From contig JAYTHP010000150.1 in the NCBI GenBank assembly GCA_043732485.1, positions 1 through 30,287 of the forward strand: DNA of 30,287 nucleotides, read 5' to 3'. The position numbers and the translations under genes are program-made. This DNA is from Oligoflexia bacterium. Lineage in GTDB: Bacteria; Bdellovibrionota; UBA1018. The notes under the pieces were generated by a model. That model saw nothing but the letters and a program-made list of their open reading frames with translations. It did not search any database and had not been told where the DNA came from. Shown one piece after another: positions 1 to 30,287 of the stretch (position 1 is its first letter; each line of letters starts with the position of its first letter).

Positions 1-325
1 GGGGGGGTGGGGTCACGAGGATCAAGCGGGGAATTGAGGGGGCAAAAAAAATAGCGGCATCACCTTGAACTGACCGCAGCAGGGAAATCATTTCTCAGGT
101 TGCGGTGCATTGTTTTTTCAAAAAAGTGGCGGTTTTTCCCGGAAACCCAATTCCAGGCGAGTGATGCGGCCAAAGTTTACGGACTCAAGCGAAGTGAGGA
201 GAAAAAGCGTTACGATCTTTAGGTTGGGTTCAGTACATGTCACTCTTTTGACGCAATCCCTCCGCCTGCCACTCACCTCACTCTTCCGCCCACCACGCAA
301 AAGCTTTGAGGAGTGAAAAATGCCG

Positions 326-3300
326 CTACGAAAACAGGGCTCTTAAGTACAAGAAGATTGCCAGCGGCTGTTGTGAGGCTTCGCGAGGCACCGGGGCGAG
401 TAAAACGACGCGCCCGTCGGCGAGCACTTGAAAAGGAGTCCTTTTGGCGCTGAGGTTGGCGTGCAGTGGCTGGTGCTGGTCCGGTTGCGGCAAAAGCAGC
501 AGTTTCACGGGCGTGTCTGGGCGGTGGTTGGGGAGTGACGGCGTGGGTGCGGGCGGGAGGCTTGGGGGCTGCGGCCTTGAGGTGAGCGCGTGCGTGGTCG
601 AGCCGCTTCGTTTGCGCAAAGTCGGTTGCGGGGGGAGCGAGATTGCCGGGCTTGGAGGCGCGCTTTCGCTGGCTTTAGGTTGCAAGTTGATCTTCAGTTT
701 CAGGATTTTCTGGTTGCGCAGCAGGATTTTAAGGCGCATGAGCATCAGGAGCTGTTTGGCTTCAAGCGGCAAGGCACCGAAGCGATCGGCGAGCTCTGCT
801 TCCAGCTCCAGGATCTCAGCGTCGTCCGTCATGACGGAAAGCCTACGGTAAAGCGCGAGTCGTTGGTGAACTGGCGGGATGTAGTCTTCGCCTAAGTAGG
901 CTGCAAAAGGAAAATGAATGTCAGGCTCGTTTTTGAGTGCCGCTGAGCGTGGGTGGGCGCCTGCGGATCCTGCGGGTAAGGACGAAGACGACTGGTCTAG
1001 CCCCTGCATGGCCTCTTCCAGCAGTTCCAGGTAGAGATCAAAGCCGACGGAGGCAATATTTCCTGATTGTTTTGATCCGATAATGTCGCCGCCACCGCGG
1101 GCTTCCAGGTCGTGGAGGGCGATTTGAAAGCCGCTGCCGAGTTCGACGTTTTTTTGTAAGGTGTTGAGGCGCAAGAGCGCGTCTTCGCTCACTTCGGTTT
1201 CTTCGGGGATCAGGAGGTAAGCCACGGCCCGCTCTGTGCTGCGGCCCACGCGTCCTCGGATCTGGTAGAGTTGTGATAAGCCTAAAAGGTCGGCGCGGTT
1301 GACGAGCAGGGTATTGGCGTTAGGAACGTCAAGGCCTGACTCAATAATCGTGGTGCATAACAGCACTTGGATTTCGTGGGCGTGAAACGCTAGCATTTGT
1401 TTTTCTAACAAGGCGCTGGGCATTTGTCCGTGGGCCGCGGCAAAGCGCACGTGAGGCATCAGGGCTTGCAGTTGCTCTAAGCAAGGCAGCAGGGTCTCAA
1501 TCCTAGGGTGCAGGAAGTAGACTTGGCCGCCACGTTGTATTTCAAATTCAATGGCTTTTTCGATCAGCGGGAGACTGAATTGCGCGAGATAGGTGCGAAT
1601 GGGTAGGCGGTTTTTGGGGGGGGTGCGCAGCAGACTCATCTCGCGTAACCCGCCTAGGGTCATGTGTAAGGTTCTGGGGATAGGAGTAGCCGACAGCGCC
1701 AAGGCGTGGGTGTTAGTCTTGAGGGTTTTGAGTTTCTCTTTGTGACGCACGCCAAAGCGATGCTCCTCGTCCACCACGATCAGCCCTAGGTTTTGAAACT
1801 GGATGTCGTTGGAGAGCAGGCGATGGGTGCCAATGATCAAGTCAATTTTGCCTTGCGCTAGCTCCTGGAGGATGGTTTTTTGTTGGGCTGCACTTTTAAA
1901 GCGGGAAACGGAGCGAATGAGGATGGGAAAAGCGCGAAAGCGCGCTTGAAATGCCACCTCGTGTTGTTGCGCCAGTAAGGTGGTGGGGGCAAGCAGCGCC
2001 ACTTGGTAGCCGCTTGCAATCACCTGAAAGGCCGCCCGCATGGCGATTTCCGTTTTCCCAAACCCCACGTCGCCGCAAATCAGGCGGTCCATGGGTTGAC
2101 CGGATTGGAGATCGCTTTCAATGGCCTCAAGCGCGCTCAGTTGGTCGGGGGTTTCGCTAAAGGGAAAGTGCGAGATGAAGTCAGAAAAATCCGCTCCCGG
2201 TGGCGCAACACTGAGCCCTTTTTGCTTTTTGCGCTGAGCATAGAGCTGGACCAGCTCGAAGGCGAGCGTCTCGGTATCTTCGCGCACTTGCTGCAAGGTT
2301 TTTTGAAACTTCGGGCTGCCGAGCAGATCAAGCGGCGGGTGAGCCTCCGGACCGAGGTATTTTTGGAGCCAGGCGAGTTTATCGACTGGCACATAGAGTC
2401 GATCGGCACCCGCGTATTCGAGCGTGACAAAATCGCTGGGAGCGCCCGATAAGGTGAGTCGACTTAACCCCTGATAGCGCCCTAAACCGTAATCGCGGTG
2501 AATCAGGGAGTCACCCACCTGAAACTCACCAAGCAGCGGCTGCTTCTTAGGAGAGGGCGAGGGGCGGGCTTTTTTGGGTCCGCTGCCGAGCCCCTTGATC
2601 CGCCCCTCGCTTAAGTTCAAGACCATCAGCTGTTCTTGCTCCCAGTAAAACCCCCCGCTCAAGCGGCCAGGCACGAGGTAAAGACCGGGGAGTTGGCTTG
2701 CAAACGAGCTTTGCACCGCGCAGCCTAAAGCGGCCAGTTCGGCGCGCACCTCCTCAGCTTGAGTGGCTGTTGCGACCACCCCGAGCATGCGGGTCCCCTG
2801 TTTTTGATGGCGCAAAAGCCAGCGACTGAATTGCTCAAGCGATTGGTGGCGGGCCGTGGGGTCCTCCCAGGTCTCTTGCGGGGTTTTCATGGGCAAAAAA
2901 ATCAAAGCTGGCTTGCTCCCTGCCGCGGGGGTCATTTCGGTGAGCTGCAAAAGATCAAAAAACAAATCAGCCGTGGCGCCGCCGCCCTGAGGTTCCGCTC
3001 CTTGCTTTGACCGTGCCATTAGCCTCTCGGGCGGTAAAAAGAGTGCTTCAGGCGGAGGCAGTAGACGGTAGGAGGTGGGGGTGTGAGGGGCGCTAGGGGA
3101 GGGTTTAAGGAGCGCATTATTTTCTGCAATCTGAGCGTCAAAAAACTGCTGCCAGTGCTTCAGGCAATGGGCCTGCTCGTTCCAGACCCAGGAGGTGGGG
3201 TGTGCCAGGTAATCGCACAAGGTGCTGGTGGCGTTCGTGAGGCCATCGTCCAGGCTATCGTTTGGCGTGGCAAAGCAAAAAGGAGCCCAAAGCAACGCGT

Positions 3301-4165
3301 CGGGGAGAAACTGACCGCGTTGGGCTGCTTGCAGGGTGCTTTCAAGCTTACGCAGCGGCCATTTGAGTTCCAAAGCGCGATTTTTCAGTTGGGTCAGCAG
3401 CGGACGTCGATGCTGGGCCTGGAAGAGCACCTCGTAGGCGGGAGGAACCCGCAATGTTTGGGGAGAGGTGGGGGTTGCGTCACCCGGGGCACGCGCCTGC
3501 CTGGTGGAAACTTGGGTGTCTGGATGAAAAAAGCTGATGCGGCTGATCTCACCGTCTTCTCCGAGTTCCAAGCGAGTCGGTAGGCTTGCGTCGCTAGGAA
3601 AAAGATCAATAATCTCGCCGCGCAGCGAAAAGGTGCCTGGATCTTCCACTAAGTCGCACTCCAGGTAGCCGCGCTCGGTGAGGCTGCTTGCCAGGGTGCC
3701 GTAAGCGGGTTGATCGCCTAAGCGAAAATGGAGCAGCGCCTCGCAAAACGCCTGCGGCGGCAAGATCACCTGGCTGATGGCAGGCAAAGTGCTGATCACC
3801 AACTCAAGGCGGCTGATGGGGGTGGTGGTGGTGGAGTTTTGGGTGAGTCGGGAGAGCGTTTTTAAGCGCTCAAAGCGCACCTGGGGGCTGGCTTTCACGC
3901 TGCTATAGAGCGAATGATCCCAGTGGGGGAAAAAAGCAAAGCGCTCCTCGTGGCGGGAGGAAGAGGACGAAGAGGAGCTGGGCTTGAGCGCCGCTGCCAG
4001 CGTGAGCAGGCACTCGAACAGCTCGCGGGCTTGCTCCTCATCAGGGCACAGCACCAGTGCAGGGAGCTGGGGGAAGGCATTTTGGGCGAGGGCTTGCAGC
4101 AAGATCCAGGCGCGAGCGGAAAGCGGAGCGCCTGCAAACCGAGTGGGCAGTGAGAGTGAATTCAT
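326..4165 (-). CDS. mfd: Transcription-repair coupling factor Mfd
   Basis: 1279 aa. UvrB-like N-terminal region (FSLRGEIIDLFP), CarD/TRCF RID domain (HRDYGLGRYQG...LYVPV), Walker A GDVGFGKT, DEEH, SATPIPRT, QIRGRVGR, TRG motif DLEARGGG, C-terminal RLALYRRL...ELADRFG. Confidence 0.97.
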   Translation of the reverse strand: MNSLSLPTRFAGAPLSARAWILLQALAQNAFPQLPALVLCPDEEQARELFECLLTLAAALKPSSSSSSSSRHEERFAFFPHWDHSLYSSVKASPQVRFERLKTLSRLTQNSTTTTPISRLELVISTLPAISQVILPPQAFCEALLHFRLGDQPAYGTLASSLTERGYLECDLVEDPGTFSLRGEIIDLFPSDASLPTRLELGEDGEISRISFFHPDTQVSTRQARAPGDATPTSPQTLRVPPAYEVLFQAQHRRPLLTQLKNRALELKWPLRKLESTLQAAQRGQFLPDALLWAPFCFATPNDSLDDGLTNATSTLCDYLAHPTSWVWNEQAHCLKHWQQFFDAQIAENNALLKPSPSAPHTPTSYRLLPPPEALFLPPERLMARSKQGAEPQGGGATADLFFDLLQLTEMTPAAGSKPALIFLPMKTPQETWEDPTARHQSLEQFSRWLLRHQKQGTRMLGVVATATQAEEVRAELAALGCAVQSSFASQLPGLYLVPGRLSGGFYWEQEQLMVLNLSEGRIKGLGSGPKKARPSPSPKKQPLLGEFQVGDSLIHRDYGLGRYQGLSRLTLSGAPSDFVTLEYAGADRLYVPVDKLAWLQKYLGPEAHPPLDLLGSPKFQKTLQQVREDTETLAFELVQLYAQRKKQKGLSVAPPGADFSDFISHFPFSETPDQLSALEAIESDLQSGQPMDRLICGDVGFGKTEIAMRAAFQVIASGYQVALLAPTTLLAQQHEVAFQARFRAFPILIRSVSRFKSAAQQKTILQELAQGKIDLIIGTHRLLSNDIQFQNLGLIVVDEEHRFGVRHKEKLKTLKTNTHALALSATPIPRTLHMTLGGLREMSLLRTPPKNRLPIRTYLAQFSLPLIEKAIEFEIQRGGQVYFLHPRIETLLPCLEQLQALMPHVRFAAAHGQMPSALLEKQMLAFHAHEIQVLLCTTIIESGLDVPNANTLLVNRADLLGLSQLYQIRGRVGRSTERAVAYLLIPEETEVSEDALLRLNTLQKNVELGSGFQIALHDLEARGGGDIIGSKQSGNIASVGFDLYLELLEEAMQGLDQSSSSLPAGSAGAHPRSAALKNEPDIHFPFAAYLGEDYIPPVHQRLALYRRLSVMTDDAEILELEAELADRFGALPLEAKQLLMLMRLKILLRNQKILKLKINLQPKASESAPPSPAISLPPQPTLRKRSGSTTHALTSRPQPPSLPPAPTPSLPNHRPDTPVKLLLLPQPDQHQPLHANLSAKRTPFQVLADGRVVLLAPVPREASQQPLAIFLYLRALFS

Positions 4166-4185
4166 TAGGGATCTACTTACCGGGC

Positions 4186-4214
4186 TTGACAGTGATTTTC
4201 AAGTTCAGTACTCT
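4186..4214 (+). promoter_or_regulatory. Putative sigma70 promoter for the nuo cluster
   Basis: TTGACA (4186-4191), 17 bp spacer, TACTCT (4209-4214, TANNNT), 72 bp upstream of the first nuo-like ATG in the divergent mfd/nuo intergenic region. Confidence 0.65.
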
Positions 4215-4246
4215 TTTCTTGAGGAGTAGAGGGGGATCTGCTGCTA

Positions 4247-4264
4247 TCGTCGTCGTCGTCGTCG
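4247..4264. repeat. (TCG)6 microsatellite in the putative nuo 5' leader
   Basis: tcgtcgtcgtcgtcgtcg read directly from the sequence. Confidence 0.9.
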
Positions 4265-4286
4265 GACCCTTTTTCTTGTTTTTCTA

Positions 4287-4742
4287 ATGCCTATGCTGAC
4301 TAATAAATGGGATTCCTACTCAATTGTCTTCCTCTCGGCGCTGCTCGCGTTGTTCATTCCCATTTTTTTAGCCTTCTTGTCCTGGTTGCTTTCGCTAACG
4401 CATCAAAAACGAGCGGTTAGTCCAAGTCCTAAGGCAGTGCACAAGGGGGTTCCCAAAAGCGCTCCCGTCAGTGCCGTGCCTTCGTTGATTCTGCTGGGTG
4501 GCCGCATTCACGTGCGTTTTTTTCTGGCGACCAATGCCGCACTGATTTTAATCACGCTCAGTCTTTTGCTGATCCCCTTTGTCACGGTGGTGGACGGAGG
4601 GGGAGCCGGGGGGGCGGCGGTGGATTGGACGAGCGGAGTGGGTGTAGGCGGGGTCCCCAATCGTTTGTTAGGTATTTTGAGTGTGGCTTTGTTTGCGGCG
4701 TTAGGTTTGCTCTATTCGATTCACAAAGAAGACATGGGTTAA
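4287..4742 (+). CDS. nuoA: Divergent NuoA-like membrane subunit (set 1)
   Basis: 151 aa, three hydrophobic segments, first gene before nuoB. RFFL...LIPF and LGLLYSIHKE echo NuoA KFYLVA...LYP and GYLY..K, but the ECG and FDVE motifs are absent. Confidence 0.7.
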   Translation: MPMLTNKWDSYSIVFLSALLALFIPIFLAFLSWLLSLTHQKRAVSPSPKAVHKGVPKSAPVSAVPSLILLGGRIHVRFFLATNAALILITLSLLLIPFVTVVDGGGAGGAAVDWTSGVGVGGVPNRLLGILSVALFAALGLLYSIHKEDMG

Positions 4743-4775
4743 TGACTTCGAACTTCGGTGCTTTGGGTTAAAATC

Positions 4776-5243
4776 ATGGGATCTTTTTACTTAGCCACTT
4801 TAGGTCAACTCGTCAAATGGGCGCGCTCCCGTTCCTTATGGTATGTCACCACTGGGTCAGGCTGTTGCGGCGACGAGGTGCTCAATGCCATGGGCTGTCG
4901 CTATGACCTGGAGCGCTTTGGTTGTTTGCCGCAAGTCGATCCGCGGCAAGCCGATTTGCTGATCGTGTGTGGGATGGTTTCCTACAAGGCGATGCCTTAT
5001 TTGCTCGATTTTTATGATAAAATGCTTTCTCCTAAGTATGTCTTAGCGGTAGGTTCTTGTGCCAGCTCAGGAGGGCCGTTTTCTCCGGATCTGAGTTACT
5101 CGGTGGTGCCGGGGGTGAACGCGGTGATTCCGGTGGATGTTTACGTGCCCGGATGTCCCCCTCGGCCGGAGGCGGTCATGAATGGTTTGATTGCCTTGCA
5201 GGAGAAAATTTGTGGACAACGATCCGCTACGTTTGAAAATTGA
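4776..5243 (+). CDS. nuoB: NuoB-like Fe-S (N2) subunit (set 1)
   Basis: GCC.DE, YDLERFG, PRQADLLIV, GSCASSGG, VDVYVPGCPPRPEA. ATG at 4776 preferred; the ORF is open from GTG 4758. Confidence 0.95.
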   Translation: MGSFYLATLGQLVKWARSRSLWYVTTGSGCCGDEVLNAMGCRYDLERFGCLPQVDPRQADLLIVCGMVSYKAMPYLLDFYDKMLSPKYVLAVGSCASSGGPFSPDLSYSVVPGVNAVIPVDVYVPGCPPRPEAVMNGLIALQEKICGQRSATFEN

Positions 5244-5733
5244 GCAGGCTTTTCCCGGGGTGCTCCTCGAGGGACGCCCTTTTGGCAAGTCCGATTGGCC
5301 TTCTCCTCTCTGGATTGCTTCTCACGCCTTAGCCGGGGTAGCGAAGTTGCTGAAGCAGGATCCCTCCGCGCCGTTGACTTTTTTAGAGAACTTGTCGGTA
5401 GTGGAGTTGGAGCAGGGGCTGATTGCCTCGTATTTTCTCAGTACGCGGGATTTTAAGAAAAAAGCGATGATTCGCTTCACCCTAGCGCTCGACCCGCTGG
5501 TGCCGCTGGTGATTCCTTCTGTCAAGCAGGTCTGGCCGATGGCCAAGCCGATGGAGCAAGAAATCAGTGAGCTGTTTGGCATTCAATTTGTGCTGCCCAA
5601 CGGGCAAAAAGTGGCTCATAGTGGCGGTCTCTTGGCGCCGGATTGGGCGGGCTATCCCCTGCGCAAGGCTTATAGCTTTCCCAGTCAATTTCAGGGGGTG
5701 ACTCATGCCAGAAATGGGGTGTCGCGTGGGTAA
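5212..5733 (+). CDS. nuoC: NuoC-like subunit (set 1)
   Basis: IPSVKQVWPMAKPMEQEISELFGIQF and DWAGYPLRK match NuoC (W..A.W.ERE..D.FG; GHPLRK). In-frame GTG at 5212 has GGAG upstream at 5201-5204. Confidence 0.88.
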   Translation: MDNDPLRLKIEQAFPGVLLEGRPFGKSDWPSPLWIASHALAGVAKLLKQDPSAPLTFLENLSVVELEQGLIASYFLSTRDFKKKAMIRFTLALDPLVPLVIPSVKQVWPMAKPMEQEISELFGIQFVLPNGQKVAHSGGLLAPDWAGYPLRKAYSFPSQFQGVTHARNGVSRG

Positions 5734-5739
5734 AAGCGC

Positions 5740-6888
5740 ATGAGGATGGACTGGATTGAGAACAAAAGTTTACTGACGCTCTGGGAGATGGGTCCTTATC
5801 ACAGTGCGTTGCCCGGTCCGATGCGGCTGCGTTTGTGGCTAGACGGCGAGTGGATTGCTGGTAGTGAGGTGGAGCACGGTTTTTTGCACCGAGGGTTAGA
5901 AAAGTGTCTAGAGTTGCATTCCTGGCGCGAGGCGTTGGCGTATGTCGATCATCTCGATCCTGAGGCGGCCATTTTTGGTGAGCTCGTTTTTTGCCTGGCA
6001 GTGGAAGAAATCCTGGGGGTGGAAGTGCCCGAGCGGGCGCAATTTATTCGCATGATTGTGGCTGAGCTCAGTCGCATTAGCTCGCATTTGCTCTTCATGG
6101 TGCGCATTGCCCAAGCGGTTGGCTCCGAAACGATCGTCCATTATCTGCTGCGCGACCGTGAAAAGATCCTTGATTTGTTTGAGCTCTTGACCGGGGCGCG
6201 TTTTTCCCATCACTTTTTGCGCTTTGGGGGGGTGGCCTATGACATGTCGGATGGTTTTATTGAGCGGGTGCTGGAGGTCTGTGATCTGATTCAAATTCGG
6301 ATGAAAGAGTACAACGATTTGTTCACCTATAACAATATTTTCGTGAAACGCAGCGCCAACATTGGGGTGTTAACGGCAGCGCAAGCTTTTGCAGCAGGCG
6401 TCACTGGTCCCAATGCGAGGGCCTGCGGGGTGGACGTCGATTTACGGCGGGAGTGTCCTTATTTGCGCTATCAGGATTTAGACTTTAATCCTGCAGTGGG
6501 GGCCGGAGAGGTGGGCAGTTTGGGGGACGTGCATGATCGCTTTTTGGTGCGGTTGCGGGAAATGGAACAAAGCATCCATTTGCTGAGGCAAGCGGTGCGG
6601 CAGGTGCCAGCCGGGGCGTTTTCCGAACCACACCGCGGGGACAGCGCCAGTTTGTTTGATTTTACCGTGGCGCCTGGTGAGGCTTATGCCCGGATTGAGA
6701 GCGCCCGCGGCTTGTTGGGCTGTCACGTGGTTTCCGACGGCAAGGAGCGTCCGTGCCGGGTGCAGTTTCGCGTGCCGACCCAGGGTCATTTATTAGTCTT
6801 ACCGGAACTACTCCAAGGCGCGAGGATTGAAGATTTATCGGTGATCCTTGCGAGTCTGGATCTGGGAATGGCGGAGGCGGACCGATGA
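5740..6888 (+). CDS. nuoD: NuoD-like subunit lacking quinone-site residues (set 1)
   Basis: MGPYH, LDGE, GFLHRGLEK, ELSRISSHL, RFGGV, C-terminal ASLDLGMAEADR. No NiFe CxxC motifs. Confidence 0.93.
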   Translation: MRMDWIENKSLLTLWEMGPYHSALPGPMRLRLWLDGEWIAGSEVEHGFLHRGLEKCLELHSWREALAYVDHLDPEAAIFGELVFCLAVEEILGVEVPERAQFIRMIVAELSRISSHLLFMVRIAQAVGSETIVHYLLRDREKILDLFELLTGARFSHHFLRFGGVAYDMSDGFIERVLEVCDLIQIRMKEYNDLFTYNNIFVKRSANIGVLTAAQAFAAGVTGPNARACGVDVDLRRECPYLRYQDLDFNPAVGAGEVGSLGDVHDRFLVRLREMEQSIHLLRQAVRQVPAGAFSEPHRGDSASLFDFTVAPGEAYARIESARGLLGCHVVSDGKERPCRVQFRVPTQGHLLVLPELLQGARIEDLSVILASLDLGMAEADR

Positions 6889-8054
6889 TCGGGTCAAGGT
6901 TCGGTTTGGCACTCCTGAGCACGGCAGCTGCGGCCACCCCGGGGTTAAGCGCCGACCCGGTGGCGGCCACCACGACAACAACGCCTGTGGCCAGTGCGTG
7001 GATCCATTACTGGATTCAGCCGCATGATGTGGGCCTCCCCTCGTGGTTTCTCTTCATCTTGACCTTAATCTTGATCTATCTGACGGTCTTGATTCCGGCT
7101 GCAGGGCTGATGATGTATCTTGATCGCAGGTTAGGCGCAGTTTTTCAAGCGCGCATCGGACCGCAGCGGGTCGGGCTGCAGGGGTTGTTGCAGCCCTTAG
7201 CCGATTTTTTAAAGTTATTACAAAAAGAGCTCTTGCAGCAAAAAAGCTGGCAAGAGAGCTTTTGGTTGGGGCTGTATACCATGGCCTTGTACTCGGTGCT
7301 TGCGGTCTTGCCGCTCGGCTCGCTGGCGCTGATGGTGGATACCGAGATGAGCGCTTTTTTGCCTTTCTGGGCGGCTTTGGTGTTTGCCTTAGGGACGATG
7401 CTCTTGGGCTTGAATCAGGGGTCGGTGCCAGGCTGGCTGGGCGGTATTCGGGTGGCAGCCCAGACTTTGGCGGGGGCTTTTCCGGCGCTCATCTCGCTGG
7501 TGTGTGCCGGGGTCAATGCCGGTAGTTTCCGCTGGAGTGTGCTTGCGGGCGCGCAGCGGGTGACGCCGTGGAGTTGGACGGCGCTCAGCAATCCGTTTCA
7601 ATTTAGTGCCTTTGTGGTGTTCATGATGAGTGGCTTGGTCCTGCTTGCGATTCCGCCGCTTGATGGCGGGTTGTCAGGCCCGGAGATGCAAGGTGGGATT
7701 TCTTCCTCGCTGTTTGGTCGGAATTTAAGTCTGTTTCACTTTGGCAGGTTTTTTGGCTTCTTCTTTTGGTCGATCATCACGGTGGTGCTGTTTTTAGGGG
7801 CGTGGGCCTTGCCTGAGTCCTTGCGTGATTTTCTGATGGACAGTGAGTCCTATCGCTCCTTGATTTTACTGGAGTTAGGCTGCGTGCTGGTTAAAAGTTT
7901 GTCGCTGATGGTCTTGGTGATTTGGGTTGCCAGGGTCAATCCCCGCAGTCGAGTCGACCAGATTACCGATTTTGCCTGGACGGTGCTGAGTCCTTTTGCG
8001 CTGATGAGCCTAGTGGGTGTGACGCTTTATGCCGGATGGAAGGCGCACGGATGA
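6885..8054 (+). CDS. nuoH: NuoH-like membrane subunit (set 1)
   Basis: QARIGPQRVG..GLLQPLADFLKLLQKE and PRSRVDQ. ATGA overlap with the nuoD stop. Confidence 0.92.
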   Translation: MIGSRFGLALLSTAAAATPGLSADPVAATTTTTPVASAWIHYWIQPHDVGLPSWFLFILTLILIYLTVLIPAAGLMMYLDRRLGAVFQARIGPQRVGLQGLLQPLADFLKLLQKELLQQKSWQESFWLGLYTMALYSVLAVLPLGSLALMVDTEMSAFLPFWAALVFALGTMLLGLNQGSVPGWLGGIRVAAQTLAGAFPALISLVCAGVNAGSFRWSVLAGAQRVTPWSWTALSNPFQFSAFVVFMMSGLVLLAIPPLDGGLSGPEMQGGISSSLFGRNLSLFHFGRFFGFFFWSIITVVLFLGAWALPESLRDFLMDSESYRSLILLELGCVLVKSLSLMVLVIWVARVNPRSRVDQITDFAWTVLSPFALMSLVGVTLYAGWKAHG

Positions 8055-8587
8055 GGTATTCCTTTATTTCCCAGTTTTTAATTTACCTCTGGGGGGTTTT
8101 TCAAGGGGCGCGTTCACTGGGGCAAGCCTGCTGGGTGGCGGTGCCTTATATTTTTCGCTGGGGGGAGCTCAAGCGAGAGGTGACAGATGGTTATCCCGAT
8201 CCGGTGTCTTCGCGCACGGCGGATGATTTGCCGCAACGCAGCCGGGGCTTTTTGTTCAATGAAATTGATCGCTGTACCGGATGCCGCGAGTGCGAGCGGG
8301 TGTGTCCGACCCACTGTATTAGCATTGAAGAAGAACCAGGGGCTGATGTCTCAAAAACCTGGATTTCGGTGTTTGACATTGATTTTGCGCGTTGCATGTT
8401 TTGTGGGCTTTGTGTTGAGATCTGTCAGCCGGCCTCGCTCAATCACACCAAGCAGTATGAGGGGGCAGCCTTTCAGTTACCCGATCTGGTGGCCAGTTTT
8501 GGTCGCGGGGTGGTAACCGAGGAGCAGCGGAAGAAGTGGGCCGTGATGCGGGAAGAGCAAGTCAATGATGAGGATGATTTCTTGTGA
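8051..8587 (+). CDS. nuoI: NuoI-like 2x[4Fe-4S] subunit (set 1)
   Basis: VTDGYP, RG, CTGCRECERVCP, FDIDFARCMFCGLCVEIC. Start at ATG 8051 (ATGA overlap with the nuoH stop) rather than 7922. Confidence 0.93.
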   Translation: MRYSFISQFLIYLWGVFQGARSLGQACWVAVPYIFRWGELKREVTDGYPDPVSSRTADDLPQRSRGFLFNEIDRCTGCRECERVCPTHCISIEEEPGADVSKTWISVFDIDFARCMFCGLCVEICQPASLNHTKQYEGAAFQLPDLVASFGRGVVTEEQRKKWAVMREEQVNDEDDFL

Positions 8588-9120
8588 TTAGCGCTTTGTT
8601 CGGTTTAATTGCCATTCTGGCAGCCTTTATTGCCACCTTTGAGCAGCAGATGCGGCGGGCGGTGCTGGCCTTATGGTTGTGTGGGATTGCCACGGGCTCC
8701 TTGTATTTGAGTCTCGGGGTAGAGTTTTTAGCCATTATCCAGTGGATTCTCTCCACCCTGGTGGCCATTTCTTTTATCCTGTTTGCCGTTATGTTTGGGG
8801 AATTTCAAACGGCAGGCGTGGAGGAGCGGGGGGAGCAAAAAAACCGGCTCCTTTTGCACCTGATTTTGGCGCTTGCGGTGGGTTTTGGCTTTTTGCTGAC
8901 CCTGGGGCTGGGGATGCAAGGGTTTTTGGAGCGTCCGTTGCCGCATAGCAGCGAATGGGGCGACTTGGCGGAGATTGGCAAAATGCTCTCTGCGCATTTG
9001 CTGGCGGTGGAGGTTTTAATCATTTTGCTCTTCTTGACGCTGGTGGGAGGCGGGGTGATTGCGCGTGGGCCTGTTGGGGGCGGTGGTCAAGCAGGAGAGA
9101 GGAAGGAGGACCTGCGGTGA
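8584..9120 (+). CDS. nuoJ: NuoJ-like membrane subunit (set 1)
   Basis: LYLSLGVEFLAIIQ...FAVMF and IGKML..HLLAVEV..ILL follow the NuoJ layout. GTGA overlap, located between nuoI and nuoK. Confidence 0.85.
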   Translation: MISALFGLIAILAAFIATFEQQMRRAVLALWLCGIATGSLYLSLGVEFLAIIQWILSTLVAISFILFAVMFGEFQTAGVEERGEQKNRLLLHLILALAVGFGFLLTLGLGMQGFLERPLPHSSEWGDLAEIGKMLSAHLLAVEVLIILLFLTLVGGGVIARGPVGGGGQAGERKEDLR

Positions 9121-9407
9121 TTTTGCTGGTTCCTATTCTTTTAGGGAGTCTCGGGCTGGTGTCGCTGTTTTCGCGCACCAGTATGATGGGAATTCTGATT
9201 GGCGTGCAGTTATTGATCCTTGGCACCTCGCAGATGTTCATCCTCACGGGGATGATTGCAGGCGAGCTTGCCAAAGGTGGGCTTTTAGGGTTTTGTATCG
9301 TCTTAGGTGGGGTGGCCCAGCTGGTGGTGGGTTACACCCTGAGTTTACGCTTGTTTCATTTGAAGCAATGCGTAAATCTCAGTGAAATACAGGAGCTGAA
9401 GAAATGA
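9117..9407 (+). CDS. nuoK: NuoK-like membrane subunit (set 1)
   Basis: 96 aa, three TM helices from GTG 9117 (GTGA overlap, AAGGAGGA SD). Aligns to NuoK with Gln at both conserved Glu positions. Confidence 0.82.
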   Translation: MILLVPILLGSLGLVSLFSRTSMMGILIGVQLLILGTSQMFILTGMIAGELAKGGLLGFCIVLGGVAQLVVGYTLSLRLFHLKQCVNLSEIQELKK

Positions 9408-11416
9408 CCCCTCAACTGATCGCCCTCTCCGACGACACCGGCGCGGTCCTACCTATGACCTCTTCTTGGTTGATGCTGGCTATTTTTTTTTTAGTGGCCT
9501 GTGGTCTCGTTGTGTTTGCCTCGGGGAAGAAGCTACCGCTGCGAGGTCTTTGGCTGTTGTGGTTGGCTTTAGTGCTGGTGGTGGCAGGCTCCGGGATGGA
9601 TTCGGGGCTATTTTTTGGTTTACCGAGCGTGACGAAAGCTTGGCTCGGGGAATGGATTTTGCCGCATGAGGAGTTAGGTGCGGTTAGTTTTGGGATCATT
9701 CATGACAAAATGAGCGAGGTGATGAGCGTACTCGTGGCGCTGATCACTGGGCTCTTGCTGCTGAAACACCCCAAATGGGCGCAAGCGGAGCACGCTTATA
9801 AAATTTACTCAGGCCTGGCGTTCTCAACAGCAGGGGTGATTTTAGCCTGGAATTCACTCACGCTGTGGATTGGCTTTGTGGGGGGAATTTTAACGCTGCT
9901 GGGCGGGGCGATTGCCCTGAGTTGCTCGGCTTGGCCCAGTGAGCAGAAGGATCTCACTTTACAGTTTATTTGGGAAAAAAGTGCGGGGTTTTTCTTTGCC
10001 TTTCTAGGAGCAGCGGTGCTGGCGGGTTCTAGGCCTGGGCTTTTTCTAACCCAAGCCTCGTCGTTGCCAATTTCTGAGGGCAACAGCAGCTTGCAGCCGC
10101 ATGCGACGGTCGCCTGGGTCGGCTCAAGCCTACTGGTTTTGGGTTTATTTTCGCAAGCGCAATCGTTCCCTTACTTAGGTTGGATGAACTATCAGTACTC
10201 CTTGTACTTGCCTGTCAGGGTCTTGCTCAGTCAGATTTTTCCCTTCTGGGCGGCTTTTGCCTTATTCTTGCGCTTCCAGCCGCAGCTGGTCACCTTGGGT
10301 TTTTTGCCGCCACTCAGTTGGTTTGCTCTTGGTTCAAGCCTGCTCACCTTAATTTCGGGGTTTTGCCAGCACTCCTGGCAACAGTCCTTTGGCGCTTTGC
10401 TCTCAGCCGGGTTTGCCCTCGTATTTGCGATCCTTGCTTCCGGTCAGCCGACCTCAGCTGGGCTGAGTTTGTTTTTGGGGATCAGCTTGGGTGGTTTGAC
10501 CTTTTTGCTGGCAGGCGAGGCGTTAGACGGCAGTCTTGAGGTGGCCGAAGCGGAGACGAAGTCGAGTCATCAGCGCACTAGCCTTTTTTTGAAGTTGGCT
10601 TGTGGCTTAGGCGTGGCTGCGATGACAGGGTTTTTCGGGTTCGTCTCAGCGCAAGGCGGCTTGGATTGGGTGGGGATGAAGGTGCATCAGCCGATTCAAA
10701 AAGTCTTCGTGCTCTTGGTTTTCTTTTTGTTCGTGGTGCTCGCGTGGCGTATTTTCTTTCAAATCAAACGGCTGCGCGCTCAGTCGCCTGCCCGTTTGTT
10801 GACTTTTGTCGCGCTGTTCATTTTACTGCTCCTCTCCAGCGGGCTGCTGTGGAGTGGCAGTCTCTCGGGAGGCGTTTTACTCAACCATCCTGATCAACTT
10901 TTTTCCCTCGGTCTGCACTCGCTCCTGGCGGGGCGCGCGGAGTGGAACGACTTTGATGATTACTTGTCGGCGTCGGGGCTCTACTGGGGGGTGATGTTGC
11001 TGGCTTTTTTAACCGCAGGGTGGACGTCCTCGGTGGCAGCTGAGAAGTGGGGGCGGGCCAACTCGTTTTTCCCCAAAGCCCGGCAATTCTTAAAGTCGGG
11101 CTACCAGATTCAGGAACTTTACGCCTGGGCGATGAAGGCTTTAATTGTGATGGGTCTCAGGTTAGAGTTTGTGGTTAGTACCAAGATCTGGGATCAGGGA
11201 ATGTCGCGTGGGTTATGGTTTTGTGTGAGTTCGGTGGCAAGCTCGGTGCAGCAGATCGATCAGTGGGTTTTTGAGTGTTTGGAGCTGCCGCTGGTCAAGG
11301 GGGTAGATCTTTCCTCCAAGCTGCTGCAGCTGATTCAAACGGGCGACGTGAGGTGGTATTTACTGTTCGGCCTCGGCGTGGGGTTTGGGTTACTGGCGCA
11401 TTTTTTAACGATTTGA
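9404..11416 (+). CDS. nuoL: Highly divergent NuoL-like antiporter-fold subunit (set 1)
   Basis: 670 aa multi-TM protein between nuoK and nuoM, with NuoL-type C-terminus LQLIQTGDVRWYLLF and W...FG..HD.MS N-terminal pattern. Core charged motifs are absent. Confidence 0.8.
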   Translation: MTPQLIALSDDTGAVLPMTSSWLMLAIFFLVACGLVVFASGKKLPLRGLWLLWLALVLVVAGSGMDSGLFFGLPSVTKAWLGEWILPHEELGAVSFGIIHDKMSEVMSVLVALITGLLLLKHPKWAQAEHAYKIYSGLAFSTAGVILAWNSLTLWIGFVGGILTLLGGAIALSCSAWPSEQKDLTLQFIWEKSAGFFFAFLGAAVLAGSRPGLFLTQASSLPISEGNSSLQPHATVAWVGSSLLVLGLFSQAQSFPYLGWMNYQYSLYLPVRVLLSQIFPFWAAFALFLRFQPQLVTLGFLPPLSWFALGSSLLTLISGFCQHSWQQSFGALLSAGFALVFAILASGQPTSAGLSLFLGISLGGLTFLLAGEALDGSLEVAEAETKSSHQRTSLFLKLACGLGVAAMTGFFGFVSAQGGLDWVGMKVHQPIQKVFVLLVFFLFVVLAWRIFFQIKRLRAQSPARLLTFVALFILLLLSSGLLWSGSLSGGVLLNHPDQLFSLGLHSLLAGRAEWNDFDDYLSASGLYWGVMLLAFLTAGWTSSVAAEKWGRANSFFPKARQFLKSGYQIQELYAWAMKALIVMGLRLEFVVSTKIWDQGMSRGLWFCVSSVASSVQQIDQWVFECLELPLVKGVDLSSKLLQLIQTGDVRWYLLFGLGVGFGLLAHFLTI

Positions 11417-11508
11417 TTTTGAGGGTCTGGTTTTAAGGACCTTGTTTTAAGGTTCTTATTTTAATAATCCAGAGAAAATTCGCCAGAGAAAATTTACCAG
11501 AGAAAATT
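11417..11508. repeat. Two adjacent 14-bp-period tandem repeat arrays in the nuoL-nuoM spacer
   Basis: ttttgagggtctgg/ttttaaggaccttg/ttttaaggttctta (11417-11458), then CCAGAGAAAATT at 11469, 11483 and 11497. Confidence 0.85.
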
Positions 11509-11526
11509 TAAAGGACAAGACGTTTC

Positions 11527-13032
11527 ATGACACACCACTGGATCAGCTTTATGGTCTTCACTCCGCTTCTGGGAGCCTTATTGCAATCTTTCTTCTCCTC
11601 AGCCAAAAGTCGCTGGATTGCCCTGGCCGCAAGCCTGCTGTCGAGCATCTTTGGCTTGGTGGCGGTCATGACCTTGCTGCCGCAAACGGCCGACCTGCAA
11701 CACCGCGAGTCGGTGCCGTGGGTGAGTGCTTATGCCATGAGCTATACCATGGGGATTGACGGGCTAAACGCCTTACTCGTGATTCTCATTGCCCTTTTGA
11801 TCCCGGTGCTGATTGGGGTGGAGTGGCGACAAAAAACGGCCATCCACGGCATGCACGGGCTATTTTTGGTCCTACAAACGGCGCTTTGCGGGGCAGTGTG
11901 TGCGCAAGACCTCTTTTTACAGTTTTTCTTCTGGAGCCTGAGCGCCTTGCCATTTTATTTTTTAGTCGGCATCTGGGGCGGGGCGGGGCGTGAGCGCGCC
12001 GCCTTACGCGCCATGGTGGTGAGCTCGGTGGGGCATGCCTTGATCTTCTCGGCGCTGGTGTTGATCTATTACTCAGTCGAGCCGCATTCTTTCTCTATCG
12101 AGGATCTAGCGGGCGGGAAGCTTGAGGGGAAGGTCTTTTTCTTCTTGAACCAAAGACTCTCCGTCTCCCAGGTGGCCTTTAGTTTGGTCAGCTTTGGGTT
12201 AGCCTTACGGGCCCCGATTTGGCCTTTTCATGGTGATTTTGTCGAAGTGGCGGGCGAGGCGCCACTTTCGGTTTTTGTGGCGCTGATTGCCGGAGTGGTG
12301 CCAGTGGCAATCGGTATTTTCATGCGCATTTGCTACTTCTTGTTTCCCGAGATTCTCAGTGAGTCCGCGAAAATTATCGTACTGATCGGAGTGATTAACC
12401 TGATTATGGGGGGGTTGGCTGCGGTGGCGCAAAAAAACCTGAGGGGCCTCCTCGCGTTTGTCTGCTTAAGCGAGGTGGGGTTTATCTTGATCGGGATGGG
12501 CTCGCTGTCGTCAGCAGGTGTGGTGGGTGCGGTGTACCAAACGCTTGTGATGGGGTTGAGTCTGGCGGGGTTTGGCCTGGTGGCGGGCATTATTTTGGAT
12601 CGCACCGGCAGCACTGATTTTTTAGATGCCAACAGCGATCGTCGCTTAGTCGGAGGATTGTCGCTGAAATGCCCCTACTTGGCGATGGTGGCAGGCGTGG
12701 TGGTGTTATCGCTCTTAGGTTTTCCGGGGTTTGCGGGTTTTGTCGGCCATGCCTTGTTGATTATCGGTAGCTCGGCTGTGCATCCAGCCACTGTGGTAGT
12801 TGCAGGAGGGGCATTTTTGCTGGCTTCTTACTACCTGTTTAAAATGTACCGGTTTATCTTTTTTGGTCCCCCTTTGCCTGCCAACTTGCGGGCTAGTGAT
12901 CTTGACTTGCGGGAGCGGGCGTATTTGTTCCCGCTCATGGTGGGGCTATTGTTTTTTGGCTTCTATCCCAAACCTTTGATTGAGTTGATGCGACCGACCA
13001 TCTTAACGCTGCTTTCTACCCTGAAACACTAG
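11527..13032 (+). CDS. nuoM: NuoM-like antiporter-fold subunit (set 1)
   Basis: MGIDGLN, QDLFL.FFFW...PFYFLVGIWGG, PIWPFH, EAP, PGFAGFVG, DLDLRE, GFYPKPL. Confidence 0.92.
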   Translation: MTHHWISFMVFTPLLGALLQSFFSSAKSRWIALAASLLSSIFGLVAVMTLLPQTADLQHRESVPWVSAYAMSYTMGIDGLNALLVILIALLIPVLIGVEWRQKTAIHGMHGLFLVLQTALCGAVCAQDLFLQFFFWSLSALPFYFLVGIWGGAGRERAALRAMVVSSVGHALIFSALVLIYYSVEPHSFSIEDLAGGKLEGKVFFFLNQRLSVSQVAFSLVSFGLALRAPIWPFHGDFVEVAGEAPLSVFVALIAGVVPVAIGIFMRICYFLFPEILSESAKIIVLIGVINLIMGGLAAVAQKNLRGLLAFVCLSEVGFILIGMGSLSSAGVVGAVYQTLVMGLSLAGFGLVAGIILDRTGSTDFLDANSDRRLVGGLSLKCPYLAMVAGVVVLSLLGFPGFAGFVGHALLIIGSSAVHPATVVVAGGAFLLASYYLFKMYRFIFFGPPLPANLRASDLDLRERAYLFPLMVGLLFFGFYPKPLIELMRPTILTLLSTLKH

Positions 13033-13183
13033 GATCTCATGACACTTTTGCAAACTCGCTGGATCACCCTGAGCATGACTGATACCCCACTGGGCCTAGA
13101 GGTAGGGGGGGGTATACCTTGAGGCGGGGTGACGCGCGCCTGGAACAACCGACCCCTTACTTTTTTTTCGCTGGTTTTTGCTT

Positions 13184-14659
13184 ATGAATGACGTCAGCTA
13201 TCTACTCCCCGAATTGGTCTTAGCGTTAACGCTTGCGGCAGTACTGTTAGGCGAGATCACCTATGTCGGTGAGCGGCTCAGGCTGGTCACCGCGGCCTCG
13301 ATTGTCGGGTTGCTGGTGGCGTTCCTTGAGACGATTTTTTCCTATCAGTATCCTGCCGGCTTGATCTTTGGTGGGGCACTGTCGTTTGATGGTTTTTCAT
13401 TGTTTTTTAAGCTGATTTTTATCCTGCTGGCCTTTTTTTCTATCATCTACATGAGCCGGACCCAGGAAATTGAGGTCGCACGCCGGGCGGAGTTTTGTTC
13501 CTTGATCCTGGCGGCAACGCTTGCCATGTGCCTGGTGGCCTCGGCCTCGGATGCCTTATTGATTTTCCTGAGCGTGCTGTTTTTAAATGTGATTTGCACT
13601 TTTTTGCTCGCCTTTGGGCGGGATTCTTGTGACTCGGTGGAAGCGGCGATTAAGTATTTTTGTTTTAGTGCCGTAGCAAGCGCGCTGCTGCTTTATGCGC
13701 TAGCCATCTTGTTTGGCACCACACGCTCACTCAATCTTTATGAGATGCACAAGGTGCTGGCCGTTACTCCGCTGGCACATTCAGCCAATTTGGTAGTTTT
13801 TGGCCTTATTTTTCTCGCGCTAGCCTTCCAGGTCGGCTCTTTTCCGATGTCGCTAGTGCTACCTGATGTCATCGAAGGCGCACCCACTCCAGTCTCGGCG
13901 TTCGTCAGTGTCGGTTCAAGGGCAGCCGGATTTGCCTTGATGATTCGAACCTTAATTGCGTTGTTTGCGCAAGCTGGGCCTGCCGATTCCTACCAGTGGC
14001 AAGTCATGGGGGATTTTGATTGGACCGTGATGCTTGAGATTGTCTCAGGGATCACTATGCTCTCGGGCGCTTTGCTCTCGGTGCGGCAAAAACGCGCCAA
14101 ACGGCTGATTGGTTGCCTGATTCTCGTAGAAACCGGCTATTTGTGGATGGGGGTTCTGGTGCTTGATCAAGTGGGGATTGCTGCCCTGCTTTATAACCTG
14201 GTGCTTGGGCTTTTTGCGCTGGTAGGCAGCTTTTTTGTGGTTTCACGCTTTTACCAGGAGTTCAAATCCGATCATCTCTCAGAGATGCGCGGCATGCTGC
14301 AGCGGGCGGTGCCCGAGTCGGTGTGTCTCATCTTGTTTCTGTTGTGCTTAACCGGCAGCGCCCCGACCCCAGGGTTTATTGGTAAATTTACCCTGATTGG
14401 CATTGCCGTGCAGCATCAAAAACTGATTCTTGCAGCCGTGGCCGTGCTTGCAAGCTTTATTTCGACTTTGTCGGTGGCGCGACTGACTTTTTACCTGATT
14501 GGCGATTTTAAGCAGATGGCAGGGGTGCCTAAGCTGAAGGTGACGCGAGGCGACCAGGTGTTTTTAGCGGCTCTCATGGTCCCACTCATTCTGCTTGGAC
14601 TGTTTTCTGATTGGGTGTTTGCGCTAGCCAATCGTAGTTTAGGGTTTATTTTCTGGTAG
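13184..14659 (+). CDS. nuoN: NuoN-like antiporter-fold subunit (set 1)
   Basis: LLPEL, EAAIKYF, PDVIEGAPTPVSAF, PTPGFIGKF. ATG 13184; ORF open from TTG 13178. Confidence 0.92.
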   Translation: MNDVSYLLPELVLALTLAAVLLGEITYVGERLRLVTAASIVGLLVAFLETIFSYQYPAGLIFGGALSFDGFSLFFKLIFILLAFFSIIYMSRTQEIEVARRAEFCSLILAATLAMCLVASASDALLIFLSVLFLNVICTFLLAFGRDSCDSVEAAIKYFCFSAVASALLLYALAILFGTTRSLNLYEMHKVLAVTPLAHSANLVVFGLIFLALAFQVGSFPMSLVLPDVIEGAPTPVSAFVSVGSRAAGFALMIRTLIALFAQAGPADSYQWQVMGDFDWTVMLEIVSGITMLSGALLSVRQKRAKRLIGCLILVETGYLWMGVLVLDQVGIAALLYNLVLGLFALVGSFFVVSRFYQEFKSDHLSEMRGMLQRAVPESVCLILFLLCLTGSAPTPGFIGKFTLIGIAVQHQKLILAAVAVLASFISTLSVARLTFYLIGDFKQMAGVPKLKVTRGDQVFLAALMVPLILLGLFSDWVFALANRSLGFIFW

Positions 14660-14698
14660 CATCCCCTGACAGTTCGAGTTAAGATAAAAGCTAACTCT

Positions 14699-15061
14699 AT
14701 GATGGCCTACCTCCCTGTTTTACTAATGATGATGATTGGAGCGATCGTAGGTGGGGTTGTGTTGGCATTGACCACCTTTTTAGGACGAGGCACCCCGCAC
14801 CCGCGTAAGAACATGCCTTTTGAGTGCGGCGTACCCTCGGTGGGCGACACCCATCATCCATTTTCGGTAAAGTTTTACCTGGTGGCCATTCTTTTTTTAC
14901 TGTTTGATGTCGGGGCGGTGTTTTTGTACCCGCTGGCGCTGGTTTTTCGGCGATACCTGGCGGTCAATCGCTTCATCCTACTAGAAATGGCGCTCTTTTT
15001 AACCGTATTTTGCTTAGGCTACCTCTACGTGCGCTCAAAAGAGGCTTTAGACTGGGAGTGA
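14699..15061 (+). CDS. nuoA: NADH:quinone oxidoreductase subunit A (set 2)
   Basis: KNMPFECG, FSVKFYLVAILFLLFDV, ALDWE. Confidence 0.96.
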   Translation: MMAYLPVLLMMMIGAIVGGVVLALTTFLGRGTPHPRKNMPFECGVPSVGDTHHPFSVKFYLVAILFLLFDVGAVFLYPLALVFRRYLAVNRFILLEMALFLTVFCLGYLYVRSKEALDWE

Positions 15062-15085
15062 AAAGATTGTAATGGGTCAAGACTA

Positions 15086-15586
15086 ATGGGAAAAGACGGC
15101 TTTTTTGAATTTTTTACCACGCGCTTGGAAACCCTGGTGAGTTGGGGACAAAAAAACTCGCTTTGGCCTCTGCCCTTTGGCACTAGTTGTTGTGGCATTG
15201 AGATGATGGCCACCCTTTGCTCGGATTACGACATGTCGCGGTTCGGGGCGGAGGTGGTGCGCTTTTCTCCTCGACAAAGTGACTTGTTGATTGTAGCAGG
15301 GGTGATTAGCTTGAAGATGGCGCCGGTGTTAAAGACGGTTTACGACCAGATGAGTGATCCCAAGTTTGTGATGTCGTTTGGGGCTTGTGCCTCCTCGGGT
15401 GGTATTTTCAAGGTTTATAGTGTTTTGCAAGGCATTGATACCATGATTCCCGTGGATATTTACGTCCCGGGTTGCCCACCCGCTCCGGAAGGGGTTTTGC
15501 ATGCGCTGTTGCAGTTGCAAGAGCAGGTGGCGCGCGGCGTGACGCACTCGCAGCGTAGAATAGCAGGAATTGCTTATGGATCTTAG
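15086..15586 (+). CDS. nuoB: NADH:quinone oxidoreductase subunit B (set 2)
   Basis: [37 protein letters not shown]. Confidence 0.97.
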
Positions 15587-16160
15587 AAGCTTAGGTGGGC
15601 ACGGCGTGGCTGAGCAGGCGGCAAAGTGCGCGGAACGCTGGGCGCAGCAAGTGGCACTCCTTAAGACGCGCTTTAGTGTAGACGAATTGCTGGAGGTGGA
15701 GTCTTTGCCTGTCCAGGCAACCGATGTGCTCAGCCTCCGGGTGGTCAAAGAGTGCTTACTTAAGCTGATGCAGGTACTCAAAACGGAAGCTTTGTTTGAG
15801 TACGCGGTGTTGTCTGATCTCACGGCTGTTGATCACCTGCCTGAGGTCCCCCGCTTTGAGGTGATTTATCACTTACTTTCCTTGAGTCAAAAGATGCGCA
15901 TGCGCGTCAGAGTGCGGGTAGGCGAGGGAGACAGTGTGCCGACTTTAAGTGGGATGTGGCCTGGGGCCAATTGGCTGGAGCGTGAGGTTTACGACATGTT
16001 TGGTGTGCCGTTTGCCGAGCATCCCGATTTACGGCGGATTTTGATGGATACGCGCTGGGTCGGGCACCCGCTGCGTAAGGATTATCCTCTCGCAGGCTTC
16101 CAGGTTTTCACAGAGCCGCTCCCTGGCGATCCGGGATTGCTGCAAGGTGAGCATGAGTAA
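15576..16160 (+). CDS. nuoC: NADH:quinone oxidoreductase subunit C (set 2)
   Basis: [38 protein letters not shown]. Confidence 0.96.
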
Positions 16161-17403
16161 GGCGATAGCGCCAGAGGGCGCTCACGGCGGGTTGCCTGCT
16201 AGCTTTACGCTGAGCTCCGACCCGGATGAGTTATGGGGTGAGGCGCGGACGATTGTCAATATTGGCCCCACCCACCCGGCGATGCACGGAGCGCTGCGCA
16301 TGACGGCGAAATTGAACGGTGAGACGATTGAGAAGTCCTACTGCGAGTTTGGTTACACCCACCGCGCGAAAGAGAAGTTGGGGGAGAATCGCACCTACCA
16401 TAATTTTATCGTCTACACGGATCGCTTGAACTATTGCTCGGCTTTGGCCAACAACGTCGGGTACGTGCTGGCGGTTGAGAAGTTGCTGGGGATCGGGGTG
16501 CCTGAGCGCTGTCAGTGGATTCGCATGATTTGCTGTGAGTTGTCGCGCATCATGGATCACTTGATTTGTATTGGCATTAATGCGGTTGATTTAGGGGCTT
16601 TTTCCTACTTTTTGTATGGTTTTCATCAGCGGGAGGAGGCCTACACCTTAGTGGAGCAGTTGTGTGGCGCGAGATTGACCACCTCTTATCCGCGAGTAGG
16701 GGGCTTGGCGCACGACGCTCCCGAGGGTTTTGAAGCGGCCTTGAAGAAGTGGGTGCTTGAGACCAGGCGGGTGGTAGAAGAGATGGACGCCTTGCTGACG
16801 GATAACCGCATTTGGCGGCTTCGGACGGAAGGGGTGGGGGTCATCTCCAAGGAGCAGTGTTTAGCCTACGCGGTGAGTGGTCCGGTTGCCAGGGCTTCGG
16901 GAGTGGATTGGGATTTAAGGCGCGATGAGCCGTATTTGAATTACAAGCAAGTGGAGTTTGAAGTGCCGATTGCCCAGCACGGTGACGTGCTAGATCGTTA
17001 CTTGGTCAGGCTGGAAGAGATTCGCCAGTCGCTCAGAATCCTAAGCCAGTGTGCTGAACGGATGAAAAAGGGGCCGATCTGGATTGAAGATAAGCGGGTG
17101 CGGATTCCTGAGAAAAGCGCTGTGCATAATACGATGGAAGGGATGATCCATCATTTTAAGTTCTTTATGGAAGGTTTTTCGGTGCCAGCAGGCGAAGTTT
17201 ACTCGACGACGGAGGCTACCAACGGCGAGCTCGGGTTTTACATTGTCAGTCGCGGCGGTCCACGAGCGCATCGCATGCGGATTCGTGGGCCTTCGGTGTT
17301 CCATTATCAGATTTTAAGTCCGGTGGTGGAAGGCGAGAAGCTGGCTGATATGGTGGCAACGCTGGGGAGTTTAAATATCATTGCAGGCGAGCTGGATCGG
17401 TAA
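16153..17403 (+). CDS. nuoD: NADH:quinone oxidoreductase subunit D (set 2)
   Basis: NIGPTHPAMHGALR, YTDRLNY, AVDLGA, GSLNIIAGELDR; quinone-site triad intact. Confidence 0.97.
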   Translation: MSKAIAPEGAHGGLPASFTLSSDPDELWGEARTIVNIGPTHPAMHGALRMTAKLNGETIEKSYCEFGYTHRAKEKLGENRTYHNFIVYTDRLNYCSALANNVGYVLAVEKLLGIGVPERCQWIRMICCELSRIMDHLICIGINAVDLGAFSYFLYGFHQREEAYTLVEQLCGARLTTSYPRVGGLAHDAPEGFEAALKKWVLETRRVVEEMDALLTDNRIWRLRTEGVGVISKEQCLAYAVSGPVARASGVDWDLRRDEPYLNYKQVEFEVPIAQHGDVLDRYLVRLEEIRQSLRILSQCAERMKKGPIWIEDKRVRIPEKSAVHNTMEGMIHHFKFFMEGFSVPAGEVYSTTEATNGELGFYIVSRGGPRAHRMRIRGPSVFHYQILSPVVEGEKLADMVATLGSLNIIAGELDR

Positions 17404-17599
17404 GGGGTATTAGTCAGACTTTTGTTCAGGCGTAAGAGAAAAAAAGGGGTGCCTGAAGACGGCAGGGAATTGTGGGTGAAGGACGCAGCGAGGGCAAAGG
17501 TAAAGTGGTGAGGGTGTGTGTGAGTGTCGGTATGAGTGTGTTTCTGGAGAGCCCTCCTGGCAAGAATGAACAGGCAGTGAGTAGAGCAAAAAAAAGATC

Positions 17600-18079
17600 A
17601 TGAGCAAAAAAATTCTATCTTCCAGCTTTTATCAGCAGATTGCACTGCTTAAGCCCCGCTACCCTACGCTCAAGGCGTTGATGTTACCGTGTTTGCATGC
17701 CGCGCAAGCCGAGCAGGGAGGGTGGCTACAGCAAGCGGTTTTAGATGAGATTGCTGAGCTACTGAAGCTGCATCCAGCGGAAGTGCGCGAGGTGGCCTCC
17801 TTTTACTCGATGATTGCGCTTGCCCCGGTGGCGCGCTATCAGATTAAGATTTGCACCAACGTGGCTTGCGCCCTGCGGGGGGCTGATCAGTTGATGCAGC
17901 AGTGTCAAAGCCAACTGGGCATTGAGTGTGGAGAGATGACCGACGATCAGAAGTTCTCGCTTGCAGAAGAGGAGTGCTTAGGGTCGTGCGGCACGGCGCC
18001 TGTGATGATGCTGAACCAAGAACACTATGAAAAAGTCGACGCGGCAGCGCTGCAGGGATTTTTAGAAGGGTTAGAGTGA
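17600..18079 (+). CDS. nuoE: NADH:quinone oxidoreductase subunit E
   Basis: EVASFYSM, CTNVAC and ECLGSCGTAP ([2Fe-2S] N1a ligands). Confidence 0.96.
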   Translation: MSKKILSSSFYQQIALLKPRYPTLKALMLPCLHAAQAEQGGWLQQAVLDEIAELLKLHPAEVREVASFYSMIALAPVARYQIKICTNVACALRGADQLMQQCQSQLGIECGEMTDDQKFSLAEEECLGSCGTAPVMMLNQEHYEKVDAAALQGFLEGLE

Positions 18080-18083
18080 ACAC

Positions 18084-19460
18084 GTGATGATCGAATCTCA
18101 CGCGCCTTCAAGCGACGCGGCGCAAGCCCCTTTGCTGAATGGCAGGCCTTCTGCGGACGCAGCCCCCCCTTTCACGCCTCCGCCTGGGCTGGGTGAAACT
18201 TTGATGATTCAGCATTTTAAAGAGGGGGCCAATGCGCTTGACTACTACCTCAGTGAGGTGGCAGGCTATCAGGCTGCCCGCAAGGCGCTGTCCATGACGC
18301 CTGAGGCCTTGATCCAAGAGGTCAAGACCTCGAACTTGCGAGGGCGCGGTGGGGCTGGTTTCCCGACTGGCATGAAGTGGAGCTTTATCCCGAAAGTCAG
18401 TGAGCACGCTAAGTACTTGATTTGCAACGCCGATGAGTCTGAGCCTGGCACCTTTAAGGATCGTCAGTTGCTGAGGTTCCTGCCGCACTTGCTGATTGAA
18501 GGCATGGTGATTGCCGCGCGAGCGATTGGCGCGAAGGTGGGTTACATCTACATTCGTGGTGAGTACGTGCAGGAGGCAAAAATCCTGCAAGCGGCAATTG
18601 ATGAAGCCTATGCTAAGAACTTTTTAGGTCAAGCTATTTTTGCCACCGCAGGCGAGAATTTTGAGTTAACCCTGCACCGCGGGGCTGGGGCTTATATCTG
18701 TGGTGAGGAGACCGCCCTTTTGAACTCCTTGGAAGGTAAGCGCGGCGAGCCGCGGGTAAAGCCGCCTTTTCCGGCGCAAATCGGGGCTTTTGGGGGGCCA
18801 ACGGTGGTGAACAACGTGGAGACCTTGTGTTCCGTGCCGTTTATCATCAATCGCGGGGGGCCTTGGTTTGCGGGCTTAGGGAAATTGGAAAAATCAGGGG
18901 GCAATCGCCTGTTTTGTGTCTCAGGTCACGTCGAGCGGCCGGGGGTGTATGAGTTACCGGCAGGCGGGGTAAGTTTGCGGCAGCTGATTGATGAGCATTG
19001 TGGTGGGGTCTTAGGCAAGCGCAAGCTGAAGGCAGTGATCCCTGGGGGGTCTTCCAGTCCAGTGCTCTCGGCTGATGAGATTGACGTGATCATGGACATT
19101 GAGCCGCTGGCGAAGATTGGCACGATGCTGGGCTCAGCAGGCATCATGGTCATTAGTGAAGACGTCTGCATGGTGAAATTGCTCGGCCGGATCACCCGCT
19201 TTTACACCCACGAGTCATGTGGCCAGTGCACGCCGTGCCGCGAGGGTACGGCTTGGATGCTTGAAGTCTTGCATCGGCTAGAGCATCAGCACGGGAGAGC
19301 GCAGGACCTGGAGTTGCTGTTGCAGATAGCAGACAATATTGCAGGCAAAACGCTTTGCGCGCTGGGGGATGCGGCAGCCGGTCCGGTGATCAGTTTTATT
19401 AAGAAGTTTCGCGGCGAGTTTGAGGCTCATATTCGAGGTGAAAAATGCCCAAATGCATGA
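18084..19460 (+). CDS. nuoF: NADH:quinone oxidoreductase subunit F
   Basis: LRGRGGAGFPTGMKW, NADESEPGTFKDR, GAGAYICGEETAL, ESCGQCTPCREG...C. Confidence 0.98.
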   Translation: MMIESHAPSSDAAQAPLLNGRPSADAAPPFTPPPGLGETLMIQHFKEGANALDYYLSEVAGYQAARKALSMTPEALIQEVKTSNLRGRGGAGFPTGMKWSFIPKVSEHAKYLICNADESEPGTFKDRQLLRFLPHLLIEGMVIAARAIGAKVGYIYIRGEYVQEAKILQAAIDEAYAKNFLGQAIFATAGENFELTLHRGAGAYICGEETALLNSLEGKRGEPRVKPPFPAQIGAFGGPTVVNNVETLCSVPFIINRGGPWFAGLGKLEKSGGNRLFCVSGHVERPGVYELPAGGVSLRQLIDEHCGGVLGKRKLKAVIPGGSSSPVLSADEIDVIMDIEPLAKIGTMLGSAGIMVISEDVCMVKLLGRITRFYTHESCGQCTPCREGTAWMLEVLHRLEHQHGRAQDLELLLQIADNIAGKTLCALGDAAAGPVISFIKKFRGEFEAHIRGEKCPNA

Positions 19461-20965
19461 TTGATGGCCGGTCAGTGGAGTTTCAAGCGGGCGACAACCT
19501 GGTGAAAGCTGCGGGGAGGGTGGGCATTGAGATTCCGGTGTTTTGCTACCACCCGGGGCTGTCGGTGGTGGCGCAGTGCCGGATGTGTGCCATTGAAATC
19601 GACAAAATGCCGAAATTGCAAACCGCTTGCTCAACGCCTGCCGCCGAAGGCATGGTGGTGCACACCACCTCCTTGAAGGTGGCACAAAATCGTAAGTCGG
19701 TGATGGAGTTTTTGCTGATGAATCATCCGCTGGATTGTCCGATTTGCGACAAATCTGGGGAGTGTGATTTGCAGGAGCACTCGTTTGCGCACGGCGACGT
19801 GAAGTCGCATTTTACGGAAGAGCGCAGGACTTATCTCGATCTAGATATGGGGCCTGTGATTAAAAAGAACATGAATCGCTGTATTCATTGCACGCGCTGC
19901 ATTCGTTTTGGAGCGGAGATTGCAGGCATCAGGGAGATGGTTGCCGTGAAGCGCGGCAATCAGACGGAAATCACCACCTTAGAGGGGCGTCCGCTTGAAA
20001 CTGACTATGCCGGCAATTACGCCGATATTTGCCCTACCGGTTCGCTGACGCTCAAGGAGTTTCGCTTTAAAAAGCGGGTGTGGATGCTGAAGAAAACGCC
20101 GACGCTGTGTGAGGGGTGCTCGCGCGGTTGTAATTTGGAGTTGCACCATGAGGGGGAGACCATTTACCGCGCCACCCCGCGTGAGAATCTTGAGGTCAAC
20201 CGCTACTGGCTTTGCGACGAGGGTCGCTTTCATTACCGTGCCACCCAAGACGCAGGCCGGGTGCTTCGTCCACTCGTGAGGCAGCAGAGTAGTAGCAGCG
20301 ATCAGGGTGATGACGCGTTGGCGCCAAGCATGGCGTTTGCAGTGGTGAGCTGGTCGCAAGCAATTAGCGCGGCTCAGAGCGTCTTGCAGGGCAAGCAAGT
20401 GGTGGGGCTTTTGGGTGCGGATTTGACGCAAGAAGAGGCCACGCAGGCGCAGCAATTCTTGCAAGCCAATTACCCGGGCAGCACGCTTTGGAGCTTTGGG
20501 ACGCCTGGGGTGGTGGAGAGTTGGCAAGACGGGGGCGAGGATAGCTTTTTGCGGCGGGTGAGCAAGACGCCCAACTTGAACGGGCTTGAGAAGTTAGGGA
20601 TAGAAGGCTTTGCGGGCCTGCCTGCAGGCACGCAGGCGGCTTTGGTGATTCGTGGCAGCCGCGCGGTTTTACCGGCTCTAGGCTCACTGCCGCTGGTGCT
20701 GATTGCAGCGGCCAGTCAGGCTGAAGTGGAGGCTGCTGTAGCAGGGTCACCTGCAGGCCCCTCCGTGGTGGTGCTACCTGGCTTAGGGTTTGCCGAGAAA
20801 TCAGGCACCTGGCTGAACTTTGAGAACCGCGAGCAAAAACTGCAGCAAGCCATCCCGCCGCGCGGGCAAAGCCGGGCATTGCCTGAGATCTTGATGCTGC
20901 TGTCGCAAAGCCATGGCGCGGCGTCTGGTAATGATCCGCAGCGTCAGGCGTTGGTGTCAGCATGA
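19445..20965 (+). CDS. nuoG: NADH:quinone oxidoreductase subunit G (short form)
   Basis: FCYH...QCRMC...TAC (N1b), HPLDCPICDKSGEC (N5), CIHCTRC...CPTG (N4), CEGCSRGC...WLCD (N7). Only 506 aa. Confidence 0.93.
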   Translation: MPKCMIDGRSVEFQAGDNLVKAAGRVGIEIPVFCYHPGLSVVAQCRMCAIEIDKMPKLQTACSTPAAEGMVVHTTSLKVAQNRKSVMEFLLMNHPLDCPICDKSGECDLQEHSFAHGDVKSHFTEERRTYLDLDMGPVIKKNMNRCIHCTRCIRFGAEIAGIREMVAVKRGNQTEITTLEGRPLETDYAGNYADICPTGSLTLKEFRFKKRVWMLKKTPTLCEGCSRGCNLELHHEGETIYRATPRENLEVNRYWLCDEGRFHYRATQDAGRVLRPLVRQQSSSSDQGDDALAPSMAFAVVSWSQAISAAQSVLQGKQVVGLLGADLTQEEATQAQQFLQANYPGSTLWSFGTPGVVESWQDGGEDSFLRRVSKTPNLNGLEKLGIEGFAGLPAGTQAALVIRGSRAVLPALGSLPLVLIAAASQAEVEAAVAGSPAGPSVVVLPGLGFAEKSGTWLNFENREQKLQQAIPPRGQSRALPEILMLLSQSHGAASGNDPQRQALVSA

Positions 20966-22074
20966 GTGTTGGTCTTAGTTTTTTTGACGGCGTGGTTTTA
21001 CTCGTTAAAGTGATTTTCCTGACCTTGTTCTTGCTGCCCATTGTGCCCACCATGGTCTGGGTCGAGCGTCGGGGCTCAGCCTTGATGCAAAATCGCCTAG
21101 GTCCTAACCGGGTGGGGCCGCTTGGAATCTTACAGTCGCTTGCCGACGTGGTGAAGATGATGTTTAAGGAAGATCCGGTTCCTGGTCATGTGGAAGCGCG
21201 CTTCTATGTCCTAGCGCCGCTGATTGCCATTATCCCGGCTTTTATGACCTTTGCCGTGCTGCCTTTTGCGGGCCCGATGGCTTGGCAGGGCCATTGGCTG
21301 CGCTTTCAGGTGGCCGATCAGCTAGATATCGGGGTGCTGTATTGCTTTGCCATTGCTTCGCTGGGGGTTTACGGCGTGATGATGGCCGGGTGGGCTTCCA
21401 ATAACAAGTATGCCTTGATGGGCAGTCTTCGCAGTTCCTCGCAGATGATCAGCTATGAGTTGGCCATGGGACTTGCGGTGGCAGCCGTGGTGGTGCTCTA
21501 TGCTAGCCTCAAGCCTGAAGAGATGGTGGCTGCGCAAGCGGCGCCGCTCCTGCAGTGGGGTTCTTGGGTGTTGCCGCGTTGGGGGATTTTTTTGCAGCCG
21601 GTGGGGTTTTTGATTTTTTTAATCACGGCGTTTGCTGAGACCAACCGTCTGCCGTTTGACCTGCCAGAAGGGGAGTCGGAGCTGGTGGCGGGGTATCATA
21701 TCGAGTACGGCTCGATGAAGTTTGCGCTTTTTATGATGTCAGAGTACTTGAACATGACCACGGCCTCAGGTTTGCTCACGACCTTTTACTTCGGTGGCTG
21801 GCAGCTGCTCCCCGGTCAGCAAAGCACGTTGTCTTTGTTGCAGCACCTTTTGGGTTTGTCTGCGACCGCCAGTGACGTCTTGCGGGTGTTGTTTCAGATG
21901 TCGGCGTTTACTACGAAGCTTGCCTTTTTTATGTGGTTTTTTGTCTGGGTGCGCTGGACTTTGCCGCGTTTTCGTTATGATCAATTGATGGCGCTGGGTT
22001 GGAAGACCTTGCTGCCGCTATCGTTTGTCAATTTGCTAGTCACCTTTTGGCTGGCCTATGAGGGATGGGTGTAA
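20962..22074 (+). CDS. nuoH: NADH:quinone oxidoreductase subunit H (set 2)
   Basis: ERR...RLGPNRVGP, QMISYE, AETNRLPFDLPEGESELVAGYHIEY, RWTLPRFRYDQL. Confidence 0.97.
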   Translation: MSVGLSFFDGVVLLVKVIFLTLFLLPIVPTMVWVERRGSALMQNRLGPNRVGPLGILQSLADVVKMMFKEDPVPGHVEARFYVLAPLIAIIPAFMTFAVLPFAGPMAWQGHWLRFQVADQLDIGVLYCFAIASLGVYGVMMAGWASNNKYALMGSLRSSSQMISYELAMGLAVAAVVVLYASLKPEEMVAAQAAPLLQWGSWVLPRWGIFLQPVGFLIFLITAFAETNRLPFDLPEGESELVAGYHIEYGSMKFALFMMSEYLNMTTASGLLTTFYFGGWQLLPGQQSTLSLLQHLLGLSATASDVLRVLFQMSAFTTKLAFFMWFFVWVRWTLPRFRYDQLMALGWKTLLPLSFVNLLVTFWLAYEGWV

Positions 22075-22080
22075 ACGCAT

Positions 22081-22530
22081 ATGATTGTTCACCGCCGAAA
22101 AAGTCGTCTCTCACAGTTTTACCTGATTGAAATCGTTCGGGGTTTAAGCATCACGCTAAAAAACCTCCTTTTTTCCCGCAAAGTCACGGTGCAGTATCCG
22201 GAAGTGCGACGCAAGTATTCCGAGCGATTTCGCGGTTTGCATTACCTAAAGGCCACCAACGGGGTGGAGAACTGCACGGCTTGCATGCTGTGTCCGACCG
22301 TTTGTCCGGCAGAGTGTATTCATATTGAGGCAGGCGAGCGTGCGGATAAGGAGAAATACCCGGTGCGCTTTGAAATTGACCTACTGCGGTGTTGCTTTTG
22401 CGGGATGTGTGAGGAAGCGTGCCCGAAGGATGCAATCAAGTTGAGTACGCTCTATGAGATGAGCACGACCCATCGACAAGTCTTAAGCAAAGAGTTTTTA
22501 CTCGAACAACGAGGGAGTCGCACGTCATGA
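22081..22530 (+). CDS. nuoI: NADH:quinone oxidoreductase subunit I (set 2)
   Basis: VTVQYPE, RFRGLH, CTACMLCPTVCP, RCCFCGMCEEACP. Confidence 0.97.
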   Translation: MIVHRRKSRLSQFYLIEIVRGLSITLKNLLFSRKVTVQYPEVRRKYSERFRGLHYLKATNGVENCTACMLCPTVCPAECIHIEAGERADKEKYPVRFEIDLLRCCFCGMCEEACPKDAIKLSTLYEMSTTHRQVLSKEFLLEQRGSRTS

Positions 22531-23180
22531 TGCCGACGATGTGGTTTTTACCGTGTGCGCTGATGGCGCTGGCGGGTGCGCTTGGGGTGGTGAGGAGTCG
22601 CGGAGCAGTGGCGAGCGCCTTTCACTTGGTGTTGGTCTTTTTTGCCTTTGCTGGGCTCTACGCTGGGTTGGGTGCCGACTTTTTAGCCGGCATCCAGATT
22701 TTAGTCTATGCTGGAGCGATTTTAGTGCTTTTCGTTTTTGTCGTCATGCTGCTACAAGGCGAGCACAAGCACCCGCAAATAGCTAAGCCCATAGACGTGC
22801 GGCTCAAGGTCTTAACTGCTGGTTTTGCGGCGTTTTTTGTTATCTATTTTGCAGGGGTCTTTCGGCTGAGTGAGGGAGGGCGCACGCTTGGGTCGGCAGG
22901 CGTAAGCCCAAAAGCGACGGCGGGTTTGCAGCAGTTAGGCGCTCCAGGAGGCGGCAATACGGTGGCGCTCGCGGAAATCCTTTTTTCGCAAGCCATGTTG
23001 CCGTTCGAGTTGACGGCAATCGTGTTGCTCAGCGCGATGGTGGGAGCAGTGGTGACGGCGAAACGCAACAAGGCAGGTGGCGGCGGTGGGCGTAGTCGCG
23101 TTGGGGGTGGGTGGAATGACCGGCTTGGGGCAACGAGCACAGCCGCTGGACTTCAGGGTGAAAAGCGAGGGATGAGTTAA
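22527..23180 (+). CDS. nuoJ: NADH:quinone oxidoreductase subunit J (set 2)
   Basis: QILVYAGAILVLFVFVVML, LPFEL. Confidence 0.95.
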   Translation: MMPTMWFLPCALMALAGALGVVRSRGAVASAFHLVLVFFAFAGLYAGLGADFLAGIQILVYAGAILVLFVFVVMLLQGEHKHPQIAKPIDVRLKVLTAGFAAFFVIYFAGVFRLSEGGRTLGSAGVSPKATAGLQQLGAPGGGNTVALAEILFSQAMLPFELTAIVLLSAMVGAVVTAKRNKAGGGGGRSRVGGGWNDRLGATSTAAGLQGEKRGMS

Positions 23181-23483
23181 GTGGTGGAATCTTGGGTGTT
23201 GTTGAGCTTTGCGGCGCTAATTTTTGCGATCGGTTTTTGGGGCGTGGTGGTCCGGCGGGAACTGCTGGTGATTCTCATGTCGCTTGAGCTGATGTTGAAT
23301 GCGGTGAATCTCACCTTTGTGATTTTCTCGCATCAGCACCAGGATTTGACGGGGCAGGCGTCGGTGATTTTCTTGATTTGTCTGGCTGCTGCAGAATCGG
23401 CGGTGGGGTTGGGGTTGGTGATTGCGATGTTTCGCACGCTGCGCAGTTCGCTGACCAGTGAGCTAGAGTTTTTAGGCGAGTAA
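23181..23483 (+). CDS. nuoK: NADH:quinone oxidoreductase subunit K (set 2)
   Basis: LMSLELMLNAVNL, GQ, LAAAESAVGL. Confidence 0.96.
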   Translation: MVESWVLLSFAALIFAIGFWGVVVRRELLVILMSLELMLNAVNLTFVIFSHQHQDLTGQASVIFLICLAAAESAVGLGLVIAMFRTLRSSLTSELEFLGE

Positions 23484-23512
23484 TGGCTGTGTGATGAGGA
23501 GGCGGTGATATC

Positions 23513-25600
23513 ATGAGTGCTTGGATAGCGTGGATCCCGCTGCTACCGGGAATAGGTTTCTTGATCAACGGATTAGCCTATGGGCGAGCAACCTTGCGGC
23601 AGTCTCCTGCTTTTGCCACTGCGCGGCCAAAGTCCCACGAAAGTCAACTAGAAGAAGCACCAGAAGAGGCACCAGAAGAGGCACCAGAAAAAGAGATCAT
23701 CGGCTGGGGCGCAGGCGGGCTTGCGCTGATCATGATGTTAGGCTCGTTTTTGCTGACGCTGCGGGCGGTTTGTGAGCTTGCCTCGCTCCCTCAGTCACTC
23801 AAAGTGCTAGAAGTCGTCTTGTGCCCTTGGATGAGTAGCCTGGGCTTGGATCTCAGTTTTGCTTTGCGCTTGGATGGTTTGTCTTGCGTATTTTGTTTGA
23901 TGATCACCGGGGTGGGGAGTCTGATTCATCTCTACGCGATTGGTTACATGGCGCATGACTACGGGGTGCAAAAGTTTTTTGCTTACCTTAACCTTTTTTG
24001 TGCGTTCATGCTGCTGCTGGTGTTAGGCGCCAATTTTCCTGTGCTTTTTGTTGGCTGGGAAGGGGTGGGCTTAGCCAGTTACTTGTTGATTGCTTTTTGG
24101 TACCAGGATCCACTGAAAGCCTTGGCCGGGAAAAAAGCTTTTTTAGTCAACCGCGTGGGTGATTGGGGCTTGCTGCTTGCAATGGTGCTGTTGATGCAGC
24201 GGTTTCACACGCTTGATTTTGCCGCGTTGCGGGTTGCTTTTCAAGCAGTGCAGACGCAGCAAGGCGCGCTTTGCCTAATTGCTTTTTTCGTCACCTTAGG
24301 GGCCGTGGCCAAATCCGCCCAAATCCCGCTTTATTTTTGGCTGCCGGATGCCATGGCAGGACCGACCCCCGTTTCCGCGCTGATCCACGCAGCCACCATG
24401 GTCACAGCCGGGATCTACTTGCTGTGCCGCTTTAGCTTCCTTCTCGTGTTAACTCCCGAGATTTCTTCACTGATTGCTGGTCTGGGTGCCGCAACCGCCT
24501 TGTTGGGTGCAGTGTGTGCGGTGGTGCAAAGCGATTTGAAAAAAGTCCTGGCCTACTCCACCCTCTCGCAATTGGGTTACATGTTTTTAGGCGCCGGGGT
24601 GGGGGCCTTTAGTCACAGCGTGTTTCACGTCTTGACCCATGCTTTTTTTAAGGCGCTGTTGTTTTTAGCGGCAGGTAACGTGATTCATGCCCTGCAAGAT
24701 GAGCAAAATATCTGGAAGATGGGGGGGCTGGCAAAAAAAATGCCCGCAACCGCCGTGGCGTTTCTCCTAGGCCTGCTGGCGCTTGTGGGTATTCCTCCTC
24801 TGGCAGGGTTCTTTTCTAAAGACGCCATTCTCTGGGCGGCGCTCGCTGCTTCTCCGGCGCTGGCGTTTATTGGGGGCTTCGGAACCCTGATCACAGGTTT
24901 TTACAGCATGCGCCTGTTTGTGCTGGTCTTTCTTGGGGCACCGCGCTGGGCGGGGAGTGACCTGAGTGCGAAGCCAGAGTCCACGGTTCAGGCCCATGCA
25001 CAACCAGCCCTAAACCCCGAAGAAGCCATCCCGGTGATGCTAGCGCCGGTGCTGGTGCTTGCCGCTTTAAGCGTGCTCGGGGGGCTTTTTGCCTGGCCAA
25101 TGGGGCCTGAGCATCTCTCCTGGCTGGAGCATCAACTCCAGCCGCTGCTGCCTCAGGCTCACTTGCCTGAAGGGCCAGGAGCTTTTGGGCTGACGGAGTT
25201 AGGCTGCATGGGCGCAAGTGTCGCAGCAGGAGTGCTTGGCATGGCGCTGGCTTGGCTGCGCTATCGCAGGGTGATGGAGACTGCTCAGAGGCATCAGGCA
25301 GGTGTCAGCGAAGCGGACGGCTTGCTGCGTTGGCTTGAGGGTTTCTTGGGCCTGGGGCCCTACTGGGAGCGAGGGTTGCATGCCCTGGTGGTTGCACCGC
25401 TTGGGGCCCTGGCCAAAGGGTTGGCAGCGCACGTAGAAGAGCGATGGGTGCAAGGCAGTGCGCTTGCTACCGCTGAGCTTGCTTTTGCCGAAGGAGTGTT
25501 TTTAAAAAAAATGCAAACGGGCGCTATTCCTCACTATGCTTTGATGTTTTTTGCGCTGGTGGTGCTCAGTGCAGGGTGGGTGATTTATGTTATGCTCTGA
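23513..25600 (+). CDS. nuoL: NADH:quinone oxidoreductase subunit L (set 2)
   Basis: FVGWEGVG, NRVGD, KSAQIPL.FWLPDAMAGPTPVSALIHAATMVTAG, HAFFKALLF, GFFSKD. Confidence 0.97.
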   Translation: MSAWIAWIPLLPGIGFLINGLAYGRATLRQSPAFATARPKSHESQLEEAPEEAPEEAPEKEIIGWGAGGLALIMMLGSFLLTLRAVCELASLPQSLKVLEVVLCPWMSSLGLDLSFALRLDGLSCVFCLMITGVGSLIHLYAIGYMAHDYGVQKFFAYLNLFCAFMLLLVLGANFPVLFVGWEGVGLASYLLIAFWYQDPLKALAGKKAFLVNRVGDWGLLLAMVLLMQRFHTLDFAALRVAFQAVQTQQGALCLIAFFVTLGAVAKSAQIPLYFWLPDAMAGPTPVSALIHAATMVTAGIYLLCRFSFLLVLTPEISSLIAGLGAATALLGAVCAVVQSDLKKVLAYSTLSQLGYMFLGAGVGAFSHSVFHVLTHAFFKALLFLAAGNVIHALQDEQNIWKMGGLAKKMPATAVAFLLGLLALVGIPPLAGFFSKDAILWAALAASPALAFIGGFGTLITGFYSMRLFVLVFLGAPRWAGSDLSAKPESTVQAHAQPALNPEEAIPVMLAPVLVLAALSVLGGLFAWPMGPEHLSWLEHQLQPLLPQAHLPEGPGAFGLTELGCMGASVAAGVLGMALAWLRYRRVMETAQRHQAGVSEADGLLRWLEGFLGLGPYWERGLHALVVAPLGALAKGLAAHVEERWVQGSALATAELAFAEGVFLKKMQTGAIPHYALMFFALVVLSAGWVIYVML
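23651..23695 (+). repeat. 12-bp in-frame tandem repeat (EEAP)3 inside nuoL set 2
   Basis: gaagaagcacca gaagaggcacca gaagaggcacca gaaaaagag. Confidence 0.9.
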
Positions 25601-27368
25601 GACTGGGTTCTTAAGTGCGGTGATTTTTGCCCCCCTAGCCTGGGGCGTCTTGATGTCCCTCTTGGCGTTTCTCAGCGGGGGCGCCAGCGGCGGCGCTGCT
25701 GCTACTCCTACTCGTCTATCGGGGGCAAGCGCTGATCCTGAGGAGGTACAAGGTGAGAGTCGCTGGGACTTACCCCTGCTCTGGCTGTTGCTTTTTCTGG
25801 TCGGTGCGCTGCTACCCCCCCTCCTGGTGATCCTGCGCGGTTACGGCTGGGTGGGGAGTCATGCGGGCGGAGGCGTGGGGACAAGCTTTTTTTGGATCCC
25901 CTCGCTGGGCGTGCGCTATGCCTTGGGCGTGGATGGGCTGAGCTTAGTCTTGATGGCCTTGAGCTGCTTTTTAGTTCCCGTGGCGATGGTCAGTGGCTTG
26001 CGGGAGGTGGGTTTTCGGCAAAAGGAGTACTTTTTTTGGTGCCTGGTGCTGCAAACCGCGCTCTTGGGGGTGTTTGCGGCGCAAGATTTGTTTTTGTTCT
26101 ACTGTTTTTGGGAGCTGACCCTGGTGCCCAGTTATTTTCTGATAGGTATCTGGGGCGGAGAGCAAAGGCTTGCCGCGGCCACCCATTTTTTCATCATCAC
26201 GCTTATGGCCTCGCTGCCGATGCTAGCGGGGGTTTTTGCCCTGCTGCATGAAGCGACGTTGCAATTCGGGCACCCTTCGGCGCTTTTCAGCGATCTAGTG
26301 ACCTTGAGCTGGAGCGACAGCACGGTGGCGTTGGGGTTGAGTTTGCCGCAACTGCTCTTTCTGGCGTTTAGTCTCGCTTTTGCCGTAAAACTGCCCTTGT
26401 TTCCCTTCCACAGCTGGTTGCCTGGCGCCTATAGCGAGGCACCGATGGGGGGCAGCATACTTTTTGCGGGCTTGCTCTCCAAGATGGGCGGGTATGGGTT
26501 TTTAAGAGTGGCTTTTTATCTCTTTCCGCAGGTGGCTTTGCAGATGCGGCCAGGCTTCATCACGCTTGCGGCAGTGAGTGTTTTGTATGGCGGGCTTTTA
26601 GCCTTGCAGGAGGTCGATCTCAAAAAGCGGATGGCCTATGCCTCGCTCAGCCACATGGGGTTGATTGCCGTCGGTTTGTTTTCTTTACAAAAAATAGCCC
26701 TGGTCGGGGCGGTGTTTGCCATGCTGAGTCACGGGCTGGTGAGCGCGGCGCTGTTTTTAATTCTAGGGGTACTCGCCCACGTCAAGCCCAACCCATCCTC
26801 CTGGTTGGGGTGCTCCCGCCCGCAGCTGGATGATTTTGGCGGTCTCGCGCGCCAGCTGCCTGCAGCTGCAATCCTGACGTTCGTAGTGATGCTTGCCGAC
26901 CTTGCGGTGCCGGGGCTCAGTGGCTTTGTCGGGGAATGGCTCATTTTACTGGGTGCTTGGGAAGCGCACCCCTGGGCGGTGGCAGCAGCGAGCTTGGGCG
27001 TGATTTTAGGGGCGTGGGTGATGCTCAATTTCTTCAATCAGGTGTTTTTAGGAAAACCGACCCTCCGCTTGGAGGCGCTAGTCCATGTTAACGCCACGAG
27101 CATCACCAGTCAATCACCGCCGCATCACCACCACCACTACCACCCGCCCTCTCAGCAAAAAAGCGCGCCCCTCTTACTGGGCTTGGTGGCGCTGATTGTC
27201 GCCGTGATTCTGGCGCTTGGTCTTGCGCCAAAGCCGCTGCTTGAGATGATTGATCCTGCAGTTAGTCCGTTGATGGCGCCCATGAATGTTCCGGCAACGC
27301 GTGCGGCTTTTAATTTGATGAACGAAAAAGGAGCGCACGATGCCAGGCCTACTCACCCCTCTCGCTAA
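25587..27368 (+). CDS. nuoM: NADH:quinone oxidoreductase subunit M (set 2)
   Basis: FWEL, AFAVKLPLFPFHSW, LSKMGGYG, SHMG, SHG, FVGEW. Confidence 0.96.
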   Translation: MLCSETGFLSAVIFAPLAWGVLMSLLAFLSGGASGGAAATPTRLSGASADPEEVQGESRWDLPLLWLLLFLVGALLPPLLVILRGYGWVGSHAGGGVGTSFFWIPSLGVRYALGVDGLSLVLMALSCFLVPVAMVSGLREVGFRQKEYFFWCLVLQTALLGVFAAQDLFLFYCFWELTLVPSYFLIGIWGGEQRLAAATHFFIITLMASLPMLAGVFALLHEATLQFGHPSALFSDLVTLSWSDSTVALGLSLPQLLFLAFSLAFAVKLPLFPFHSWLPGAYSEAPMGGSILFAGLLSKMGGYGFLRVAFYLFPQVALQMRPGFITLAAVSVLYGGLLALQEVDLKKRMAYASLSHMGLIAVGLFSLQKIALVGAVFAMLSHGLVSAALFLILGVLAHVKPNPSSWLGCSRPQLDDFGGLARQLPAAAILTFVVMLADLAVPGLSGFVGEWLILLGAWEAHPWAVAAASLGVILGAWVMLNFFNQVFLGKPTLRLEALVHVNATSITSQSPPHHHHHYHPPSQQKSAPLLLGLVALIVAVILALGLAPKPLLEMIDPAVSPLMAPMNVPATRAAFNLMNEKGAHDARPTHPSR

Positions 27369-29049
27369 TCCACTCACACCCTGGAATACAGCAGCAGTCT
27401 CCGCAGCTGCCGGTAGCGGCCTGGGGATCCATCCTGAGCTTTTGAGTTTGCGCCTGGAACAGTGGCAGGCGCTGGTGCCTGACTGGCTGCTGCTGATCGG
27501 GATTTTTGGGGCGATCTTGCTTGCAGCGCTGGTGCAAGGCCCTTGGCGCTTAAAACTTCAGTTCGTCTGGTCGCTGATCGTCGCGTTTGCGGTGTCTTGG
27601 CAGGCCTATTTGCTTGCGCTCCCACGGGTGAGTGGAGTGTTGATTTTTAACCAAAATCTCGTTTCTGACGCCTATAGCAATACCTTGACCGTGTTGTTTT
27701 GTGGTGTGATGGTGGTGTGCGGCAGCATGGCGTATGGCTATCTCAAGCGCGAGCAGCTTGAGTATCCCGAGTTTTACGTACTGTTGCTTTTTTCAGTTTT
27801 TGGCATGCGTATGATGGTCTCTTCGCTGGATTGGGTGGTCTTTTACATTGCGCTGGAGCTGATGTCGCTGTCGCTGTTGCCGCTGGTGTGCTTTAGGCGG
27901 CACGACCGCCGATCCAATGAGGCGGCACTGAAGTATTTTATTTTAGGAGCGTCAGCCTCAGCGGTGCTGCTGTACGGCATCGCGTTACTTTATGGCGCCT
28001 CGGGATCAACCCAGATCATGGCCATCAGTCTTGCGTTCTCAAAATCCAGCGGAGCGGGTCAGCCGCTGTCGATGGTCGCGGTGATGGGCGCGCTCTTGGT
28101 GGTGATCGGTTTTTTCTTCAAGCTGGGGGCGGCACCCTTCCACTGGTGGGTGTCTGAGGTTTATGAAGGAGCACCCTGGCCTGTGACCGCTTTTCTTGCC
28201 ACCGCCGTGAAAACTGCCGTGTTGGCAGGTTTTTTTCGTATGCTAGCCCCGCTGTGGCATTCTTTTGCTACTTTCCCGCGAGGCCTGCAAGTGTTGCAGG
28301 CGTTTTCCCATTTTTTCTGGGTGGCAGCGTTCGCCTCCTTGACTTATGGCACGCTCGTGGCTTTAACTCAAATTCGGATCAAACGACTGCTGGCTTTCTC
28401 CTCGATTGCCCACTCAGGCTACTTGCTCAGCGCGCTCGTTAGCCTGCGCGATTGGCAAAGCGCCGGCGTGGTCGGCGGTGGCGTTGCGGGCTTAGTGGGA
28501 CTTGCTCATCCGCCGCAAACCGCTTTGCTTTTTTACCTCCTCTCTTACTGCGTCATGAGCTTGGGGGTGTTGATGGTGTGCTGCTTGCCTGGCATGGGCT
28601 CGGATAAAGAAGGGGGTTTAGGAGTCTATGATCTGACAGGGCTATGGGCGCGAGCGCCTGCCCAGGCGTTTGCCTTAGTGGTTTTTTTACTGTCGATGGC
28701 AGGCATTCCCTTTACCGGGGGATTCATGGGGAAGGTGGGGTTGTTGACGGTACTTTTTGAGCAGGGGCATGCTTGGTTGCTTTGGACGGCGCTTGGTGCA
28801 AGTGGCGCTGCCGTGTTCGTGTATTTGCGGATGGCAGCAAGCGTGTACTTGAAGAGTTTTGATGGCGTGGTTGTCGGTGTCGATAGCAGCGTGCTTGGTG
28901 TTTCTAGCCCTCAAGCCAACCTCTCGCAAGCGTTGTTGACGCCTCCTGTCCGCGTGTCGTTGCTCGAAGCGGCCGTGGTCCTGGCGCTCGTAATGGCTAC
29001 GTTAGCGTTAGGGGTGTGGCCTGAGGCGGTTTTGCGCTTCTTGAGCTGA
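27340..29049 (+). CDS. nuoN: NADH:quinone oxidoreductase subunit N (set 2)
   Basis: ALELMSL, SNEAALKYF, FKLGAAPFH, VKTA, SSIAHSGY, GFMGK. AGGAG upstream. Confidence 0.96.
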   Translation: MPGLLTPLANPLTPWNTAAVSAAAGSGLGIHPELLSLRLEQWQALVPDWLLLIGIFGAILLAALVQGPWRLKLQFVWSLIVAFAVSWQAYLLALPRVSGVLIFNQNLVSDAYSNTLTVLFCGVMVVCGSMAYGYLKREQLEYPEFYVLLLFSVFGMRMMVSSLDWVVFYIALELMSLSLLPLVCFRRHDRRSNEAALKYFILGASASAVLLYGIALLYGASGSTQIMAISLAFSKSSGAGQPLSMVAVMGALLVVIGFFFKLGAAPFHWWVSEVYEGAPWPVTAFLATAVKTAVLAGFFRMLAPLWHSFATFPRGLQVLQAFSHFFWVAAFASLTYGTLVALTQIRIKRLLAFSSIAHSGYLLSALVSLRDWQSAGVVGGGVAGLVGLAHPPQTALLFYLLSYCVMSLGVLMVCCLPGMGSDKEGGLGVYDLTGLWARAPAQAFALVVFLLSMAGIPFTGGFMGKVGLLTVLFEQGHAWLLWTALGASGAAVFVYLRMAASVYLKSFDGVVVGVDSSVLGVSSPQANLSQALLTPPVRVSLLEAAVVLALVMATLALGVWPEAVLRFLS

Positions 29050-29259
29050 GTGCCAAAAGCTGTCAGTCCTTGCTTTGAGGGTGAGGGTGGGTGGGCTGAC
29101 GGATGATCCTTGTCTCTAGTGTTGCCGTTAACCTCTTCCGCTTGCCATCGGTTGTTGCCACGCTGGTCTATTTTTTCTAAAACCCCACACCTGGGAAACG
29201 CGTATCTCTCAAAGTGCTCACCCTCGATTTGAGCAACAAATACGGAGGCGAGAGATTCT

Positions 29260-29279
29260 GTGAGTGAGTGAGTGAGTGA
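29260..29279. repeat. (GTGA)5 microsatellite
   Basis: gtgagtgagtgagtgagtga read directly from the sequence. Confidence 0.9.
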
Positions 29280-29400
29280 AAGAGGCTGCAAGGCTTAAGG
29301 CTCGCCCCGTTGCTGGTTCTACGTCGCTAGCTGAGGTCGCGCGCCTCCCCTATCCCCTCCCTCTAGCGTGCTTTCTGAGAGCGGAAATCAAATAGCCGAC

Positions 29401-29472
29401 TCAACTGCTCGCTGCCTTCTTTGCTCTCATGGGAACCTTTAGCTGTCTTTGAATTGCAGATAGAGTATTCAT
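29401..29472 (-). CDS. Possible 23-aa small ORF (MNTLSAIQRQLKVPMRAKKAASS) or gene remnant
   Basis: Manual translation. AGGAG Shine-Dalgarno 7 nt upstream (29480-29484 on the minus strand) with AT-rich sequence further upstream. Confidence 0.3.
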   Translation of the reverse strand: MNTLSAIQRQLKVPMRAKKAASS

Positions 29473-29660
29473 GAAGACACTCCTGTTTTTAGGTTCATTC
29501 AATCTGACCGTGTTTTGACGCGGCGGTGGAAGCCTACGGTTAACTTAGATTTGCCGCGCCAGGAGCCAATATATAATTTTTTTAAGACGAAATTCACTAA
29601 AAGTTAGTACTTAGAGCTATAAAAATAATAATTAGCGCTGATCACGAGATCATAGCTTAA

Positions 29661-30287
29661 GGCACCGTTTCGCAAACCTCTAAATAGAATAAATTATATA
29701 ATTCATGTATGTCATTCAGGTATCAACCAAGAAAGGCGGCACATGATTCCCTCGACTTGCACTCTATCAGAAAAAAACTGGAAACTGATCCAAAAAATTT
29801 TGCCTCCTGAAATTGAAACTGGCAAGGGAACGAAAGGGGGGCCACCCCACGCAGACCTTCGAAAAATATTTTGTGGCTTGCTGTTTTGGATTCGATCAGG
29901 ATGCCAATGGGATCTGGTTCCAAGGCATTTTGGCAGCCGCACCAGTCTTGGAAAATATCTAAAAAAGTGGGTAAGCGCTGGTTTTTTTGATCAACTCATG
30001 GAAAAGGCACTGCAATTGTACGATGAGACACTCGGCATAGATTGTTCTTTCCAATCAATCGATGGGTCCTTAAAACAGGCTCCCGGATGTTCTAAAAATA
30101 CTGGAAAGAACCCAACAGATCGGGGCCGACCCGGAATCAAGCATATAATCTTAACTGACAAAAATGGTATACCTATTGCGGTTAAGATCATTCCAGCAAA
30201 CGAGTCCGATATGCACCAGATTGAAGAAGCCCTCGAAAGTATTGGACTACCCAGGCCTAAACCAAAAGAAGTTGAGCAGCACCTCTG
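29661..30287 (+). mobile_element. IS5-family insertion sequence (left part)
   Basis: Transposase ORF plus a shift to AT-rich composition. The left end is tentatively GGCACCGTTTCGCAAAC after TTAA; the right IR is outside the window, so the boundary is unverified. Confidence 0.6.
29743..30287 (+). CDS. IS5-family transposase (IS427/IS1031-like), 3' end outside the window
   Basis: Manual translation (absent from the ORF track because there is no stop): MIPSTCTLSEKNWKLIQKILP...DLRKIFCGLLFWIRSGCQWDLVPRHFG...KKWVSAGFF...SIDGS...GKNPTDRGRPGIKHIILTDKNGIP...ANESD. These are typical IS5 N-terminal and DDE motifs. Confidence 0.9.
   Translation, partial: MIPSTCTLSEKNWKLIQKILPPEIETGKGTKGGPPHADLRKIFCGLLFWIRSGCQWDLVPRHFGSRTSLGKYLKKWVSAGFFDQLMEKALQLYDETLGIDCSFQSIDGSLKQAPGCSKNTGKNPTDRGRPGIKHIILTDKNGIPIAVKIIPANESDMHQIEEALESIGLPRPKPKEVEQHL

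Follow-up and report, generated by a model that had tools for sequence, protein, structure and literature searches.

What purpose does a second complex I operon serve when it lies directly upstream of a canonical one and has lost the residues for quinone reduction and proton pumping? The window, a 30,287-nucleotide stretch of DNA from an Oligoflexia bacterium (GCA_043732485.1 JAYTHP010000150.1:1-30287), contains 11 plus-strand ORFs at 4287-14659 (set 1), which follow the nuo order A-B-C-D-H-I-J-K-L-M-N and are all open. Set 1 ends 39 bp 5′ of set 2, a canonical 14-gene set (nuoA-B-C-D-E-F-G-H-I-J-K-L-M-N; 14699-29049, plus strand) with strong Pfam matches for 14/14 genes; these ORF calls and family matches agree with an earlier note on this DNA, which had described 11 open nuo frames directly 5′ of a full nuoA-N. 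A scan of the 39-bp spacer between N1 and set 2 found no terminator-like site, and the two sets, arranged head-to-tail, probably share a transcript. The 5′ edge of the cluster is the divergent mfd gene, encoding the transcription-repair coupling factor (326-4165, minus strand; Pfam TRCF, CarD and DEAD domains), and a minus-strand ORF of 1183-1195 aa lies directly 5′ of set 1 in 7/7 related loci examined. There are no NuoE, F or G homologs within 4287-14659, the sole copies being those of set 2, and the 89%-complete genome holds no extra nuo genes outside both sets.

Pfam, NCBIfam, hhalign and Foldseek together identify the full 11-subunit core of respiratory complex I (A, B, C, D and H-N) in set 1, with Pfam family matches for B, C, D, H, I, J, M and N. 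Judged from its sequence, set 1 is a complete 11-subunit complex I derivative maintained by selection; most likely it neither pumps protons nor reduces quinone, and operates alongside canonical complex I.

The Fe-S subunits of set 1 retain their cluster ligands, as the earlier note had claimed for B and I. B1 (4758-5243) matches PF01058 with 88.9 bits and the NCBIfam NuoB subfamily over its cut-off, and its four N2-cluster cysteines, C36, C37, C101 and C133, are all retained in 13/13 sequences. I1 (8051-8587) matches Fer4 families and contains two complete CxxCxxCxxxC motifs, with 8/8 cysteines retained in 12/12 sequences; its ORF is open from 7922, and ortholog lengths suggest that translation probably starts at the ATG at 8051, which overlaps the H1 stop. 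C1 (5191-5733) matches PF00329 with 55.8 bits (148.3 bits for C2), and its real start is probably downstream of the ORF start. In D1 (5740-6888), the quinone triad is gone. Specifically, HMMER alignment to T. thermophilus Nqo4 places P25 at H38, P74 at Y87 and A126 at D139, and the family columns contain Pro in 12/13, Pro in 12/13 and Ala in 11/13 members. Neither the N- nor the C-terminal motif of D1 has NiFe cysteines, and D1 carries a family-conserved Cys328-His329 pair and W62, which are absent from canonical NuoD.

The smaller membrane subunits and NuoH have been altered at canonical positions. A1 (4287-4742), with three predicted TM helices, has no match in Pfam or NCBIfam, and is tied to NuoA by a family-against-family hhalign comparison (probability 96.6%, E 5.7e-10); Ile takes the place of the canonical TM2 Asp, D70 in A2, and does so in 10/12 family members. 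H1 (6885-8054; PF00146, 161.6 bits, with 378.5 bits for H2), aligned to cyanobacterial NdhA with HMMER, has the majority of its loop and E-channel acids replaced: 7 of the 9 tabulated positions (eight acids and R229) are substituted, while D260, an acidic residue at 267, and the interface Arg/Asp/Lys residues that its N-terminal part has in common with canonical NuoH remain. J1 (8584-9120; PF00499, 44.8 bits; no match in the PDB at E<=0.01) has Ser at the canonical TM3 Tyr (Y61 of J2), a column with Ser in 9/11 and Ala in 2/11 members. K1 (9117-9407), 96 aa long from a GTG at 9117, matches Pfam weakly (20.1 bits, cut-off 26.1), and HMMER alignment to E. coli NuoK (3rko_K) shows both E36 and E72 replaced by Gln, which occupies both columns in 11/11 family members. 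For I1 and K1, the ORF starts 7922 and 8955 thus give way to the probable starts 8051 and 9117.

The three antiporter-like subunits have lost almost all of their key residues. L1 (9404-11416) is a very divergent NuoL-like protein with a C-terminal extension and a terminal IQTGxxxWY motif. L1 has no match in Pfam or NCBIfam, and its family profile hits no PDB chain at E<=0.001; hhalign aligns the L1 and NuoL families over 497 columns (probability 80.9%, E 1.2e-5), and the best 48 Foldseek matches of its AF2 model, which is of moderate confidence (pLDDT 59.9), are all NuoL/NdhF/ND5 chains. No canonical key charge is left in L1, with K267 replaced by Gln in 9/9 sequences and E183, H292, K380 and K436 replaced as well. 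M1 (11527-13032; TIGR01972 over cut-off), aligned with HMMER to E. coli NuoM (3rko_M), has S137 at E144, R228 at K234, P259 at K265 and H408 at E407, with the Arg, Pro and His in 10/10, 10/10 and 7/10 family members, respectively. N1 (13178-14659), aligned likewise to E. coli NuoN (3rko_N), has L134 at E133, Q218 at K217 and R248 at K247, and keeps K395 as K403; the Gln, Arg and Lys are found in 9/10, 9/10 and 10/10 members. Thus, 11/12 key positions of L, M and N (TM5 Glu, TM7 Lys, TM8 Lys/His and TM12 Lys/Glu) are replaced, by Arg at M1 K234 and N1 K247 and by Gln, Pro, His, Asn, Gly, Ala, Ser or Leu at the others, and N1 K403 alone remains.

Across the complex, it is chiefly the membrane arm that has suffered losses: of the charged columns invariant in canonical complex I, set 1 retains 29/84 in A, H, J, K, L, M and N and 46/63 in B, C, D and I, and the residues that stand in for the lost ones are mostly non-titratable (Gln, Arg, Pro, Ala, Asn). 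The membrane subunits of set 1 contain 66 conserved charged positions, 29 common to the canonical subunits and 37 of their own, and conserved polar residues in a hydrophobic context include A1 N83, J1 E47, the two K1 Gln, L1 Q251 and R272, M1 R228 and N291, and N1 R248 and E380. The earlier description of these subunits as stripped of catalytic residues holds to different degrees. The loss stands for A1 (10/12 members) and K1 (11/11), mostly for H1, given the two remaining acids, and for J1 at one canonical position only; the key losses in L, M and N are likewise borne out, but the word is too strong for M1 and N1, which have 16 and 21 conserved charged or amide positions of their own. The possibility that the residues are present but shifted, named earlier as a potential refutation, finds no support in the alignments of A, D, H, K, L, M and N, which recover none.

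The same alterations are found in relatives. A set-1 operon is followed by canonical nuoA, after a gap of 32-76 bp, in 11/11 related loci with enough flank, its frames are open in those with full coverage, and the substitutions are family-wide, so that homologous operons with the same substitutions, envisaged by the earlier note, do exist. In one genome pair, with dS of 0.34-0.51, dN/dS is 0.014-0.17 for all 11 set-1 genes, K1 (0.014), I1 (0.015), M1 (0.019) and B1 (0.050) being among the most constrained; A2, B2 and C2 give 0.045-0.099. Mean pairwise identities in six genomes are 0.60, 0.60 and 0.69 for M1, H1 and B1, compared with 0.62, 0.64 and 0.73 for M2, H2 and B2; L1, A1 and C1 (0.36, 0.48 and 0.41) evolve faster than their set-2 counterparts (0.62, 0.66 and 0.58). 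Among the NuoD matches listed across the phylum, 149/150 have no internal stop. The D1 clade comprises 53 leaves (support 99), none of them with His in the H38 column, and the same replacement residues are fixed throughout its depth of ~1.7 substitutions per site. Among 400 phylum genomes, 56 besides the window's own have a NuoD match of 45% identity or more, all from the window's own family or order; the carriers are one uncultured lineage of Bdellovibrionota (Bdellovibrio relatives), probably GTDB class UBA1018. In the NuoD tree, the clade's closest outgroup comes from a Gemmatimonadota operon of 11 genes (L012), in which every tabulated key residue is canonical. Recent duplication of set 2 did not give rise to set 1, since D1 and D2 are 35% identical and belong to different NuoD clades; similarity between L1 and L2 is undetectable by BLAST. 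The alignments, the family pattern and the dN/dS values concur with the earlier proposal that coordinated loss of catalytic residues without decay reflects selection for a non-canonical role, and the low dN/dS and scarcity of stops speak against the decay that dN/dS near 1 and frequent frameshifts would have indicated. Literature searches found no published description of such a residue-stripped 11-gene complex I, consistent with the earlier remark that no such system was known.

Strong selection, combined with the loss of quinone-reducing and pumping residues, implies that set 1 has another job. We somewhat favor the reading that the whole complex of set 1 would be a pseudoenzyme, with at most an Fe-S module in working order. 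The set-1 subunits would still assemble into a complex-I-shaped particle, which would neither reduce quinone at the canonical site nor use the canonical charged axis to pump protons. The membrane arm would serve as a structural scaffold that does not conduct, and the Fe-S chain would terminate in a remodelled pocket without proton donors. Beside canonical complex I, the particle could act as a scaffold, an assembly or regulatory partner or a redox-state sensor, rather than as an energy converter. In the Nqo13/ND4 mutants described in PMC9802314, neutralising conserved charges compromised catalysis and in none of those mutants uncoupled it, which argues against set 1 being a mere "uncoupled" quinone reductase. 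Against a pseudoenzyme stand the strict retention of all 12 Fe-S cysteines and the low dN/dS of I1, B1, K1 and M1, which working electron transfer explains no less well than would a structural need for the clusters, the conserved Cys328-His329 pair and W62 of D1, and the expense of a membrane complex of ~4,000 residues as a scaffold; moreover, the conserved charged and polar membrane residues peculiar to set 1 could form an alternative functional path. If the pseudoenzyme reading is true, set 1 would be, to our knowledge, the first known natural case of an entire respiratory complex so kept.

A less probable reading is that set 1 may still be an enzyme, converting energy or redox state through a new chemistry. 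Electrons from a ferredoxin-like donor would pass through the NuoI/NuoB clusters and reduce, in the remodelled NuoD/NuoH pocket, either an acceptor other than quinone or a quinone bound in a different way, and the membrane arm would be a mere anchor or would mediate non-proton transport along an amide/guanidinium-lined axis. The retained ligands of I1 and B1 and their very low dN/dS, the set-1-specific polar membrane residues, the Cys328-His329 pair and W62 of D1, the TM12 Lys of N1, and the acids and N-terminal residues left in H1 are all in line with such an enzyme, as are the 11-subunit complexes covered in PMC3144371 and PMC11238625, which lack the NADH module and use other donors. However, the canonical quinone head-group site has no proton donor (Pro/Pro/Ala in 11-12 of 13 members), the residues replacing the Lys/Glu pairs are unable to carry protons, and blocked pumping steps in canonical complex I, as treated in PMC9802314, stall rather than uncouple catalysis. 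In addition, no acceptor or donor candidate gene lies beside set 1, whose only neighbours are mfd (5′) and set 2 (3′). It is rather unlikely that set 1 works as an Fe-S wire to a non-quinone acceptor with a polar axis that moves another species or signals canonical complex I. In such a machine, the acceptor would sit in the remodelled NuoD pocket, which has the conserved Cys-His pair and Trp, the charged proton relay would be swapped for an amide/guanidinium axis (Glu to Gln, Lys to Gln, Lys to Arg, His to Asn), and the signal to the co-encoded canonical complex I would be conformational or redox.

Cyanobacteria form complex I isoforms with NdhD/NdhF paralogs, and set 1 might analogously be an alternative subunit pool that mixes with set 2 to give hybrid isoforms, for example of low stoichiometry or under regulation. 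The tandem linkage with set 2 is invariable, and in one lineage (L035) the set-1 operon has no C1 and C2 is the sole NuoC homolog in that 20-kb locus, which hints at borrowing. Yet duplication and joint divergence extend to each of the 11 core subunits, as a self-contained complex needs, and the set-1 and set-2 interfaces have probably diverged because partners are only ~25-35% identical; a hybrid with D1 or K1 would, moreover, be catalytically dead, making a hybrid pool improbable. That set 1 is a decaying duplicate heading for loss, as the weak or missing family scores of A1, K1 and L1, the faster evolution of L1, A1 and C1 and an in-frame TAG in the D1-type gene of one relative (G194) might suggest, is refuted by the selection and conservation data, namely 11/11 open frames here and in related loci with full coverage, low dN/dS and replacements fixed across a deep clade, and is very improbable indeed.

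The pseudoenzyme reading can be set against known systems. Set 1 resembles canonical NDH-1 (E. coli Nuo, T. thermophilus Nqo) in its 11 core subunits and gene order, in its NuoB/NuoI Fe-S ligands, in the long C-terminal extension of NuoL, and in that the top PDB matches of D1, H1, M1, N1 and K1 are complex I/NDH-1 chains. It differs in having no NuoE, F and G (the NADH-oxidising module) of its own, and so is not a 14-subunit NADH:quinone oxidoreductase, and in replacing the quinone triad, the NuoK glutamates, most NuoH acids and nearly all antiporter key residues. The same gene set is found in 11-subunit complexes without the N-module, namely cyanobacterial and plastid NDH-1, archaeal Fpo and the "complex I-like" enzyme of Desulfitobacterium and other anaerobes, and the best solved-structure scores of D1, H1 and N1 are to NdhH, NdhA and NdhB. 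As far as is known, NDH-1 and Fpo retain the canonical residues, as does the Gemmatimonadota operon at all tabulated positions, unlike set 1; no NdhS/FpoF-like donor subunit lies near set 1. A Mrp-type antiporter is rejected, since NuoB, C, D, H and I homologs are present, MrpE/F/G are absent and the Lys/Glu residues are replaced. The Ehr complexes, related to group 4 [NiFe]-hydrogenases, resemble set 1 in a large subunit without NiFe cysteines and, reportedly, in work of Marreiros and colleagues from 2013, without quinone residues; we know of no description of pump-residue loss as an Ehr feature. The absence of canonical Ni-Fe ligands from Ehr is noted in PMC4758237 for the complexes it covers. 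A large subunit of the Ehr/group 4 hydrogenase type is nonetheless rejected, because D1, with no NiFe cysteines, groups with NuoD by E-value, being nearer to NdhH/Nqo4 (E ~1e-71) than to Mbh alpha (about 1.1e-46) or HycE (about 2.4e-25), and set 1 differs further from Ehr by its NuoA, NuoJ and NuoK homologs and its trio of antiporter-like subunits, arranged in nuo order.

The complex I genes of the window form a run of 25 consecutive genes on the plus strand, downstream of a divergent mfd gene (326–4165). The first 11, nuoA-B-C-D-H-I-J-K-L-M-N (4287–14659), constitute set 1 and are followed by set 2, a canonical nuoA-N including nuoE, nuoF and nuoG (14699–29049), all 14 products of which have strong Pfam scores; the suffixes 1 and 2 denote subunits of the respective sets. 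The spacer between N1 and A2 measures 39 bp and contains no terminator-like site in a promoter/terminator scan, so the two sets are likely co-transcribed. The scan, which predicted 5 promoters and 31 terminators against 6.0 and 26.9 in shuffled sequence and is therefore not above expectation, was applied solely to the absence of sites in this spacer. Judged by ortholog lengths and overlapping start and stop codons, I1 most likely starts at 8051 and K1 at 9117.

The 110-bp gap between L1 and M1 carries an 11-pair A/T-rich hairpin followed by a T-run (11434–11458, plus strand), the only long stem among the intergenic gaps of the operon in a scan whose overall yield does not exceed that of shuffled sequence; it could be an internal attenuator or an RNA-processing site. 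H1 begins with an Ala/Thr-rich extension (residues 1–45, 6885–7020; 389 residues in total against 355–366 in most orthologs), which looks specific to the window's genome. M2 (25587–27368, 593 residues) and N2 (27340–29049, 569 residues) are unusually long, their relatives having about 500–530 residues, and M2 has a His-rich insert (HHHHHYH) near its C terminus. At the end of the contig, some 700 bp beyond nuoN2, a fragment of an IS4/IS5-family transposase with DUF4096 and DDE_Tnp_1 (29743–30285, plus strand) runs off the window. The window's genome, which is 89% complete, holds no further nuo genes and one other PF00361-like gene (C250:15470–16264). In three relatives, another contig bears a third NuoN-like gene (G001:C4:104699–105727, G005:C95:78463–79545 and G004:C7:134959–135933; 37–39% identical to N2); some members therefore possess an additional complex I- or Mrp-like locus.

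The products of set 1 score far lower than those of set 2 against the same Pfam families, with 161.6 against 378.5 bits for H1 and H2, 55.8 against 148.3 bits for C1 and C2, and 20.1 (under the 26.1 cut-off) against 88.1 bits for K1 and K2. A1 and L1 have no Pfam or NCBIfam match. In profile–profile comparison, the A1 family aligns with the NuoA family (probability 96.6%, E = 5.7e-10, 116 columns), and the L1 family aligns with the NuoL family over 497 colinear columns that include the C-terminal 'QTG...Y' motif (probability 80.9%, E = 1.2e-5). In addition, an AF2 model of L1, of moderate quality (mean pLDDT 59.9), has exclusively NuoL, NdhF or ND5 chains as its best 48 Foldseek matches. No chain was found in the PDB with the profile of the L1 family or with J1 alone, which leaves L and J without assignable E. 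coli or T. thermophilus numbering. A hydrogenase or Ehr/Mbh-type identity of set 1 was rejected on comparison of D1 with solved chains, and an Mrp identity on Pfam content.

Residue losses were read from HMMER alignments to solved chains, with reference positions counted in the alignments, at residues that we take to be key in complex I. Specifically, H38, Y87 and D139 of T. thermophilus Nqo4 correspond to P25, P74 and A126 of D1; E144, K234, K265 and E407 of E. coli NuoM to S137, R228, P259 and H408 of M1; and E133, K217 and K247 of E. coli NuoN to L134, Q218 and R248 of N1, in which K395 is kept as K403. K1 has Gln at both E36 and E72 of E. coli NuoK, and H1, aligned with cyanobacterial NdhA from a PDB search at E ≤ 1e-8, has replacements at the Glu of 'SYE' and at the majority of acids in the TM5-6 loop region. 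In the numbering of the window's own set 2, which is used for H, A, J and L, H1 has lost E166, E226, R229, E236, E238, E248 and E261, the last being Arg in all 12 family sequences, and keeps D233 and an acid at E240. D70 of NuoA is Ile in 10 of 12 family sequences, Y61 of NuoJ is Ser in 9 of 11, and E183, K267, H292, K380 and K436 of NuoL are all replaced in L1, with Gln at K267 in 9/9. The four cysteines of NuoB (13/13) and the eight of NuoI (12/12) are invariant in the set 1 family.

Among D/E/K/R/H columns invariant in canonical complex I, set 1 keeps 46 of 63 in the peripheral subunits, but only 29 of 84 in the membrane subunits. Many of the substitutions are non-titratable look-alikes (E to Q, K to Q, K to R and H to N). 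The membrane subunits of set 1 have 66 conserved charged positions of their own, 29 of them common to canonical complex I, as well as several conserved polar residues in hydrophobic context; L1 is the extreme, with only 2 conserved charged positions. An earlier note had described set 1 as an intact 11-gene complex I paralog before a full nuoA-N, stripped of catalytic residues and retaining the Fe-S cysteines of B and I. Pfam, profile–profile comparison and Foldseek bear out the arrangement, the alignments of D1, M1, N1 and K1 with E. coli and T. thermophilus references confirm the losses, and the cysteines are indeed retained. The word 'stripped' holds for the canonical key residues, most of which are replaced, but goes too far for a set that is not charge-free.

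D1 (5740–6888) has conserved residues specific to set 1, namely W62, C85 and a 'GLLGCHV' motif (C328-H329), the canonical NuoD counterparts being Tyr, Leu and 'G.LG(F/Y)Y', respectively. They could form a new ligand or contact site.

The same operon was found in 12 MAG loci of Bdellovibrionota, Oligoflexia or Bacteriovoracaceae by a related-locus search, and a search of phylum genomes added two set 1 loci, L034 and L035. Linkage to the canonical operon is obligatory, with canonical nuoA-B(-C) lying 32–76 bp after N1 in 11 of the 11 loci that have enough 3′ flank. Directly upstream, at the position of mfd in the window, a minus-strand ORF of about 1190 residues is present in 7/7 loci examined. 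The arrangement recurs in 11 independent assemblies, which led us to reject an assembly artefact. In the closest genome pair (L002/L003, dS 0.34–0.51), the 11 set 1 genes are under purifying selection, with a dN/dS of 0.014–0.17, and the adjacent A2, B2 and C2 have values of 0.045–0.099. Across six genomes, the mean pairwise identities of M1, H1, B1 and N1 (0.60, 0.60, 0.69 and 0.54) are close to those of M2, H2, B2 and N2 (0.62, 0.64, 0.73 and 0.59); L1, A1, C1 and K1 diverge at a clearly higher rate than the corresponding set 2 subunits. Set 1 is a conserved family and is not in decay. The earlier claim of loss without decay thus stands: homologous operons exist, dN/dS is far from 1, and 149 of the 150 NuoD matches listed have no internal stop, the exception (in G194) having one TAG.

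Among 401 phylum genomes searched, 56 besides the window's own contain a NuoD match with 45% or more identity to D1, and every one of these genomes belongs to the same family or order as the window. A D1 match at E ≤ 1e-60 occurs in 55 of the 57 genomes of the window's family, a threshold that alone does not split set 1-type from other NuoD. NuoD proteins of other families at about 40% identity were rejected as set 1-type, their nuoB-C-D-I clusters being equidistant from D1 and D2. Such a separate cluster is present in six loci of other Bdellovibrionota families (L030–L033, L036 and L037), whose NuoD shares about 37–41% identity with D1 and D2 alike, in keeping with the 'split' nuo genes of Bdellovibrio mentioned in excerpts of PMC4758237 and PMC13147790. 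The homologs that carry source names come from MAGs of Bdellovibrionota, Bdellovibrionia or Oligoflexia. One set 1 locus belongs to Bdellovibrionota bacterium FG-1, which an excerpt of PMC13200544 assigns to the uncultivated GTDB class UBA1018 ('Bdellonasia'), and the window's genome probably belongs to the same class; in the excerpted passages of that paper 'nuo' is absent and 'complex I' occurs once.

A NuoD tree of 168 rows was built with FastTree from the best 150 50%-identity cluster representatives for D1, with fragments shorter than 330 residues excluded and fused C-D forms trimmed to the last 400 residues. All set 1-type NuoD proteins form one 53-leaf clade (support 99) at a mean depth of ~1.7 substitutions per site from the root of the clade. 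None of the 53 has His at the H38 column, and Tyr87 is kept in only a few basal members, including L034. Outside the clade, the nearest NuoD leaf comes from an 11-gene operon of Gemmatimonadota (L012) that retains every key residue tabulated, and the window's D2 is distant (1.85). By the tree position and the intact residues of L012, set 1 goes back to a complex I of canonical appearance that had no N module, rather than to a recent duplication of set 2. The basal locus L034 (8475–18607 of that locus, G198:C26) is in an intermediate state: its NuoD keeps the Tyr and has lost the His and Asp, several NuoH acids and the equivalents of M K265/E407 and N E133 are retained, and the K glutamates are gone. 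This pattern, read from sequences added to a fixed alignment and so less certain, suggests stepwise loss of the catalytic residues; the NuoI ORF choice in L034 is uncertain and its Cys row unreliable. In L035 (8900–11010, G078:C5), the set 1 operon runs from B straight to D, and hmmsearch found canonical C2 as the only NuoC homolog in the 20-kb locus; this 10-gene set 1, which has no C1, may borrow C2 or dispense with NuoC.

We lean towards reading set 1 as a whole-complex pseudoenzyme or an Fe-S-only module beside canonical complex I. Its products would assemble as a complex-I-like particle with neither quinone protonation at the canonical site nor proton relay along the canonical axis, and could act beside canonical complex I as a scaffold, an assembly or regulatory partner, or a redox sensor. 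In Paracoccus, neutralising conserved Nqo13 charges compromises catalysis and leaves the enzyme strictly coupled, with no escape cycles (excerpt of PMC9802314). By analogy, a simple 'uncoupled quinone reductase' would not be expected from the set 1 architecture, which favours the pseudoenzyme or Fe-S-only module. Alternatively, set 1 may still be an active enzyme whose acceptor or transport chemistry is new. We consider this possibility rather unlikely, but two observations speak for it: I1, B1, K1 and M1 are very tightly constrained, and conserved polar residues, C328-H329 of D1 among them, are specific to set 1. Mixing of set 1 subunits with set 2 seems improbable. Decay, with dN/dS so low, has a negligible chance of being correct.

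The coupling mechanism of complex I is still debated and has been probed by neutralising single conserved charges individually. Set 1 presents a natural, near-complete and simultaneous neutralisation of the quinone ligands, the E-channel and the three antiporter modules, with the fold and the Fe-S chain retained under strong selection throughout a deep bacterial clade, in every case beside a normal complex I. We know of no earlier whole-respiratory-complex pseudoenzyme; an inert set 1 would be the first, raising the question of what purpose a complex-I-shaped scaffold serves, and an active set 1 would bring a reaction or a mode of transport that is new to the complex I architecture. Either would be new. 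For structural and computational work, set 1 offers a natural 'all-neutral' reference for separating structural from catalytic features of complex I. Furthermore, annotation pipelines would label part of set 1 as ordinary NuoB, NuoD or NuoM, and metabolic reconstructions of the carrier genomes may therefore overcount respiratory capacity.

No description of this operon type was found in full-text searches of the main text of openly available articles, nor in the excerpts of PMC4758237, PMC13147790, PMC13200544, PMC12361115 and PMC4453560. Set 1 is not among the Ehr/Mbh-type hydrogenase relatives or Mrp. It is a derivative of complex I/NDH-1 by descent, but lacks three of its defining functional features, namely the quinone ligands, the E-channel acids and the antiporter charge pattern, and would work unlike any described member of the complex I family.

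Follow-up and report, generated by a model that had tools for sequence, protein, structure and literature searches.

A complex I-like gene set beside mfd in an uncultured Oligoflexia bacterium has replaced quinone-site and coupling residues and conserved Fe-S ligands

Gene Organization of the Locus

The window, i.e., the whole stretch of 30,287 nucleotides analyzed here (contig JAYTHP010000150.1 of the Oligoflexia bacterium assembly GCA_043732485.1), contains eleven complex I-like genes, nuoABCDHIJKLMN (4287-14659; set-1), flanked by mfd on one side and by a canonical nuo operon of 14 genes (set-2) on the other. The features of the locus are as follows.

326..4165, minus strand: mfd, transcription-repair coupling factor (Pfam DEAD, TRCF, CarD_TRCF_RID and UvrB_inter); divergent neighbour
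4287..4742, plus strand: nuoA1, NuoA-like protein of 151 aa; no Pfam match, hhalign probability 97.6% against the NuoA profile
4758..5243, plus strand: nuoB1, carrier of cluster N2 (PF01058)
5191..5733, plus strand: nuoC1 (PF00329, E 9e-15); the ORF overlaps nuoB1 and its true start is uncertain
5740..6888, plus strand: nuoD1; Pro25, His71, Pro74 and Ala126 instead of His38, Arg84, Tyr87 and Asp139
6885..8054, plus strand: nuoH1 (PF00146)
8051..8587, plus strand: nuoI1 (Fer4 families); its ATG overlaps the nuoH1 stop codon (ATGA)
8584..9120, plus strand: nuoJ1 (PF00499, E 1e-11)
9117..9407, plus strand: nuoK1; its GTG start overlaps the nuoJ1 stop codon
9404..11416, plus strand: L1, putative NuoL-fold protein of 670 aa, assigned by fold and profile-profile comparison
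11527..13032, plus strand: nuoM1 (PF00361)
13178..14659, plus strand: nuoN1, assigned by alignments to NdhB, Paracoccus NuoN and set-2
14699..29049, plus strand: set-2, canonical nuoA-N, 14 genes, beginning 39 bp downstream of set-1; its NuoD has His/Arg/Tyr/Asp

The mfd/set-1/set-2 layout was found again in 12 related loci, in which the reading frames are intact, and set-1 has been conserved within a single order-level group of uncultured Bdellovibrionota. The set-1 cluster neither contains nor adjoins a dedicated gene for electron input or for an acceptor. Between positions 4100 and 15200 neither promoter-like sites (4 versus 5.1 +/- 2.4 in shuffled sequences) nor terminator-like sites (30 versus 23.9 +/- 5.2) were above chance. 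The sequencing runs containing this sequence were of metagenomic DNA only, which has no bearing on expression.

L1 gave no match in Pfam, and searches of PDB sequences with the single sequence and with a profile returned nothing credible. When an AF2 model of L1 (pLDDT 59.9) was compared using Foldseek, 49 of the best 50 matches were NuoL/NdhF/ND5 chains and one, at rank 49, was an NdhB chain, while hhalign comparison with the NuoL profile gave a probability of 97.9%. Since the sequence searches were empty, L1 was named NuoL-like from the fold of this low-confidence model together with the profile-profile comparison, and it is predicted to be a NuoL-fold protein that has diverged beyond sequence recognition.

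NuoD1 Lacks the Canonical Quinone Ligands

The ORF at 5740-6888 (+) encodes a 382-aa protein, NuoD1, which is a member of the Complex1_49kDa family (PF00346; 251.4 bits against a Pfam cut-off of 24). A search of PDB sequences with NuoD1 gave 54 matches at E <= 1e-5, including NdhH (E 5e-71), Nqo4 (E 1e-70) and 6u8y_L (E 4e-63), a chain of the MBS/Mbx sulfane-sulfur reductase. Residues were mapped by counting along the phmmer alignment of NuoD1 to T. thermophilus Nqo4 (2fug_4). In this alignment Nqo4 His38, Arg84, Tyr87 and Asp139 correspond to Pro25 (codon CCC, 5812-5814), His71 (CAT, 5950-5952), Pro74 (CCT, 5959-5961) and Ala126 (GCG, 6115-6117) of NuoD1, respectively. The numbering offset is 13 throughout from residue 15 to about residue 258 and, after a 5-residue insertion, 8 beyond it; both the mapping and the constant 13-residue offset had been proposed in an earlier note made from the sequence alone, and both hold over that range. 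NuoD1 therefore has neither of the quinone head-group ligands (His38 and Tyr87 in T. thermophilus numbering), nor the His38 partner Asp139, nor the N2-adjacent Arg84, whereas all four residues, His, Arg, Tyr and Asp, are in place in the set-2 NuoD (16147-17403).

No Cys was found at the quinone-ligand columns of NuoD1, again as the earlier note had stated. The Cys pair that marks group 4 [NiFe]-hydrogenases at the Arg84 and Tyr87 columns is seen in the hydrogenase-like representative P0185 (columns 71 and 74), whereas NuoD1 has His71 and Pro74 there. The loss of the canonical quinone ligands His38, Tyr87 and Asp139 from NuoD1 is thus confirmed at the level of aligned residues. Since the Tyr/His/Asp proton donors are missing from the sequence, the standard proton-donating chemistry would be impossible in NuoD1, in line with the earlier conclusion that standard quinone reduction is ruled out.

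The Replacement Residues Are Conserved

Among 120 NuoD1 homologs with 57-66% identity, Pro25 and Pro74 were each present in 117 and Glu75 was kept in 116, while column 126 contained Ala in 83 and Ser in 28. In a sample of the D1 clade, Pro occupied the His38 column in 39 of 40 sequences and the Tyr87 column in 38 of 40, whereas canonical NuoD had His and Tyr at these columns in all 56 sequences compared. When a discriminating column was defined as one that is at least 85% conserved in the D1 clade and at least 80% conserved in canonical NuoD with differing residues, only three columns across NuoD separated the two groups, and the His38 and Tyr87 columns were two of them. The Pro/Pro swap at the ligand columns is far more than expected by chance. 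Taken together, the remodelled columns contain Pro, Pro, Ala and Val where canonical NuoD has His, Tyr, Asp and Phe.

Column 71 behaved differently from the two Pro columns, with His in 101 of the 120 homologs and Arg in 19, and most deeper relatives have kept Arg or Lys at this position. The earlier note had counted the Arg among the lost residues and had called for a conservation check of all three replacements; the loss applies to NuoD1 of the window but not to the whole family, and in these sequences the loss of Arg84 is confined to a subclade. When the deep representative P0241 was used as a query for related loci, it retrieved canonical NuoD loci only (31-35% identity), mostly alphaproteobacterial with a few labelled Marinimicrobia.

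Coupling Residues Are Replaced Across Set-1 and Fe-S Ligands Are Kept

The earlier note had framed the anomaly as one of NuoD, which is correct as far as NuoD goes, but the coupling residues of NuoA, H, K, L, M and N are also replaced. NuoA1 lacks the YECG loop, and hhalign places Ile and Leu (LITL) at the Asp and Glu columns of the FDVE motif. In alignments of NuoH1 to NdhA, set-2 NuoH and canonical mfd-adjacent NuoH, the Glu of 'SYE' is Ala and the TM5-6 loop has lost its acidic residues. In NuoK1, Gln replaces both transmembrane Glu in 11/11 orthologs; the Glu residues are present in the canonical NuoK of G009, G128 and G005. All the E-channel signatures, i.e., the NuoK Glu pair, NuoH SYE with its acidic loop and NuoA FDxE, are thus absent from set-1. 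NuoM1 carries E144S, K234R, K265P, H322E, H348M and E407H (E. coli numbering, counted in the phmmer alignment to 3rko_M), so that E144, K234, K265 and E407 of proton-translocating NuoM are all replaced while the PF00361 fold match is retained. In NuoN1 the TM5 Glu is Leu, the TM7 Lys is Gln, the TM8 Lys is Arg and the TM11 His is Glu, and the TM12 Lys is retained; over NuoL/M/N of set-1 almost every Lys/Glu is lost. The membrane-subunit alignments have 25-30% identity, at which single columns might shift, and the motif context agrees in 2-3 independent alignments.

In contrast to these residues, the NuoB1 ligand motifs CC..E, C and CPP are present in 13/13 set-1 orthologs and in the deep members L007, L023 and L024, and both CxxCxxCxxxC(P) motifs of NuoI1 are present in the window, L001, L007 and L023. 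All 12 Cys ligands of clusters N2, N6a and N6b, which make up the electron wire of complex I, are retained, and set-1 keeps the subunit folds and gene order. As judged from these alignments, coupling residues are replaced throughout the set-1 complex while its Fe-S ligands are left intact.

Across the coupling positions, including the TM5/7/8/12 Glu/Lys of NuoL/M/N, the substituted residues are mostly neutral or non-titratable. Not all of them are neutral in NuoM1 and NuoN1, which have conserved Arg, Glu and His at TM7, TM11 and TM12, and a rewired ion path would be possible through these residues. It could accordingly be argued that set-1 continues to reduce quinone and to pump protons or ions, using alternative ligands (Tyr20, Glu75, His71) and a rewired polar axis, for which Arg/Glu/His in M1 and Gln/Arg/Glu/Lys in N1 are candidates. 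The new conserved polar residues, i.e., Glu75 (116/120) and the TM11 Glu and TM12 His/Lys of M1/N1, fit such a pump, as does the strong constraint on the membrane arm described below. However, Tyr20 and His21, which the earlier note had named as residues that could restore a quinone headgroup site, are not conserved in deeper members nor in some close ones: the Tyr20 column in 17 deeper clade members contains Phe in 6, Tyr in 3, Leu in 3 and other residues in 5, and the His21 column is Asp in L002, L003, L005 and L006. The carboxylates of NuoK, NuoH and NuoA provide the one connection known to us between quinone site and antiporter-like subunits; with both NuoK Glu changed to Gln and those of NuoH and NuoA lost, this connection would be removed in set-1. 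The NuoL-like L1, moreover, is unrecognizable by sequence. We consider a surviving pump improbable.

Set-1 Is Under Purifying Selection

The dN/dS values were obtained from one pair of loci, L002 versus L003 (dS 0.34-0.51), with six further pairs being saturated at synonymous sites. The values were 0.015 for I1, 0.014 for K1, 0.019 for M1, 0.040 for H1, 0.041 for D1, 0.049 for N1 and 0.050 for B1, compared to 0.045, 0.055 and 0.050 for A2, B2 and D2 of the canonical set; these seven set-1 genes are constrained as tightly as their canonical neighbours. A1, C1, J1 and L1 were looser, and the range over the set was 0.014-0.17. All eleven set-1 genes are under purifying selection. That nearly all residues known as essential for complex I function are lost might indicate a decaying, functionless operon, but this explanation is contradicted by the dN/dS values, by the intact frames in the 12 loci and by replacement residues that are conserved in 120 homologs, and we regard it as extremely improbable. 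For NuoD1 in particular, the conservation of Pro25 and Pro74 and a dN/dS close to that of D2 argue that its state is not one of decay.

An alternative reading makes set-1 a redox-inert pseudo-complex, a twin with a structural or regulatory part to play for the canonical complex I transcribed with it, for instance as scaffold or as heterodimer partner. The linkage to set-2, which follows set-1 after 39 bp, is invariable; M1 and K1 rank with the most constrained subunits despite the loss of their catalytic residues; and the cluster comes without an electron-input or acceptor gene of its own. The Fe-S ligands may be conserved merely for folding. Against such a twin, all 12 cluster ligands are kept across deep divergence and the dN/dS of NuoI1 is the second-lowest in set-1 after K1, for which electron transfer is the easier explanation. 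We therefore view a redox-inert twin as rather unlikely.

Distribution and Origin of Set-1

In other Bdellovibrionota families a canonical nuoAHJKLMN cluster adjoins mfd (5/5 genomes), and these mfd-adjacent clusters keep all coupling residues. An arrangement in which nuoAHJKLMN is split from a separate nuoBCDI is reported for Bdellovibrionota in an excerpt of PMC13147790. Set-1 shares with it the mfd-adjacent site and the subunit set but forms one contiguous operon instead of two loci, and the split-arrangement clusters are canonical, with NuoD His/Arg/Tyr/Asp in 8/8 and the NuoK, NuoM and NuoH Glu/Lys kept. NuoN1 is nearer to the mfd-adjacent canonical NuoN than to set-2 NuoN. Set-1 is likely orthologous to the Bdellovibrionota mfd-adjacent cluster.

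The deeper relative L024 has kept Tyr87, Arg84, NuoM K265/H322/H348/E407 and part of the NuoH loop; none of these remain in L023, L007 or the window. This graded series, from canonical clusters through L024 and then L023/L007 to the window, hints at a sequence in which the sites can be lost, and the loss of quinone and coupling residues in set-1 looks secondary. In G275, G205 and G299, from which extra clusters were retrieved, set-1 and set-2 are accompanied by a third cluster, canonical and of 11 genes, and G260 and G287 gave the same Pfam match pattern. The coexistence in the former three weakens the idea that set-1 simply took the place of the canonical enzyme of 11 subunits in the phylum.

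The set-1 lineage, with 60 tips and a support of 0.84, lay outside all canonical sequences in a NuoD tree, and its branch did not arise from the Bdellovibrionota BCDI-type clade. This position would fit an ancient lineage that never acquired quinone ligands. NuoD proteins of Sulfolobus, Nautiliales and Desulfurobacteriales lacking His38/Tyr87/Asp139 are reported, and read as pre-quinone ancestral states, in an excerpt of Degli Esposti (2015; PMC4758237). As far as that excerpt describes them, they resemble NuoD1 in having neither the quinone triad nor the NiFe cysteines; they differ, in a comparison made on NuoD alone, in that the set-1 loss looks secondary and spans the whole coupling pathway. 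Set-1 sits at the same mfd-adjacent site as the canonical nuoAHJKLMN of the other families, the residue loss is graded with an intermediate that has Tyr87, Arg84 and several pump residues, and the tree position is explicable by long-branch attraction. An ancient origin of the NuoD1 state thus seems very doubtful.

Comparison with Known Complexes

The closest known counterpart in composition is the 11-subunit complex I/NDH-1 (best PDB entry T. elongatus 6hum, chains H, A and B), which has the same eleven subunits as set-1 in the order A B C D H I J K L M N, likewise has no NuoEFG and has three [4Fe-4S] ligand sets. The best PDB matches of NuoD1, NuoH1 and NuoN1 are NdhH, NdhA and NdhB. At the ligand columns, however, NdhH differs from NuoD1 in having His, Arg and Tyr, and NdhA and NdhB keep the Glu/Lys that are replaced in the set-1 counterparts. 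MBS/Mbx and Ehr are complex-I-like assemblies in which the NuoD homolog lacks both the NiFe ligands and the Tyr/His of the quinone site. Set-1 differs from them in its Nuo gene order and composition and has no Mrp-type extra subunits, and we know of no report of a comparable loss of pump residues in MBS. The literature searched contained no description of a set-1-like complex.

Proposed Function of Set-1

We propose that set-1 encodes a selected complex I derivative that is no coupled quinone reductase and probably performs uncoupled electron transfer to a non-standard acceptor, a reading to which we assign a probability of about 0.55. NuoD1 would serve as quinone-module subunit in a full set of eleven, A1-N1, a derivative in which energy-coupled quinone reduction would no longer take place. 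Since its electron wire has been preserved, set-1 most likely still carries electrons, which would pass from a cytoplasmic donor to N2; candidate donors are ferredoxin, flavodoxin and the NuoEFG module encoded by the adjoining set-2 operon. From N2 the electrons would reach the acceptor without proton pumping, in a remodelled pocket with smaller and more apolar side chains. Electron transfer to some quinone may still be possible, since Tyr87 mutants of canonical complex I remain active with short-chain quinones according to an excerpt of PMC4758237.

In other bioenergetic machines, non-catalytic paralogs act as partners. Set-1 could be a kind of respiratory-complex derivative not described before, a 'proton-dead' complex I that puts its intact Fe-S wire and entire membrane arm to a new purpose, either as an obligate partner, silent in catalysis, assembled with the co-transcribed canonical complex I or as a membrane-anchored non-quinone reductase. 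This is a tentative option that we rate well below the proposed uncoupled electron transfer.

The coupling mechanism of complex I is debated, and the usual way to probe it is mutation of the very residues that are naturally replaced in set-1. Set-1 thereby offers a natural 'all-sites knockout' against which structure and biophysical behaviour could be compared, covering Tyr87, His38, the NuoH loop, the NuoK Glu and the antiporter Lys/Glu. It also poses the puzzle of a small-genome bacterium that retains about 10 kb of membrane-protein genes apparently unable to conserve energy. If a new acceptor or a structural role proves true, the functional range of the complex I superfamily would be wider.

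Replacement of the quinone-site residues in NuoD1

NuoD1, encoded by the 11-gene nuo copy set-1, was aligned with solved structures and with NuoD of the canonical nuo operon, set-2.

5740-6888, + strand: nuoD1 ORF, 382-aa product, PF00346 (Complex1_49kDa) match of 251 bits
16147-17403: set-2 nuoD

Among solved structures, the best matches were T. elongatus NdhH (E 5e-71) and T. thermophilus Nqo4 (E 1e-70). Residue numbers of T. thermophilus for NuoD and of E. coli for NuoM were counted in alignments. Along the Nqo4 alignment, Pro25 (CCC at 5812), His71 (CAT at 5950), Pro74 (CCT at 5959) and Ala126 (GCG at 6115) of NuoD1 occupy the columns of His38, Arg84, Tyr87 and Asp139, respectively, and Val occupies the Phe146 column; set-2 NuoD has His/Arg/Tyr/Asp at the four columns. 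These counts and codons confirmed an earlier note made from the DNA alone, which had claimed replacement of these four residues, and the offset of 13 that it had given was indeed constant across the four columns. The Tyr/His/Asp chemistry is thus absent from NuoD1.

A search of 5.8 billion proteins gave 120 listed NuoD1 homologs with 57-66% identity, and those with an organism name were MAGs of Bdellovibrionota, Oligoflexia or 'Bdellovibrio sp.', with one labelled Methylotenera. Among these 120, the replacements that the note had pointed out held firmly at Pro25 and Pro74 (117 each) and less uniformly at column 71 (His in 101, Arg in 19), while column 126 was Ala in 83 and Ser in 28. Deeper relatives were plentiful at 40-50% identity (cluster representatives from an exhaustive HMMER search), and mostly showed Pro at column 25, Arg, Lys or His at column 71, Pro at column 74 (where Ser, Gly, Thr and Ala also occur) and a small or apolar residue such as Ala, Thr, Ser or Val at column 126; canonical NuoD sequences in the same comparison had His-Arg-Tyr-Asp. 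When the whole protein was scanned for columns conserved in both groups yet different (40 sampled D1-clade members, at least 85%, versus 56 canonical sequences, at least 80%), only three were found, two of them quinone ligands; with relaxed thresholds, most of the additional columns fell within the beta1-beta2 loop or near residues 71-84. On these sequence comparisons, replacement of the quinone ligands is a family trait and not an accident. Tyr20 and His21, previously named as possible substitute ligands, are present in 118 and 117 of the 120 listed homologs, but are poorly conserved on wider comparison: column 20 in 17 deeper members is Phe in six, Tyr in three, Leu in three and another residue in five, and column 21 is Asp rather than His in four close loci.

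Coupling residues are replaced and Fe-S ligands kept across set-1

In NuoH1 the Glu of 'SYE' is Ala, and the PFD..E.E.EL..EY loop has lost most of its carboxylates. The NuoH1 of the window also has an Ala/Thr-rich N-terminal extension of ~45 residues (6885-7030) that is absent from aligned orthologs, and its true start codon may lie downstream of 6885. Both transmembrane Glu positions of NuoK1 are Gln in 11/11 orthologs. Counted against E. coli NuoM (3rko_M), NuoM1 carries E144S, K234R, K265P, H322E, H348M and E407H; in NuoN1 the Glu of TM5 is Leu, the Lys of TM7 Gln, the Lys of TM8 Arg and the His of TM11 Glu, leaving the TM12 Lys as the sole one retained. A1 had no Pfam match and aligned to the NuoA profile with 97.6% probability; the YECG loop is missing from it, and Ile/Leu stand at the FDxE columns.

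9404-11416: L1, 670 aa, in the NuoL position of set-1

L1 had no Pfam match and no PDB sequence match, profile search included; profile-profile comparison with canonical NuoL gave 97.9% probability. Of the top 50 Foldseek hits to its AF2 model, which is of modest confidence (pLDDT 59.9, pTM 0.58), 49 were NuoL/NdhF/ND5 chains, at 11-15% identity, and the one at rank 49 was an NdhB chain. The predicted fold would be NuoL/ND5-like, including a long lateral helix in the C-terminal part and a TM at the very end. In the profile alignment to canonical NuoL, the KSAQ Lys aligns to Gln and the Lys/Asp of GF.SKD align to Ala/Gln.

Most E-channel residues and most antiporter Lys/Glu are therefore replaced, and the loss of coupling residues is complex-wide. 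Set-1 may alternatively be a rewired pump, which would use the newly conserved Arg/Glu/His. The Fe-S ligands are retained: NuoB1 keeps the four N2 ligands in 13/13 orthologs, and NuoI1 keeps both CxxCxxCxxxC motifs even in the most divergent members.

Operon structure and selection

Set-1 follows the standard nuo order without nuoEFG (A1 B1 C1 D1 H1 I1 J1 K1 L1 M1 N1, 4287-14659), with start and stop codons overlapping at several junctions (ATGA/GTGA) and sizeable gaps only at L1-M1 (110 bp) and M1-N1. The L1-M1 gap holds a hairpin with an 11-bp stem followed by a T-run (11434-11458), to be read against a background in which terminator-like sites overall were not above shuffles. The mfd gene lies upstream on the opposite strand, and set-2, a 14-gene nuoA-N, begins 39 bp downstream; directly 3' of that operon is an IS4/IS5-type transposase fragment (DUF4096 + DDE_Tnp_1; 29743-30285, running off the window end). 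The mfd/set-1 layout was found in 12 of 14 related loci (named genome contigs), with set-2 following in 9 of the 12, i.e., wherever the contig is long enough. The remaining two loci carry canonical gene sets of the 11-subunit type: that of a Gemmatimonadota MAG has 11 contiguous genes, and that of a MAG labelled Chitinophaga has a ~5-kb gap from nuoD to nuoH and ends after nuoL. The window's assembly (2.58 Mb, 89% complete) contains two NuoD and two NuoB genes and no more; a Proton_antipo_M (PF00361) gene lies outside both nuo sets (G000:C250:15635-16330).

dN/dS was obtained from one pair of related loci, L002 and L003 (dS 0.34-0.51), as six other pairs tried were saturated at synonymous sites.

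dN/dS of set-1 and set-2 genes, L002 versus L003
Set-1: K1 0.014; I1 0.015; M1 0.019; H1 0.040; D1 0.041; N1 0.049; B1 0.050; L1 0.105; J1 0.13; A1 0.16; C1 0.17
Set-2: A2 0.045; D2 0.050; B2 0.055; C2 0.099

Since the set-1 values are low, a decaying operon is ruled out as far as this one pair shows. A set-1-type NuoD match in a relative (G189:C22:45709-46806, 47% identity) contains an in-frame TAG. Across set-1, purifying selection has kept the Fe-S ligands, the folds and the arrangement of the operon. Set-1 may also be a scaffold or pseudo-complex.

Evolutionary setting of set-1

In other Bdellovibrionota families, nuoA-H-J-K-L-M-N follows mfd at the same site (5/5 genomes), with the canonical Glu/Lys/His kept in NuoK, NuoM and NuoH (two or three of the five genomes compared); nuoBCDI is located elsewhere, and NuoD is His/Arg/Tyr/Asp in 8/8. 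This split arrangement is also described in PMC13147790. In two genomes the mfd-adjacent nuoAHJKLMN is followed in tandem by a second, partial nuo set, another A-H-J-K-L-M-N in G128 (L108, G128:C1:25000-44999) and A-C-E-F-H-J-K-L-M in G002 (L109, G002:C5), where no B, D, G or I was seen within that stretch.

Within the window's order, residue loss forms a graded series. In the intermediate locus L024 (genome G193), NuoD reads Ile-Arg-Tyr-Val, with Tyr and Arg kept, NuoK has lost its Glu, the NuoH loop is partly kept, and NuoM carries E144T and K234R with K265, H322, H348 and E407 kept; in loci L023 and L007 and in the window, all of these are lost. According to PMC4758237, NuoD without His38/Tyr87/Asp139 occurs in Sulfolobus, Nautiliales and Desulfurobacteriales, and Fpo has Tyr87 and lacks His38 and Asp139. 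The L024-type intermediate shows that same Fpo pattern at the three residues.

With FastTree (LG+gamma), a phylogeny was inferred from 365 aligned columns of 134 NuoD-like sequences, with a hydrogenase-like sequence as root; it covered unfused search representatives of 340-470 aa and fetched-locus NuoD ORFs from 330 aa up, and left out fused NuoCD forms and fragments. The whole set-1 lineage formed one clade (60 tips, support 0.84) with zero canonical sequences and zero members with His at column 25. Its branch did not arise from the BCDI-type clade of Bdellovibrionota; long-branch attraction or a genuinely older split could account for this position.

In the window's family, five larger genomes have extra NuoD genes besides set-1 and set-2; in the three genomes in which the third copy was examined, it lies within a canonical 11-gene cluster elsewhere, and two fourth copies examined lie in hydrogenase-like clusters. 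Because set-1 coexists with that canonical cluster, it does not simply take the place of a canonical enzyme that was lost. Larger genomes of the family (G275, G205, G299 and G287; loci L112-L116) hold up to four NuoD-like genes, in set-1, set-2, the canonical cluster and small hydrogenase/Ehr-like clusters, one of the last with the order I-D-B-H-L and a NuoD-like protein with 'RVCGLC'.

Proposed role of set-1

Full-text searches of the open literature, together with passages of papers that include PMC4758237, PMC4453560, PMC12361115 and PMC13147790, turned up no description of set-1. We infer that energy-coupled quinone reduction is not the function of the set-1 complex, which most likely still carries electrons to N2; from there they would pass to an acceptor in a pocket with a smaller, apolar lining (Pro, Pro and Ala, with Val at the Phe146 column).

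Follow-up and report, generated by a model that had tools for sequence, protein, structure and literature searches.

We analysed a 30,287-nucleotide stretch of DNA from an Oligoflexia bacterium (hereafter the window) and found that it carries, upstream of a complete nuoA-N operon, an 11-gene nuo paralogue that is intact and, throughout a class of uncultured bacteria, under strong purifying selection. The proton-pump and quinone-site residues of complex I are gone from its proteins, the Fe-S ligands are kept, and the paralogue complex is, judging from these residues, very probably non-pumping. Our preferred reading, to which we give a probability of about 0.45, is that the 11 proteins would form a non-pumping shell that supports the canonical complex I structurally, as its partner or scaffold.

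Because coupling depends on residues such as NuoK E36/E72 and NuoJ Y59, these are regarded as invariant, and a whole machine kept by selection without them would mean that complex I has a second, non-pumping use, to which thousands of codons are devoted. If true, an entire respiratory machine would have become a pseudoenzyme, with living lineages recording the order in which coupling was dismantled. The lineages with partial losses form a natural mutant series for asking whether redox chemistry can be uncoupled from pumping; in NuoM, no uncoupling mutant was found (PMC9802314, excerpt). There is also a risk for annotation, as the stripped genes would count as a second working NADH dehydrogenase. 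A full-text literature search (most subscription papers lay outside its reach) found no description of the degenerate operon, and neither Bdellovibrio nor Oligoflexia is named in the searched text of PMC12361115.

Organization of the locus

The window contains, in order, a mfd-like gene on the minus strand, the 11-gene paralogue (4287-14659, gene order nuoA1 B1 C1 D1 H1 I1 J1 K1 L1 M1 N1) and the complete nuoA-N operon (14699-29049). Residues lost or kept are given in E. coli numbering, unless stated otherwise.

326..4165, minus strand: mfd-like helicase gene (named from its translation), divergent from nuoA1; it marks a conserved chromosomal site
4287..4742, plus strand: nuoA1, degenerate; D79, E81, E102 and the K46/E51 loop latch lost
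4758..5243, plus strand: nuoB1; four N2 cysteines kept; an ATG at 4776 may be the true start
5191..5733, plus strand: nuoC1; true start probably a few codons downstream
5740..6888, plus strand: nuoD1; NuoD fold, short form without E. coli CD 499-515
6885..8054, plus strand: nuoH1; E157, E216, E218 and E228 lost, E241 replaced by Arg
8051..8587, plus strand: nuoI1; all eight N6a/N6b cysteines kept, conserved insert after YP
8584..9120, plus strand: nuoJ1; TM3 IQWILSTLVAI (8737-8769) at the site of the Tyr59/Gly61 pi-bulge motif
9117..9407, plus strand: nuoK1; Gln31 (9207-9209) and Gln68 (9318-9320) at E. coli E36 and E72
9404..11416, plus strand: nuoL1; full-length NuoL fold including the lateral helix and the last TM helix
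11527..13032, plus strand: nuoM1; E144 and H348 lost, K234 to Arg, K265 to Pro, H322 to Glu, E407 to His
13178..14659, plus strand: nuoN1; E133 to Leu (Gln in most relatives), K217 to Gln, K247 to Arg, H305 to Glu, K395 kept
14699..29049, plus strand: canonical 14-gene nuoA-N operon, starting 39 bases after nuoN1

Homologues of NuoA, B, C, D, H, I, J, K, L, M and N are all present in operon order, all frames of the 11-gene set are open, and D/H, H/I, I/J, J/K and K/L each overlap by four bases (GTGA, GTGA and ATGA for the overlaps of nuoJ1 and nuoK1 with their neighbours). The paralogue and the canonical operon are likely on one transcript; promoter and terminator scans gave counts at chance level (5 vs 6.5 and 33 vs 26.6), and an Rfam scan of the window gave no match. 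The cluster has no nuoE, nuoF or nuoG of its own, and the only matches to these genes in the genome are on the contig of the window. The gap between nuoL1 and nuoM1 (11416-11527) is 110 bases, as compared to about 10 in most relatives, and contains an A+T-rich hairpin of 11 pairs along with three direct repeats, all short.

The paralogue proteins are 21-47% identical to their adjoining canonical counterparts (21% for NuoK1 vs NuoK2). By Pfam, nuoJ1 matches Oxidored_q3 and nuoK1 matches Oxidored_q2 with a score below the cut-off; nuoA1 has no Pfam match and was assigned from its position, BLAST to homologues and alignment. NuoL1 had no match in the Pfam/NCBIfam scan, and its profile failed against the single NuoL2 sequence, so its identity comes from fold search and profile-profile comparison: the predicted model (pLDDT 82.5) retrieves NdhF/NuoL by Foldseek (E 4e-14, TM-score about 0.67-0.71), and hhalign gives 99.9% as NuoL over 589 columns. 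The model of NuoD1 (pLDDT 91.1) has the NuoD fold, with a TM-score of about 0.92.

Two paralogue proteins carry further lineage-specific conserved motifs that are candidate new binding surfaces, namely the YPDPxSSRTxDDLP insert and FGRG tail of NuoI1 (8051-8587), and Tyr29/Gly31/Glu32/Arg35 after the first helix of NuoN1 (13178-13290).

Replacement of the NuoK glutamates and the NuoJ pi-bulge motif

A preliminary description of this DNA had claimed that both conserved glutamates of NuoK1 are Gln and that NuoJ1 has lost its TM3 motif, and both claims were borne out. NuoK1 contains IGVQLLI and GGVAQLVVG where the canonical NuoK2 of the same window, the source of the strings used for comparison, has MSLELML and LAAAESAVG. 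Gln31 and Gln68, each encoded by CAG, align with E36 and E72, as placed by alignment to E. coli NuoK (NC_000913.3) and by HMMER alignments to PDB NuoK/Nqo11/NdhE chains. In NuoJ1, IQWILSTLVAI stands in place of the IQILVYAGAIL of NuoJ2, with Tyr59 replaced by Ser and Gly61 by Leu.

The same description proposed to look for conservation of both Gln in homologous operons. Among 53 paralogue rows, which were picked via J1/K1 matches and therefore over-represent the home family, Q occupies position 36 in 47 rows (N 3, H 2, V 1) and position 72 in 42 rows (L 5, plus A, Y, V and I), with Glu at neither. The Gln codons are CAG or CAA in 35 and 12 rows at position 36, and in 29 and 13 at position 72. 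Canonical NuoK copies have E at these positions in 25/25 and 24/25. At NuoJ position 59, the paralogues have S in 38/54, A in 9/54 and Tyr in none. In a wider set of 110 NuoK matches (a 50%-identity representative library searched at E<=1e-10, where 8 of the 110 are canonical E/E, and from which the top match P0018, an unrelated repeat protein, was excluded), position 36 is Q in 68, H in 19, E in 10 and Y in 6, both Gln occur together in only 34, and one clade-like member has E36 with Q72. Among the deep-branching loci, where NuoK was usable in 16 of 19, Q36 is found in 6/16 and neither Glu is found in any of the 16. Gln at these sites is hence preferred but not required: what is constant is the loss of both NuoK glutamates, with Gln as a common but not the sole solution.

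The preliminary description read the two charge-removing changes as selection that keeps shape while abolishing protonation, and not as random decay. The first half of this reading agrees with the folds and subunit interfaces, which are kept, and decay is contradicted by the dN/dS values given below. Strict selection against protonation at position 36 is not supported, because His, which occurs there, is protonatable. Absence of a need for a proton carrier, combined with selection for a polar residue of similar size, fits the Gln data equally well, and Glu to Gln is one base change. Isosteric changes (E to Q, K to Q, K to R) occur side by side with substitution by hydrophobic residues in NuoA, H, L and M, and with the loss of the quinone site; the NuoJ/K changes are a small part of a complex-wide loss.

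Proton-pump residues across the membrane arm

We tabulated residues (E. coli numbering) in the paralogues, the canonical copies and 12 intact sister clusters. The proton relay of complex I runs from H E157 to A D79, K E36/E72, N E133/K217, M E144/K234 and L E144/K229 (PMC13324432 and PMC10212512, excerpts), and every station is replaced in the paralogue but kept in the canonical copies and the 12 intact sister clusters (where NuoA D79 is D in 11 and E in 1). The paralogue lacks the E-channel carboxylates (H E157, A D79, K E36/E72) and the NuoJ Tyr59 pi-bulge motif, the TM3 pi-bulge being a gate (PMC7613608, excerpt). NuoA D79/E81 are hydrophobic in the paralogues; in NuoH, E241 is Arg in 49/55 and E157, E216, E218 and E228 are lost. 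The loop latch of NuoA K46/E51 with NuoH E71/K140, named in a passage of PMC10212512, is lost on both sides.

The TM5 Glu and the TM7/TM8/TM12 Lys (or Glu/His) of NuoL, M and N are likewise missing, and only N K395 and M H241 are widely retained. In NuoN paralogues (n=47), E133 is replaced by Q (32) or L (14), K217 by Q (31) and K247 by R (35). In NuoM paralogues, E144 is A/G/S, K234 is R (47/49), K265 is P (45/49) and E407 is H (25). NuoL paralogues have lost E144, H254, K342, K399 and K229 (Q in 23/32), and in NuoL1 itself the losses are E144, D178, K229, H254, H334, H338, K342, K399 and D400. Some buried charges are kept in the family (NuoM R234 in 47/49 and H241 in 41/49; NuoN R247 in 35/47, E/Q305 in 40/47 and K/R395 in 44/47). 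In Paracoccus NuoM, a single E to Q or K to Q change abolishes activity, and E141Q and E405Q unfold like wild type (excerpts of PMC9802314).

Four deep loci keep parts of the pump, yet are without the NuoK glutamates; one of them (L158) retains M E144, K265, H322 and H348, and N E133 and K217. With the order of losses read from such presence patterns, this suggests a stepwise loss in which the coupling junction, and NuoK with it, was cut early.

The canonical operon of the window has peculiarities of its own: its NuoA has Gly at E81 (14912-14914; E in 34/36), its NuoM (25587-27368) has Tyr at H248 (H in 20/21), and its H+M+N branch is long (0.87 vs about 0.3).

Selection on the paralogue

Between-genera dN/dS is saturated, and ten within-genus pairs were used in its place. 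In the two unsaturated pairs, dN/dS is 0.052 and 0.071 for the paralogue vs 0.043 and 0.058 for the canonical operon (K1 0.00-0.01 and J1 0.03-0.13); the other eight pairs have dS >1 or undefined, and dN/dS of 0.06-0.31 where computable. M1 and N1 have values of 0.02-0.05. Neither frame breaks nor dN/dS near 1, as expected of a pseudogene, were found. Across 21 genomes, protein identity is lower in the paralogue than in the canonical complex for every subunit; measured against the canonical copies, M, N and B are the least relaxed (identity in paralogue/canonical 0.51/0.65, 0.46/0.58 and 0.59/0.70, respectively), and K, L and I the most.

Quinone site, Fe-S ligands and electron donor

NuoD residues are given in Thermus numbering. 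The quinone triad His38/Tyr87/Asp139 is missing from NuoD1 (Pro25, Pro74 and Ala126), in which Thr135 is Arg122 and Phe147 is His134. Among the 65 loci with both B and D, His38 and Asp139 are found in none, and position 87 is Tyr in 9 and Phe in 1; in most members it is Pro. Thr135 is Arg in 42/70 and Phe147 is His in 59/70 paralogues, and both positions line the quinone chamber in Thermus (PMC4758237, excerpt). NuoB1 has Asp39 in place of the hydrophobic residue after CC-x (E. coli V66), and R87 is Gln. At the V66 position, 53/55 loci without Tyr/Phe87 have D/N/S/E and 10/10 loci with it have a hydrophobic residue. Kin are not independent, and the co-occurrence of Arg and Asp may go back to one inherited event. 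We take the NuoB residue two after the CC pair to be a quinone-pocket residue, as in Yarrowia work, and NuoD Arg122 and NuoB Asp39 may plug the head-group site as an Arg-Asp pair.

The cysteine ligands of N2, N6a and N6b are kept: the eight of NuoI in 44/44 and the four of NuoB in 37-39/39 paralogues. Both NuoI motifs are found in 18/19 deep loci (the exception is split into two ORFs), and one deep-lineage NuoB row matched only one of three patterns. NuoB E67, D77, D94 and Y114 are also kept. The two CxxC pairs of the NiFe large subunit, by which group 4 [NiFe]-hydrogenases (Ech, MBH, FHL) are recognized (excerpt of PMC3144371), are found neither in NuoD1 nor in the paralogue alignments.

As to a possible electron donor, a POR (2-oxoacid:ferredoxin oxidoreductase) domain was found in 19/80 class genomes, and not in this 89%-complete genome. 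All four POR-positive genomes checked (L171-L174) have a third, 11-gene complex I beside POR and keep the stripped copy too. This POR-linked complex I has NuoD His38/Tyr87/Asp139, both NuoK Glu and the L/N pump residues; its NuoM K234 is aligned to Leu/Ile. The E. coli CD 499-515 segment, which presumably faces the N-module, is missing from NuoD1 and from the intact sister isoform alike. Of the parts facing the N-module, PMC3144371 (excerpt) names only the NuoC tail.

Comparison with known systems

By homology, the paralogue belongs to the complex I superfamily (A1 resting on position and alignment, L1 also on fold) and can be classed as an 11-subunit complex I that lacks the catalytic hallmarks of that family. 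It shares with the canonical 14-subunit complex I (E. coli NuoA-N, Thermus Nqo1-14) the NuoD/NuoL folds and the N2, N6a and N6b ligands, but is without the NADH module and has its catalytic residues replaced. NUO11 enzymes (cyanobacterial NDH-1, PDB 6hum/6khj; PMC3144371, excerpt) have the same 11 genes in the same order, no N-module genes and no NiFe cysteines, and NdhH is the top sequence match of NuoD1 and NdhF the top fold match of NuoL1; unlike the paralogue, they keep the E-channel, central-axis and quinone residues. Like the paralogue, the second complex I of other Bdellovibrionota sits at the mfd site and has the short form of NuoD, a Gly-rich insert and an 'LFND' pattern in NuoI, but it keeps the pumping residues (12/12 at nearly every site) and His38/Tyr87/Asp139 (5/5), and its BCDI genes are located elsewhere.

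Archaeal Fpo and the Sulfolobus/Nautiliales Nuo are also without His38/Asp139, and Sulfolobus is without Tyr87 too; the portion of PMC4758237 that covers them describes quinone-site changes and no wholesale loss of membrane-arm proton paths. In the Mrp antiporter and MBH/MBS, the J/K/L/N folds are homologous, and the NuoK glutamates and the NuoJ tyrosine are replaced as in the paralogue. Unlike the paralogue, Mrp uses MrpC His37/His40 and MrpA Glu706 and retains the antiporter Glu/Lys pairs (PMC7419157, excerpt), and NuoK1 matches NuoK (E 1e-13) better than it matches MrpC (E 0.31). Of the Mrp markers (MrpC His37/His40, MrpA Glu706, MrpD Glu137, MrpE/F/G), the paralogue shows none, although His is found at NuoK position 36 in the 19 wider matches given above.

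Possible functions of the paralogue complex

Under the structural-partner reading, the 11 paralogue proteins would assemble into a proton-tight, non-pumping L-shaped shell. The neutral polar residues of NuoJ/K would keep the helix packing at the J-K-N junction and offer no proton relay, Ser/Leu in NuoJ TM3 would remove the rotating gate, and the quinone pocket would be filled by NuoD Arg122 and NuoB Asp39. The Fe-S clusters would be retained mainly for folding, and the shell would serve the adjoining canonical complex as structural partner or scaffold. We favour this reading because selection acts on the distal membrane subunits, because the membrane genes persist (downstream of nuoI, even the smallest version of the cluster retains five membrane ORFs) and because most members seem to have a filled quinone pocket. 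Extended to the class, it would describe a catalytically dead twin of ~3,700 residues, co-transcribed as a structural partner, which would have lost the NuoK glutamates and His38/Asp139, then the distal pumps and Tyr87, and then gained the Arg-Asp plug; we put this wider form at slightly worse than even odds. With Tyr/Phe87 surviving in ten deep loci and part of the pump residues in four, the whole class may not have a single shared function. A fixed docking geometry is also hard to square with the shrunken membrane subunits and lack of nuoC in one family and the extra NuoM-like gene in two others, described below.

The best conserved part in the most divergent lineages is B, D and I, which, like the retention of NuoB E67, D77, D94 and Y114, fits electron transfer as well as a structural role. 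An uncoupled electron conduit or redox sensor, in which electrons from a soluble donor would travel via N6a-N6b-N2 to quinone or a different acceptor, bulk water supplying the protons and the membrane arm serving only as a sealed anchor, is the alternative to be weighed most seriously, though we consider it rather unlikely, at about one chance in four. It draws on the near-universal NuoI and NuoB cysteines, although even a catalytically dead enzyme would be expected to retain its structural cysteine ligands. The NuoA loop latch is lost on both sides, and an opened cavity decouples pumping from quinone reduction (PMC7613608, excerpt). Mutation of Tyr87 leaves short quinones active, and in Fpo, Tyr87 is present while His38/Asp139 are not, the same pattern as in the deep lineages (excerpts of PMC4758237 for short quinones and Fpo); the conduit fits these Tyr87-keeping lineages best. 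The new conserved His134, together with Asp39 near N2, could make a new polar site. In most members, however, Tyr87 is Pro, Thr135 is Arg and NuoH E241 is Arg, POR was not found in 61/80 class genomes and the POR-positive ones have a separate NUO11 with catalytic residues, and the strong selection on M1 and N1 is left unexplained. That the degenerate subunits are regulatory spare parts, which would dampen or stop pumping by exchanging into the canonical complex or by tying up its subunits, seems improbable: the two sets share a predicted transcript and NuoH1 retains the arm-junction residues R37, R46, D63, K70 and R148, but the paralogues are distant from their neighbours and of a different lineage, and they persist as a complete, matching set of 11, which is what one would expect if they formed a separate complex. 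Still less probable is a rewired transporter moving Na+, K+ or a solute via the J/K Gln/Ser sites and the new Arg/Glu/His set of M and N. The conserved buried charges (M R234 and H241; N R247, E/Q305 and K/R395) would suit it, yet this polar set is mostly gone in deep lineages, the operon contains no MrpE/F/G-like gene, and Mrp needs MrpA E706 (at the Tyr59 position), MrpD E137 and MrpC H37/H40 (PMC7419157, excerpt), where the paralogue has mostly Ser and Gln. Neutral decay of a redundant duplicate would account for the lower identity in every subunit and for the dN/dS of up to 0.31 in one saturated pair, but it is very improbable in view of the near-canonical dN/dS of the unsaturated pairs, the open frames and the persistence of second NuoD-like genes across the class.

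Distribution and origin

The NuoJ1 search gave a match in 43/61 relatives, and 89/96 genomes of the class have at least two NuoD-like genes. The cluster lies between mfd and the canonical operon in 19/19 divergent class genomes, chosen for a second NuoD-like copy that scored weakly or was expected from position (a 20th region, with a 100-base placeholder, was excluded). The gap between nuoN1 and nuoA2 has a median of 34 bases over 47 loci, a few of which are duplicates. When the NuoK1 profile was searched against 401 phylum genomes, the strongest matches (E below 1e-20) were only within the order.

Other Bdellovibrionota classes have an intact nuoAHJKLMN cluster (PMC13147790, in excerpts without residue analysis). 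We found this cluster divergent from mfd in 9/12 cases (mfd was not seen in the remaining three stretches), and a separate nuoBCDI cluster with His38/Tyr87/Asp139 in 5/5 sister genomes searched. In a quick LG+G4 tree of H+M+N, in which the paralogue branches are long, the paralogue and the sister clusters group with 100% SH-aLRT, apart from the neighbouring canonical operon. From the shared mfd site and this grouping, the paralogue most likely represents the old 11-subunit isoform of this phylum after it had been stripped in a single class. For NuoD, neither a grouping with the sister isoform (p 0.07) nor one with the main lineage (p 0.06) was rejected. A recent tandem duplication of the adjoining operon was rejected for NuoD (AU p 2e-7).

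Several variants of the cluster were observed. Six loci of two families (L151-L155 and L169; f13 and f14) have an extra membrane gene of 450-490 residues between nuoL and nuoM (e.g. L151:6988-8466, minus strand) that in profile comparison matches NuoM1 best (hhalign 98%, E 1e-14), giving a two-NuoM layout in a pump-dead complex. Family f10 (L164-L167; e.g. L164:9425-15814) has a minimised version of ~6 kb in which nuoC was not found; the ORFs at the L/M/N positions have ~300-480 residues, none of the three scanned matched Proton_antipo_M, and the NuoB and NuoI cysteines are intact. The genome of the window contains a further NuoL-like gene elsewhere (G000:C250:15470-16333; 34% to NuoL2). Finally, family f22 has a stand-alone degenerate nuoB-CD-I trio with no membrane genes nearby (L133:9904-12411 and L134:9158-11576); its NuoD branches from the main lineage with long branches, and the trio is apparently an independent second degeneration within the phylum.
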